A stretch of 64,000 nt of DNA from Phoronis australis (Eukaryota; Animalia; Phoronida). The notes below the pieces were generated by a model. The model had not been told where the DNA came from. It saw only the letters and a list, made by a program, of their open reading frames with translations, and made no database searches. The stretch spans positions 72,629 to 136,628 of the forward strand of contig NMRA01000751.1 in NCBI GenBank assembly GCA_002633005.1, in the 5' to 3' direction. The position numbers and the translations under genes are program-made. Below are positions 1 to 64,000 of the stretch, in pieces (the stretch's first letter is position 1; the number at the start of each line of letters is the position of its first letter).

Positions 1-587
1 GTTTCTAGCTCCTCAGCTCGGTTTTAACCATATATCAATGAAGCATAAAAATATTTCCAGGTGATCAGTGCAATGGGCCCACATGCGAAGCCTGTGCACG
101 TCTGACACAACGTGTATCAGACCGCCTGCAATTATTATTTTTTTAACATCAAAGAAAGTGAAAGCGGCTCAGCTTCAGGCAAGAATGTGGCAACAATGCC
201 AAAACGAATTCCGAGAGCACCTCAAGTTTGGAGCAAACTCTTCACTAATAATTCAAGTCAAAGTGGGCTGATGCCTGACGCCTTCCTCAGTTTTTAGAAT
301 CCCTGTGTCATTCTAGCCAAAGCCCTTGCTTGGTATGGACACCAGCTGCATGTATTAAATTTCAAACTGTAGGTGGCATTCAGGTGGCTGATGTCACAAA
401 GCTTGCAAAAACTGTGAATGGAGAGAAACAGCTATGTACCAAATTTTTGAGTAATGGCTCTAATTTTGGACATATTTGTCGCAGGAGAGCGGTATATTGA
501 ATTGTGAAATTTCCCAATTAAAATAAACACAATGCAATTGTTTCTTTTTTATGTTCACGATTTGCTGTACTGTATAAACACTATCAA

Positions 588-1600
588 ACGTGCAATCTGC
601 GATTCTCGCCATTGGGTTGAGATGGCTTACCTACAATCAAAGAATCTGGCTATTGGGTTTAGACGGCATGGAGTCTAGCCACTGGTCTGAGAAAGCCTGC
701 CTGCAATCTAAGAACCTGACCATTGGTTTGAGAAGTCTGGCCTGCAATCTAAGTGTTTGGCCATTGGGCCAAGAAAACCAGCGTGCAATCTAGGAGTCTT
801 GCCATTGGGCTTTGACAGCCGGCCTGCTATCTAGGAGTCGGGCGATTTGGCTGAGAAAGCTGACCTGTGTTTTAGGAGTCCCGTCTACACACAGACTAAC
901 CCTAGAACAACTTGCACTAGTGCAACTTGCCCCACTTAACAGAGCTCCCACACGCACACATATCCAATAACTAGGGTAAGGCGGAAGTTGTCTCTGTGCA
1001 TAACTATAGACTGCTGATGCGATTACGGGGTGCAAAAGAAGACCCGTCTATATGTAACCCCCGCACATAATTGCTTCCGCCTTGCCTCAGGTTTGCAGCC
1101 ATACAATGATTAGTGGTGCAAATTACCCTACAACAAGTTACCCTACCTCGATAAGGCGGAGTTAGTTGTCACATGTGGGGCAAGATGTACTAGTTAAGTA
1201 GTGTCCAGACAGCTCCCAAATCCAGCGATAACTCGTTCTAGGAGTTACTTGTTCTAGAGTATGTCTATGTGTAGATGGCATGTAAGAGTCTGGCCATTGG
1301 GCGTTGAAAACCAGCCTGCAGTGTAGCAGTCTGGACATTGGGCATAGTCCTGCAATCTAGATGTCTAGCCATTGGACTTAGAAGTGTGGACTGCTATCTA
1401 GGAATCTGGCTATTGGTCTTGGAAAGCCGGTCTGCAATCTAAGAGTTTGGCCATTGGGGTTAGAAATCTGGCCTACAATCTAGGAATGTGGGCATTGGGC
1501 TCAGAAAGCCGGTCTGTAATTTAGCAGTCTTTTCATTGGGCTTAGAAAGCTGGCCTGCAATCTAGCAGTCTGGCCATTGGGTTTAGATGGCCGGCCTGCA
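588..1600. repeat. ~38-bp minisatellite (GCCTGCAATCTAGGAGTCTGGCCATTGGGCTTAGAAA-like), interrupted by an insertion
   Basis: Degenerate units visible at ~588-865 and ~1283-1600. Confidence 0.85.
880..1279. mobile_element. MITE-like element inserted in the minisatellite
   Basis: Imperfect terminal inverted repeats ccgtctacacacagactaaccctagaacaa / ttgttctagagtatgtctatgtgtagatgg; non-coding. Confidence 0.6.
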
Positions 1601-1710
1601 ACATAGTAAGGTGAGACCACAAGACCACATGCTTTTGGAATTCTTCAAAAACAATTTTAAAATACTGAATGTTTGTGTAAGTGTTGCATTATTTTTTTTC
1701 CATAGTACAA

Positions 1711-2093
1711 GTGGTCTGCACGCAGAAATCTTTTCAAACTTCTGTTCATTAGGTCATGTGATGTGGCCAACAGTTGGCATGCAGACCAGACTTAAAATGT
1801 TTGTGATCTATATTTCCACGCCGGTTGAAGATATACTCTCACGAGTTTATGGACAGAATGCCCTCTGCTAAGCTTGATTGGATTCTGTGTTTGACAAGTG
1901 GTCCGGATGGCTCAGCTGCTAGAGCGTCTGCACAGTTAGCAGAAGGTCCTGGGTTCGAGTCCCGGTCGGGGCAGAAATCTTTTTAGACGTATGTTCATTA
2001 GGTCACATGATGCGGGCCAACAGGTGGCGTGCAGACTGGACTTAAAATGTGATCAACTGAATATTTCCACGCTGGTTCAAGATTTACATATAT
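1711..2093 (+). mobile_element. tRNA-derived SINE-like tandem dimer with 9-bp target-site duplication
   Basis: ATAGTACAA at 1702-1710 and 2094-2102; ~110-bp tail repeated at 1722-1832 and 1971-2083. Confidence 0.7.
1901..1973 (+). pseudogene. tRNA-like head of the SINE (A box TGGCTCAGCTG, B box GGTTCGAGTCC); probably not a functional tRNA
   Basis: Cloverleaf can be folded, but the acceptor stem has a G-G mismatch and the anticodon loop ACAGTTA lacks U33. Confidence 0.7.
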
Positions 2094-2216
2094 ATAGTAC
2101 AAACAGTGTTACTTATAAGTGTTTTGAGCATGCAAACTTGACTTTCAACCACTGTTGTTGGTAGCTTGGTGTTGGTTATTCAGTTTTGTCTGAATGCTTG
2201 TTCTTGCTTGTTATAG

Positions 2217-2318
2217 ATTAAAAACATACAGAAGATTATACGTCTGACCAAAGAGAACCTTGAAGCTCTGAACGCCAAGTTTGGCAAACACAAGCATCCA
2301 CCCTCCATTTACCTACAG
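2217..2318 (+). CDS. BRAF: Raf exon, BRAF-specific N-terminal region (IKNIQKIIRLTKENLEALNAKFGKHKHPPSIYLQ)
   Basis: ttatag| acceptor, |gtaggt donor, 102 nt, phase 0-0; resembles BRAF [34 protein letters not shown]. Confidence 0.93.
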
Positions 2319-2918
2319 GTAGGTTATGTATGTGGGACTGGTTTGCAGGTTTCTCTGGTCAGTTCTGGTGAAATGATCATACAACTTCATTTAAAATGGA
2401 ATGTTAACTTCCCATCTTGAAGCACAAGTACGTAACTTTCAATCAACTTTTCTGCTGGATGTGCTTGAATATAATGCTGAAAACCAGAATTTCTATACCT
2501 GCATATGACAAATGTTAAACAGTGCAGTTTTATCTGTTGGAAATGTGAAAGAAATAGCTTTCTCTCTCACTGATTTGGATAGTGCTACTGTAGACTGTTA
2601 TGTAGCTTGTGTTTCAGACAGTGCACTCAGTAACTATAGTCTGTGATTCAGTTAGTGCACCACAAATTGTTCTCAGCAGTGCTTTGTCAATGATAGTCTT
2701 AAAGTCGATGAAATTTTCAAAGTAGTGGATTTGATTTTTGGCTTTCACAACTCTACTGTGTTAAAGTTGTGACCATGGTTCTCAGCGCAGGTCAATTGTT
2801 GGGTGTTATCAATTGTCAAACTAATTCTTTAGAACAAATACTGCCACTTGGCAGATGGGGGTTCTGTATGGGTGAACAAAATTGCGGTTAAGCTTACTGT
2901 GGTGCAATTCATAGACTA

Positions 2919-4318
2919 CCGTATTCGCCCTAATAAGTGCCCATGCCCCTATAAGCACCCCCCATGCGTTTTCAGACTTTGCTAAAATAAGCGCCCAGTC
3001 CATGAACGCCGTGTACATGCGAAAAACGCCTTACCTACAGGTCTAAAATTCTAGAGTAACGTCTTCAATTAATCAATAAGAACCGATAGTCCTGAAAAAT
3101 CATTGTGCGCGGAATTTGTAAACCACGAGCCTCGCTGCTATGTCGGTATTTAGCCGTGACTATGCACTTCAAACTTCCGCCTTGCTTCGAAAATAATGCA
3201 AGTGCGAATCGAAGACTAATAAAAACTTGACTTTTGTTCAGTTAAAAGTACGTGGCCAGGACGCGCGCGCTACTGACAAGTACCTGTCATCTAAGATTAG
3301 TCTTTGGGAATTATCTAATCATGAAACGGATAGCATAGCATCGGCAAGAAATAAATACTGGCACTTATTTCCGAAAGTTTTTAAAACCGCGAAAAACGTT
3401 TGCATTATTTTTAAGAGGGAATTATTAAATTGGTTGTAATTGGTGTTTTTAAAGTCAAAATGACCCATTATAGTGAAAACTTCTGCACCTTTACACCCCC
3501 CAAATCTCCCGAAAAATAACTGTTAGACTGTCACGCATCCAGTCACCCGTTGACTCAATGACATCGGCCTTACCGAGACAATTCTCGAACGTTTTTTAAC
3601 AGATGAGATCAGCAAGTGCTAAATAAAACACGTTCTGCTTTACTTCTTGTGTTAATTTCCTTATTTACGAACACCTAGATCGTTACATCGTGTTTACTCT
3701 GGCAAATGAAGTCCCATCGGATGACACCCACGCGCTTGCTCACTCTCACAATACGCAGACGAACTTCCAAATAAACATCACGTGACAACAACGTGTCTTT
3801 CTCTCGTGTTGCCGAGTACGATCTAGCTATTAAGCTCGACTCCACAGGAACTTAAAAATCTTAGGGACGCTATTTTGAAAACTTAAGGAGGACTTAGGTA
3901 ATAGGTGTTTTGTGCAATGGGCCCAACCATGAGGCCTGCGCACGTCTGATGCACCGCAAATGACATCAGACCACCTGCACTGTTTTTTTTTAGGTAATTT
4001 GTTGAGTTGAAACTATGTTTTTACTCAAGAATTCAAGTTGACCTGTCAGCGGTCGCGAGGCAGCGACGCATCAGTCGGCAATTTTTCGGCAGTGGGATTT
4101 TCTGAAAAATGCTCGTAATTCAATAACAAAGCTTGATAGCAATGCACCGCAATTTTGTAGAAACTCTGTCATAGGTTACACATCCGTCACAGCTTAAATT
4201 TGATGAATTCATCTGTTTCGGAGACCGGGTTTCAACCACTTTTGGGATATAATTAGCACCCCCCCTTCCTGAAGCGAATTTTTCTAAGCGCCCTGGGTAC
4301 TTATTAGCGAGAATACGG
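2919..4318. mobile_element. Non-autonomous Tc1/mariner-superfamily (Tc2/pogo-like) DNA transposon
   Basis: TA-flanked TIRs ccgtattcgccctaataagtgccca / tgggtacttattagcgagaatacgg; no transposase ORF. Confidence 0.75.
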
Positions 4319-5124
4319 TAATGGACATTGGTTCATCCAGCATTTCAAAAACAGGGTGTCCAAAATGGGTTTTCCAATTTCTAAGGGCATCCATGACAAA
4401 TGATGTGTAACTGCATTTTAATGAGACCAAGCCAAATTTCTGATGCATGTAATCTGTGCACACCAATGTAATTGTAACTTTTAATTACGACTAAAAGTTA
4501 TTATATAACACTTGGTTTGAACACTTCAAAACCAGTTATAAAAGTTGTAACTGTAACATGGTTATAACTCTCTGCAAGGATAGTTTAGTGAGAGGTTATA
4601 ATCATTGTAACTCGGTGTCAACACGACAGTTGCAAAAGTTATGTTATAACTCAGTAGTTGATGTTGTGTCAAATCTTGCCAGAGTAGGATATTGGAGTTG
4701 AGGAGGAAATTGGTGGTTACCAAGCATAAGAAACACTCCTAATTTTCCGTATGACTAAAAAAGAAAGTTCATTTTTGATTGCTGCCAACTAAGTGTCGTG
4801 GCCAGGGCTTTTGCAATTCCCCATACAGGGTTTCCTTGTTTTGGTGACCTGAGTTTCTGTTTGGCGACCTGAAAATTTTGCGAGTTCGCGTTTAACGAGT
4901 TGAGGTTATGTTATGGGTCCAGCTCTACAGTGTTGATTACTAGTTGTGGGGGGTTGTACTATATGTAAGGTTGACCACTAGCTGTTCATCCTTCCTGCTG
5001 GTATATTTAAGGCGAGTGTTGTGGCAACGAGTATTGTCAAATAAATGTGTTTGTCTGGCGAAAATTGGTGTTTATGTGTGAAAAATGCAGTTTCGCATGC
5101 ACAAAATTATTACTCTTTCACCAG

Positions 5125-5352
5125 GAGTATGAAGGTTTGACCAACAAGATTCACCTGCTACAGCAGAAAGAGCAGGAACTGACTGAACAGATGTCCATAG
5201 AGGGTGCTGCTATTGGCCCAGAGGAGGAGTTAGTAGACGCAAGCAAGGAACCCCCACCCCCAGACCTCCAACGTAGTGAGTCGATGCGCTCCGACGGTCC
5301 AGTCGTACGGCCAACCATCAAAGCTTACCTACCCAATCAGCAGGTGACGCAG
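5125..5352 (+). CDS. BRAF: Raf exon, end of BRS helix to start of RBD (EYEGLTNKIHLLQQKEQEL...TIKAYLPNQQVTQ)
   Basis: ttcaccag| and |gtaaga, 228 nt, phase 0-0; lies within ORF 5047..5427. Confidence 0.93.
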
Positions 5353-6669
5353 GTAAGATTGGCTTCATTGAGGATCATTCACGATATGAGACATCCAGGT
5401 AGTAATGCCCCTTGGATCTTTAGTTGACCTGGAAAGGCATTGTATGTAAAAGTACCTACCATTGCCAATAAGCCTGTCAAATGCCTTAAGGTTATGCAGG
5501 ACCCTATGGACAAGTCTATATGTTTAGCAAAATTGATCAAAAGGAAAACTATGCTATTAATAATCAAATTCCATTTGTTATTAGTATTTAAGATGAGATC
5601 TCAAAAACGCTGTTTCACTGTTCGACTTTAGAGGTTTTTCTTGGAAATCATAACAGTCTTATTTTTGATAACCCCTCTTGCAAAAGTGGAACATTTTAAA
5701 AAAACAATTCCAAACAAAAATTGGAGAACATTGCATGAAACCAGTATTTGAAAGTTCTGTGATAATCCAGCCATCCGTTTGTGAGATGTGTGGACACTTT
5801 TGAAGGTCCAACAAAAACCTTAAGTTACCGCAGCATAGTTGCAGAACTAAATACAGGAAACATGCATGCATGCACACACTCGCACATTTCGAGACCACGC
5901 CAGATTAGAGAAAATTAGTCGAAGATGACCATTTTTTGTTTAATTTTTCATATTCAAATTTCTAGTTGGATATATTTTGCCATCTGAAATATTGAAACGC
6001 CCTTTCTATGCGCCCACATATAAATACTTTTTATATTTTTGGTAAAAACTTCAGTATGAACATGAAAAGCATTCTTCAAAATATTATCTTGCCTAAGGCC
6101 ACTTTATTAGGTCTCATTAAGTTTACTGGAGCTAAGGTTGAATTTTTTGACTTGTAAAGCCTTTTGTTTTTGATTTCATGACCTTGACAGTTAACCTTTA
6201 ATTTGGTCATGAAATATTTGAGGACGTAAAGCTCAGACAAGGTTTGGTGCTTACTGTAAATGTGAGTAATTAAACTTGTATGCTTTTTGTGAACTTGCTG
6301 TTATATCTGCGCCTACATTTGAAACACTTTGGTTTACCAGGGAGTAAGACTTTTTAAATATCATGTATGTTCAAATTCACAAAACGGTACATGTTCATGT
6401 GCATTCAATTTGATACTTTCTGTGTAATTGAAAACTACTGATGATGGACAAAAAATACAAAAAAAAAACATTTAATTTAAAACATGCACGTGTGCAAGAG
6501 ACAACATCCTGCTTCTAGAAATGTAACATATGCCCATATGCGAAACACTGCGGCAAAGATATTCTTATTTTGGATCAGGGGATATGTCTAAACATAAGTT
6601 AATTTGTAGTGCTAGGTTTAGCTCGTAAGGCACAACTTTTGCACCTGTTTCTAGGTGTGTTGGGTTAAT

Positions 6670-7430
6670 TTTTGTCGCCTATTGTGTGTTGTTGTTACCG
6701 TCAGTACACATGTATGTCCCAATGTCTGTATGTCAAATATGTCAGTTGGCGCGTTATCTCAAGAAGGGCACTAATAATTCAGTTGTGGTGGCCTTGACCT
6801 CATTTTCAAGGCCACATCGAGAAAATCAAGTTTTTAGTTTGGAAATGTAGTCAATGCAATAGGTCAAGAAGGAATCTTTAAACTTTGCTTAGGTTTTGTA
6901 TCGAGTTGTAGTTGGGGTAGTTAGGCAGCAGTCGATTTTGGTAACTTTGATTGTATTTGCAAGGTCAAGTTGAGAAAATCAAGTTTTTGCGGAGAAAATT
7001 TTGTTTGTTCAATATCTGAAGAAGAAAGCTGTATATTTTTTCTGATTAAGTTGTAGGTAGAGTTTCTCTTGGTGCCTGTTGGTTTTGGTGACCTTGACTT
7101 TCAAGGTCACAGTGAGACAATCAAGTTTTTACTTAGAAAATGTTGTTTTGGGCAACATCTTAAGAAAGAATCTTAAGATTTGGTTCACATTTTGTACCAA
7201 GGTGTAGATGTGTCATCACCCGGTGCCAGTCAATTTTGGCAACTTTCAATGTCACAGTGAAAAAATCAAGTTTTTACTTGGAAAATGTTGTTAGAGGAAT
7301 ATCTCAGGAAGGAAGGACGTCTAGTTTTAGTGAATATTTTGGGGTCAAGGTGTAGGTGGGCCACCTGGCGTAAGTTTAATTTGGTAACCCTTTTGCTTCA
7401 TTTCCAAGGTCACAGCAACATTATAGTTTT
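6670..7430. repeat. Degenerate ~150-bp tandem array (ttttggtgaccttgac...tttcaaggtcacag), HINE-like
   Basis: Motif recurs near 6785, 6935, 7080, 7230 and 7380. Confidence 0.6.
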
Positions 7431-8790
7431 GTTGACTTTAATAGACATGAAAATTATTGTGTAATGTTTGTGTTCATGAACAGAAAAAACAACGGTGAAC
7501 TCGGAATGACTACTGCACTCATTATGACTAATTATTTCATCAAGAGATAATTTGTTAAGATTGGATTCAACAAATTTTAATTTTCAAAATCTTTTGTTGC
7601 AATTTAAAATTATTATCAGTAGTGGCTTAGCTGTTGGGGAGGGTGCAGTTTCCCCCCTCCCCCCGGACGGGGGGACAATTTGATCACCCTGTTACAAGTG
7701 GTTATTGTCCATGTGGTCATGAATGCTTGATTACTGTGTTTGTGGGACTACTTTCACCGAGGCATCTTGGTTGGAGACAGCTTCATTTGGAATATTTGAT
7801 ATCTACTGAGCTAAGTAAAGTACTTTGAGGTCATGTCAGAGTTAAATTAATTGTTAGAATTAACTCCTCACTTAATTTGAAGCTGGCCTGCAGACTTGAC
7901 CATTAACTGAAAAATTGCAATACAAACCTGTAATGTTCAAGCATGTCAACGTATTCTGTAAGATTCCAAGCTTGTACCTGGTAGGCACATGTGACGTGGC
8001 CCACACGGCTACAGTTCAATTTCCCGATTCACTGGGTACACTTTTCTTTCGAGAGGCATTTACCGGCTTGATGACATTAGACTGGGTAGATTCGATCCAA
8101 ATTAAATTATTTTTCGAGACTGTAGCAGTTTCCGACAGGCTTCTGCGGTGTAGTGTCTAAAGTATATGCATTTCACTACCGCGTTTCGGCGAGTTACAGT
8201 GGGGACTGTGTACGTGACTACATCCAGTGCCTCGGTTGAGAATGTAAAATGGCGGTATACCCTTACAGTTGTCTTCAGCTTGTTCGTAACACATACTGGT
8301 TTAAAAGTCGTCCTTCATCAGCACGGTCTTCAATATCACCGCTGTCATTTTCCACTTACTTCTGACATTGCTAGGTGTCTAAGGTATGCGACAGTCTCCT
8401 GAAGCTAGATTTCTTGTCCGATTGACATGAAATTTACAAACCAAATGTCTCGTCAATAACTCGAGGCCTTTTGGTTGAAGTTAGACTGAAGGTGAGACTC
8501 TGGTGGTCTCTTTTTGAGTCAGAACCTTGCTGTACTTTGACAGATGTTTCTGATTCATCCTTGAAGTTGTAGCAGTGCAAACAGTGTTCAGTCATTTCCA
8601 CTTCCAATGGTTTAAGATGGAATGATAAATGGTGAAGCACTGAGGTTAGTGGCCTTATCAACACAGCACCTGGCACCCATACCACACAAGTCCTGAAATG
8701 GATGGAGTGTTTTTATGAAATACCCTTGACTTTCCATTCCCATGACCCAGTTTGATGGTGAATACATGAACACTTTATAAGCTCAGGCCT

Positions 8791-8940
8791 GTTGTGGTGA
8801 TGGTGATGGTGGTGGTGATGGTGATGGTGTTGGTGGTGGTGGAGATGTTAATGGTGGTGGTGGAGATGGTGGTGGTGGAGGTGTTGGTGGTGATGGTGGT
8901 GGTGATGGTGGTGGTGATGGTGGTGGTGATGGTGGTGGTG
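8791..8940. repeat. (GGT)n/(GGTGAT)n microsatellite
   Basis: Direct reading. Confidence 0.95.
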
Positions 8941-10746
8941 CCTGTCAACTGAAACTGAAAAACGTGAATCTTCTGTTTTCTCCTTTTTCGTAAATTTCAC
9001 AATACTGTGATATGTAGTGCTGAAAAGGGTGATATGAACATGTTTACAATGTAGTTTCTTGTTTATATTGGTAAACTGTGGTTTTATGCGCTTTACATGA
9101 TTGTTGATTTGATGAATTAGACCACTTCAAGAGCATCTCTTGTGGGAGGGTACCCAACAACCACCTGTCAGTTTAACAGTAAATCCCATCCTTTGTTTGA
9201 CCCAGATAGTGAACAGCTGGCCATGGTTTTGGCAGTCATTTCTTTCAATGGGTGTATGTATAAGTGATTGTCAACTGTAGGTAGGGGATAATACCACAGC
9301 AGTGACTGTGTGCATAGCAGTTAGATTGTCTATATATCTGGTGGTCACTCACTTAGAACTTCTGAAATTGCCTATTAGGCTGTGTTTTAAGATTGTAGTT
9401 TTCATGGTTTTGGATCTCAGTCGTGGATTTTGTGAATCAGTGCATTCGACTTGGAATTGTTCTCGAGTAGTGTGGAGGTGTGCAAAAAATTGGGTGTAGG
9501 TATTGTGACCACCGAATTTTGTACTTGCGGAGTTTGGGAAATGCCTTTGTCGATACCGTCTTGCTTTTGTGGCATGTCTTCCCCATCTGTCAGTGATGAC
9601 AGTTATGTTGGCACCGAGTTAGAAAGTTATGAGGTAGGTTGTTGCATACGTAAGTTTGATTTTCCTTTCTTGCACTGGGAAGCTTGAGTAGAACTTAACG
9701 TGTGGAACTTTGAAGGGAGTGAGAACTACTGTGCAGATGCCATCTTACCAGACTACATACATGGTGTAATTGTTTGTTATGAGCTTCGTGAACCAAATGT
9801 AGCAAGATCTCGTCAATGTAGGACAAATAAAGTGGACCAGTGACATTGTGTTTTCCATTTTTTTACGTAAAAATACGTAGCAGCAAAATAATGCCTTGTT
9901 GTGTTAAGGTTCTATACCATAGGTACCAAGAGACAATAATATTTTTGAAAATTTGTGAGCATGTACTGTAATGTTGGAAGTGTCGAAATTGAAAAAGGAC
10001 AGATTTGGCATTGTTTTGGTCTGAAATTAATGAGATTTCACTGTAGTGGAAACTAGAGTAGTCTGTGGGTTCGGGCATTCAGGCAAGCACCACAATCACA
10101 AAGTACAGAGGCTTGTTTTCCATCCCAAACATGAAGAACCTCAGGTTTTAATGTCATAATTATGGGCCTTGTTACTTGGTGAAATGCAAGTTCTCCAAAT
10201 ATGTTGCTTTGTCAGTTTTGTTTGCTACTTGGCGAAAATTTTTCACCAAGTATGTTGCTTTGACACTAATTTTTTTTTGTTTGTTCGCATGATACAGGTT
10301 GCAATTTTCGTCTCATCTGCACTTAATTTGCACACAACCTGTATTTCCAAAAGCGCTGGAAGCCTATTGTTTTTCGTCGTGATCAGATCCAAGATGGCAG
10401 ATGTGGCAGCCATTGTGTTTTTGATTTCAGGTTCAAATGCTCATCGAGGCCGTAATTTTTTACGTACACGGCTGAAAATCGGTACGATTATTGTGCCAGA
10501 CCTGTGCTGCAGGTGTGCGGGAAATCATTTACTTCCGGTCAAAGATGGTGGAAATATCGGCAATATTTTTCAGTTTTTCATAAAAGTAGCACCAAACAAA
10601 TACTGTGTCATTTTTAAAGATCTATATCATCGCTACCATCAGACAGTGACTGAGAAATTGAAGACATTCATAGCAATTAGTTAAAAGCGGGCACACTGCC
10701 ATAGATAAAAACTGTTGTAGCTTTTTCAAAATATTTTCTTTTCAAG

Positions 10747-10853
10747 GTCAAGGTCAAGCCTGAGGACACCCTGCAGGATGCTCTGAAGAAGTCGATGAAA
10801 ATTCGTCAGCTGACGCCCGAGTCATGCATGGTATTTAGGAAGACTCCAAACAG
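10747..10853 (+). CDS. BRAF: Raf exon, RBD (VKVKPEDTLQDALKKSMKIRQLTPESCMVFRKTPN)
   Basis: ttttcaag| and |gtggga, 107 nt, phase 0-2; RAF1 R89-equivalent arginine retained in KIRQL. Confidence 0.9.
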
Positions 10854-11814
10854 GTGGGAAATTTGACCAACTTCGGAACGTCATATCTCAGGAGCCACTG
10901 ATTGGATGCATACGAAACTTTCAGATACGATGTTTAATTCAATATGCTCCAAAGTGGTTTAAGGAATTGTTTTAATTTTGAATAATTCACTTTTACATAA
11001 AAAGGCTATCAAAAACAGGTCTGGATTTTTATAATTTTCATAAAAAAAAACTTTAAAGTTATGTTAAACGGAAATGGCATGATGTTTAAATACATGTAAG
11101 AGATCTCACTTTGAACTTATATTTCAAACACAATTTGATCGTGTTATTGATGCCATTGTTTTGCTATCAATGTACCTTTCTTTTTTACTAAACTTTACTA
11201 AAAAGATTTGGTCATGGGACCCAACTGATAACTGATTGGTAAAAAGTCAGAAATCAAATTTACTAGCTTTCTATTTTCTGAAAATATATACTAAACTTTT
11301 ACTGATTTAAGATGTGTAGTTTTGTAGGTATTTGCCTAAATACCCAGCCTTGTCAATTAAGTCCCACATAACCTTAAACATTACAGTTCACAAATATTTT
11401 ATAAAGCTGGCAGCACCTGGAACTCTTGAGACTGGCTGGGAAACTGCTTCGGACAGCCGATATGTGTCCACTTAAGTGTCATTTGCTTTTTTACCTCTGA
11501 TGCAGTCCTGGCTGTCATCCAACCTGCTTCAATGTATAGCATTCTGAGCTTATGCATTTTAAAGTCATTATCTTAATCATACTAGTAACAATGGATAGTT
11601 ATCAAAACCACCTTGATCGCTGCTTGTTGGCTGACCTACCTGCTGGTATGGATACTGTCTCTTGTGCTGTCAGAGAGTTCCTGGTGCTGTCTTGGCAGCT
11701 AGTCACCACTTACTGTATTCCAGAAGTCTGGATGCTGCCATGTTGCTGCCCATTCAGCAAAATATTTATGAACTGTTAATGAAATAAAGGAAATTAATCT
11801 GTCGTCGATTTTAG

Positions 11815-11920
11815 AGAACCACTGAGTTGGAGTGTTCAAGCCATGCCTCTAGCTGGAGAAGAGCTCGTCGTAGAATTGAAAGAAGCTTTTCCCACCACTT
11901 CCAGTATATCCCATAATTTT
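11815..11920 (+). CDS. BRAF: Raf exon, RBD end / CRD start (EPLSWSVQAMPLAGEELVVELKEAFPTTSSISHNF)
   Basis: ttttag| and |gtaagt, 106 nt, phase 2-0; GEELxVE and HNF motifs. Confidence 0.92.
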
Positions 11921-12179
11921 GTAAGTGTTCCGTCTTCTCTAGTTTGCGTAAAAGTTAGACAAAGCTCGTCGAAATTCGTCGTCTGTCTTAATCAAAGTTA
12001 TGGTAAAAAATCGTAAGGAAAATAACGCCGAAATGATTGAAAAATCATCAGGGAAATTTTGTTCAAAACGTTTCACCAATCTTCTACATTAACAACATTC
12101 ATCGACTTAATGTTTTTGATAACTATTGTTGGCTTATGCGTGATGGTCCGAGCTGTCATTCTAAAATGTTCTTTCAATT

Positions 12180-12223
12180 TTTATGAGCCTACATATGTGG
12201 GTGCAGTATAAAATGCCATCATC

Positions 12224-12275
<52 letters not shown>

Positions 12276-13170
12276 GCTTGCTGGCATCTATCCAGCATAA
12301 GGCATCCGCTGTTGTATCTCCAAATCCCGTTTATGGATAGTTATGAAATTTTGTCGATATGTTCCCATCATGGATGGCGCGGCATGGGCGAATTTTTGGA
12401 CACATCTGTCTTTTTACAGTTTTTAGTTTTTACGTTTCCCTCTGTAGTTTCAATGTTCGTGAACGGTTTTTAACGAAATTTGACAATTAAGTATCTATGA
12501 GGGAGATGATGCCACCTCTTCGTTTTCAGATGGATTTGATGTATTTTCTGCCACCTAGTGGCCATTTTTGTTGTTTTCAAGTCCGTTTATTGGCGTCTGC
12601 CTCTATCTCAGACAAACCACTCGGAGGAACTCTACGAAAGTTGTTATAAATGATGTGTTGCTTCTGGGAAGAGCGCTGCTGACAATTCTTTACTTACGGT
12701 TCTGACTGCGTTGACATTCCCTGTAGGCAGTTGTTTTTTACATCCGTGGCTGTATCTCCTAAACCCTTTGCATAATCATTATTAAATTTGGCAAGTGTAG
12801 TTCTGTGATAGACAATGGATGGCGACTTTTTGAGAGATCCAAGTACTGCTGTGTTCCCTTGTGGCAATTTTAGATTTTCCATCATCCTCGGTATCTTTTG
12901 AGTTCCTTGATAGATTTTCATGACATCAGGTGAATAGGTTTCTTTTAAAGATACGACGACACCCATTTGTAGATGGATTTGACATAATGTACGCTACCTA
13001 GTGGCCATTTTAAAAACTTCGGTCTGTTTTTGGCATCCTCCTCTCTATTGGCCAAACTACTCCAAGAATCGTCATGAAAGTTGGTATATTTGTTTCTACA
13101 GGAAAGACCATGGCTGACGATGATTTTTGGATGACTTTGACTACTGTGGCACACCTAGTGGAAGTTTTTG
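12180..13170 (+). mobile_element. HINE/DINE-1-like (Helentron-type non-autonomous) repeat with (TCTG)n microsatellite
   Basis: 5' hairpin tatgagcctacatatgtgggtgca, TCTG array at 12224-12272, recurring CCACCTAGTGGCCATTTT cores. Confidence 0.65.
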
Positions 13171-14650
13171 CTTTTTTGTGTCTGCATCTCTTTTTTTCCT
13201 GAACCCCAACAGGATATTTATTTCTACAAAGTCGAGGACATACTGTTATGCTCCCTAGTTCAATTTTATTTACTTACGTTTTACTCTGTATTGCTGGGAG
13301 TTCTTAAATGTTTAAAATTATGATTATCCCTTGTATCTGTGCTGTATGTGATGCACACAATTTCCTCTAATAGTTGATTTCCAGTTTCCTCTTTTTTGTC
13401 TCCTTTTCATCATTATTTTGACTTTATTCATGCAAAAACGTTTATTTCAGTTAAATTTTACATCACAAAAAATAGTTCTATCACACAAACCTATTTATTT
13501 GTGGAATAATACATCACCTGGAAAAGTTTCCTTTTTTGTTATTGGTCATTCAAAGCCCTGGCTCTTATTACTGTTGGTATTTTATTGTCAGTTTTTGGCA
13601 GAAAAATCATAATCCAAATCATACCACTTTCACCACGCCTAAAAACTGGAAGTGAAGTTTTTTTGAATGAGGCAAAATTGTCTCACAACTTCCTTATTTT
13701 GCACAGTTGCGATAATGTCTTAACTGTTATGTTAGATAAAAAAGTGCTGCAACTGCATAAACTGTAGTATTCTTCAAGTTGCGACAATTTCTGATTTGCA
13801 AAGCACAAGTTGTCCTAAATTTGTGGTTGCAATAATTTGTTGTTTTTGGAGTTGCACAAACTAAGCTTCAAATTCTTCAAGTCACTGAATGTTCAGCTGT
13901 ATAATTTCAGTGACAAGTCGATAATAATTTGCTTCTTATTTGTCAATCTTCAGAGTGTCAATGTCTATTTGTTTTTACATCACATGTAACTTCTATGTCA
14001 TATTTTCAACCCTGCCTGATATTTTTGTCTTTCATCACAATTACCATCTTTACTGTCAAATAGCCCTTGATACCACGGTCTTTAATTTCGTGATGGGCAG
14101 TGGGAAAGTGGTCTTGTCCCTTCGGTCACCTCAAGTTTCCCCATTCTCCTGGTCATGAATTGTTTTCATGGTAGGCGGTATAATCCATCCCTCAAAATTT
14201 GGAAGAGCTGTATGTCACCCAATTGCATTTTGACTCAATTTCTGCATTGAAGATCCGTACAGACTAGCATATTGAGGGTCACAACAGTATGTTCAGCCCC
14301 ACAAACCACAACAGCAGCAAAAAAGTATGACAGTTTGTGTTGGAGGTCTCCATATACTCGCGATATGAGGACTGTATCATTTTGTGCAATTGCGACAGTT
14401 TGTGGTCTAACACTACTCTCTTTTCACACTACTCTTGAAAGTAGCTTTGTGAGGATATCTTTTGGTTTGTCCTTATCTTTTAGCAAATCATTTAAAAAGT
14501 TACTAGTAAAAATTAATTTTTCCTAATGTAAATACTTCTGCTTTTGTTTCATGACTACTATGGCTGGATAAAAAACATGATAAGGGTGAAAGTCACTGTG
14601 TAGAAGATAACGTTTCTTATTGCAGATTTTAATCTGAAGCTCTATTTCAG

Positions 14651-14739
14651 GCTCGCAAAACATTTTTCACTCTGGCCTTCTGTGATAGTTGTCGACGTCT
14701 GCTCTTCAGTGGCTTCAGGTGTCAGACGTGTGGCTACAA
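14651..14739 (+). CDS. BRAF: Raf exon, C1/CRD first part ([30 protein letters not shown])
   Basis: tttcag| and |gtaagt, 89 nt, phase 0-2; near-identical to the RAF CRD. Confidence 0.95.
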
Positions 14740-15127
14740 GTAAGTACAATGAAGAAAGTCGATGCCAACTAGTTTCATTGCTCAAACAAAGTTTTCTAGT
14801 AAAATAGCATTCAGAAAATGAATCAGTATTCGGTTTTTAAGGACAACAAAATGAGCCGCAACCTAATTTTATCTACTATATAATCATTATAGATTTATAG
14901 AATACAAAACCATTGCCTAAAAACTGCTTAACTTGACATTCTGGACATTCCGTTTCCTGTATAACTATCAAGTCTTGCACAAATCTCTTTTGCTGCAACT
15001 GTTTACCTTCAAATGCGGCTGTTTGAAGCTCTTGCGGTCACACTACCATACCTATACTTTATTTTTGGATTTGTGACACTTTCCCTGCTTTGGTAGTTGC
15101 GTTAGTATAATCTGTTTGGTTGCACAG

Positions 15128-15217
15128 GTTCCACCAAAGATGTGCTAACCAAGTGCCAGCCCTCTGTCAGCCGAGTGGTGAAGATATCAGTGATATTATG
15201 AGGGAAAAAGTCAAACA
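15128..15217 (+). CDS. BRAF: Raf exon, C1/CRD second part (FHQRCANQVPALCQPSGEDISDIMREKVK)
   Basis: tgcacag| and |gtaagt, 90 nt, phase 2-2. Confidence 0.93.
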
Positions 15218-15277
15218 GTAAGTCTGACCATTATGTTTAAGGTCAACTGTTTTGTTGTGGTCACAAAATTTGCCTTT

Positions 15278-16410
15278 TTGTGCGCCCACATGTACATGTG
15301 GTCGCATATTGTTGTCAATCTGTACGAGCATCCGTGCGTCCGGTCGGTATCTCAAAAACGCCTGGTGGGATTTTGATGAAATTTGGCTCAAGGGTGTGGG
15401 TCAACACTTGAACGATTCAATCTGCCCTCCCTCTGGGAACAGGTGCCAAAGCCTTTTCTGCATTTTCATTTCGGGATGATATCTAGGGAACGGATTGAGG
15501 GATTTCAACAAAATTTGACGCAAAGATGTGTGATGTCAATGCGCTGGCTTGATTAAATTTTCGAGCAGATTCGATTAACGTAGCGTATTTTCTGTAGATA
15601 ACCCCATGGGCATGTATTCGGAAAATGAAAAATTTCAAGTGTTTAGTAACACTAAATAAAGCCCGGATGTTTATTCGGAAAAGGGGGGCGTGTAAGCGGA
15701 AAGTGACAGTTTTAATGACTTTGACATTTTTTTACTTAAAACTGTGTTTTTAAATTTTTTGTTAATAAATGAATAGTTCGCCAACGCCTTGTTCGTTTTT
15801 TATAAATGATAAATGCTCCATAAAATTGAATTTGTGACAAAAAGTTGACGCTTAGTGGGGTTTTTAAGAGGAAAATTTTCTGAATAAACGCCCCACTATC
15901 AGAACATTTGACACTAGAAGTTGTAACACCAACTAAACGCCCATGGGCGTTTATTTGGCCTAATTTTCCAAATAAACGCATATGGGCGTTTCACCTGGTT
16001 GGCCTATCTATACGAAAAATCCCAGTAGTGGCCATTTTGTTCTCGACAAGGGATTTTGAAGTGTTGTTTGGGGGAAGAGTGTTGCTGGATGATATCTAGA
16101 GAATCAATTGATGGATTTCAATGAAACTTTACATACGATGACCATGTGCCTACACCACTGTGCTCTTGAGGAGGCGCTTTTTCAAGTGTTGTGTTGTATT
16201 TATGCAAAGAGTGTTTCCGGATTATATCTAGAGACCTTAGTGACAGATTTAAATGAAACTTGACTCACCGGTATATGGTGACAATGCGCCGGCACCATTG
16301 GATTTTTGTGCTGATTCGAATACTGCAGCACTTCCTAGTGGCTCTTAGAAACATATCGTATGCGTTGCACTGTGGGTGCATGTCAACCCCCCAGCATTGC
16401 TCTCGTTGTA
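15278..16410 (+). mobile_element. HINE-like repeat with a nested MITE-like insertion (~15585-16020)
   Basis: 5' tgcgcccacatgtacatgtggtcgca hairpin; 3' end gtgggtgcatgtcaac...gcattgctctcgtt. Confidence 0.55.
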
Positions 16411-18907
16411 AATGTCCAAACTTAAGTTGTAATTTAAAATCTATGTTAAATTATTGATGAAAGTGAGGCGCTGTTCAGTGAACTGCGTTCTGTTATAGTA
16501 GAGGGTGACTGAAAAATTGTAAATGATTTATCAAATGGTTATGGAGGACTAGGCTATGCTGTTGTTTTAAAGTCTGTTCACTTTGGAAATTGTCTGAATT
16601 GAAGAAGTGTTTCTGATAAATGACTCGTTCGTGTTTGTCTTTGTGCTTGACATTTTAGAGAAACTCAATGCTCGAAGATAAACGTTTTATTGAGTTGCTC
16701 TACTGAAAGCTACAACAAACTTGGTCTATTTAAATGTTTGTGTAACTGCCATTAAAAATCTGACTTGAAGTCAAAAGCTGCTCATTTTGGTTGCAGTGGA
16801 TATGATCGACTCTTTCTAAAATGTTTTGGGAGGATCCAAACACTGCTGTGCCTACTAGTGACAGTTTTGTTTTTATGTTTGTATATTTGAAGGTCCTAGA
16901 TGAATTTCCATGAAAGTAACCTAATGGGTTAAACTTTCTATTTGGGAGACCATGATATCTTTTCATTTTTGATTGGGCTTGACATATTCAACACCACCTA
17001 GAGGCCTTTTTGATACTTTCGTGGTGCAGTCGTGGACGTATTGCAATACTTGGCATTGCTCTTGTTTGTGACGTTCTGGGGGGTGTATATCAATGTTAGT
17101 GAGACCCAAGTAAAAAAATCGCCAGTTGCTGGAAGGCCATTTTTGATTTAAACTAAAGCACAAGTTATGCTTGCCCCAGAGATGCTAATAACCTCTGCAA
17201 TTTTCAAGAGTCTAGCTTCACTTGATTTTCAGATGTGCCAGTTCAAATAGTGCTTTGAAGCCAGTTTTCATTATCCTTATGACCTGGCAGCGAGTCCAGC
17301 AACTGAATCGATGGCAGGTGGCGCTGTTCAGTGAAATAAGATAACATTTTTGATTGGTCTTGTGCCGTGAAGAAATTCAATTTTAGGCTATGAAAACTGA
17401 CTTGACTTATTGAAACCTGTCTAGAGTTTGTTTGCTCAAGCGTTGTTGTTGGGATTTTGATCACGGTCAAAATAGTGAAGTTTTATTCAATATTCTATTG
17501 TTATTTCTTCGAATTTTTGATGAACTGCTACGATGTTATTTTTTAGGCATTTATGATTATTTCCACGTTAGTTTTGACAGTATGTTTGCTGTACTTTTCT
17601 CAAAGAAAGAGTTTAATCGGAGAGAGGTTGATCAGCTGATTTCCAATATGGTGGAGTTTTCCCCCTGATTTGTGTGTTAGCCCGCGGCTTGTACGCTGTT
17701 TTCAATAGCCGTTTAGGCTACAAACATGATACGCAGAATAGTAACAGTGGCTATTGTTTATTGTAAAAATAAATTTAAAACGTCTCAACGAATTTCATTT
17801 ATAGACAATGATGACTTTCCGTAGGAGAATGCCTGGGATTTCCCCAACTATTGGGGGTGAGAGTGCACGTTATCTGTTGAAATTTACCAGTAATCCCAAA
17901 AACCAGTTACTTCTTCATTCAAAGTGAAAGTAACTGGTTCTGGTGCCTACCAGTTAACTTAAGATGGCTAAAATACACAGTTACTGTATGGGGGGGTACT
18001 TCCACGGTACTGGTGGGTGTACATGTGCTGCTAAAATATATATGTTTTAATCCAGATAAATAATAGCTTAGCAACTTTTAATCCAGATAAATAATAGCTA
18101 AGTCAATTCAAAGAGTGCTTATGTCTTTTATCCTTTTCTGAACTAAGTGTTTAGATACTTAGAAAAGTATCGAGTCCTCTGTCTCCTGTGTATTTTCAAT
18201 TAGTGGCTCTTGAAAATGACCGCACACAGTTCATTTTGAAAAAAAATGTTTTTTAGCATTTTTGACTAAAAATTGTAATACTTAAGAGAGTTCAAAATGA
18301 CATTTGTATGAAATTTCTTTTGTTAAAACAAGTGTTTGTGTATAGTTTGGTAAAATTTGATGGTTTTCCATTTTTGAGTTATTGACAATTAAAAATGGCC
18401 ACGGAACTAATGTGCAAATAATTGGTGATTTAGTGTCAGTTAAATGGCAAACTCTGTAAATTTGTAATAGAATACAGAAGTAGAACTTGTAAGTCAGATG
18501 TGAAAAGTTGTGGCAATTTCAGTAGCAGAAAAAGTCATTTCTATGAATGGTAGGATGTTAAAGCGTACAGGTTTGCACTGCGGAGTCCACCTTGATAAAC
18601 CTGTGCTTAATTAAAGTTGTAATTGAAGAATTGTTTTAAGATTCAGTGCCAATATTGATGCTTACTGTATTTTGCAGGGTTCCCAGCCCTTGGAAAATTG
18701 AGTAAACACTGCAAGAATTGTAATGGCCAGCTTTACTTTGTTGTGCAGCTTGAGTAAACACACTGTGAATCTACAAGACAGTTATCGTCCAATTAAAGTG
18801 TGCATCCTTAAATGTGTTGCAAGTTTTTTGTCACTATTTCAATGAAAAAATTGGGAACCCTGCGCAACGTGTGTGTCTGTCACATAATGTTTCTTTCCCA
18901 CGACCAG

Positions 18908-19103
18908 TATACTAGCCGGCGAGGAGAGCGACTCGGAGTACCCACATAATGACAGTGCGTACGTCTCACCCACAATGCGTCATCGCCAGTCAATTGTGAC
19001 TGCGACGACCCCACCTCCGACCCTAGCTTCAAGGGAGCGGTCCACGTCAGCACCCAACGTCTGCCTAAACAGCGTCAACCCAAATGATCCGCAGAGTGTA
19101 GAG
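18908..19103 (+). CDS. BRAF: Raf CR2 exon, variant A (ILAGEESDSEYP...RERSTSAPNVCLNSVNPNDPQSVE)
   Basis: ttctttcccacgaccag| and |gtatga, 196 nt, phase 2-0; RSxSxP 14-3-3 site equivalent to BRAF S365 / RAF1 S259. Confidence 0.92.
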
Positions 19104-19566
19104 GTATGAGGCTGTCACGTGACACGCTATGTGGTGCGGTCTGCCAGCATAGAATGGCCTCATTCATGCATGTACCTCCTGTTTGAGTTGCGATGATGAA
19201 GTAGCTCAGATAGGGAAGACATCAATTAGTTTGTCTACCATTGGTTCATTGCCAACTGTGCCCATGTGCATTATTCATCGTCGTGCACCTGGGTTTGCAA
19301 GTATTCAATTTCTACCAGTTTAAATAGCATAAGTAGCATACGTGCATGCATGGATAGACCATTCTGTGGTACATCTGCACTGTTCACTGCTCACTGTGAA
19401 CAGTTCAGTTATTGTTCCACGGTTTCCGCTTCCACTCGTTACCATTCTGTTTGCAGCTGCGCTCGCTCAACACACGCGTTTTCGCGTGTGGGCGTGCTCT
19501 GTGACTTCTGTGTGACCCGCATGCTTGTTTAGCCACTTTTGCTCAGTCTCATTCTCTGCCCCACAG

Positions 19567-19705
19567 ATGCCTAGCCACGACGCAGGCGCGGCCTGTGCCC
19601 AAACCGCGGGCGCCGCCCCGTCCGCTCCGGTCGTCTGAGAGGTCCAACTCAGCCCCCAATGTCACTCACTTCCTCGTTCAGCAGGGCGACGCTATCAATA
19701 TAGAG
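19567..19705 (+). CDS. BRAF: Raf CR2 exon, variant B, mutually exclusive with A (CLATTQARPVPKPRAPPRPLRSSERSNSAPNVTHFLVQQGDAINIE)
   Basis: ttctctgccccacag| and |gtagtt, 139 nt, phase 2-0 identical to variant A; carries a second ERSxSAPNV motif; open only in the alternative (not tandem) frame. Confidence 0.85.
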
Positions 19706-22700
19706 GTAGTTGGAGAAGGTCATCGTGTGCGTGTGTTTGTCTGTTTGGCATGCCGTGTCACTTTTTTGCACTGGACACGTGAATTGGGTTCTCGGCATCT
19801 TTCTATAACTTGACAGACAAGTAGCTCTTGAAGCACACCCTGTATTGCAACATTTTGCTTCTCTGCCTGCATTTTTTTGGAAATTACAACAAACTCATGA
19901 AAAGTTTTGTATTTCATCTCCATGCACGTCCTGGAAAGTAATATTTTCAGAATATCACTTTGTTGCATGATGAGCATCAAAGAGAAGATGCACTTAATAA
20001 AATGTTTTGAGGCATTTTTATCGGAAGTTGTTACAGTTGTCCTGGATTTTTACTTGGATAAATGAAAGTTTGCCAAGTATGTCACTCTGTCATATTATAA
20101 AAAAATTATCAGCGTTTTTTTGTAACTGATCAAATTTCTTCTCTGATTGACATGAAATTTACACACAACATGCGTTTGGTCGAAATCGAGCTCAAGATGG
20201 CGCTGTGACGGCATCTTATGGAATTTTCATTTTGGGAGGATTCGTCAGAAATTTTGTGTATAGATAGATGTTGTTACGCGTGACAAGAGGAGGTGTGTAT
20301 CCTATTATGTTATGGCTTATTATTACCGATTTTATTTGAGATCTTTTGATGACTGAAATTTGGTTTAATCTCGTCAGGAGCTACTAAAAGTGTAAGTCAT
20401 CAGTGTCCTGCCTTCTGATTGGTTGATTTGTTACGCCATACCTGTGGCATATTTTGATGTTGTTGGAACGTTGCTCAGGCTTGCAGTAGCCATCTAAAGA
20501 TTCAAGAACAACCTGGTTTGTGGATCTTTCCTGTCATTCGCTCTTCACTTTTTGCTCGATTGACATGAAATTTGCATACAACATATAACTTTTCAGTGAT
20601 CGACAAAAGATGATGCTATGGCAGCAATTTTTTAAATTTTTTGATTTTTGTGGAGTCGTAGGTATGGTTTGAGGGGTTTTCCAAAATTTGGTCATGTGTA
20701 GAGCTCATCAAGCGCTACAAGATATTCTGGATTTACTTGAGATTTTCTGACGACTGATCTTTCCTTGTTCTCTTGTCATATTGTCCTCTTACAGTTTCTT
20801 TATCGTGTTTGACGACAGTGTTGGCGATAATGGCAATTTTGTTGATGATGGCAATGATAGTGGTGTTGCCATTGGTTTTAACAGCGCCATGATCCTTAGC
20901 CTCTTCTGTGTCACGTGCGTTGGGTGGTGTGATTGTCGTCAGTGGCGCCGTTCTTGTTGGCTTCGTCTGTTTTGATTCTGGTTTTATTGTAGGCGACATC
21001 AATATTTGCGGCTTCGTAATCTTTGTTGTCGGAGTCCGCGTTTTTTTCTGTGTTGTTGTCGGTGTTGCTTTCGGCATTGTTGACTGTGTTGTCGGCGATG
21101 CCATGGTTTTCAGTATCGTCCTCTACATCGTTGTTGGTGTTGTGGACTTGTCATCTGAGCTTTTGACGAGACACATGCTGTGTGTAAATTTGATCAGACA
21201 ATTAATGTGACTTATAGAATGCTGATAGTAAACAAAGTAACGTTCTTGACATTAGTGCGTTTTACATTAAGTCCAAATCTTTTGAAATGCCTATTATATT
21301 TTGATAATACATTGTGAATAAATTGAAAAGCTTAAGTTGTGCACTTTTATTTGCCTCGGCCTAGTATTTCCGTCTTTAGAAGAGCGTAGCTGATAAAAAT
21401 TATAGTTTCCACAATTATACTACTTCCTGAGTGTGGATAGACTAGACAACAAACTTGGCTTGGGTAGTTTTACTTCTGATTCTTTAACCGTGTGCATTGA
21501 GTGAGTGCCTTAGCCATTGATGCTAATGACTTCCAACTTTCATCACTAATGTTCGGATTTGTCTTCTCACTTCTCTGTTTGTGAACCGGACGTTTTCTGT
21601 TATGCTGCATTGCGGAAAATATGACGAATTGCATCATGGGATTGGCTGAATGTTACGTATTCGCTTTTAACGTTTGCCTTACAGATCAACTCTTTGATAT
21701 CTACTACCAACCCTGCAGTGCGCAATTAATAACACCACTTCTGGTCCATTAAAGCTACTGCGCTGATGTAGGATGTCTTTGCATATATTTCTCGCATGTG
21801 TCATTGCCGGTCAACAAACTCCCTAGATCTAACTTGTCGCCAACATAACCACTATACATCTGTTCTTGGAGGCGTAGTTTACTGCACGCTAGGATACAGT
21901 CGCACTGCTGTTGGAGCTGGGTGACTTGACCTGCTGGTGACCTTGACATCCCATAATTCCTAATTACTTACAACCTTGCCTTTCCCATATTTCTCTCGTT
22001 TTTCTGTTCTGTGTCCTGCTTCCTTTCAGTTTCAGTGTTTTCTGAATCATTTAGTGAAGACATTTTTCCTGTTTCAGTAAATGCATAGACACTGTTTAAT
22101 AACCCATTGATTATTAGTTGAAGACACTGTAAATAGCTACCATTTCATCTTACTCTAAATTTTCTCTTTCACCATTGTCCCTGTTAACCACAATGTCTCA
22201 ACCCATGATCTGTAACTGGATGGTTATTTGCACTTGTTTTTCCAATCTGGTGTCTGCTTATTACACTGCACCATACCCATGAGTTCAGAACGTAACCGTT
22301 TCATTTTGATATTTTTAATAACCGCCTTTTCAAATACCTAATATGTGAAATCAAATATCTTTACCAGTCTCTTCTATCAAAGTGTTAGCTTGAGTAAAGT
22401 GGTGTAATTGATTATATTTCGTTAGCGTTTCGATGAAACTTTTGTTATTTTGTGCCCAGTGTTGTCAGTCAGGTGAGTAGTTGCTATGGTAACTATGATA
22501 ACTGCCATAGACACAAAGTTCTACCTAATGCCATTGGGAACAAGATTGTCATGAGAAACTTTGATTACCAAAAGCTGTCTAAGCTCTCTTAACCACTTTG
22601 TTATGGTTTAAGCTGGTGTTCAGTGTAATTATGCTTCCACACAATTTTTTTGTGGGGAATATTGGCATCTTGCCATATGTGCTTTCTATCCGTCATTGCC

Positions 22701-22959
22701 GTTGATTTTGTTTGTTCGGAATTTACTTCTTAACAATGATGGATCCGGTATGTTGATTACTGTCAAAATGGATTGACAGATTTTGATTAAACATGTCTGA
22801 AGTCTGTGGGGCCGATTTGCCACCACCTGACCGGAGGTCATCAGCTCAAATTGATTTTCAGACAGTTTTAAGTACCTTATTACATATTTCTATCTTGTTG
22901 AAATTTCATAAACCACTCATTAGACTTATAGTGAGTGCATCAAATGATTATATATATGT

Positions 22960-24020
22960 ATTCATATGTGGGCGCATTATGTCGTTGTCCTCGTCCATCC
23001 GGCGTCTGTCGCTCTATCTTCAAATCCCTTTGATGTATGTTCATGAAATTTGCATCTGTGTTCCTTTCATAGATGGGACAGCAGGAGCAAACTTTCGGAT
23101 GCATTTGACTACCAGTGTGTCCCCTAGTGGCAATTTTTAAAATTAAATTTTTTAGGCTTACCTCTCTATCTTCAAAGGTCCTCAATGCATTTTCATAAAG
23201 TTTGGCAGATAGGCATCTGTTAGTGAGATGATGCTATCCTCTCGTTTTCGGATAGATTCGAAGCATTTTTTGCCACCTAGTGCCCATTTCTACTGTTTTC
23301 AGGTCCACACCTCTATTGACCAAACCACTCTAAGGATGATTGTGAAAATTGGCATTTATGTTTGTCCCTGCTGTGAAGAGGACAGCTGACGATGATTTTA
23401 TGATAACTTTGACTAAAGTGGCGCCTCTTAGTGGTAGTTTTTTGCGCCCATTGCTATATTTCCTAGACTCCGAAAATCTTTATTAAATTTACCAAGTGTA
23501 TTGGTATGAAGTTGACAACGGACAACTATGACTTTCAGACGGATCCAATGTACACTGTGTCCCCCTATTGGCACTTTTATATTTTTCATTTTCCTCTGTT
23601 TTTCTGACGTTCCTTGATGGATTTTTATGAAATTTGGTGAATAGCTTTCTAGTAAAGAAATGATGACGTCTGCCAGTTTTCGGATGGATTTAACGTATTT
23701 TGTGCCATCTAGTGGCCATTTTTGTTCTCTTCTAGTCCATTTTTGAGGTCTGACCCTCTATCAGCCAAACCACTCTAAGAATGATTTTGAAAATTGGCAC
23801 TTAATCTCCGACAATTAAAAAGGATGGCTGATGATGATTTTGGGATGACTCGTACATACTGTGGTGCCTCATAGTGGTATTTTTTGTGTCTCCAAGTATA
23901 TTTATATGAAGTTGACAACCGACAACAATGACATTTGGATGGATCCGGATACCACTGTGCCCCCTAGTGGCAAATTTTTCGTTACCCTCTGTATCTTTGA
24001 AACTTCTTAACAGATTTTTG
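22960..24020 (+). mobile_element. HINE-like repeat, same family
   Basis: atgtgggcgcattatgtcg...ccgg head and repeated CCCCTAGTGGCAA / CCACCTAGTGGCCA cores. Confidence 0.65.
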
Positions 24021-24462
24021 TGAACGTTAATATACAGTATTTTGTATAATTATTCTGAATAAGCCGTTTACCTCAAGACAAATGCAATTATTCAACCTCC
24101 TTCGCGATGACTGAATGACGTTGCACCTAAATTTAGAATCGGTGATACCTGAGAACTGCTCACTGAGGGCACTTGCTGGGGGAAATGATCACTTCATCGT
24201 TCTAGAACTAACTGGAACAAACTAGTTCTTTTCGGCAAAGTATTCCTTTAAAATCTTAGACCTTTATGGGTTGCTTACATGCTATAAGTCTAAATTTTGT
24301 AGCTTGCCTTTTGTGATATAAGTTGTGTGGGGGCATATTTATCATTGGCAATAATACAGAAAGATGTATTTTTGTATTTATGCATGAGAGAACTAAATTT
24401 TGGTTCGACCAAATTATTAGTTTTAATTGTGTATTTTATTTACTGAATGCCTTCCATTTAAG

Positions 24463-24529
24463 GACATGATTGCAAGATTTGCGGAACCCAGGGGATCGGC
24501 CACACTGCCTGTAGGGTTGAACTCAGCAG
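24463..24529 (+). CDS. BRAF: Raf hinge exon (DMIARFAEPRGSATLPVGLNSA)
   Basis: ttccatttaag| and |gtaacc, 67 nt, phase 0-1; required to bridge phases; position matches the short BRAF DLIRDQ exon. Confidence 0.8.
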
Positions 24530-26280
24530 GTAACCTCTTACTGGATCAGATGTGCTATTGTACATTCGGGAAAGGTTATTGTTGTAATATGATGACTTGT
24601 GGAAGAATCAGTTTTGTTGCTGTTTTTGAATTCATGAAATTGTTCCCTATATACTAAGTTGAAGTATTCAAGCAACAATTGACATCCTACAAACACTGTT
24701 TATAATGTTTTGACATTTAACCACCGCCTCACCATTCACTGGCCTTTTTTGACCTCAGTGTATCACGGAGTCATCTTCCCAAAAAGAGATAATCTTTGAA
24801 TTGATATATTTTGCTCAGACCTGAGTAGACTTCAAAAGGTAGTGATGCTGGGCAACTGAAGTGATTGGCTAGTCTTTCTAAGCCATCAAGTTTTAGTAAA
24901 AACTTGTAACTTGACTGTCGTTAATAATCATTCCTTTAGAATGTGATTACAGGTGTCGCATATAAAGATGTTTTGTTAGTTCCAACACTCTGCCCTTTCA
25001 CAGTTTCGTGCCTTGACATTTTCCCGGCCTGTGATGTGACTTTTTGCGGGGTTTAAGGCAGTCAAACTGATGATAAACTATGTAGTGGTATGGTGCTTTG
25101 TGAAACATTTGAACTTTGATTGATGCATTGTTAGCAAGTACTACTACGTACTGTAACCTCAAACCTGGTAACATGTCTTGAATAAAAAGGAAGCATTCGG
25201 AGAAAACTGAATGTGTAGAGCAGAGTTTTGGTTTTTAACAAGATTTGTGCCGAGTGTAAATGTCTGTAACTACTGCTGAATCCAGCAAAGAACTTGCAAG
25301 TGTTGCGTATGTCTGTCTGAAGCTGCTTTGTAGAGTGTACTAGCAGTGGACATCTTGTACATTTGTGTGCGCTTGTCATACGCTTTGATCATTCTTTGAA
25401 CATAAAGAAATGTTGTGTCGTGTTGGCACTCGGTATTTCCAATTGCATGGTATGACACTTTCCCTCTGGAGGCAGTGAACCCAGGATATCCCAACTGACA
25501 GTTAACTTCCTGTGTCAGCTGTACTGACTAACCACAACTGAGAGGTGTGGACAAGTCACTTTCAACAAAAACTTTCTTCAATTTGCTAGTGTTGTGTTTC
25601 TATTGTCTCCATGTCTGTTGTGTCAGCTGTTTGGCCCATATGCTTGTTAACGTGCTGTTCAACAGAAGCAAGGAGGTCTCTTTGTATTTTCCAGCATTGT
25701 CCAAGTTGTTAAAAACCAACTGTGCAATACAGTTTTACAACTTGGTTATATTTGTCCAGTAAACAGCGATTGCAAGTGAATACTAATTTACTCGTCTACT
25801 TTTCTGCTCCTTGTTTGGAAAATGACTGACATACCTTCTTGAAAACGGATCTTTTCAAATCACCTGTTTTTTTTTTGCAAAAACCGAACAATATTTTTCA
25901 TTTTTGTTCTCCAAGAAGGTCAACATTTTGAAAGCTCAACGATGAGACCAAAGTGGCCCAATGATTCCTAAGCAACATAACAGCACACAGGACAATAAGA
26001 ATTGTTCATTATACTATTTGTGTGTCATTTTTCAGTCACTTAGTCAAAAGTGTAGATGTGAATCGCTGTGCTTTAGGGGCAACAAAATGGTTTCCAGTGC
26101 TGTCATATTGTATCCGGTTTTAAGCCAAAGCAGTAAGCTGTCAGTCAGTTGGGAATTGGTTGCAGTATTCCGGTTACAAGTCATTTGGCTGACCAAATAA
26201 GAAGTACAGAAGTGACCTCTATGTTGAACGCATGTTGTTGTTGTTCTTGTTGTACTCGTCACTGTTGTGTGTTGTTACAG

Positions 26281-26370
26281 AGTTTACGCGACACTCATCC
26301 AAGCGACTACTCAGCGACAGCAGCACACAGTCAATACGAAATCGGTTCCCCAATGCAACAATCCACCGAG
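26281..26370 (+). CDS. BRAF: Raf probable cassette exon (EFTRHSSKRLLSDSSTQSIRNRFPNATIHR)
   Basis: UG-rich tract then ttacag|, donor gag|gtatac, 90 nt, symmetric phase 1-1, no stop; skippable without frameshift. Confidence 0.65.
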
Positions 26371-27001
26371 GTATACGTCAGAGCGAGCTTTGACCTATGA
26401 AATATTGACCTCTTGTCTTTTCGACTTCTGAGTGTCTGTTATTTTCTTGGTGCCTTGTTCAAATATTTTTTTATTTTTTATGGATTTGTTGAAAATTGTT
26501 TTGTCTGACATTTTAGTCTTGCATTCTTACTGTCACATTCTATGTTTTGCTGTTGGAATGTTCTTGATTTGTTTGTTTATCTTTAAACTCAGTGGCTATA
26601 TACTCATTTAATGCTTCGGGCCCAGCTTGATGGTCCAAGCGCATTCACTGAGGTTTGTCAGCAGTAAGATACCAAGACAACGTTTGCAGCTGTCTTTCAG
26701 TCTTTTCATTTAAGTACATTTTTGAAAAATCTTGCACTGCTCTGAAATGTTCTTCTGCGATACTGTCAAGCTTGCAGGATGATAACCTTTCACTGAATGC
26801 AACCACAGAAGTCAACAGGTCGCCCGCTTTGTTTTGATATTCGTTTGCTATGTGTACCTCTTTCACTCCGTAATACGTCGAAACCGTTGTCACCTAAACC
26901 ATCTAAGTATCCGTTTGTTGTTGATTGTGGCTTATGTCTGTTGCTTTCGAAACATCGAGTGTTCAACATTGTTAACTGTCTTATTGTATTGCTGTAACTA
27001 G

Positions 27002-27144
27002 GTCAGAATCTGATGTCACTGTCATCCACACCACAGAGCCCTTTACATAGTCCTACTAAGGGCAGTGCTTCGCCCCCTGTAACTGTAAAAAATGGCCAAA
27101 GGTCAAGGTCTGGGTCTGCGGAATCCACATCAGCCAAAAAAGTG
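27002..27144 (+). CDS. BRAF: Raf Ser/Pro-rich hinge exon (GQNLMSLSSTPQSPLHSPTKGSASPP...RSRSGSAESTSAKKV)
   Basis: aactag| and |gtaagt, 143 nt, phase 1-0; SP sites typical of the RAF hinge. Confidence 0.88.
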
Positions 27145-28334
27145 GTAAGTTTTTGTGTCTCGTTTTTTTTTCATCTCTAGCTTATCCGTCGTAACAAAAA
27201 GGGGCAAAACTTGATGTTAATAGATGAGAGTGAAGCTGTTATTTCTTTGTGCTGTAACACGATCTATTCAAGGGCATGGTCACTATGTCTAGTTACCTAG
27301 GTGCCAAATACCAGAATGGACCGGATAGCGATTCTGTGAAAAACTCCAGTGTCGAATATCAAACATTCTTGACATTGTCTGCTTATGGTGAACTGCTTGT
27401 TTGCATTGCGTATTACATAAGCTGTGTGTCAGTTCTTGCCAGTGAAAATGTGCTAGTTGTTTTTGCCATTATTTTTAGGATCCATTTTGTCATAAGTGAC
27501 TTTATAATTTGTGTGGTATTGAGTCACTGACTTGGAGATGGAAACGCGAGCTGCACCGCTCACAGCAGGAGGGTTGGGATTTGTCTCCACACGCCTTCCT
27601 CATGAGAACAGGGTTACAATATACTTTTATTGACAATGCCATAATGCATACTTTCACCAGTTGCGCTTCCGTAGTGCATTTCAATTGGAAAGTGGTGACA
27701 TAGTCTCCCTATTGAACAAGTGCGCAACTGCTGGTGAACTGATGTGTGAACATCCGGCAAAATAGGTATAAATTCAGTACCACACTCATGACCCAAGTAT
27801 GAAGAGTCTGTGTCTCAATAGTGCTGGCGTTTTCACAATTTCTTAATCCGACTTAGGCATGCTCATTGATGTCATTTTGGATTAATTAATTCTAATTATA
27901 AAGATGTGCAAGTAGTCCTGGGGACCCCTCGAATTTATTACAAGACTTATATAACCTAAAAAGGACTATTAATAAGGATTTGACCAAAGGCAGACTTGGC
28001 AAAGATGAGCAAGCAATTATCGTGTTATCAGCTTTCAGCATTGGGTTCGACAAATTTCTGCCACTTGATTTTCCACAAAATGGTTACTAATTAAGCCTGA
28101 ACAATTTATAACATGTCCCAAAATCTCTGAATTTCTTTTTAAGGATGAATATGAAGTTTACATGCAACCCAGCCTTCATGTTTTCAGTCATAGTTGAATG
28201 TAAGTGTAACTCACACCTGGCGGAAATAAATGAAGTTTGTACAAAACTTGTCATGCCAAGATTTACTGAACAGTTCAATCATACATTTTTACTTTGTTAT
28301 CTGTGATATTAGTGCAATCCTCGATCCATTGTAG

Positions 28335-28531
28335 CGCACTCGGCGTGACTCAAATGAGGATTGGGAGATCAACTTCAATGATGTTCAGGTGGGTCCCCGA
28401 GTTGGTTCGGGCTCATTTGGGACCGTCTACAAGGGTCACTGGCATGGGCCAGTAGCCATCAAAAAGCTGAACGTGCTTGATCCTACCCCAGAGCAACTGC
28501 GCGCCTTCAAGAATGAGGTTGGTGTGCTGAG
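28335..28531 (+). CDS. BRAF: Raf kinase exon: N-region, P-loop, VAIK, alphaC ([12 protein letters not shown]...[20 protein letters not shown]...FKNEVGVLR)
   Basis: ttgtag| and |gtgagt, 197 nt, phase 0-2. Confidence 0.97.
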
Positions 28532-28980
28532 GTGAGTTCTAGTTTGTTAAGAACTGGTTTGGTGTCGTTTTTGTTGGCTGACGAAAGTGTGAGCACAGTC
28601 TATTTTGTAGGGTGTGGTCTGCTTAAGCATTGATGGAGTCTGTTATGTCAAGGGATGTAGTCATGGAAATCTGAGTGTGGCCTTTTTCATGAGGCATCGT
28701 GTTGGAACGTTGGACAGAGTCTGTTTCGTCAACAGCTGTTCACATTGGAAATATTGGCTGAACTTGTTTTGCGGTGTTGTTTTTATTTCTATGTTTGTTA
28801 AGTCTGTTTTCCCCTAGTGAATTTGATTTACAAAATGTGGATATGAACTTGAACATGCTCAATTGTAGTATCATATAGCAGCTATGCCCTTCACAAACCA
28901 AGTAGGTACACGTGTATGCGCAATAGCACAAACGAGGGATTTTCCCGGATACGTGACATTTTAAATAATTTCTTTTTCAG

Positions 28981-29157
28981 GAAAACACGACACGTGAATA
29001 TCTTGCTATTCATGGGTTGCACATCCAAGCCAGAACTAGCTATCATCACGCAATGGTGTGAGGGCTCGAGTCTCTACAAACATCTACATGTTGAGGAAAC
29101 TAAGTTTGAGATGTTGAAGCTTATTGACATAGCGCGGCAGACGGCACAGGGCATGGA
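28981..29157 (+). CDS. BRAF: Raf kinase exon ([12 protein letters not shown]...[11 protein letters not shown])
   Basis: tttcag| and |gtgagt, 177 nt; RKTR dimer motif and gatekeeper Thr (IITQW). Confidence 0.97.
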
Positions 29158-30713
29158 GTGAGTATGAACACCACCGCAATAATTATTTGCATGAAATTAA
29201 CATATAATTAGCGATCTACAGTAACAAGTCGTCAGTTTGGGACAGAATATGTCCGACAGTTGAAATTTCGCTTTGTCAAATTTCTCCACGAAAATAACTT
29301 TTCAGGAAAATTTACTTTGCTTTTAGCATTTTTTGGGTGGGATAGCTATTACCAAACAACATTTGGTAAAATTTTGAGTATTTGCAACAATGTGGTTAGC
29401 CTCTGAAAAATAGAAATATGGCAATTTAAGTAAATTTTTTGTCCAAAATTGAAGAATTTTTATCGTATCTTCTTTTCGGGAAAAACTGTGATACTTATAT
29501 TCATCTCTTGGGACTCTGGAAAATATCAATATTCATGACAAAGAGACAAATGAGCACCTGTTCCGTAGTTGTCAAAATGCAAAGTTGAAGTGTTACCCGA
29601 CAGCTCTTTCTTGTTTTGTTAAGTTGAATAGGCAATTGCGGGTGCCTCAAACTTGTGAGTGCCTCTTAAACCCAGGAAACATCCCTTTTTCTCTTTAGCG
29701 GAACTTTAAAATAGTGCTATGTCGTGTGGGAAGTTACAGTAGTCTATGATATGTCAGTGTCTCCGGAACATTTTGATGGTGCGGCGGGACGGCGGGGAAA
29801 AATTCAAATAGTGGAATAGTTCTCCAAGAGTGGGACAGTTGGCAAGTACAACGTACGCTGCCAGCAAAACAAAATATTGGATTGTTTTTTTACAAATACT
29901 GCAAATAACATTCACTTCTCAGAAATCGAATAACGAAAAAGTATTTGGGCCACAGGTAGACATAGCATAAATGAATTATTATAGAAATAATTGAAAATAG
30001 TAATAATTTTTGCAAACACAAACACAAACCCTTAGGTATGCAAATATGAGTAGTTTTTCGAAAGTTACGTAAACACACCTGGCCGAAACTTTTCATTTAT
30101 AATTACAGAACAAACACTTAGAAACCAAAAGTCAGTTCTTTCTGTAAAATGCTGTAAACGTGATTTTAACAACCAAAAATATCTTTTTGAAAAACTCCTA
30201 GCATGTAGTTTGATAGGTTGTCAAAAGTGGTTCTGAGACTGGAGATGAAAAGATATCAGAGGTCCGACTATTCCCGATATCTGGCGTGGGCCACGCGTCA
30301 GTGCGTTTAAAGAATGACCAATGTAATTGTCTGGTTTGTTAACTAATTTTGCTGAAAAATCACTGGTTGTCTAGAACCATAGCTCAAGAGTTTGGCTTGA
30401 ACAAATATGTCAAAATGAAAATGAAGCGATGAAAGTAGGCTTGATTTGATAACTACAAAACTCAATTAAAACTAAGTCAAGCAGACTGCCGGAAATTTAC
30501 AGTGCAAACTCTCATGGCTAATCTCTTGGTCGTAAGCACTGATAACAGAATACATTGGTCACGTGCTGGAGTTGGCATTCCAGGGCTAGAGTTCTATGGT
30601 TCTTACAACGCTGGTCTTCTCTGTCTTTTGTAATGGATCGATTAAGACTGTGATGTCATACCTGTATTAAAATGAATTATAACTTTTATTTTTATTTTTA
30701 TTTTTATTTTCAG

Positions 30714-30760
30714 TTACTTACACGCCAAAAACATCATCCACAGGGATTTGAAATCTAACA
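30714..30760 (+). CDS. BRAF: Raf kinase exon, catalytic loop (YLHAKNIIHRDLKSN)
   Basis: tttcag| acceptor, 47 nt, followed by U12 donor gtatccttt. Confidence 0.97.
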
Positions 30761-31968
30761 GTATCCTTTGAGGCCATGCACTGGTCTATAGCTGTAAGAT
30801 TGGATTTGTTCACTTTAAACTAGGCACCTTTAATTTTGTGTTTTTTATGGCTGAAAAACAGATGTTTGGGATCTTTGGTTGAGATAGACTTTTTGAAGTT
30901 ATTATTAGTTTTTAATCATATAAAGCAACAAAATTCCTTGTTTTTTTGATTTTATTGCAAATCGCCAATTCTCGGGCATAATCTGCTGAAATTGAGGATA
31001 ATGTCTACCATACGCTTAAAATACTAAATTGATATTTAACATGTGACATTTTGCTCAGCAGCAGAGCGTTCGGCTGCTATTATGGTGCTGGTGTGTTTGA
31101 TTCCACGCTATTGCTAATTTCTGTACAAATATTTTTCTCACCGAGTTTTGTTTTTCGCCCATAAGTGTATCTACAAAACCCACTGCAGGATCTTTATTAA
31201 ATTTAGTAAGTGAATTTATGTGAAGATAACAGACGATGACTGTCAGGCGGATCAAACGGACGCTGTGCCCACAAGTGGCAATTTCAATTTGTTGTGTTTT
31301 CCTTCGTTTCTCTGAAGTTCCTTGACAGATTTTATGAAATATGGCATGATCCCGTTCTTGGATGGAGTGTACGTTTTTGCGCCATCTAGTGGCCATTTTT
31401 ATGATATAAATAAATAACCCTAAAAGCGCACCATTTGCGATGCATTGGTGGGCACATTTCAACGCTCCGCGTTGCTCTTGTTACAAAAATACCTCACATT
31501 TTGCAAGTTGATTTTTCATAGAAACCAAACTAAGATACTAACTGAAAATTCCTAACAGCGTTTTTTGAGGTAAGTGGTGAAGTTTTCATTAGAAAGGTTT
31601 TATTAAAATCGACCGAAGGATTATTTTGCTGTGAATGTACCTTTCTTAAAAATAAAATTTTGACTTCAAAATGTGTTAACGTAATAATAATAACGGCACA
31701 TAAATATTAAATATTATTTTTATAATCCCCGATCTTTGTCCTTTCGGAAAACATATAATTTTACCAGTTGACGGAGTCTGGGTTTTTGATATATGAGATA
31801 GAATTGAGACCATTAAATAAGGTTTGATATAACCTGAAGATGAGTGCTTACAAATGGGTAATTCTGCTCTTGTGACTTTTGACGTAAGCTGATACTTTGA
31901 AAATTATATTGAAACACCCCATTAAAAAGCCATTCCATCGCCTAGTCTCCTTAACTCGCTCTCCTCAG
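30761..31968 (+). other. U12-type (minor spliceosome) GT-AG intron of Raf
   Basis: 5' site GTATCCTTT; branch sequence TCCTTAAC at 31948-31955, 13 nt before the 3' splice junction. Confidence 0.93.
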
Positions 31969-32087
31969 ACATTTTTTTGCATGACGACTTTACGGTCAAG
32001 ATTGGCGACTTTGGACTGGCCACAGTGAAGACACGGTGGAGTGGTTCACATCAGTTTCAACAGCCCACTGGCTCCATCTTGTGGATG
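31969..32087 (+). CDS. BRAF: Raf kinase exon, activation segment ([39 protein letters not shown])
   Basis: 119 nt, |gtgagt; V600-equivalent codon GTG at 32025-32027. Confidence 0.97.
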
Positions 32088-32848
32088 GTGAGTGAACTAC
32101 CGCAGCTGCCAAAATGAGTCCACTTTCGTAAAAGTTATGCACTGGATAACAACAGTGGCAACGAAGTATATGTCATATTGCCAAGTTGAATAATGCTTTT
32201 GATGTCGTGCAAGGGTCACACTTATCCAGTTTATTAACCGCAGCTGTGATGGTCTTCTGCACTTCTGTGTGAATGAGTAGTCACAGAATGTAGTTTCCTA
32301 GAACTATTATAAGTGTGAAACGGTTATAAACCCGCCTTCCATCACAAAAACACCTGACTAAGACCACTTACTGGTCTCAAATTGCTCCTTTGTCAAAGCG
32401 GAGGTTATTTTTCGTGCTTTGAAAGAACTGACAGTTCATTAGTGCTGGAGACCAGTCTCTGCCAGTTCACTTGTCACAGCCGGTCATTGTATGTGCCAAG
32501 CATGGTCTCGAAGCGTAACGAACTCTCAAGTCTTTGCAAACCTATAAATCTAAATCACTTCTCATCTGAGTAAGGAGCAAGCTGCAGTAAATGGTTTAAA
32601 CCAAAAGTTTGCTTCTTGGGACGGTAAGCGGGATAAGCTTGATTAGCTAAAAAATATTTGAACTGCGACAATATATAGCGCCTGTACAATATGGAATTTG
32701 GTATTATAATATTGCATAAACTCAAGTTGTTAATGATTGTTCAGGAGCTTGTTTAAATTTATAATTTTGGCACAAAGGAAGCATGAGTCGATGCTTTGAG
32801 TAGTGTGTTGCGTGTTGATGCTAGCCACAGTTGTATATTACCTTGCAG

Positions 32849-32980
32849 GCGCCTGAGGTTATCCGAATGGAGGAAGAGAATCCATACACACCCCAGTCAG
32901 ATGTTTACGCGTTTGGCATCTGCCTGTATGAGTTGACTACCAGCCAGTTACCTTACTCACACATAAATAACAAGGATCAG
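32849..32980 (+). CDS. BRAF: Raf kinase exon ([44 protein letters not shown])
   Basis: ttgcag| and |gtacac, 132 nt, phase 0-0. Confidence 0.96.
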
Positions 32981-34139
32981 GTACACTAGCTCCACACTTT
33001 GTCATAATTAGGGATTAAATGGCTAATAGTGCTTTATGGCTCAAAACTGTGTGACAACCGAAATTCATTTTTTTCATCTAATGATGGAAGTTATTGAATT
33101 AGTGAAAGTGAATAATATTATCATTAAATATTTACTTATTATTTTTATTATTTAGAGCTGAAACAGCCAATGGTGGTGTGAAAATATGGGTGTTGTATAC
33201 GTCACGTTATTAACTGTGAAATATGGGAAAGTAGAGCCAATCCGTGTAGAGCAGTAGAAGCCATATACAACAGTAGAAGCCCCATTTTACAGTTGGTGTG
33301 TAGTCTTCTGGTGAAGTAAATTTGGGTTACCTAAAACATTGATTGAAGACGTGGCTCCTAAGAAAGCAGTGTTACTGTTGTAAAAACAGCAAAGGTTGAG
33401 CAATGGAAATCACGATGCGACTATGGTTAGGCCTCGCTAGTTTCAGTCTGGGTCATCATAAGTAGGTCAAACTAACTAGCGTCCCCGGCCAACAAAATGA
33501 GCCAAAAATGATAACTTCGGTTTTATTTTCATTCGTGGATGGCATCATAACAAGCCATCTATCTTTAAGTCGTTAGTTTTTGTAACAGAAATGAAATTCT
33601 GTGTAAGACAAGTTTTGTCATTTGTAGCTCTTAAAAGTAGGATGCACAATTGTATGACACACATGCAAAAGATATTTTATAGCAACTCTTGAGCTAAGTA
33701 TTATATTGACTTAAGTTTTGAATTGGTTGCAAGTGTTCTAGAGGTTTGGTACATGTCTTACTTTTCTGAAAAAAATGAACCAAAAAATGAAACTGAAGCT
33801 CGTCCCGAAACTGAAAACTTTGAGCTGTTTTCAGCCCTTATGATAGTAGTATTGGCGATGGTTGTGTTCTCATTGATTAGCGTAGATGATTAACATCTTT
33901 ACATTTGATACAAGTTGACTTTGATCCAGCTTCCTTCTCAAATCAGCAAGGATCTGATTGGTAAAGTGGAACCTTAGTGATGATCCTGTTAGTAGTGTTA
34001 CCTGTTGTTTTCATTAAGTGCCTTTATCGTATGCCTGGATGTGGTATCGTTATTGGAAGCTCTTTGGTGGGTCTTGCTTCTTTTGGATTAGAAAAGATTT
34101 TATTCGTGGTTATATGGAGAATCCTACAGGAATCTCTGG

Positions 34140-34239
34140 TTTATGACATGGGCAAAACCTCTTGGAAATTTTGTCAAAATTCTGAGATTTGACGAGGGAT
34201 TTTGACGAAATTTCCAAGAGGTTTTGCCCAAGTCATAAA
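34140..34239. repeat. 41-bp near-perfect inverted repeat (hairpin)
   Basis: 34140-34180 pairs with 34199-34239 with two differences. Confidence 0.9.
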
Positions 34240-34957
34240 GCTGAGATGAGTGTAAGATTTGTTTTCTCACATGAAGTGTAAAAATGATCTTTTGTGCTAA
34301 AAAATTTGACGTGTCTGAAACTTTCAACCACATGACGCAACTTTTGTAAAAACATGCTTCCGCAGTGTAAAGTAATTCAGTTGCTTTTTGTTAATAGTTT
34401 TGTTTTAAGCTTAACAATTGTAAATTGCATTCAGGTTTCGTAGCAAATATTCAAGTTAGAATCTAATAAATAGTCTGAAGTAATATTAAATATTGATAAA
34501 TAACAGTCAGCAATGCTTCCCCGCGTGTGAGCACTGAATTGACCTTCAAACAGCACAGCTAGAAAGTCTCACTGCATTCCTTGAGTTGGGCAGGTCTCTC
34601 TTTGAATGAACGCAGATATGAAATTCATCGTCGAAGATGAGTCCGTTCAAGAAGTTTTTAGCATGTCCTGACTGGAGTATGTATAGTTGCGACACCCGAT
34701 TTGTCAATCATAACCATGTCACCTTCTCGGAATTCCGGCATTGTTTGTTGACAAGCGTTTGGTTGGTTTAGTGTTTTGCAGACGATAAAATGTAAGACGT
34801 ATGGATTTTTGCTTTCCACTACTTTGTGACTTGCCCATGTAATATCAAAAAAATTACATACTCAGTGTTATTAACCAGTCTTGTCGTAACACATTTCAGG
34901 TCATGTGAGAAAATAACGGTTGTTATTCTTGTTACTGCATGACTCTTATTTCTGCAG

Positions 34958-35092
34958 ATACTTTTCATGGTTGGCAAGGGTTACCTGAGACCGGACTTAT
35001 CAAAGTGCCGGTCAGACACACCCAAGGCATTCAAGCGACTATTGCAGGACTGTTGCAAGTTCAACCGCGACGAGCGACCATTGTTCCCACAG
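34958..35092 (+). CDS. BRAF: Raf kinase exon ([16 protein letters not shown]...RDERPLFPQ)
   Basis: ctgcag| and |gtaaaa, 135 nt, phase 0-0. Confidence 0.96.
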
Positions 35093-36695
35093 GTAAAATA
35101 TTTTGAGATCTAGGATTTTCTGTGAAACTTTATTTTTGTCTCATTTTTTGAAATTTGAATCTGCTGTTGTGATATGCAGTGCTTTTATTGAAGATTTTAA
35201 GGATGGTGAGGATGTGGTTATGCGTATGAAACTTAGTAAACGGTGTTCGTAAGCACTAAGACTTGCTTTATCAAATTAACTGTTTAGAGCCAAGTTGTAA
35301 CCAAAGGGCAATGAAAATTCATTAATCAATACATTCATAGAAATATTACTAATAGAAAATTAGTGGCACAATAAATAGTTTAATTCATAAAGGTTGAGAA
35401 TAAGTGCTGTACCTTCATGTGACGTTCTACATTTTAATTTTGATTGAATATATGGTAGATTATAGACAACATAGTCGCAACTCCGACATTTTCCTTTGGA
35501 ATATCCTAGAGGAGGCGCCACTCTCCTCAATGACCAATCTCGGCCTCTGATTAGTATATTGTGATGGGGAACTAATCAAGTAACTTCGACATTGTAAAAT
35601 TGTAAAATTATGGAATTCATCGTTTTCCCTGACAAGTGTCTTACAAATGAGACAAAAGCAAAGTTGATGTGACTTATACATGCAAAACGCACCAAAAAAA
35701 AAAGCAGCCAGTGACCATATGGAACTTTCCTGTGACATTTTGAAAATTTTGAGATGTGGCAAATTGTAACTTGCCATTAAACAAGAATTGAATGCAATCT
35801 GCGTGAGGGACTGTCTCATTACTTCTGGGAGAGAAGAACATTTCCAGACGGTATCTCTGAGATCTAATTGAAGGGTTTTGACGAAACTTGACACAGAGAC
35901 AAGTGACAGCAATCTGCTGGCACCATTCAATTTTCAGATGAATTCGATTCCTTTAGAATCCGTTTTGGTTTCGACTAGAACCTTTCCACTATTTTTAAGC
36001 ATATGGTGTTTTCAGATCGTCTCTTTTTCTGCCAGTTTGACCTTTGGGCAGTCCAGCGTCCAGTAAGTGAGTGTCCTGGGCTAGATTTTAGAAAGGGCAC
36101 GACCTTGACTTGTGTAATTTTAGGTACTACAATTTTTTAGTTTGGAATTGAATCTCAGTTGCATTGAAAAGCATCATTTCTTTTTGGTCGGCATTATGAA
36201 ATCCAGGGAATACAGAAATACACAACTGAATTTAAAGTAAAAAACTTGACAATGACAGACAAATTTATTCAATTGACATAAAATTTACTCAGAATTGATT
36301 TGGGCAGTCATTCAGTTCTATACAATGCTGCGTTTGAGCAGTATTTACCATTAGCACTCATTACAACATACATGTAGAGTCCACTGTAGCCATCTCCTCA
36401 ACATTTATCAAAATCACAGTGAACGCAGAATGTAATAACATCGTGCTCACGTGCAAGTATGCGTACACTTATGTTTGTGAATCTTCTCTGTTCTGACACA
36501 CCTCTTTGAGGCAGAACCCGTCCTCTTTAATGATGCATTTCCGCAACATTTTAAAAATTTCCTTGTTGAAAAAAGTGCGATGTGGTAGTCAACACATTAA
36601 AAGACACAGGTGATCGAAATATAATTTTTATTTGTTCATTTTTGATTATTATCGTGTCACCGAACTGCCTACTACGACCGATTGTTTCATTGCAG

Positions 36696-36887
36696 ATCCT
36701 GGCTTCTCTGGAGATGCTGGCACGCAGCCTTCCCAAGTTGCACCGCAGCACATCGGAACCCACGCTGAACCGGACGCACTTACAGGCAGACGATCCCGAC
36801 TTTATGTATACGTGTGCGTCACCCATGACGCCTATCAACTGTCAGTTTGGAGCTTTTCCCTTCTTCAGTACACTGTCCAATTACTGA
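36696..36887 (+). CDS. BRAF: Raf terminal coding exon ([26 protein letters not shown]...FSTLSNY*)
   Basis: ttgcag| acceptor, RSTSEP C-terminal 14-3-3 site (BRAF S729 equivalent), TGA stop. Confidence 0.96.
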
Positions 36888-39537
36888 GCTCTGTCGATTC
36901 TTCTGTGCACAGAATGTCAAACTATATAACATACTCTGTGGCTCTTGAGGTCTGTTAAGTAAGATTTCGAACTGCAGAGTTGAGCATGCAGAAGGGTGCG
37001 TTCAGGGGCTAGAGGACAATGTTACTAATGTCTTATTATTACATTCTCTCTAATAAACGCCCACATTTGTACGAGCACCCCCTACTCAATTTCAGACTGC
37101 TTGAATAAATACCCCCTGTGAACATTCGAAAGGGAATTGTGCTGTAAAGTGTTCAATGTTTCATCTACTTTCAGCAGTACTGAATGGAAACCTTAGTCGC
37201 TAGCTTTATTGGTTGTCACTTTGAGCTGTAAAGAAGCACTCCCAAAACGTTCCTTTTGAGGTGCACTTGCTAAGGCAAATACCATAAGAAATTGTGGCAA
37301 GAACTTAAGAAGTCTCAGTGATTAAGGATGAGTGATGAATGTGGGTCAGAGGTCACCAGCTGCTGACAGCTTGAATTTATATTTCAGTATTAGAAAAGAA
37401 CAATTATGGAATATATTTGAAAATTAGCCCATCCAGGTTTGCAAAGTTGAAGGTGAATTGGTCACTCATTTCTGGAAAATAGAAATCAGGGTCTTTAGAT
37501 TCCGTTTTTAAATTGAATGACATTTCTAATGAACAAGTTCCGAAACAAAATTCATCATTGTAGTGTCGGGGAATCCACCAACTCGGTTTACTGAAATTAT
37601 TCACACTTGTGAAATGTTTTGTTTGCCAGCTTTGACTGGTTTTCTTATTAATGTTCCCCAGAATCGCTTAATAACTCCGTGTAACAGAGGTTTGTAGTCG
37701 ATTGTTGTTAAGTGCTTGTTTCCATATATTGTTGCAAGCAGCATGAAAAGATTGTATTAACGCATGTCTGTTCCTGTGATCACACGGTTTTGGAGGAAGG
37801 AGGCATTACGTAGTTATGTGTCACCTGAGTGAATTAAATCTAGGCCGTGTTCTTTGGAGGCAAGAAACTCATGAGAAAATCTTGTTTGATAGCATGTTTC
37901 GCTTGCAGCTGATGGTGTTATCTCGTGAAGACTTGCGTGATGTGTTTTTGCGAGTTTCTTGTGTCTGCAGAGTACAACCTGTATTTTACTACAAAAGGAA
38001 AGTAATAAGTATTGTCACAAAATTATAAAGATCACAGCTATACTTAAAACATCATCACTACGTGAAAACAATGAAATATTTTGAGTGGAAATAGCAGACA
38101 GATGAAAGGTGGGGCATCTTGTACTAATGTGACATTCATTTTGAAATTATGTATAAATTGTGCACTGGCAATACATCCCATACCCTGCGCTTACTTAAAG
38201 AAATCCACCTGCGATGCCTTTAATCTAAAAGACTCCGTGTTGCTAGCAATAGCTCATCCAAAAAGAAAGCTAAAACTGGCACTGACTTTCACTCAACTGT
38301 TGCATTTTGAATGTTAGTTATCTCTGCTGGCCTAGTAATTTGTCTCTGGCAATGTTGGGGTTTCAAATTATTCATTTTCTGTTGTCGACTGAACCTGTAC
38401 CATACTATGTATTAAACATGTGTCAGTCCTGCTGCTAAATTATATTTAAATTATATTATTTTATTATGCTGCATTATTGAACTTATGACTGATGAAGATA
38501 AACGTGTGGCCGGTTTTATGACTGACAGCAGGCATAACCTGAAATATTGCATATTTTGCCAGCGTGCTTATTGTCAAATGGTAGAGAGTCGGACTTGGTT
38601 CTTGCATTTTTTATTATCTTAAGAAACGTTTGATCATCAGTGCATATCAATTGTAACCACGGAATTGGGATGACCCAAGAGAATCTGGTTTCAACAGTGT
38701 ACAATTGTGGGCTAAATCTATTTTCTTTAAAGTTTTGCCCATCACTATAGCGTTATTCTGCTAGTTGTATTCATCCATAAGCGGCTTAATGAAGTTAGTA
38801 TCCACTTTTCAATCACAGTACTTAACCTTCACCAAACCCTGGATGGTACAGTTATGTTATTTTCATATGCATGTTTTGGTTTGGCATATTTAATGATAGT
38901 TGATCACTTATACCTTTGAAGCTACAGTTCTGTACAGTATTTGTTTGCCCTGCCCAAGTTTCTTTGACCAAAGCCTTCTGAGAAGTACGAATGGATATTT
39001 AATACCAACTGAACTGTCACTTAATTATTTTCAATTCCACTAAATTTTGGAGTTAGTGTCACAGATCCTGTCACAGGACATTTTTTTTGTCAAAGGTTTA
39101 AGTGACATCATTTTATAATCAAAGCTATGCTATGTATCTCATTAAATTCCATCGAGCAGTGGCGACTGGCTGTATGGAGTGATATCAGGTTTTGGACTGG
39201 ACGAGGGAAAGGCTTCAGTTTTGTACACAATGTTTCAGTTTTGGCCAAGATGCCTGCAGTGATTAAAGTTTGAGATGGATTTGACCTTTTTGGCTCCCTC
39301 TCGTGGCGATTTTTATTATGCACCCACGTGTACATAATGTGGGTGCATGTTGCCATCTTCTGTGTCTGGGGATCGGCTGATATGTTCTTTTGGAGCTGAC
39401 GAAGGATGGCAAGTTTCGGAGGGATTTGACTACTGCTGTGCCCCTTAGTGGCAATTATGTATGTTGGGAATTGTTTAATGGATTTTCATGAAATTTCTAA
39501 AATAAGTTACTATTAATGAGACCATGATGCCTTTTCA

Positions 39538-40650
39538 TTTTTATGCGCCCACATATTTATATGTGGACGCATTATGCCGTCATCTCTGTCCGTCCGTCCG
39601 GCCGTCCGTCCGGGCGGCGTCCGTCCGGCGTCCGCTGCTCTATCTCCAAAACCCTTTGACATACATTCATGAAATTTGGCACATATGTTCCATTCATGAA
39701 TGGGACGGCATGTGCGAACTTTCGGATGGATCCGACTACCGGTGTGCCCCCTAGTGGCAATTTTAGTTTTTTACGCTTACCTTTGTATCTTCAAAAGTCC
39801 TGAACGGATTTTCATGAAATTTGGTATGTAGGCACCTAGTAGTGAGATGACGCTATCCTGCCGTTTTCGGATGGATTCGACATAGTTTGCGCCACCTAGT
39901 GGCCATTTTTANCCAATAGGGAGCACAGCAATAATCAAATTCCTACAAAATTTGTGGCCAGCCGTTTCCACATGTGTAGGAAAACATCGCAGAATTTCAC
40001 AAAAATCCTGTGAAGGATTAAAGAGATGCATTGTTATGGAGATGGCAATAGCAGAGTTTGATTTGAGGTGCTCATAGTGGGTGTCCAATTTTGGCATCCT
40101 TTCTAACTCTGCAATGTGGTTTGAAGAATTCTTCTGGAATGCTGTACTATTGAAGGAAAACAATGGATAGCGTCAACTGCTGCTACACTGTGTGGTGGCA
40201 GTTTTTTGCCTTTACCTCCATATCTAACAAATTAGATGAAGGAGCTTCATAAAACTTTGAGTAAAATTTTATCCAGGTCATCCCATTCTTGGACAGTTCT
40301 GATTATTTTGTACTGTGCCCTCTGGTGGTAATTAAATTAATTTGCTTTTGTATATCTGCTAAACTGAAGAATTATGGCAAATGAATGAGTTCCTATTAAT
40401 AAAGTGACCACGACTGTTCTTGATTATTGGATGGATCAAAGTACTGCAGTGCTCGTAGTGGTTATTTTTTTACAGCTATCATAATTGCTAGCAAGCTGGC
40501 CACGTTTTGGGTGTTTACACAAAATTTTAAGTTCATTATTGTTGCTCAGTCTAGTATGTGGAAATGTTTGAAACATGGGTACCCCCGATATCTTTGCCAT
40601 TTGCGATGCACGTGGTAGGCGCATATCAACGCTCTGCATTGCTCTTGTAC
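39538..40650 (+). mobile_element. HINE-like repeat with both termini visible (spans an N at 39912)
   Basis: 5' ttttatgcgcccacatatttatatgtggacgcat palindrome and (TCCG)n; 3' ggcgcata sub-TIR plus caacgctctgcattg hairpin and ctcttgt. Confidence 0.7.
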
Positions 40651-41448
40651 ATTACATTGTGTCAAGTGTCCGATTCACCACCACCAACTTGATTTTTTTC
40701 AAGTGAGTGAGTTGCATGGGTCTTAAAAAAACTGTGCCGTTGGTGATGTTGTAGTTTTGGTTTTTAAGACAAGTGTTGCCAGGAAGGACTGGTACTATAC
40801 AAAAGTCATGCATGTATGTACATAAAATCGCGCAATTTGCTGTCTGTATTAATAGTAACGAGTAAACAGGGTTATCCCCGTACAAGTGACTCTTCATGTT
40901 TGTGCAATGCATTAGTGCAAATTGTCATGTTATGGCTGGTGTCATGCTGTATTCAGTTTACAAACTCTTGTCATATGCCACCATTGACACTGAAAATTTA
41001 TTTAACATTTACATTTATTTAAAATGTACAGAATTAATGTAAACGTTTGGTTTTTAATCATTCTGTATTTGTTTGTTATGGTGGTATAGTCATGCTGTAC
41101 TGTAAGTTTATTTAATGCTTGTTTTCTTGACAAGTGATTTTCGGATTCATCTAAAAAGAGTTAATTAATAATACAATCAATCATGATGGTAACCATGTAA
41201 AAGAATTTTAATTATGGTTCTGAACACATTTTGTAAAGTGCAGCTATAATTTTGAAATCCCAATGAAACAGTTTACAGTGTAGTGTATCTACCCTCAAAT
41301 GAGTCTCACGGTTACCACACGTCTTTGTTCAAGTGCTTCACTTTGAATGCCATAAGTCTTGATCACGGCTAAAATGTGCCGTGTTTCTTTTTACACGTGT
41401 CGACATTCAAAATGTCCACTATGCGTGCACCATATGTATACCATTAGT

Positions 41449-41504
41449 TGTAATCTTGTGAATATCAACTAATATCTGTAATCTTGTGAATATCAACTAA
41501 TATC
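41449..41504. repeat. Exact 28-bp tandem duplication
   Basis: tgtaatcttgtgaatatcaactaatatc x2. Confidence 0.9.
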
Positions 41505-41532
41505 ATTCTGTAAATGATACTGTAATGTACAA

Positions 41533-41538
41533 AATAAA
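41533..41538 (+). promoter_or_regulatory. Candidate distal poly(A) signal of Raf (would imply a ~4.6 kb 3' UTR)
   Basis: AATAAA ending an AT-rich stretch with many TGTA motifs; other AATAAA sites occur upstream, so usage is unproven. Confidence 0.35.
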
Positions 41539-41689
41539 CTGTACGTATAAGCAAAATATTTTATCATGATCATTCCTGGTTATTTTGATAATGGTATATA
41601 CGTGAATGGCTCTCAAATTTTCATCAGTTTATTGCTAGATATTGAGGGGGCTTCATTGTATGGATTTTGCTATAGAAATAGTAGTCCAA

Positions 41690-42030
41690 CCTCCCTTTGA
41701 TACACAAACTAGGCGTGATTAGAACGGACTATCGTGAGAAGACCATCCCCAACAGAGGGCATTGACGTTGAATTGGATTACTACAGAACAGTGTTAAAGA
41801 GATGTGGCCATCCTGGGTGGTCATTCCACAAGGCAGACCATCGTGTAGTCGGGCCACAGAACACGTAGTTTAATATCAGGATAACATTACTTTTTGTGCC
41901 AGGGATTTCAGACCAGGTTAAATCTCTCATGAGGGGCCACGATATTTCTGTTTTGTTCAAACCAATTAACACCTTAAGGAGTCAGCTAATGAATGTGAAA
42001 GATAAGACCACGAAAGAGAAGGTGTCCTTG
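41690..42030 (+). mobile_element. Degenerate Penelope-like element fragment (RT thumb/linker region)
   Basis: Translation VPGISDQVKSLMRGHDISVLFKPINTLRSQLMNVKDK resembles the PLE linker consensus PYxxGxSExIxR...FKPxNTLR...KD. Confidence 0.6.
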
Positions 42031-44139
42031 TTACGTGTACCAAATATCCACAATATCCCTGATATCACACTAGGGTACTGGTTGGTCCCGTTGTTAGCGC
42101 GGAAGCGGTACCGGCAGACAATCGTGACCTAGAGATATGCGTCTTGTTTTTATCGCATAAGACAGCCAAAGAGAAAATGACAACCATATTAATCGCCAAA
42201 CTACAGCTACGTCTTTACTTTCAGTTGCCAAGAAATTCTCAAACCCCTTTACTTGTTTCTGGGGTTATGTGCACAAAATATGATTTGTCTTCCACACACT
42301 GTTACCAACGTAAAGTGTAGGCCTACTCCAGCGATTCAAGTGCGTGAACTCACGAGTGCACACCACCAAATCATGTGTACTTTTCATTAACTATTCAAAT
42401 ATGCTATTTAAAAAACTTCCAAAACAAAAAATTAAAAATACTATTGTCTGATTATCTTGAGAATGATAACACCAGAGGCGATGTAATTAACTACCACACC
42501 AAGGAGTCTGATGATAACACCAAATATCCTGGTACGCAAACTGGTCCATTGGCGCAATTTTGACCGGTGCGGGTGTCAATTCAGTTAGGATCTTTTCATG
42601 GAGATTCCTATAAAATGAGAGGTGCATACCAGCTGGACCCCCGTTGGACTTGAGCCTGCTCATAAAATCCTGCATTCATCTGTGTATTGTTAATCAACAA
42701 AAACAATATTTCAGAGAACAGTGATGTAAATAAATTAACATGCACATGAACAACAATAAGTATTTGTTTAAAAGATGAAACAAAATGTGTAGTCCTAGAT
42801 ACAATGGAGGCATTTGCACATCACATTCAATATTCTATACATTTGTGTTCCATGTTTAACATTGGCAATAAAAATGAATGCACACGTGAAGAGTGGGCGA
42901 TTGGTCTCGTCATGATTCATTCAGGTAAAACTATTAATTTCACAATTCACAATGACATTTGTGGAGTCATGACATATTTCCATTTCATTCACGGATTCTC
43001 TATCACCAGGTTGTCTTACATATTTCCCCCACTCACCTGCCACTTCTCGGGACACCATCGCTGGCATCTCCCCAGTTCTTCACTAATTCTCCCCCCTGCC
43101 TAACCAATCAGCCACCCCATGAGCCAAGTTTCACAAGCTACAAGCTCTTAACCGCTACTTCCCAAAAAGCAATTACTCAAACTGAAACCACAGCTGTGCT
43201 TATGCTTATGCCATGGGTATCCCATCTCTGATAGCTACTGATGATTTAGGCAAGGTAAGGACATCCGTCATTTGCATATGAAATCCACATAAACACCGAC
43301 AACTCTGGTTACCGACAACCTTCAGCCGAGGCATGGACTTGACGCCGCCACCAAAACCTCCGATGGAAATGGTGTAGTCATTAAAAGCTAATTATACACA
43401 GTGTGGCCTTAACATACAAATCGCAAACATGCTTTACGGATGAAAAAAATGCAGTTTTACGTTCACCCATAGCACAAAAAAACCTCGCCCACAGAATTTG
43501 CCATGCATATGTGAATTCTGACAAGCACGAATAGCAGACATACTAAAAAATGAGCACATACAATAGTTACACAATGGACAGATCTCTCTTTGAAATTCAC
43601 CACTGACAACTGTTGTGCGAGTTCTTTTTCTATTTGCTGACAACTACCCTCTCGATCTTCAGTTTTTTCTTTGCAGATATGGCCGCAACAACCAACCAAC
43701 CAGGAATACGGCCAACTCGTAACTTTTCGTCTGCTCGTGGCCGATTTTAAGAATTAATTAGTATTTCCTTAGAGACACGAATTTGGATGCGTTAGCCTTA
43801 AATTTAGAATGTATATATGGCACCATGCATGCAAGTATTTATTATGCACATACATTTGAACAAAAGTAATGCCTTTTCTTGCCTTTTTGCTCCTTACCAG
43901 TCACAGACTTCACACAAACAGGATCATATGACTAAGCATGACTAGTGTTCAGACAGCTGTCCTCTGCATTATATGCAAATATCTTAAGTAACAGATTTAT
44001 GTATCTTCTGTCTATTCCTGACATTTTCCAAAACAAAATTGAAAACAAATCAACATCTACCATTTCACAGCTGAGAAGCCCATCTGTTATGTCATTTAAA
44101 ATTAACTCTTTCCTTTTCTTCAAATTAAATGTGGATAAA

Positions 44140-44250
44140 GGTACCCATAGGTGCATAGGCCTAAATACAAAGGCACAACACCCATAGGTGCATAGGCCTA
44201 AATACGTACAAAGGCACAACACACATAGATGCAAAGGCCTAAATACAGAA
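44140..44250. repeat. ~37-bp tandem repeat x3 (cataggtgcataggcctaaatac...aaggcacaaca)
   Basis: Direct reading. Confidence 0.8.
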
Positions 44251-45709
44251 ATCGGCAATAACAACAAAACAACAAAAACGTTGCAAGATGTTAAAGTGAA
44301 ATAGCCTTTTAAACCACTCCGTTTCCCTTTCGCCTAGTGACTTGGGATTATAAACTTGACTTCGCTACTGAAGTATGGAGTAAAGACTACAGTTCCATGG
44401 CAAATACAGGTTGGGTCAAAAATGGTACACACTCTGACTGTTCACTATCTATTTATGTTGAACATTTTCAACATCGCAAACTTAAAGCAATGTGTGACAG
44501 AAACACAAAATTTTTGTTTGATACTGACGCTTTATATTTTATCACTTAACACAATTCGGATGACGTTTCCAATCAATGCGCCTCGTCCTGAACTACAGTT
44601 GCGACGTGCATATAGAAGTTTGTGATTATGCAGCACACATGCCCAGAGGAATTCTTTGAATTTCCTGACAAAGGTTTTCTTTCAGAGACTTATTTGTAGA
44701 TTGTTGCAGTAAACTCTCTCTTTTAGATAACCCTAAGACAACATTCACCAGGATAATGATGAGGGGAGTCTGCTAGCCATAGAGTCTGTGCAAAGCAAGG
44801 TGGTCAGACAATCGACACTAAGTGATATACAGAAATGACAAGGAAATTTATGCCAGCACAGAGGAGTAACCAGGGGATTGGCATGAATATTGACATTTAT
44901 ATAACATACGTCTTTGTACAGCCGTGCAATAACCGTGTCACGGGTCTGTGCAAAAGCCCAAAGGTTACTGTATTGTCACGTGACCATAAGAATAACCGTG
45001 GTCATGTGACCAAAAACAGCTGAACTACTTTCTGTGGCTGTAATTCCAAAGTTTCAACCAGTTCAACCACGGTTTTTGCAGAATAAATTACATGAATTTA
45101 CGTTCATTTTACCTTTCAAAAACTAAACAATTAATACACTGGAGAGCCCTTATCATAAATTCTCCTCGCAGTAACTAAACGAACATGTTTTTGCCACTTG
45201 GCCTTCGTTGTCACTCCTTCCTCAAACTCGCCCATTCACGACAGCTTGTAAACAAAGCCGGTGAAACTAATCATTGTATACTGCAGTGGTAATGGGAAGA
45301 GCTGGATTTGGAGGTGTCACAGTGTCAGGTAGCCAGTGACATCTATGGGGACCAAGTTAATCAAGAGGAAAGCCAACAATTCATAGAATTGTAAGAATGA
45401 GAAAACACTATAAGAAAAAACTGCAAGTGACATCAGAATTTTTGAAACCTGACTTTTCAGTGTCATCGTATTCCTACACAAAGCAACGAGGGGGGGAGAT
45501 CTGAAGTATGTGGCATAAATATTTTGGCTGAGTGTAAACACTCACACGGCGCAGCAATCAAGGCTACTACTACACCCATATAAAAACATGCGTAGTTAAA
45601 CATATATTTATCAACAGAATGTTACAAACCAACACTGCTTGAATGTTTTACTGGAACACTTCCAACGAAAGTTTCCTAGAAAAAGTCTCATCTAAAATCA
45701 CATAGATAA

Positions 45710-45878
45710 CAGTGGCGGATTTAGAGGGGGGCCAAGGGGGCCATGCCCCCCCCCCCTAAAACTCTCCCAGATTCCATTTGGCAGTTCGGGGGTGCGCCGT
45801 CTGACGGGCAAAATCCTGTCTAATACTCTGCCCTGCCCTGCCCCCCCCCCCTAAGTAAAAATCCTGGATCCGTCCCAG
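45710..45878. mobile_element. Short hAT-like MITE
   Basis: Termini cagtggcggattta / ctggatccgtcccag with G/C runs. Confidence 0.55.
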
Positions 45879-46531
45879 GACAATCCATGACCGTCTCACA
45901 ATCTTGATCTATATCCTGCAAGCTATTTCTTTTGAGCTGCCTAAAAGAGAGTCTACAGCAAGCAAAGAGATTCTGAAGGCAAACAACCCACTGGATATGT
46001 GTGAATGAGTTATCATAAACTTGAATGAGAGCTTAGCAACAACTGTGATTCAGAACCGGCTGTGCATATGGATTGAAAAATGTCATTAATTATTGAATTA
46101 CCACAAAATAGGTGACTATGACTATCAAAGAAAAATTTAAAGCTTCTGTGATATATATTTGAACATAAAAATTTGTCTACAATCAGTAACATTTTTGACC
46201 CACCCTGTATTAGGAAACAAAGAGCACCAACTAGAGATAAAAAGACAATGGCAAATAAGATAACATGCATGGTAACTGCTACCCACTGTTGCAAAACGAA
46301 TACTTTTCAAACAAATATTTGCAGACAACTGCGACCCTACCAACAGATAATAGGGTTTTTACCCAGTAATGACTCATGTAATACTTTGTGTAGGGAACAT
46401 AAATAAAAGTGTTTTGCACCAAATCGAGCTTGACTCCCCAAGTTGAGTCAAATAACAGTTATCGGATTCAAATGATTAGTGGTGGTTGGTGACCAGCTAA
46501 ACAGCGAAAATTATATGAGTAGTCAAATTGT

Positions 46532-46704
46532 CTAAGTAGAAGTATCTGGCCTGGCAGACATTTCTTTAATATCACCGTCCGTCTTTGATTTCGACACAGA
46601 AGTTGACTGGATAGTATCATCTTGGCTGGATGTTGATGGTGCAAGGGAGAACTTGTTTGAAAAACGGGACAGCATTCCTTCACTGCGGCTCTGAGAGACT
46701 GCAC
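46532..46704 (-). CDS. HDAC11: HDAC11 probable terminal exon, Ser/Thr-rich tail (AVSQSRSEGMLSRFSNKF...ARPDTST*)
   Basis: tgcttatttcag| acceptor; the phase 1 join to the 49714 donor is open for 56 codons to TAG. Confidence 0.7.
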
Positions 46705-48198
46705 CTGAAATAAGCATCACCTAATTGTTGTACGTGGACCAATGCAGAAAACTTGTTCCACTAACACATGTTCTAATATATCAAATAAACACAGAAAAAT
46801 CAGGAACCCCAAAACTGGGAATCGAACCACAGGTCTCTAGATTGCAATTGACTGGAAGGACCAGAAAAGTGATATGGTGATGCACTGTACTAAATTTGGT
46901 TTGCTGGTATTAAAATACTAAAAACCTATAACGAAATATTCTGATAATTTTGTGTGTGACATGAACGCAACCTCATGCATAAGATCCCTCCACAACTTAA
47001 GGATATCTTAAACCTTATTCACAAAATTGGCCATTTTTACAATAATTCACGTGTTTAGCAAAATACCTTATCTTCATTCTCGGGGAACTTCAAATACAAA
47101 ATATATACCACACAGCAAGAAAAACAGATTTAGCAGAACCACCTTGGAACCGCAAAACAGTGTGGGTATTTGTCTACTATTTATCCGAGGTCAAAGGTTA
47201 TAGGGCGGTCACTCAAATCGAATCTCCGGTACAGAGCAGCTTCGTATACCCTCAGTCCTTTCATTCACCAAGTCGTCATAATACATAACGCGAAGTTGTC
47301 GTGAGGACTCGATTGGGACCTCAGGGGTCTCACGCTCCACCGGCTAAATTGAAAAGGCTTTGTCCAGTCACGCGTTGTGGGTCATAAATCGAGATAATGA
47401 TACGAACAGCTGACGCGACAAGCAGAACTACTTTCTTTTACTTCATTTGTGCACTAACTGGAGAAATTTAGAATTAGACTTTTAAACACTATCCGATCGT
47501 CAACTTTTTTCGGGAGACTTAAATCTCAATGTAGTTTGCGCAAAGACGATGTGCAATTTTTGGAGGTGTATTGACGATGATCAACGTTAAAACGGAGAGN
47601 ACTGCGGCTCTGAGAGACTGCACCTGAAATAAGCATCACCTAATTGTTGTATGTGGATCAATGCAGAAAACTTGTTCCACTAACAGATCTTCTAAATTAT
47701 ATCAAATAAACACAGAAAAATCAGGAACCCCAAATGGGAATCGAACAACAGGTCTCTAGATTGCAATTGCCTGGAATGACCAGAAAAGTGATATGGTGAT
47801 GCACTGTACTAAATTTGGTTTGCTGGTATTAAAATACTAAAAACCTGTAACAAAATATTCCGATAATTTTTTGTGTGACATGAACGCAACCCCATGCATA
47901 AGATCCCTCCACAACTTACGGATATCTCAAACCTTATTCACAAAAATTGGCCATTTTTACAATATTTCACGTGTCTAGCAAAATACCTTATCTTCATTCT
48001 CGGGGAACTTCAAATACAAAATATATATCACATAGCAAGAAAAACAGATTTAGCAGAACCACCTTGGGTATTTGGTGTGGGTATTTGTCTACTATTTATC
48101 CGAGGTCAAAGGTTATTGGGCGGTCACTCAAATCGAATCTCCGGTACAGAGCAGCTTCGTATACCATCAGTCCTTTCATTCACCAAGTCGTCATAATA
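46682..48198. repeat. ~600-bp direct duplication (46682-47283 and 47601-48198) across an N gap; likely two haplotypes
   Basis: Second copy starts immediately after the N at 47600; copies differ by scattered SNPs and small indels. Confidence 0.85.
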
Positions 48199-49713
48199 TT
48201 GAGCCAATGAGGTGTACTTATGATAGAATGGTGCCGGGGAAAACAAAGACAAAACGTAGGTTTAATCCTGAGGGAGTTGTGCATCTACATGCACACGACC
48301 GTTGGTGTTGAGAACGAATGCTACGAGTCGCCTCAGGCCTCTGTGGTCACGAACACAGCAACTTGTGAGAAGAGATGAATCCTCATCCAAATTCCTTAAA
48401 TCAATTAATGAATTGACATTTCGATAATCAATTAATAAATTGACATTTCGATGTTTCGATCTCCTGCTAACGACATGCTTTAACCATCGATTCGATTTTT
48501 GTTATCCATTTCTTACTTGGTTTCATATCAGCCTCCTGGCATGTGATGTGTACAGGCTATGTGTATGACAATGAAATGTGACAACAGTAACACTTGATCC
48601 CAAAGGGGTGTTTTAATGATAATTAAGTTCATTACTTACTGCAAATTCAGTTGACATTGCTAGTGAATGTTGAAATAGCTAACAAAGTTAAGGCTTGTAC
48701 AGGTTATGTTTACCGAAAACAAGTTTTCACTGCAAAATTAATCAAAGATTTTGAGATTTTCACTCATCTTAGTTTAATTGGCTTTTTCTTGGCTTCGGCA
48801 AATCGACCTTATATAAACTTAGGAACACAAGTTCTCTAAAACAGCTAGGTGGATTTCGCTGAAACCTTCCAAACTTAATATTTAGTCCTCAATCTCAAAA
48901 ACGCTGTTAAGATTTTCGATATAAAGGCCTAGTTTTTGCGTAATGTAACAAAGACGAATACGACTTCTATTTTTCACAAAAATACATTACGCTTTGAGAG
49001 TTGATTTGTCATAAAAAAGACTAATAAAGAATTGCTAAGTGTTTTTTAGGTAATTGGTGAAGTTTTCATTTAAACAAGGTTTCATTAAAATTGACCAAAG
49101 AAATATTTTGCTATGAATGTACCTTTCTTAAAAATGAAACTTTGACTTAAAAAAGGTGTTTACATAATAATAATGATAATGTTACATGAATACAAAAAAA
49201 TTATATTCCCAGATCCTTCTTCTTCCAGAAAATATATACTTTTACTAAGATGACAAACTAGTTAGAATGGAGGCCACTAAATAAAGTTTGAGATAACCTT
49301 AAGCTAAGCTGAATAATGGTAGAATGGTCATTTTCATAACACCGGTAAAAAGATTTACTTAGCTCAAGGCGAAGTGCAGTTTTTAATGGCAATAATGTTG
49401 TGTCAGATTTTATTTGGGCAGTTTTTTAGCCACATTGGTGCAAACTTGTATATTCAATATACATTTGAGTATGAATGTGAATAGGAAGAAGATATTGCTA
49501 GATGTTTTACAAATTTTTTTCATAAAATGAATCATGACCTGTGGGTCAAGAGAAAGAAGTCTGCAATGTGAACTATGCGGACAGTAACTCTTTCAGGTAA
49601 AACCTGAATTTTCATGCGTTTTAATAGCCTCAATCAATAAATAAACCTGATAAAACAAGCAATAAGGTGCACAAGAAACAATGAATTTCAATTATTTTTT
49701 TTTCAATACATAC

Positions 49714-49888
49714 GCATGGCTTCCTCAGCCTGATCACAGTCAATCAACTTGAGACTATGCAGATTCAATATAGAGTCAGCTATGATCCTCGCTGTTGACC
49801 GCTGGTACCCCCCACTGGTCACCATCAAAATAGGTATGTTCCTCGACCGAGCCTTCTCAAACACTATTTGATCACGCTCAATGACACC
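49714..49888 (-). CDS. HDAC11: HDAC11 exon (GVIERDQIVFEKAR...TSGGYQRSTARIIADSILNL...EEAM)
   Basis: tttcag| acceptor; catalytic Tyr in SGGY; donor c|gtatgt in phase 1; read-through would stop at 49703. Confidence 0.92.
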
Positions 49889-50578
49889 CTGAAAATGTTC
49901 ATTAGAAAAAAAGATAATGCAAAGAAAATCCACTTAGAGTTTATACATAATGAAAAAAATTATCGCACAAGTGTCTACATTGATGCCCACAGATTTTGTA
50001 GTTCCGATTTACGACTTCATGTGGCGCCACCTCTAATGGACATTTACCAACTCCCAAAAGTTAACATTCTTCACTTTTTCGTCATTGAGAGCAAAAGAAT
50101 ACATGGATAATCATGAAATCATTGACGGCATAATTCGCCAAATAATTGAAAGGCACGGCCTGAATAAGTTGAAAGCAAAGTGTAGATTAAGTTAACTTTT
50201 ACCTGAATTAATACATTGCTATATAGCAGAGCCAGACATCATGGCATTTACAGGGTTTATGCTGCATAACCAAATCATAAGCACCACGATAATGCATTGC
50301 TACAGAATCTAAAATTTAGTTAAAATGACAAAAACTTCAATGGAGAATGACAGTCACCCAGCTATGGGCAAGACATTGTAACTTCAAAGAATGAACGACA
50401 ACATTTTTAGTGTCTGATATCCACCTCTCAACAACAACAATTGTACAGTCAGAAAACAGCACCGATCATTCATCATATAGCTGTTGACTATTTTCGTTAC
50501 CAAGAAGTAAACCAAGAATCTCATGCTTGACAAATCTTTGTTCATTTGTAATTTGCTTTAGTGGCAAAGAAATTCTAC

Positions 50579-50687
50579 CTGAGGAGAAATTGAAAGACAT
50601 CCCAGAGAGTCACCTTCCAGAATATCCGTACCCGCATTGTACACAATAGCATCAGGCGAGAACTCGTTCAGAGCTCCTTCAACATGT
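50579..50687 (-). CDS. HDAC11: HDAC11 exon (HVEGALNEFSPDAIVYNAGTDILEGDSLGCLSISPQ)
   Basis: ttgcag| and |gtagaa, 109 nt, phase 2-0. Confidence 0.94.
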
Positions 50688-51391
50688 CTGCAATCATTGA
50701 AAATAATAGCAATGCAACAACTTAAAATGAAGAAATCTGATCGGTTAACCAAGTTAACATTCAACATCACATTCAGTTAAAAATCACCACCAATTCTAAA
50801 GCAAAATTCCAGAATTTCCCACATGGTTCATTTTGCTGTCTTTTACGTTATTCTTGAATTTGGGATGGCCACTATAATTGCATCTTTCTAAAATTTGGTA
50901 TGAACTCTGACCTTGAGCAAAGTAATTATTAAATTTCACTGACCCAAACTGGAGAATGTTTACTGTATGTGGGAGCATGCAAAAGGTGTTTTTTTGTGGA
51001 GATCAACAAATTTTTTACAAAAACAGTGTTTTTGCACGAAACTTGAAAATTCTGTTTCTTTATTCAATTAGCTCCAAAAGAGGTGCAAGATTTTCTTTGA
51101 AGTCTCTTTGAGCAGATAGCTTGGCTGTCAAAAATCGAGACTACCGTTTTTTCAACGAAAGCTGACGGCTTCATTTTGAGAATGAAGTTCTCAGGCTAAA
51201 TGCCATTAATAAAGGAAAATCACAGAGACGGTTTTGTAGCCAGTAGAATAAAGAAAAAGAATTTGCAAGTTTCATGGGAAAAATCAATGTTTCTGAAAAT
51301 TATGGCCATCTTCATGCAAAGTGCAGTCAGATGATTAAGAACATCCATGCACATAAAATATTCTGCAATCATTAACAATTTTAAAAATATA

Positions 51392-52650
51392 CGAGGGTCG
51401 TTCAATAAGTTCTCGACCTCACCCAGAAAGCAACCAATTTCGACTTTCATTTTTTCAATATAATCTCCCGTTACATCAATGCATTTCTTCCATCTGTGCT
51501 TCAGTTTTGCAATGCCTTCGTAAAAGAAACTTTTGTCGAGCCCCTAAAAATACTCCTCCACTGCACTCATGACGTCATCATCACTAACACACTGGCGTCC
51601 ATGCAGTTAGGCCTTCAAATGTGGAAACAAATAAAAATCAGACAGGGCCAGGTCTGGAAAATAAGCAGGGAAGGATTTCAAAGCCATATCTAGTTGCTTC
51701 AGACACTGTAAATTGGGCAGTATGGGCAGGTGCGTTGTTTTATTGCGACAGCACTCCATCCCAAAACTTCCCGTGTCTCTTTTCCTTGATTGCTTTTTGA
51801 GTTTTTCCCAAAGTGATGCACAGTAATTCCCAGTAACAGTGTGTCTTCGTTGCAAGTAGTCGATCATCAGAATACCTTCGCTGTCCCAGAACACAGAGGC
51901 ATCCAACTTGAACTTTCTCAGGCTTGGGGAACCCATGTGCTTCCATTGTTTACTTTGGTGTTTTGATTCCGGGTCAAATTGGTGGACCCATGTCTCATCC
52001 TGGGTTACAACTCTTCCAGAAAATTTGGCTGGATCTGCTTGGAATCTTCCAAGAAGTTACTTTGAAATTTGCATTCTGCTCATTTTCTGATCCTGAGTTA
52101 ACATTCTTGGCACCCATCGTGCACTCAGCTTACTAATACCCAAATCTTCACTCAAAACTTTAGAGACGGACCCATTGATGACGCGAACAGTGTTTGCCAA
52201 ATGTTGAACAGTCATTCACCTGTTTTTTATAATCATTGCATGAATTTTCTGCACATTTTCACTAGATGTCGACGATTTGGACGTCCTAGACGAGGGTCAT
52301 CTTCAACGCTTTCTCTACCCCTCTTGAAACAAGCTGACCACTTTTTTACTGTGGAGTAGCTCGAGGAGTCTGTTCTGAGTGTTTGTTTGGATCTCTTCAT
52401 GAATATCTTTTGGTTTCATTAATTTTTTTACCTAAATACTTTATGACGGCTCTCGTCTCCATTATCTCCATGCTGCTAAATGTGTTGTCGTCTGCTCTTT
52501 TGAAGCAGCGCCACCTAGCGGCAGTTGACCATACTAATTCAGCATGAACGCAGTACTGTTATAACAGATGAAATTTTACTATGGTGTGAAAAAAATTAAC
52601 CTGTGTCCCTGTTTTCTTGGTGAGGCCGGGAACTTATTGAACGACCCTCG
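51392..52650 (-). mobile_element. Full-length mariner transposon with a decayed transposase
   Basis: TA-flanked TIRs cgagggtcgttcaataagtt; 1259 bp; minus-strand fragments VTQDETWVH, VFWDSEG, YFPDLALSDFYLFPHLK broken by frameshifts; ATG near 52471. Confidence 0.93.
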
Positions 52651-52809
52651 TATAGTTTTATTGTTAATGTACTATCAAGACCATAAAGTGGTTTAAGAAA
52701 TTCATTACTTGGTAACTAAGGTATCCTATCGCTAACAACCAAGGAACAAAAAACTACAAAATATTTTTTACAAATTTTGGTTATGTGATTACGGAGTTCT
52801 GTAACATAC

Positions 52810-52879
52810 TTTCGTACAAGCTTTAGGTATTCTCTGTCCTCTGTATAAAATTCAAGCTCTATCTTTCGTTTAATTGCTC
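52810..52879 (-). CDS. HDAC11: HDAC11 exon (AIKRKIELEFYTEDREYLKLVR)
   Basis: tttcag| and |gtatgt, 70 nt, phase 1-2. Confidence 0.92.
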
Positions 52880-53116
52880 CTGAAATTGGAATTATGGCTT
52901 ATTAGCACACACTCAACAAAACTGCATAACATAAATTTGATTCAAATATTTTCATTTATCCATCAATTTAATTTTACCCAAAGATAAGTGGGAATACATT
53001 AGCCTGATTATGTTTCCTGGTGGCCATGCGCCAAAGCCAACAGTTATCCACAAATCGGATCATGACTTATCTCCTTAGGGGCATAGCAAACTCCTTAGCA
53101 AACACTTTGATAAATA

Positions 53117-54538
53117 ATGAAACATATTCATTTGACTGAATATAAATCGGTAAATAAAACAACAAGAATGGATCAACTGAAATTTGAAATTTTCGGAGGT
53201 AATATTCCTCAACATGAAGGCATAGAAGCCTGTACCAAGTTTCTTAGTCAACGTAATAATCCTAATGTACCTACATCTTTTATTCGCTCTCTTCTTGAAC
53301 ATGTACTTACCATGAATCATTTTACCTTTAATAATAATCACTATCTCCAAATATTAGGCACAGCCATGGGAACTAGGGTTGCTCCTACCTTTGCTAACCT
53401 CTTTATGGGAAATCTTGAAAACAGCTTCATCAAATCCTGCTCTGAAAAACCCCTTCTCTGGCTAAGATACATTGATGACATTTTTATGATATGGACCCAT
53501 GGTCCACAAAAATTAGATGTATTTTTAGAAAATATTAACAAATTTCACCCTACTATAAAGTTCACTCATGACATTTCTCAAAATAAAGTCTCATTTTTAG
53601 ATGTAACTGTCACTCTTAATAATGATAAACTAGAAACTGACTTATTCTGTAAAGAAACTGACAAACACCAGTATCTGTCATATCACTCGTGTCATCCCTT
53701 TCATTGCAAGAAAAGCCTTCCATATAGCCTTGCCCTAAGAATTCGACGCATTTGTTCAGAAGAAACTTCCTTTAATAACCGTTTAAAAGAACTCAAGTAC
53801 TATCTAATTCAACGTCATTTCCCCTTACATCTTATACACAAACAGTTTGACAAAGTCCGCTCAATTACTCGAAATGAATCTTTAAGAACTAAAACTAAAG
53901 GCAATACTACTAATAGAATACCTTTCATAACTATGTTCAATCCATGTTTAAACGGAATTAGCCACGTCTTCAAAAAACATCTTTCTACACTGCATATTTC
54001 CCCTCAAATGAAAAACCTATTTCCTCATCCCCCTATAATTTCTTGGAGAAAATGTAAAAATCTAAAAAATTATTTAGTTAAAGCTAATATCGACAATATA
54101 CACCAAACTGACAAACCTATTGGCAACACACAATGTAACAAAACTAGGTGTAAAATGTGTAACTTCATCAACGATAGCACTTTTTTCCAGTCTTCCCAAA
54201 CCAATGAAAACTTTGAAATAAAACATTATTCTGATTGCACCACCAACAATATTATTTACCTTATAACTTGTAAAAAATGTTCTATCCAATACGTAGGACA
54301 AACTCAACATAATCTACAAACTCGGTTTCGTAATCATAGATTTAACATAATACATAAAAACATTTCTGATACTGTAGGTAATCATTTCAATTCCAAAAAC
54401 CATAATATTCAAGATCTTTCTGTACAAATAATAGAAAAACTCCAACACCCCAGTACCCCTCACAGACTTAAAAGAGAACAATATTGGATAGACAAACTGA
54501 ATACAATAGAACCTCATGGATTGAACATAAAAACTTAA
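53117..54538 (+). CDS. Penelope-like RT (partial) + GIY-YIG endonuclease ORF
   Basis: GTAMG and RYIDD RT motifs; IIYLITCKKC..YVGQT, RFRNH, REQYWI..L.T..P.GLN endonuclease motifs; first ~28 codons come from the inverted repeat and flank. Confidence 0.9.
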   Translation: MKHIHLTEYKSVNKTTRMDQLKFEIFGGNIPQHEGIEACTKFLSQRNNPNVPTSFIRSLLEHVLTMNHFTFNNNHYLQILGTAMGTRVAPTFANLFMGNLENSFIKSCSEKPLLWLRYIDDIFMIWTHGPQKLDVFLENINKFHPTIKFTHDISQNKVSFLDVTVTLNNDKLETDLFCKETDKHQYLSYHSCHPFHCKKSLPYSLALRIRRICSEETSFNNRLKELKYYLIQRHFPLHLIHKQFDKVRSITRNESLRTKTKGNTTNRIPFITMFNPCLNGISHVFKKHLSTLHISPQMKNLFPHPPIISWRKCKNLKNYLVKANIDNIHQTDKPIGNTQCNKTRCKMCNFINDSTFFQSSQTNENFEIKHYSDCTTNNIIYLITCKKCSIQYVGQTQHNLQTRFRNHRFNIIHKNISDTVGNHFNSKNHNIQDLSVQIIEKLQHPSTPHRLKREQYWIDKLNTIEPHGLNIKT

Positions 54539-54724
54539 AATATGTCATTGAATTTTTTACGCAAAAATGTATCATTTTCATTACACCATATCTTATATGT
54601 CAATTGTCATTTCGTGTTTGATTTTACTTTATTTCTGTTTTTGTTGATAAAGGAAGTTGTTACCTCCGAAAATTTCAAATTTCAGTTGATCCATTCTTGT
54701 TGTTTTATTTACCGATTTATATTC
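53138..54724 (+). mobile_element. 5'-truncated Penelope-like retroelement with inverted terminal repeat
   Basis: 65-bp inverted repeat at 53138-53202 / 54660-54724 flanking an RT + GIY-YIG ORF. Confidence 0.92.
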
Positions 54725-54815
54725 TTCATTTCACGAAACAATAGTATCCTTGGGAGGATCTGGATCGCCTTATTTAGTTTCAGATATATTTTCTACATTT
54801 GACTGAGAGATACAT

Positions 54816-56116
54816 AATATTGAAAAGTTCTTCAGGCATACAAAATCGATGAAATACACACCAGTTAACCTTTTTGGCTATGGGTTCTACAGCCTTTGTC
54901 AAACTAATATTGTCGTGAGTGGGTTGGACACGTGACGTGATCGTTATGGACTGGGGAAATCTGTCGGTCGTCTTGTCTGCTTGTAGTACATTGCAATGGC
55001 GTAGATATATGCGCACATGGAGTTGTAATTAACATATACCATGACTCTGGATACAATTTAGTCAACAAATACCTTGAACATATCCATGAAAATCTCGCGA
55101 TTCGCTCGAATATCTCTCACTGGCGCCATTTTTAGGAAGTTACGTGAAATCACGCCTGTTGACAAACAAAAAGTCCAAGGGACACAAATCTTACAAATTT
55201 CACTAGATATCTTCCCATGCTATTTTGCAAGTGTCACGCCCCAGGTCACGCGCTTCACTCATTCTCACGTCAGCCTTTGCCTCATACTCACCTGACTCAG
55301 TTGAATTATCATCGCGCTCACGGTGAAAAAATTAACGGTAACCAAAAAGTGGAGTTGTAATTCTTCGCCAAAGTAACCTGAATTCTTGTAGCTATGCTTC
55401 ATCGAAGATATGTTTAAAATCAGAAAGGATCACTGAAGAAAGTAAGCACCTTTTTAAGTGATAGTTTTAAGTGTAGAATGTATTTTCGATGAGGTGAAAA
55501 CTCTTAATCAGTGGGCGGATTTCACCTACCGCCCGTTTAAAATATACGGGAAGAAATTAGTACAGAACGCGATTTGCGTATTGTAGCGCAAACCTGAATT
55601 ACATTTCCCACAACAGCTTGTTTGGAATTTTTCACACTAAAAGATTAAAAACTCGAACTAAACTGAACAGAATACACTCTGCTACCGTATTGGGCAAATG
55701 GCCAAATGACAAGATTTTGCCCTACTTTCGGTGACGTCATAGGTAAGTCTTACAGAATCTCGCATTATTGTTATTAACTCGTAAAGGGACCATTGTCCGC
55801 CCAATCAATGTGAGTTATTTTAATATTTGTTCTGTAATCATTATTTATTTATTTATTTGTTTATGTGTTTTACTTCACACCTGCACACCAGAAGAAAGGA
55901 GGCTGTTCCGAAATTATGTACGTCCCAGTATCAAGCTTGGTAACAAAAAGTCTTTTCGTGTCTTTAACAAACTAATCATTAATACTAAGATTTCTGGGTA
56001 AATAAATATATTGACTCCAAAAATCATTAGTTTGACAAAGGCTGTAGAACCCATAGCAAAAAAAATGTTAACTGGTATATAACTCACTGACTGTGTATGA
56101 ATATCTTTTCAATATT
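54816..56116. repeat. ~90-bp inverted repeat pair (54816-54908 / 56026-56116) enclosing ~1.1 kb
   Basis: attagtttgacaaaggctgtagaacccatagc is shared in opposite orientations. Confidence 0.8.
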
Positions 56117-57206
56117 GAATTCAATTTAATAATTAACCAGCCCTTATTTGGGTGATAAAACAGATAAAAAGAAACAATCAGTTCATTTGACTAACAACCG
56201 TGTGACGACAGGTACATGAATCAAAAAGAATGGTGAAAATTTCGTCAGATAAATATAAAAATTGATTCGCCTCATAGGCTAAGTGAGTAACGGGATTATT
56301 TGCCTAACCATCACTCTACAAATGGCCCCCGATTGGGCAAAACCATTGGTTTCACAAAGAGGCTGAAATAAAAATGTGTGGATAAGACAGAGTAGTTGTA
56401 ACTATGCGAAATGAGAAAAGACATCTCAAGTACATTTTTATCTGGCAATCAAGTCTCATCAAGTGTTATGCTGTATCACTATATTTACATGCAATTGTTG
56501 CCAATGTCAGAAAAAGTAAGTTCCTCAACACTTTAAGTAGTACACAATTATTGTACTCGGGGTAATTCAATTTTTTGAACGAGATGCATTATTTCAGATT
56601 AGAACAAATAACAGCATATACATATATGTGTTTCACACCTGCATCCACTCATCGAATTCATATCGCATCTTATCGCAATATTTTCTTGTAATGAATTATA
56701 ATGAAATAAAAGCATCTTTAAAAACACATGAGCCAATCTTTTGACAAACTGGTCCACTTTCTCGTTTTCAGTGACTGTAAATATATTTATCTAAATTATA
56801 CTACTTCTTAAGGGATTTTCTGAAGATTTCAATTGGCCTTGCATTTTTAAGATGTTTGTAAGTATGGTATTTGGCCAATATCGAGACTAAATTTAAATCT
56901 GGTGGTTCCGCTTGTCCTAAGATGACTTTGTTAATCTAATATCAAATTCATATTAGCTGGCAAGCACCAACTACCAAGTTGAACACTGAACCAAAATGAG
57001 CTTGTAAAAAGCAATTAACATAACAAACAAAGGTAACAATGATTCAGGAATCAAACCACCCACAAGATGTGCACGACAGGGACCGATAGATCCCGATTTT
57101 AAACAGGTAGGAAATTGTTAGTGTCCAAATAATATTTTAAGATTATAAGCTACCAGCGGTATAGGTGACATAGGTGGCTAGCAATGAACTGGGATGTTCA
57201 ACTTAC

Positions 57207-57303
57207 TTTTAGCAAAACCATCATGTGGATAGATTCCCCTATTGTACACATCCAAGATGTAAACTCGCTCATCATTCATGAAATCTCGCTCATGACCATT
57301 TCC
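57207..57303 (-). CDS. HDAC11: HDAC11 exon (GNGHERDFMNDERVYILDVYNRGIYPHDGFAK)
   Basis: tttcag| and |gtaagt, 97 nt, phase 0-1. Confidence 0.95.
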
Positions 57304-57809
57304 CTGAAAAAAAGAATACAGCAAAACATTTTAGGAAACAAAACACTGATGCACGAATGGCCCAAAACAATATATTTGCAATTTTCTTCATTTTATTGAC
57401 TATTCCACAACCTTAACTTGCGTTTTAATTGGTCAAAATGATATAATTGAACTTTTGAAATGACCAAACGAATACACAAATCTCAAGTTCATATACTCAT
57501 CAAATCATACTGCTCTCACCATTGCAGAATGCCTCTAAAATTTAACAATATCACAAAATGCAATAACTGTTACATTTTACATTCATTATTACATTTTAGG
57601 TTGCTAGGCCGCTCCTAAAATGTAGCAAGTTGTTACATGAGATGTAAGTCACAAGTAAAAGATTACAGTCTGAACTCAGTTCTCCGTGGCAAACAATACC
57701 GTGCTTGACGATAGTTCAGAAATAATCAATTTTTGAATTGGCGTACGCCTAAATAAGATTTTAAATCTCAACCTCCTCGTTTCCAAAAAATAGTCCTACT
57801 CTGCATCCA

Positions 57810-58850
57810 CACCAATGCTGTCACATTTTGTCACTAGAGGGCACTGTGGTTTTTGGATCAGTTCGATACGTGGCACCATTTGTCGCTGGTTCCACAGAAA
57901 CCCACCTTTCAAATTTTACAAAGCGCCTTTAAAAGGTGAAGATAATTCAGCCGCAGACGCATTAAACAAAATCCCCACTAGGGGGCAACACAGTAGTCGG
58001 ACCCATCCGAAAGTCAATGTCAGTTTTGGCCTTCTTATCGGGAATGCATCTGTAAATTTTCACAATGATTCTTTGAGTTATATGGCAGATAGAGAGGCAG
58101 ATGCCATAAAACAGTCACAAAAATAACAAAAATGGCCACGAGGGGGCGTAAAATCCATTGAATTCGTTCTAAAATGAAACAGCATCATTGCCTCTTAATT
58201 AAAAACCTATTTGCCAAATTTTTTGAAAATCCATTAAGGAACTCTGAAGATATGGAGGAAAACGTAAAAAAATAAATTGCCACTAGGGGCACACCAATCG
58301 TCGCATTGGTCTGAAACTTGTCATCACCTGTTGTCAGCTCCAAAGTAACATATCTGCCAAATATCACATGTTCTTGCAAAGGCTTAAGGAGATACAGCCA
58401 CAGACCGAAAAAATCCCAGAGGCGCCACAGTAGGGAAACCCATCCAAAAATCCACATCAGCCGTGGTCTCCTCATTAAGAATGCACCTGCATATTTTCAT
58501 AATGAGTCTTCAAGCGATTTGGCAGAGAAAATTAGCCGGTTACGTTGGCGCAGATTCGTCAAAGCCGTTCAAAAATGGAAAAATTACGTTTACTTAGCCA
58601 TATTTCATGCAAATCCATCCACAAATTCCTAAGATACAGAGGAAACCATGAAACAATAAATTTGCCACTAGGGGGCACAGAGGTCGTCGGATCAGTTCAA
58701 AAGTCATCGTCATCTGTCGTCAGCTTCAGAGACACGTCTTCCAAATCTTATTAAAATCCTATGAGGGGTTTAGGAGATACAGCTTCAGACACCCGATGCC
58801 CAGACAGAGATGACAGCAATATGCACCCACATAAAATGTAGGCGCATAAA
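57810..58850 (-). mobile_element. HINE-like repeat, reverse orientation
   Basis: Reverse complement of the head (tttatgcgcctacattttatgtgggtgcat) at 58821-58850; repeated ttgccactagggg cores. Confidence 0.65.
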
Positions 58851-59308
58851 GATATAGATAGCATGACTAAACAAATTAAGCTTTACTATTGCATAGTGAG
58901 TTGCAATGCAGACATCTAAAAAAATTAAGCTGTCTGAGTGATCCCCGGTACAATAAAATCGTTCCTCATCAACTTGTTCAACTTGACTGAGAAGTGAAGC
59001 AGAACCTTTGGCTTTCGAAAATTAGGTCAATCAATACGTTTTTTACTAATCTGCATATGAGAGTTGTGAGAATTAACTTGGACACATTTACAAGGCATCC
59101 ATACATGCAGTGTAGAAGCATGCATCTATATGTGAAACAAGTGAGTAAAAAAGTCTTTAGCAGAGTGTAGTGCGAAAGGGTCTAAAAAAGTTTATGTAAG
59201 AGAATGCCGAGCGCTGAAATGCACCCACGGATGCACCACATCAAGCTAGGATCCCTTTACGAGCATATTACCTGGTAATCAGCAAGTCCAACTAAAAACC
59301 GAACTTGC

Positions 59309-59491
59309 CTGATGTGCGTCCAAATCCACAATCATCACTTTACTGATGCCCTCTAGCTTCTGGAACATGAACTTGATGGAGAGCGTGATGTCAGCATAGG
59401 CACAGAATCCCCCACCCTGATTCGATGAGCAGTGATGGAAACCACCGCCAATATTCAGTGCCCAGCCACGCTCAACAGCCAGCTTACCAGC
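59309..59491 (-). CDS. HDAC11: HDAC11 exon (AGKLAVERGWALNIGGGFHHC...VDLDAHQ) with GC donor
   Basis: acttag| acceptor, 183 nt, donor cag|gcaagt. Confidence 0.94.
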
Positions 59492-60091
59492 CTAAGTACA
59501 ATAAAAGTAAAGTCAGAATAATAATTAAATAGAAATCATAATAATAGTGCTAGTAATAGCAAGAACAACAATACAATTAATAGTAATCACTTATTATGAA
59601 GGTGCTTCTCGAACTGCTGGTGTTTTTGCTATTGTCCAACCCGTCCATCTTTTGTTAAGTCAATAGCAATACATTTGCCAAACTTCCAAAAGATCCGGTC
59701 TTAGTAAGGGTGTTTTGGAAATTCAGCCCCAGATATTAAACATGTCACTTGGGGCACAAGAGAAGTTGAACCCACCTAAAGTTCCATGTCAGTGCGCCCT
59801 TGTCAGTAGGAATACACCTGGCAATTTTCATAATGATCCTCTTGAGTTGTTTGGCAAATACAGACTTCTCAAGTTTTTTAAAATGACCACTGGGTGGCGC
59901 AGAATCACCAAAGCTATCCAAACATGGAAAAGTGTTGTAGTCTCCTTAATAGAGACCTATTTGCCAGTTTCATAACAATTCATTCAAGAACTTTAAAGGT
60001 CCAAGCCATACCTCCCATCAGACAATGTTTCTGAGAAATTGCAGACACTTACTGGTAAAACAATGTTAGAAACTTCTGAAAAATGAAAACA

Positions 60092-62729
60092 GGTGGCGTT
60101 GTCGTAGTATTGCCACGCTTGAAGTTTGTTTCTCTCTAATTTTGTGTTTTATGCACTCGTAATCTGGTTCCTGCACTTTAATTGCTATCAAGCCAGAAAG
60201 ACTTTGTTGCTCTTTGGTGAGTTAAGTCCCGTGCGTGTGTCTATATTCTGTTAGAGCAAACTTTCACTAGTCGCACTGTAATTACTGAAACAGTCGTCGG
60301 ACATTTTGATATTCTCGACCTACATCGATTGTGAAGCTACTGTTACGTAATTGATATCTCACCATGCCTCCCAAGAACACTCCAACCAGTAGTAGGCCAC
60401 AAACCCGGGGGATCACGTCTTATCTAACTCAACCGGACCCCTCTACCCCTGACATTCCTAACAGGGAGCAATTGAAACTTTTGAATGATTAATTTGAGAA
60501 CTTGAAATCAGATGTATTTAAAGAAGTAGAAGCTCTGCGACAAGTAACATGAGAGGAAAATCATCGTCTACATGAAAAGGTGAAAAATCTTGAGTCTAAA
60601 TCGGATGACCTAAAGAATCGATAAAGACGCGACAACTTGATCTTTCATGGCATACCGCAGGAGAATCACGAATCTGAGTCCAAAGCTACAGACTTTTTGA
60701 AGGACTGCTTGGATGTTCGTTGATGGTGTCATAATCGAACGAGCTCATAGAATTGGCCAAAAAAAAAAAAATTGCAAACAAATCATTGCAAAAATGAAGT
60801 CTAAAGATAAACACAAGGTACTACACAATAAGAAGAACAACAATAACACTGATGTCTCAGTGATGTCACTCAGGACTTCTCCGCACCTGTGAAGAAGGCG
60901 AGGCGCCATGTGTATGAATTCTCACGTGGTAAGAACTGGGCAAATGCAAAGATTAGGTACGACAAATTAATATACGAAGGTTCTGTTTATGTTTACAATG
61001 TCGAATCAGATGAGGTGATGAAGCGCAAGCCAATGGTTATAGTTTCTGGACAACCCCTTGAAACTGGTGTTAATGAACCTGAAGAGAATGGCGCAGCACG
61101 TTACTAGTGGTGAGGCCACGGCCCTACACTTTCAATGGTTTCTTGGAATGCACAAGGATTAGAAAATGTTATTGTTAGGGACGAAGTTCAAATATACCTA
61201 AAAATTACAATATAATTTGTATCTGTGAAACATGGGCAAAACGCTCAGATCAATTTGAGCTGTCTCGTTTAATCTTTGTTATAAAATGTAAAAAGAAAAG
61301 GTAGATACTCTGGAGGTGTTAGTATTTTCATTAAACAATCAATTTCTAAATATTTCAAGAGCATAGTACATTCACAGTTTCCCTTTGGTATCTGTTTGAA
61401 ATGCGATAAGGAACTATTTGGTATTGTTCAGGGTGTTTTGATGTTTTTTTGTTTATTTACCCCTGAGAGTTCAAGTTCGTATGTTAATGGCACAGGTGCA
61501 CCAGAGAACAGCGGTATATTATTGTTGCATAGAGAGATTAAAAACTATACTGATCGTTTCAAAGATTGTTCGTTGGCTAATGTGGGCGACCTAAATGCCA
61601 GAACAGCGAATCTGATAGACTTCATTTTAGATGACAGCCCAAAATATTTGCCATGACAGGACTGGTATGAAGTGTAGACTTTTAGTTTGCCTAAGAATTC
61701 TAAGGACGAAGTTGTAAACAATATTGGTAAAACTCTCATTGAGTTATGTCACGAACTTTGTATTCTTATTGTCAACGGTCGTTTCCCTGGTGATATGCAA
61801 ATATTTGATATAGTAGAAGATTTTGTTGTGGATGAATGGGATGACTCTGATCAACTACCAGGTATTTGTAAGTTTAGGTGTTGTTGGTCAGAGATCAACC
61901 CTCCTATGGTTCCATTGTTACACCCGCATAGCCCGATTCAGTGGGAAAGTTCTAATGCACAGGCATTCTCTCGGGTTTTTTCAACAGGCGCTGAGAATTG
62001 TGCGGTGGCTGTGGATAGCTCGGTGGCTAGTGGCAATCAAGATAATGCGGTCAGATCCATTACAGATTTGCTGTGGCAGTCAGCCATATCAACCATGGAA
62101 ACTCGTACGTCTACTTATAGTTAGACTGAAGTAAATCAGAACTCGTCCACCCTGGTGGGATGATGAATTGGCTTCGGCCAAACGAGCAAAAATATGGTCT
62201 TTAAAACTGCTTCTTAAAAACTCTTCTGTTTTTTTACCTTAACGAGTATGAAGTAAAAAAGAAGGCTTTCTGTGATCTGTTTAAACAGAAAGAGAAAGCA
62301 TATCAAGCCATTAAACGTTCCAAAAATAACCCTAAGGAGTTCTGACAAATAATTAAATCCAGTATTCGGACATCCCGTATGTCTTCTACAATTAATCCGC
62401 AGAAATTGAACAACTATTTCAAGGATTTATTGAACCAAAACTGCTAATGTAATTCGGGATGAGTAGAGGACAAATACCACGTTGTGTTTAGTTTGCAGTG
62501 CGTACCAAGACCTTCGGGTTAAGTACTTATTAAGTGATCGTTTTTGTCATTCTCCCACGAAATCTAAATTTGAATCTCTCATGAGAACTCCGGATATCCT
62601 ACTTCTAAAATTCGTCCACCATGCTCTCAATTTATTATCTAGTTTGTAACGCACCTGACAATGTTCTGTCTTGTACATGTTATGCTGTGGACCTATGGCC
62701 ATATGTATGTATATATATACTTCAATAAA
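60092..62729 (+). mobile_element. Decayed non-LTR retrotransposon (RTE-X/L2-like) with ORF1 and APE remnants and the RT deleted
   Basis: 13-bp TSD aaaaatgaaaaca (60079-60091, 62730-62742); ORF1 RRDNLIFHGIP, IERAHRIG; APE SWNAQG, ETW, GDLNART, IVNGR; 3' EDKYH..C..Y.DLR; AATAAA tail. Confidence 0.82.
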
Positions 62730-62903
62730 AAAAATGAAAACAATAACAATTTTGGAAATTATTTTTGTCCCATGTTGGTGAGATTGTACCACAAATCGAG
62801 CAAACTACGATAACACTTTTGCAAAAGATTATGAAGTGTAACGTGTGCCCACAAAATCACATGACCGACAACATGGACTCAAGAAAAATTAAAAATCACT
62901 CAC

Positions 62904-63020
62904 CAATATAGTGCCACCAGTGTGGAAGCGAAACGGACGCAGAACTTTGCGCTGCACAACACAATTAGGTAAGAGGGCCACGGGTGGAACTTCAGTTATT
63001 CCTGCTACGTTGAAACTCCA
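62904..63020 (-). CDS. HDAC11: HDAC11 exon (WSFNVAGITEVPPVALLPNCVVQRKVLRPFRFHTGGTIL)
   Basis: ttgcag| and |gtgagt on the minus strand, 117 nt, phase 0-0. Confidence 0.94.
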
Positions 63021-64000
63021 CTGCAAGATACGAAGGTTGAGAATAGCTGGAACCTAAACGACACTTATTCAATCTTCGCAATGTTCTCTTAGTGTGCATT
63101 ATACATGTGATAGTGACCACTGACGAAATTAGTAATTAATGATTTCAGATCATTACCAAAACAATTAAACAACTTAATGTAATTTAGCCAAATTGTATAA
63201 CTCAGACAGGGAGCTCTCAAGTGCCAAAGAGCCACTCAAACTAGGAGTCACTACACATTTGATGTGCTATTGCTTTTAAGGCCAAAAAACATATTTGGTT
63301 CCGGATTGTGCCCAACCAATGTTTGAAAAAGCAAAAAAGAAAGAATGAGGTGTAAACCCACATCATGTTTTTCCACAAATTACCATAAATCAGTGACGTA
63401 GGGAGGTGTTATTTTAATGGGGGCACAAATTGACCCCCTGGTCAACACCAGCACAACAAATCATATCAAATCACTGCACCAGTAAAGATACCCTGGTTGA
63501 TACCAGCATAGCCAATTACATCAAATCAAAAATCACTGCATCACTGAAGTTGACTTGAAATGAGCATTGTCACACTATTTAAGTTGATATTAGGTGACAT
63601 TTTTTGAAAAGATAAATAACTAATAAATCACATCGATTTTCAAAACAAACACAGAACTGAACCAAACAATTATGTTTTTGGCCTAACATAATTTTGTGAC
63701 ATTCCTAAATTTGAGATTCCAAAAAGAAAATGTGGCTACAATTAATGTCATTTGCCTCTGAACTGAAACTCTTTACACTGTGAGCAATCACATTTTATTT
63801 AAATACAATTGATGATGAAACCTGTCAAAACCACAGACTAGAGTGAACTACCCTAATTTGAAGGCTGACTAATCACTTGGTCTTTAATTGAATTCCCATT
63901 AAGCAATAGCTTTAAGAAGCTGATGTTCAATCACACTTAACAATATTTAGAGCAAAATACTTCCCAATGACACGAACAGATGTGCTTCAAAACAACTACA

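Follow-up and report, generated by a model that had tools for sequence, protein, structure and literature searches.

Two tandem CR2 exons, likely used as mutually exclusive alternatives, in a lophotrochozoan Raf gene

The window analysed here, a stretch of 64,000 nucleotides of Phoronis australis DNA, contains a Raf gene on its forward strand, modelled from position 2217 to 36887. The model comprises a BRS-like N-terminal part, an RBD, a C1 domain, CR2, the kinase domain and the CR3 motif, distributed over 16 exons when one of two CR2 exons, named A and B hereafter, is included. It remains open to the stop codon with A (708 aa) as well as with B (689 aa); the first coding exon lies outside the model. 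The RBD, C1, CR2, kinase domain and C-terminal 14-3-3 motif follow each other in this order, as found by tblastn of named Rafs and in the open model. A quick tree, computed from 32 rows, placed the protein with lophotrochozoan Rafs (SH-aLRT 98), adjoining Lineus and Tubulanus but outside this pair (88, not starred). By sequence comparison, the gene is a lophotrochozoan Raf. Upstream of its first modelled exon, a unit of 41/82 nt is tandemly repeated in two arrays (671-860 and 1349-1601). Elsewhere in the window, a 474-aa ORF at 53114-54535 has reverse transcriptase and GIY-YIG domains (Pfam), and is what we take to be a Penelope-like retroelement. Two adjacent ORF pieces at 61285-62121 had no Pfam match, and look by eye like what is presumably a broken LINE endonuclease/RT region.

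The two CR2 exons lie between a constitutive exon at 15128..15217, which encodes the end of the C1/CRD and has a phase-2 donor, and a constitutive exon at 24463..24529, which has a phase-0 acceptor. Exon A (18908..19103, 196 nt) carries a CR2 motif of the RERSTSAPNVC type with the full RxRxxS consensus. Exon-only ORFs of other animals have the same ends as A, which designates A as the ancestral exon. Exon B (19567..19705, 139 nt), the duplicated copy, follows after an intron of 463 nt (19104..19566); relative to the CR2 serine (position 0), which it retains, it has kept Arg at -3, Ala at +1 and Pro at +2, and is devoid of the -5 Arg and the +5 Cys. All of these are on the forward strand. A and B are both bounded by AG and GT, enter in phase 2, leave in phase 0 and are 3n+1 long. 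As a consequence of this length, just one exon fits the frame when the canonical acceptor is used. Either exon alone reads in frame between the exon ending at 15217 and the one starting at 24463, A and B joined at their canonical splice sites produce a TGA at 19636-19638, and skipping of both shifts the frame, with a stop at 24467-24469, immediately in the next exon. The preliminary description of this locus, made from the letters alone, had given the same distance, ends, lengths and phases for the two exons, as well as the two aberrant outcomes, and our coordinates agree with it throughout. It had further called exclusive use obligatory. Exclusive use is supported by the frame and, as reported below, by annotated Lineus isoforms and five more loci; its obligatory character holds for the canonical acceptor only, for AGs at 19547 and 19586 are open and would place B in frame after A. 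The acceptor at 19547 scored 0.47, against 2.57 for the one at 19567. The acceptors of B and A are themselves middling, ranking 74 and 206 among 432 intronic AGs.

The CR2 exon of the window's Raf gene is present as two tandem homologous copies. The local protein alignment of A and B has a score of 61, which was reached by none of 5000 shuffles and supports the exon duplication proposed earlier; the DNA score, 29, exceeds those of all 500 shuffles (maximum 28). As had been claimed, the motif ERS[T/N]SAPNV is found in both exons and B is 19 aa shorter. The distance from motif to donor is 14 codons in each, and the pattern RS.SAP has only two occurrences in the three forward frames of the 9.2-kb interval 15218-24462. 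DNA identity between the copies is 22/27 in the motif and 17/42 from there to the donor; within the motif there are three synonymous changes, and a single residue differs, at -1, a variable position. A conserved motif next to a diverged flank is to be expected where a coding motif is under selection. The two lengths (196 versus 139 nt, and 220 versus 463 nt in locus L010, see below) depart from the similar length that serves as a common criterion, and no strict requirement, for predicting exclusive exons. No third phase-2/0 exon passed the filter in 15218-24462, the filter being weak, since it also missed the donors of A and B. Use of B as an alternative first exon was rejected, there being no in-frame ATG within its open frame.

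We then looked at other animals, the preliminary description having suggested a search of related genomes with B. B-type exons were found in Lineus, in Paralvinella and at five metagenome loci. In the RefSeq annotation of Lineus longissimus Raf, isoforms X4 and X5 are A-type and X1 to X3 are B-type, the swap occurring between the same flanking residues; the B-type segment of X1 to X3 is 205 aa long and has its own RSTSAPNV. RefSeq models of this kind usually rest on RNA-seq. In the annelid Paralvinella, the annotated gene model P0012 uses a B-type segment, which matches best with the B copy of metagenome locus L012 (score 106, versus 63 with the A copy of the same locus); L012 is closest to Paralvinella in several exons. 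In the models of both animals, B immediately follows the upstream exon. A metagenome scan with a four-row alignment gave 79 pattern matches, which came down to 16 Raf CR2 loci. A followed by B in tandem was present in 5 of the 16 (L007, L009, L010, L012 and L014; L007 came to light through a profile built from B copies, the other four through the motif), 7 reach the kinase exon with one CR2 copy, and 4 are too short to tell. The A-B introns of the five measure 157, 71, 69, 636 and 465 nt, respectively, and their exons all are 3n+1 long, with AG and GT ends and phases 2 and 0. These properties are kept in six of six loci when the window is counted, and joining A to B leads to a stop inside B in five of the six. 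The dN/dS estimate proposed earlier was run on B between L009 and L010 and yielded 0.083 (dS 0.41, Fisher p 1e-14); the value for A was 0.046. Judged by this codon comparison, B is under purifying selection between L009 and L010. We conclude from frame, annotation and conservation that A and B very probably are an exclusive pair in actual use.

The swap was not seen in several other groups. Two CR2 motifs within one protein were found in 0 of 268 full-length Raf records, and there was no CR2 swap among the Raf cluster members of chelicerates, crustaceans, Folsomia and Nymphon that were inspected, nor in Owenia, all four Raf models of which are A-type. Of 44 mollusc Raf records, again without a swap, 41 show the signature of A; the remaining 3 represent Pomacea's only form. 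A search with B alone returned no matches, protein searches gave no close relative of B, the 44 proteins matched in a profile search were all A-type, and Pfam has no family for either exon. Other annotated routes to a CR2-less Raf were noticed on this occasion: Portunus isoform X5 is without the CR2 segment, and Convolutriloba isoforms X4 and X5 are without a CR2-like motif that is present in X2.

B copies are 46 to 205 aa long and fall into groups, L012 and Paralvinella forming one, and L007, L009, L010 and L014 another. The window's B scores 32 to 55 with other B copies, to which it is alike only at the core, and 71 to 82 with several A copies; with Lineus A it reaches 82, more than the 61 obtained with its neighbour A. 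As the resemblance among the B copies from the window, Lineus and the two groups of metagenome loci is limited to the core, a single origin of B is a candidate reading at most. The proline-rich PKPRAPPRP of B had been called SH3-ligand-like in the preliminary description; as a novelty of B this did not hold, since PR(x)APP is present in A-type exons of Lineus, Owenia and Tubulanus.

Around the CR2 serine, aligned A and B copies differ consistently at positions -5, -3 and +5, to which the preliminary description had not pointed. RxRxxS together with Cys at +5 was found in 10 of 10 A copies and in 0 of 8 B copies. The -5 Arg is missing from seven of the eight B copies and the -3 Arg from four (L007, L009, L010 and L014); L007 keeps Arg at -5 while it has lost -3, and has also lost Ser at -2. 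His occupies +5 or +6 in seven of the eight. The window's B keeps R-3, S-2, A+1 and P+2: by motif comparison, the R-x-x-pS-x-P core with a small +1 residue is present in exon B, and the AKT/SGK consensus RxRxxS is absent from it, as it is from all eight B copies. Among 87 distinct CR2 contexts, -5 Arg was found in 68 and +5 Cys in 70. Its absence in 19 of the 87, which belong to single-copy Rafs, indicates that loss of -5 Arg alone is tolerated. The earlier proposal of two differently wired CR2 modules gains support from these consistent differences, so far as aligned residues can tell.

Phosphorylation of the CR2 serine at its AKT site is inhibitory. As stated in passages of two sources (10.1101/2022.05.10.491335; PMC12402067), 14-3-3 autoinhibition depends on the CR2 phosphoserine as its anchor, and this residue is dephosphorylated by SHOC2-MRAS-PP1, a phosphatase with a preference for a small residue at +1. 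The 14-3-3 motif is given as RXXpSXP in an excerpt of PMC5042004; a passage of PMC10603377 gives RXRXXS/T as the consensus of AKT and SGK, and reports phosphorylation of S259 by AKT, with an effect there called activating. Form A, with its full RxRxxS, would thus be phosphorylatable by AKT/SGK-type kinases and by PKA, setting the 14-3-3 clamp. Form B would retain R-3 and P+2 of the 14-3-3 core, together with the small residue that the phosphatase prefers at +1, and through loss of -5 Arg it may be less open to AKT-type inhibition. In the four relatives whose B is without -3 Arg, it may be partly de-repressed. To the uncoupling of form B from AKT we give about even weight.

Alternatively, A and B may be exclusive and yet near-equivalent at the serine, what matters being linker length or other sites, or a dial operated through NMD, or a DA-Raf1-like, kinase-less RBD-CRD product of transcripts that contain both exons. 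The residues kept by the window's B, the spread of B lengths and the both-in stop inside B at five of six loci would fit. We nevertheless find this unlikely, in view of the loss of RxRxxS and +5 Cys from every B copy and from no A copy. Two tandem CR2 exons, mutually exclusive and specifying two Raf forms with differently controlled autoinhibition, are in our view the likely explanation.

How one exon would be chosen was examined in the intron between them. It contains TGCATG three times (intron positions 64, 240 and 244) and one further GCATG (416), so that the (U)GCAUG expected in the intervening intron for Fox-1/Rbfox control is present. TGCATG was first spotted by eye and then tested: it occurs in four of five independent A-B introns (L009, near-identical to L010, was excluded), with 6 copies seen versus 1.76 expected (P about 0.01, a post hoc value; no single intron is significant), and is among the three commonest shared hexamers of these introns. 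The L012 intron has GCATG only. According to passages of PMC2777236, Fox-1 proteins promote inclusion of an exon when bound downstream of it and repress it when bound upstream, and they control the exclusive pairs of FGFR2 and egl-15. By this positional rule, a TGCATG between A and B is placed to favour A over B. A protein of the Rbfox family bound at UGCAUG in this intron could then steer the choice, favouring A and repressing B; we propose this tentatively, as somewhat less than an even chance. In L009 (intron at 272-342) and L010 (2468-2536), TGCATG lies at +8, and introns of 71 and 69 nt are short enough for steric exclusion to be plausible.

The A-B intron of the window also folds well (z about -5.5, 0 of 150 shuffles as stable), as did, almost to the same degree, 2 of 12 control intron windows (z -4.3 and -4.5). 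On the forward strand, a predicted helix pairs 19098..19113, which covers the donor of A, with 19545..19559, in the pyrimidine tract of B and including the alternative AG (acceptor 19547). Among 289 pairings of a donor with an acceptor of this gene it ranks first (-22.4 kcal/mol; 9/3000 shuffles), the runner-up (-21.8 kcal/mol) involving the same acceptor; when the folded segment was cut at 19560, the probability of the helix dropped to 0.04. It was absent in all four relatives tested (P 0.08-0.83), so that a conserved donor-acceptor helix, of the docker/selector or the steric type, was rejected; the predicted helix is at most lineage-specific. The choice may be assisted by this local fold in the window, and by the 69-71-nt intron in L009 and L010. 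Two other elements of the predicted fold are a perfect 8-bp hairpin at 19471-19490 (pair probability 0.99), which precedes the acceptor of B by about 80 nt, and a stem pairing two TGCATG motifs (19162-19175 with 19342-19355).

Three same-species RNA runs (runs X1, X2 and X3) and one contig set were mapped to 12300-28700; about 18-19% of each run was read, repeats being dominant. Of 192 RNA joints, the 15 displayed were repeat-derived, and none was a splice junction of A or B. Sense-strand depths in runs X1, X2 and X3 were 0.62, 0.55 and 0 for the bin of A, and 0, 1.35 and 0 for that of B, no higher (0-1.35 overall) than in repeat-free intron bins (0-1.65). An interspersed repeat family at 12421-13560 and 22992-24024, with copies at 31190, 39411-39911 and 57975-58728, was heavily covered by reads from its other copies. 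In this lineage B might be silent or a decaying remnant, whatever its role in relatives: no junction was displayed, its bin was covered in one of the four RNA sets, protein searches gave no close B relative, and the predicted helix hides its pyrimidine tract. A remnant would hardly be expected to show an open frame with intact splice sites, a motif kept through synonymous changes beside a flank that is 40% identical, and the family residues PRAPP, +8 L and +9 V, which A has changed; together with purifying selection on B in relatives, these make silence improbable.

We return to two exclusive exons in use. Both-in and both-out transcripts would have premature stops upstream of further junctions, and may be removed by NMD. 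This is a known route for exclusive pairs that are not multiples of three, according to passages of PMC6071210. Exclusion by NMD is not airtight, in view of the two alternative AGs (19547 and 19586), from which B would follow A in frame; B serving through one of them as an optional second CR2 cassette, in a Raf with two tandem 14-3-3 sites, is very improbable, given the phase-2 acceptor and 3n+1 length kept in six of six loci, the direct joining of B to the upstream exon in the Lineus and Paralvinella models, and the single motif per protein throughout the 268 Raf records.

A paper describing a duplicated RAF CR2 exon was not found in listings and abstract starts (subscription journals were outside the scope), in line with the preliminary description, whose author knew of no exclusive pair in RAF genes. 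BRAF, RAF1 and ARAF are absent from the supplements of PMC9741552 (an 84-row subset of human events) and PMC5740500, a weak negative. The duplicated CR2 exon is real and conserved, and its swap apparently undescribed. The closest relatives of such an arrangement are exons 8b and 9b of vertebrate B-raf, described in passages of PMC3008692 and PMC3189609 as B-raf specific optional cassettes, where hinge splicing tunes S365 phosphorylation, autoinhibition and PKA sensitivity. Those are optional in-frame exons, beside CR2 and unrelated to it, whereas in the present gene duplication and swapping concern the very exon that encodes CR2, B being 3n+1 long and replacing CR2. Homologous adjacent exons of which one is used are also known from FYN exon 7a/7b, FGFR2 IIIb/IIIc and egl-15 5A/5B (passages of PMC9741552, PMC2777236 and PMC3189609); the FYN pair likewise alters kinase autoinhibition (PMC9741552, in part), and those of FGFR2 and egl-15 are under Fox-1/UGCAUG control (PMC2777236, in part). 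In contrast to these three, the Raf pair swaps a short phospho-motif in a variable linker, differs widely in length and owes its exclusivity to the frame.

The CR2 serine is the central RAF brake and a RASopathy hot spot. Noonan and cancer variants of RAF1/BRAF CR2 (S257, S259, P261) weaken 14-3-3 autoinhibition, as passages of PMC12402067 and PMC5042004 state. The B copies of L007, L009, L010 and L014, without -3 Arg (and in L007 without -2 Ser), resemble them; unlike these mutations, B would be a conserved, switchable isoform, and that of the window keeps -3, -2, 0 and +2. A more far-reaching scenario is doubtful, namely that a single early-lophotrochozoan duplication gave rise to an Rbfox-operated switch between a fully braked and an AKT/PKA-uncoupled Raf, in some worms a conserved, tissue-selected and partly de-repressed natural counterpart of the Noonan CR2 mutants. 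RAF splicing near the CR2 serine has been described as a vertebrate B-raf acquisition. If the exclusive pair is true, exon duplication would have given animals (annelids, nemerteans and the window's lineage) an autoinhibition module that can be switched. B copies would be natural variants for testing the roles of -5, -3 and +5 in kinase input, 14-3-3 binding and SHOC2-PP1 release, and the pair would bear on research into ERK in the embryos, oocytes and regeneration of spiralians, which assumes a single Raf form.

Finally, a 90-nt candidate cassette exon in phase 1/1, with good splice sites, was noticed at 26281-26370. It resembles a KRH.SDS segment that is optional in the Raf isoforms of Lineus, Owenia and molluscs and, by protein order, occupies the slot of vertebrate BRAF exon 9b.
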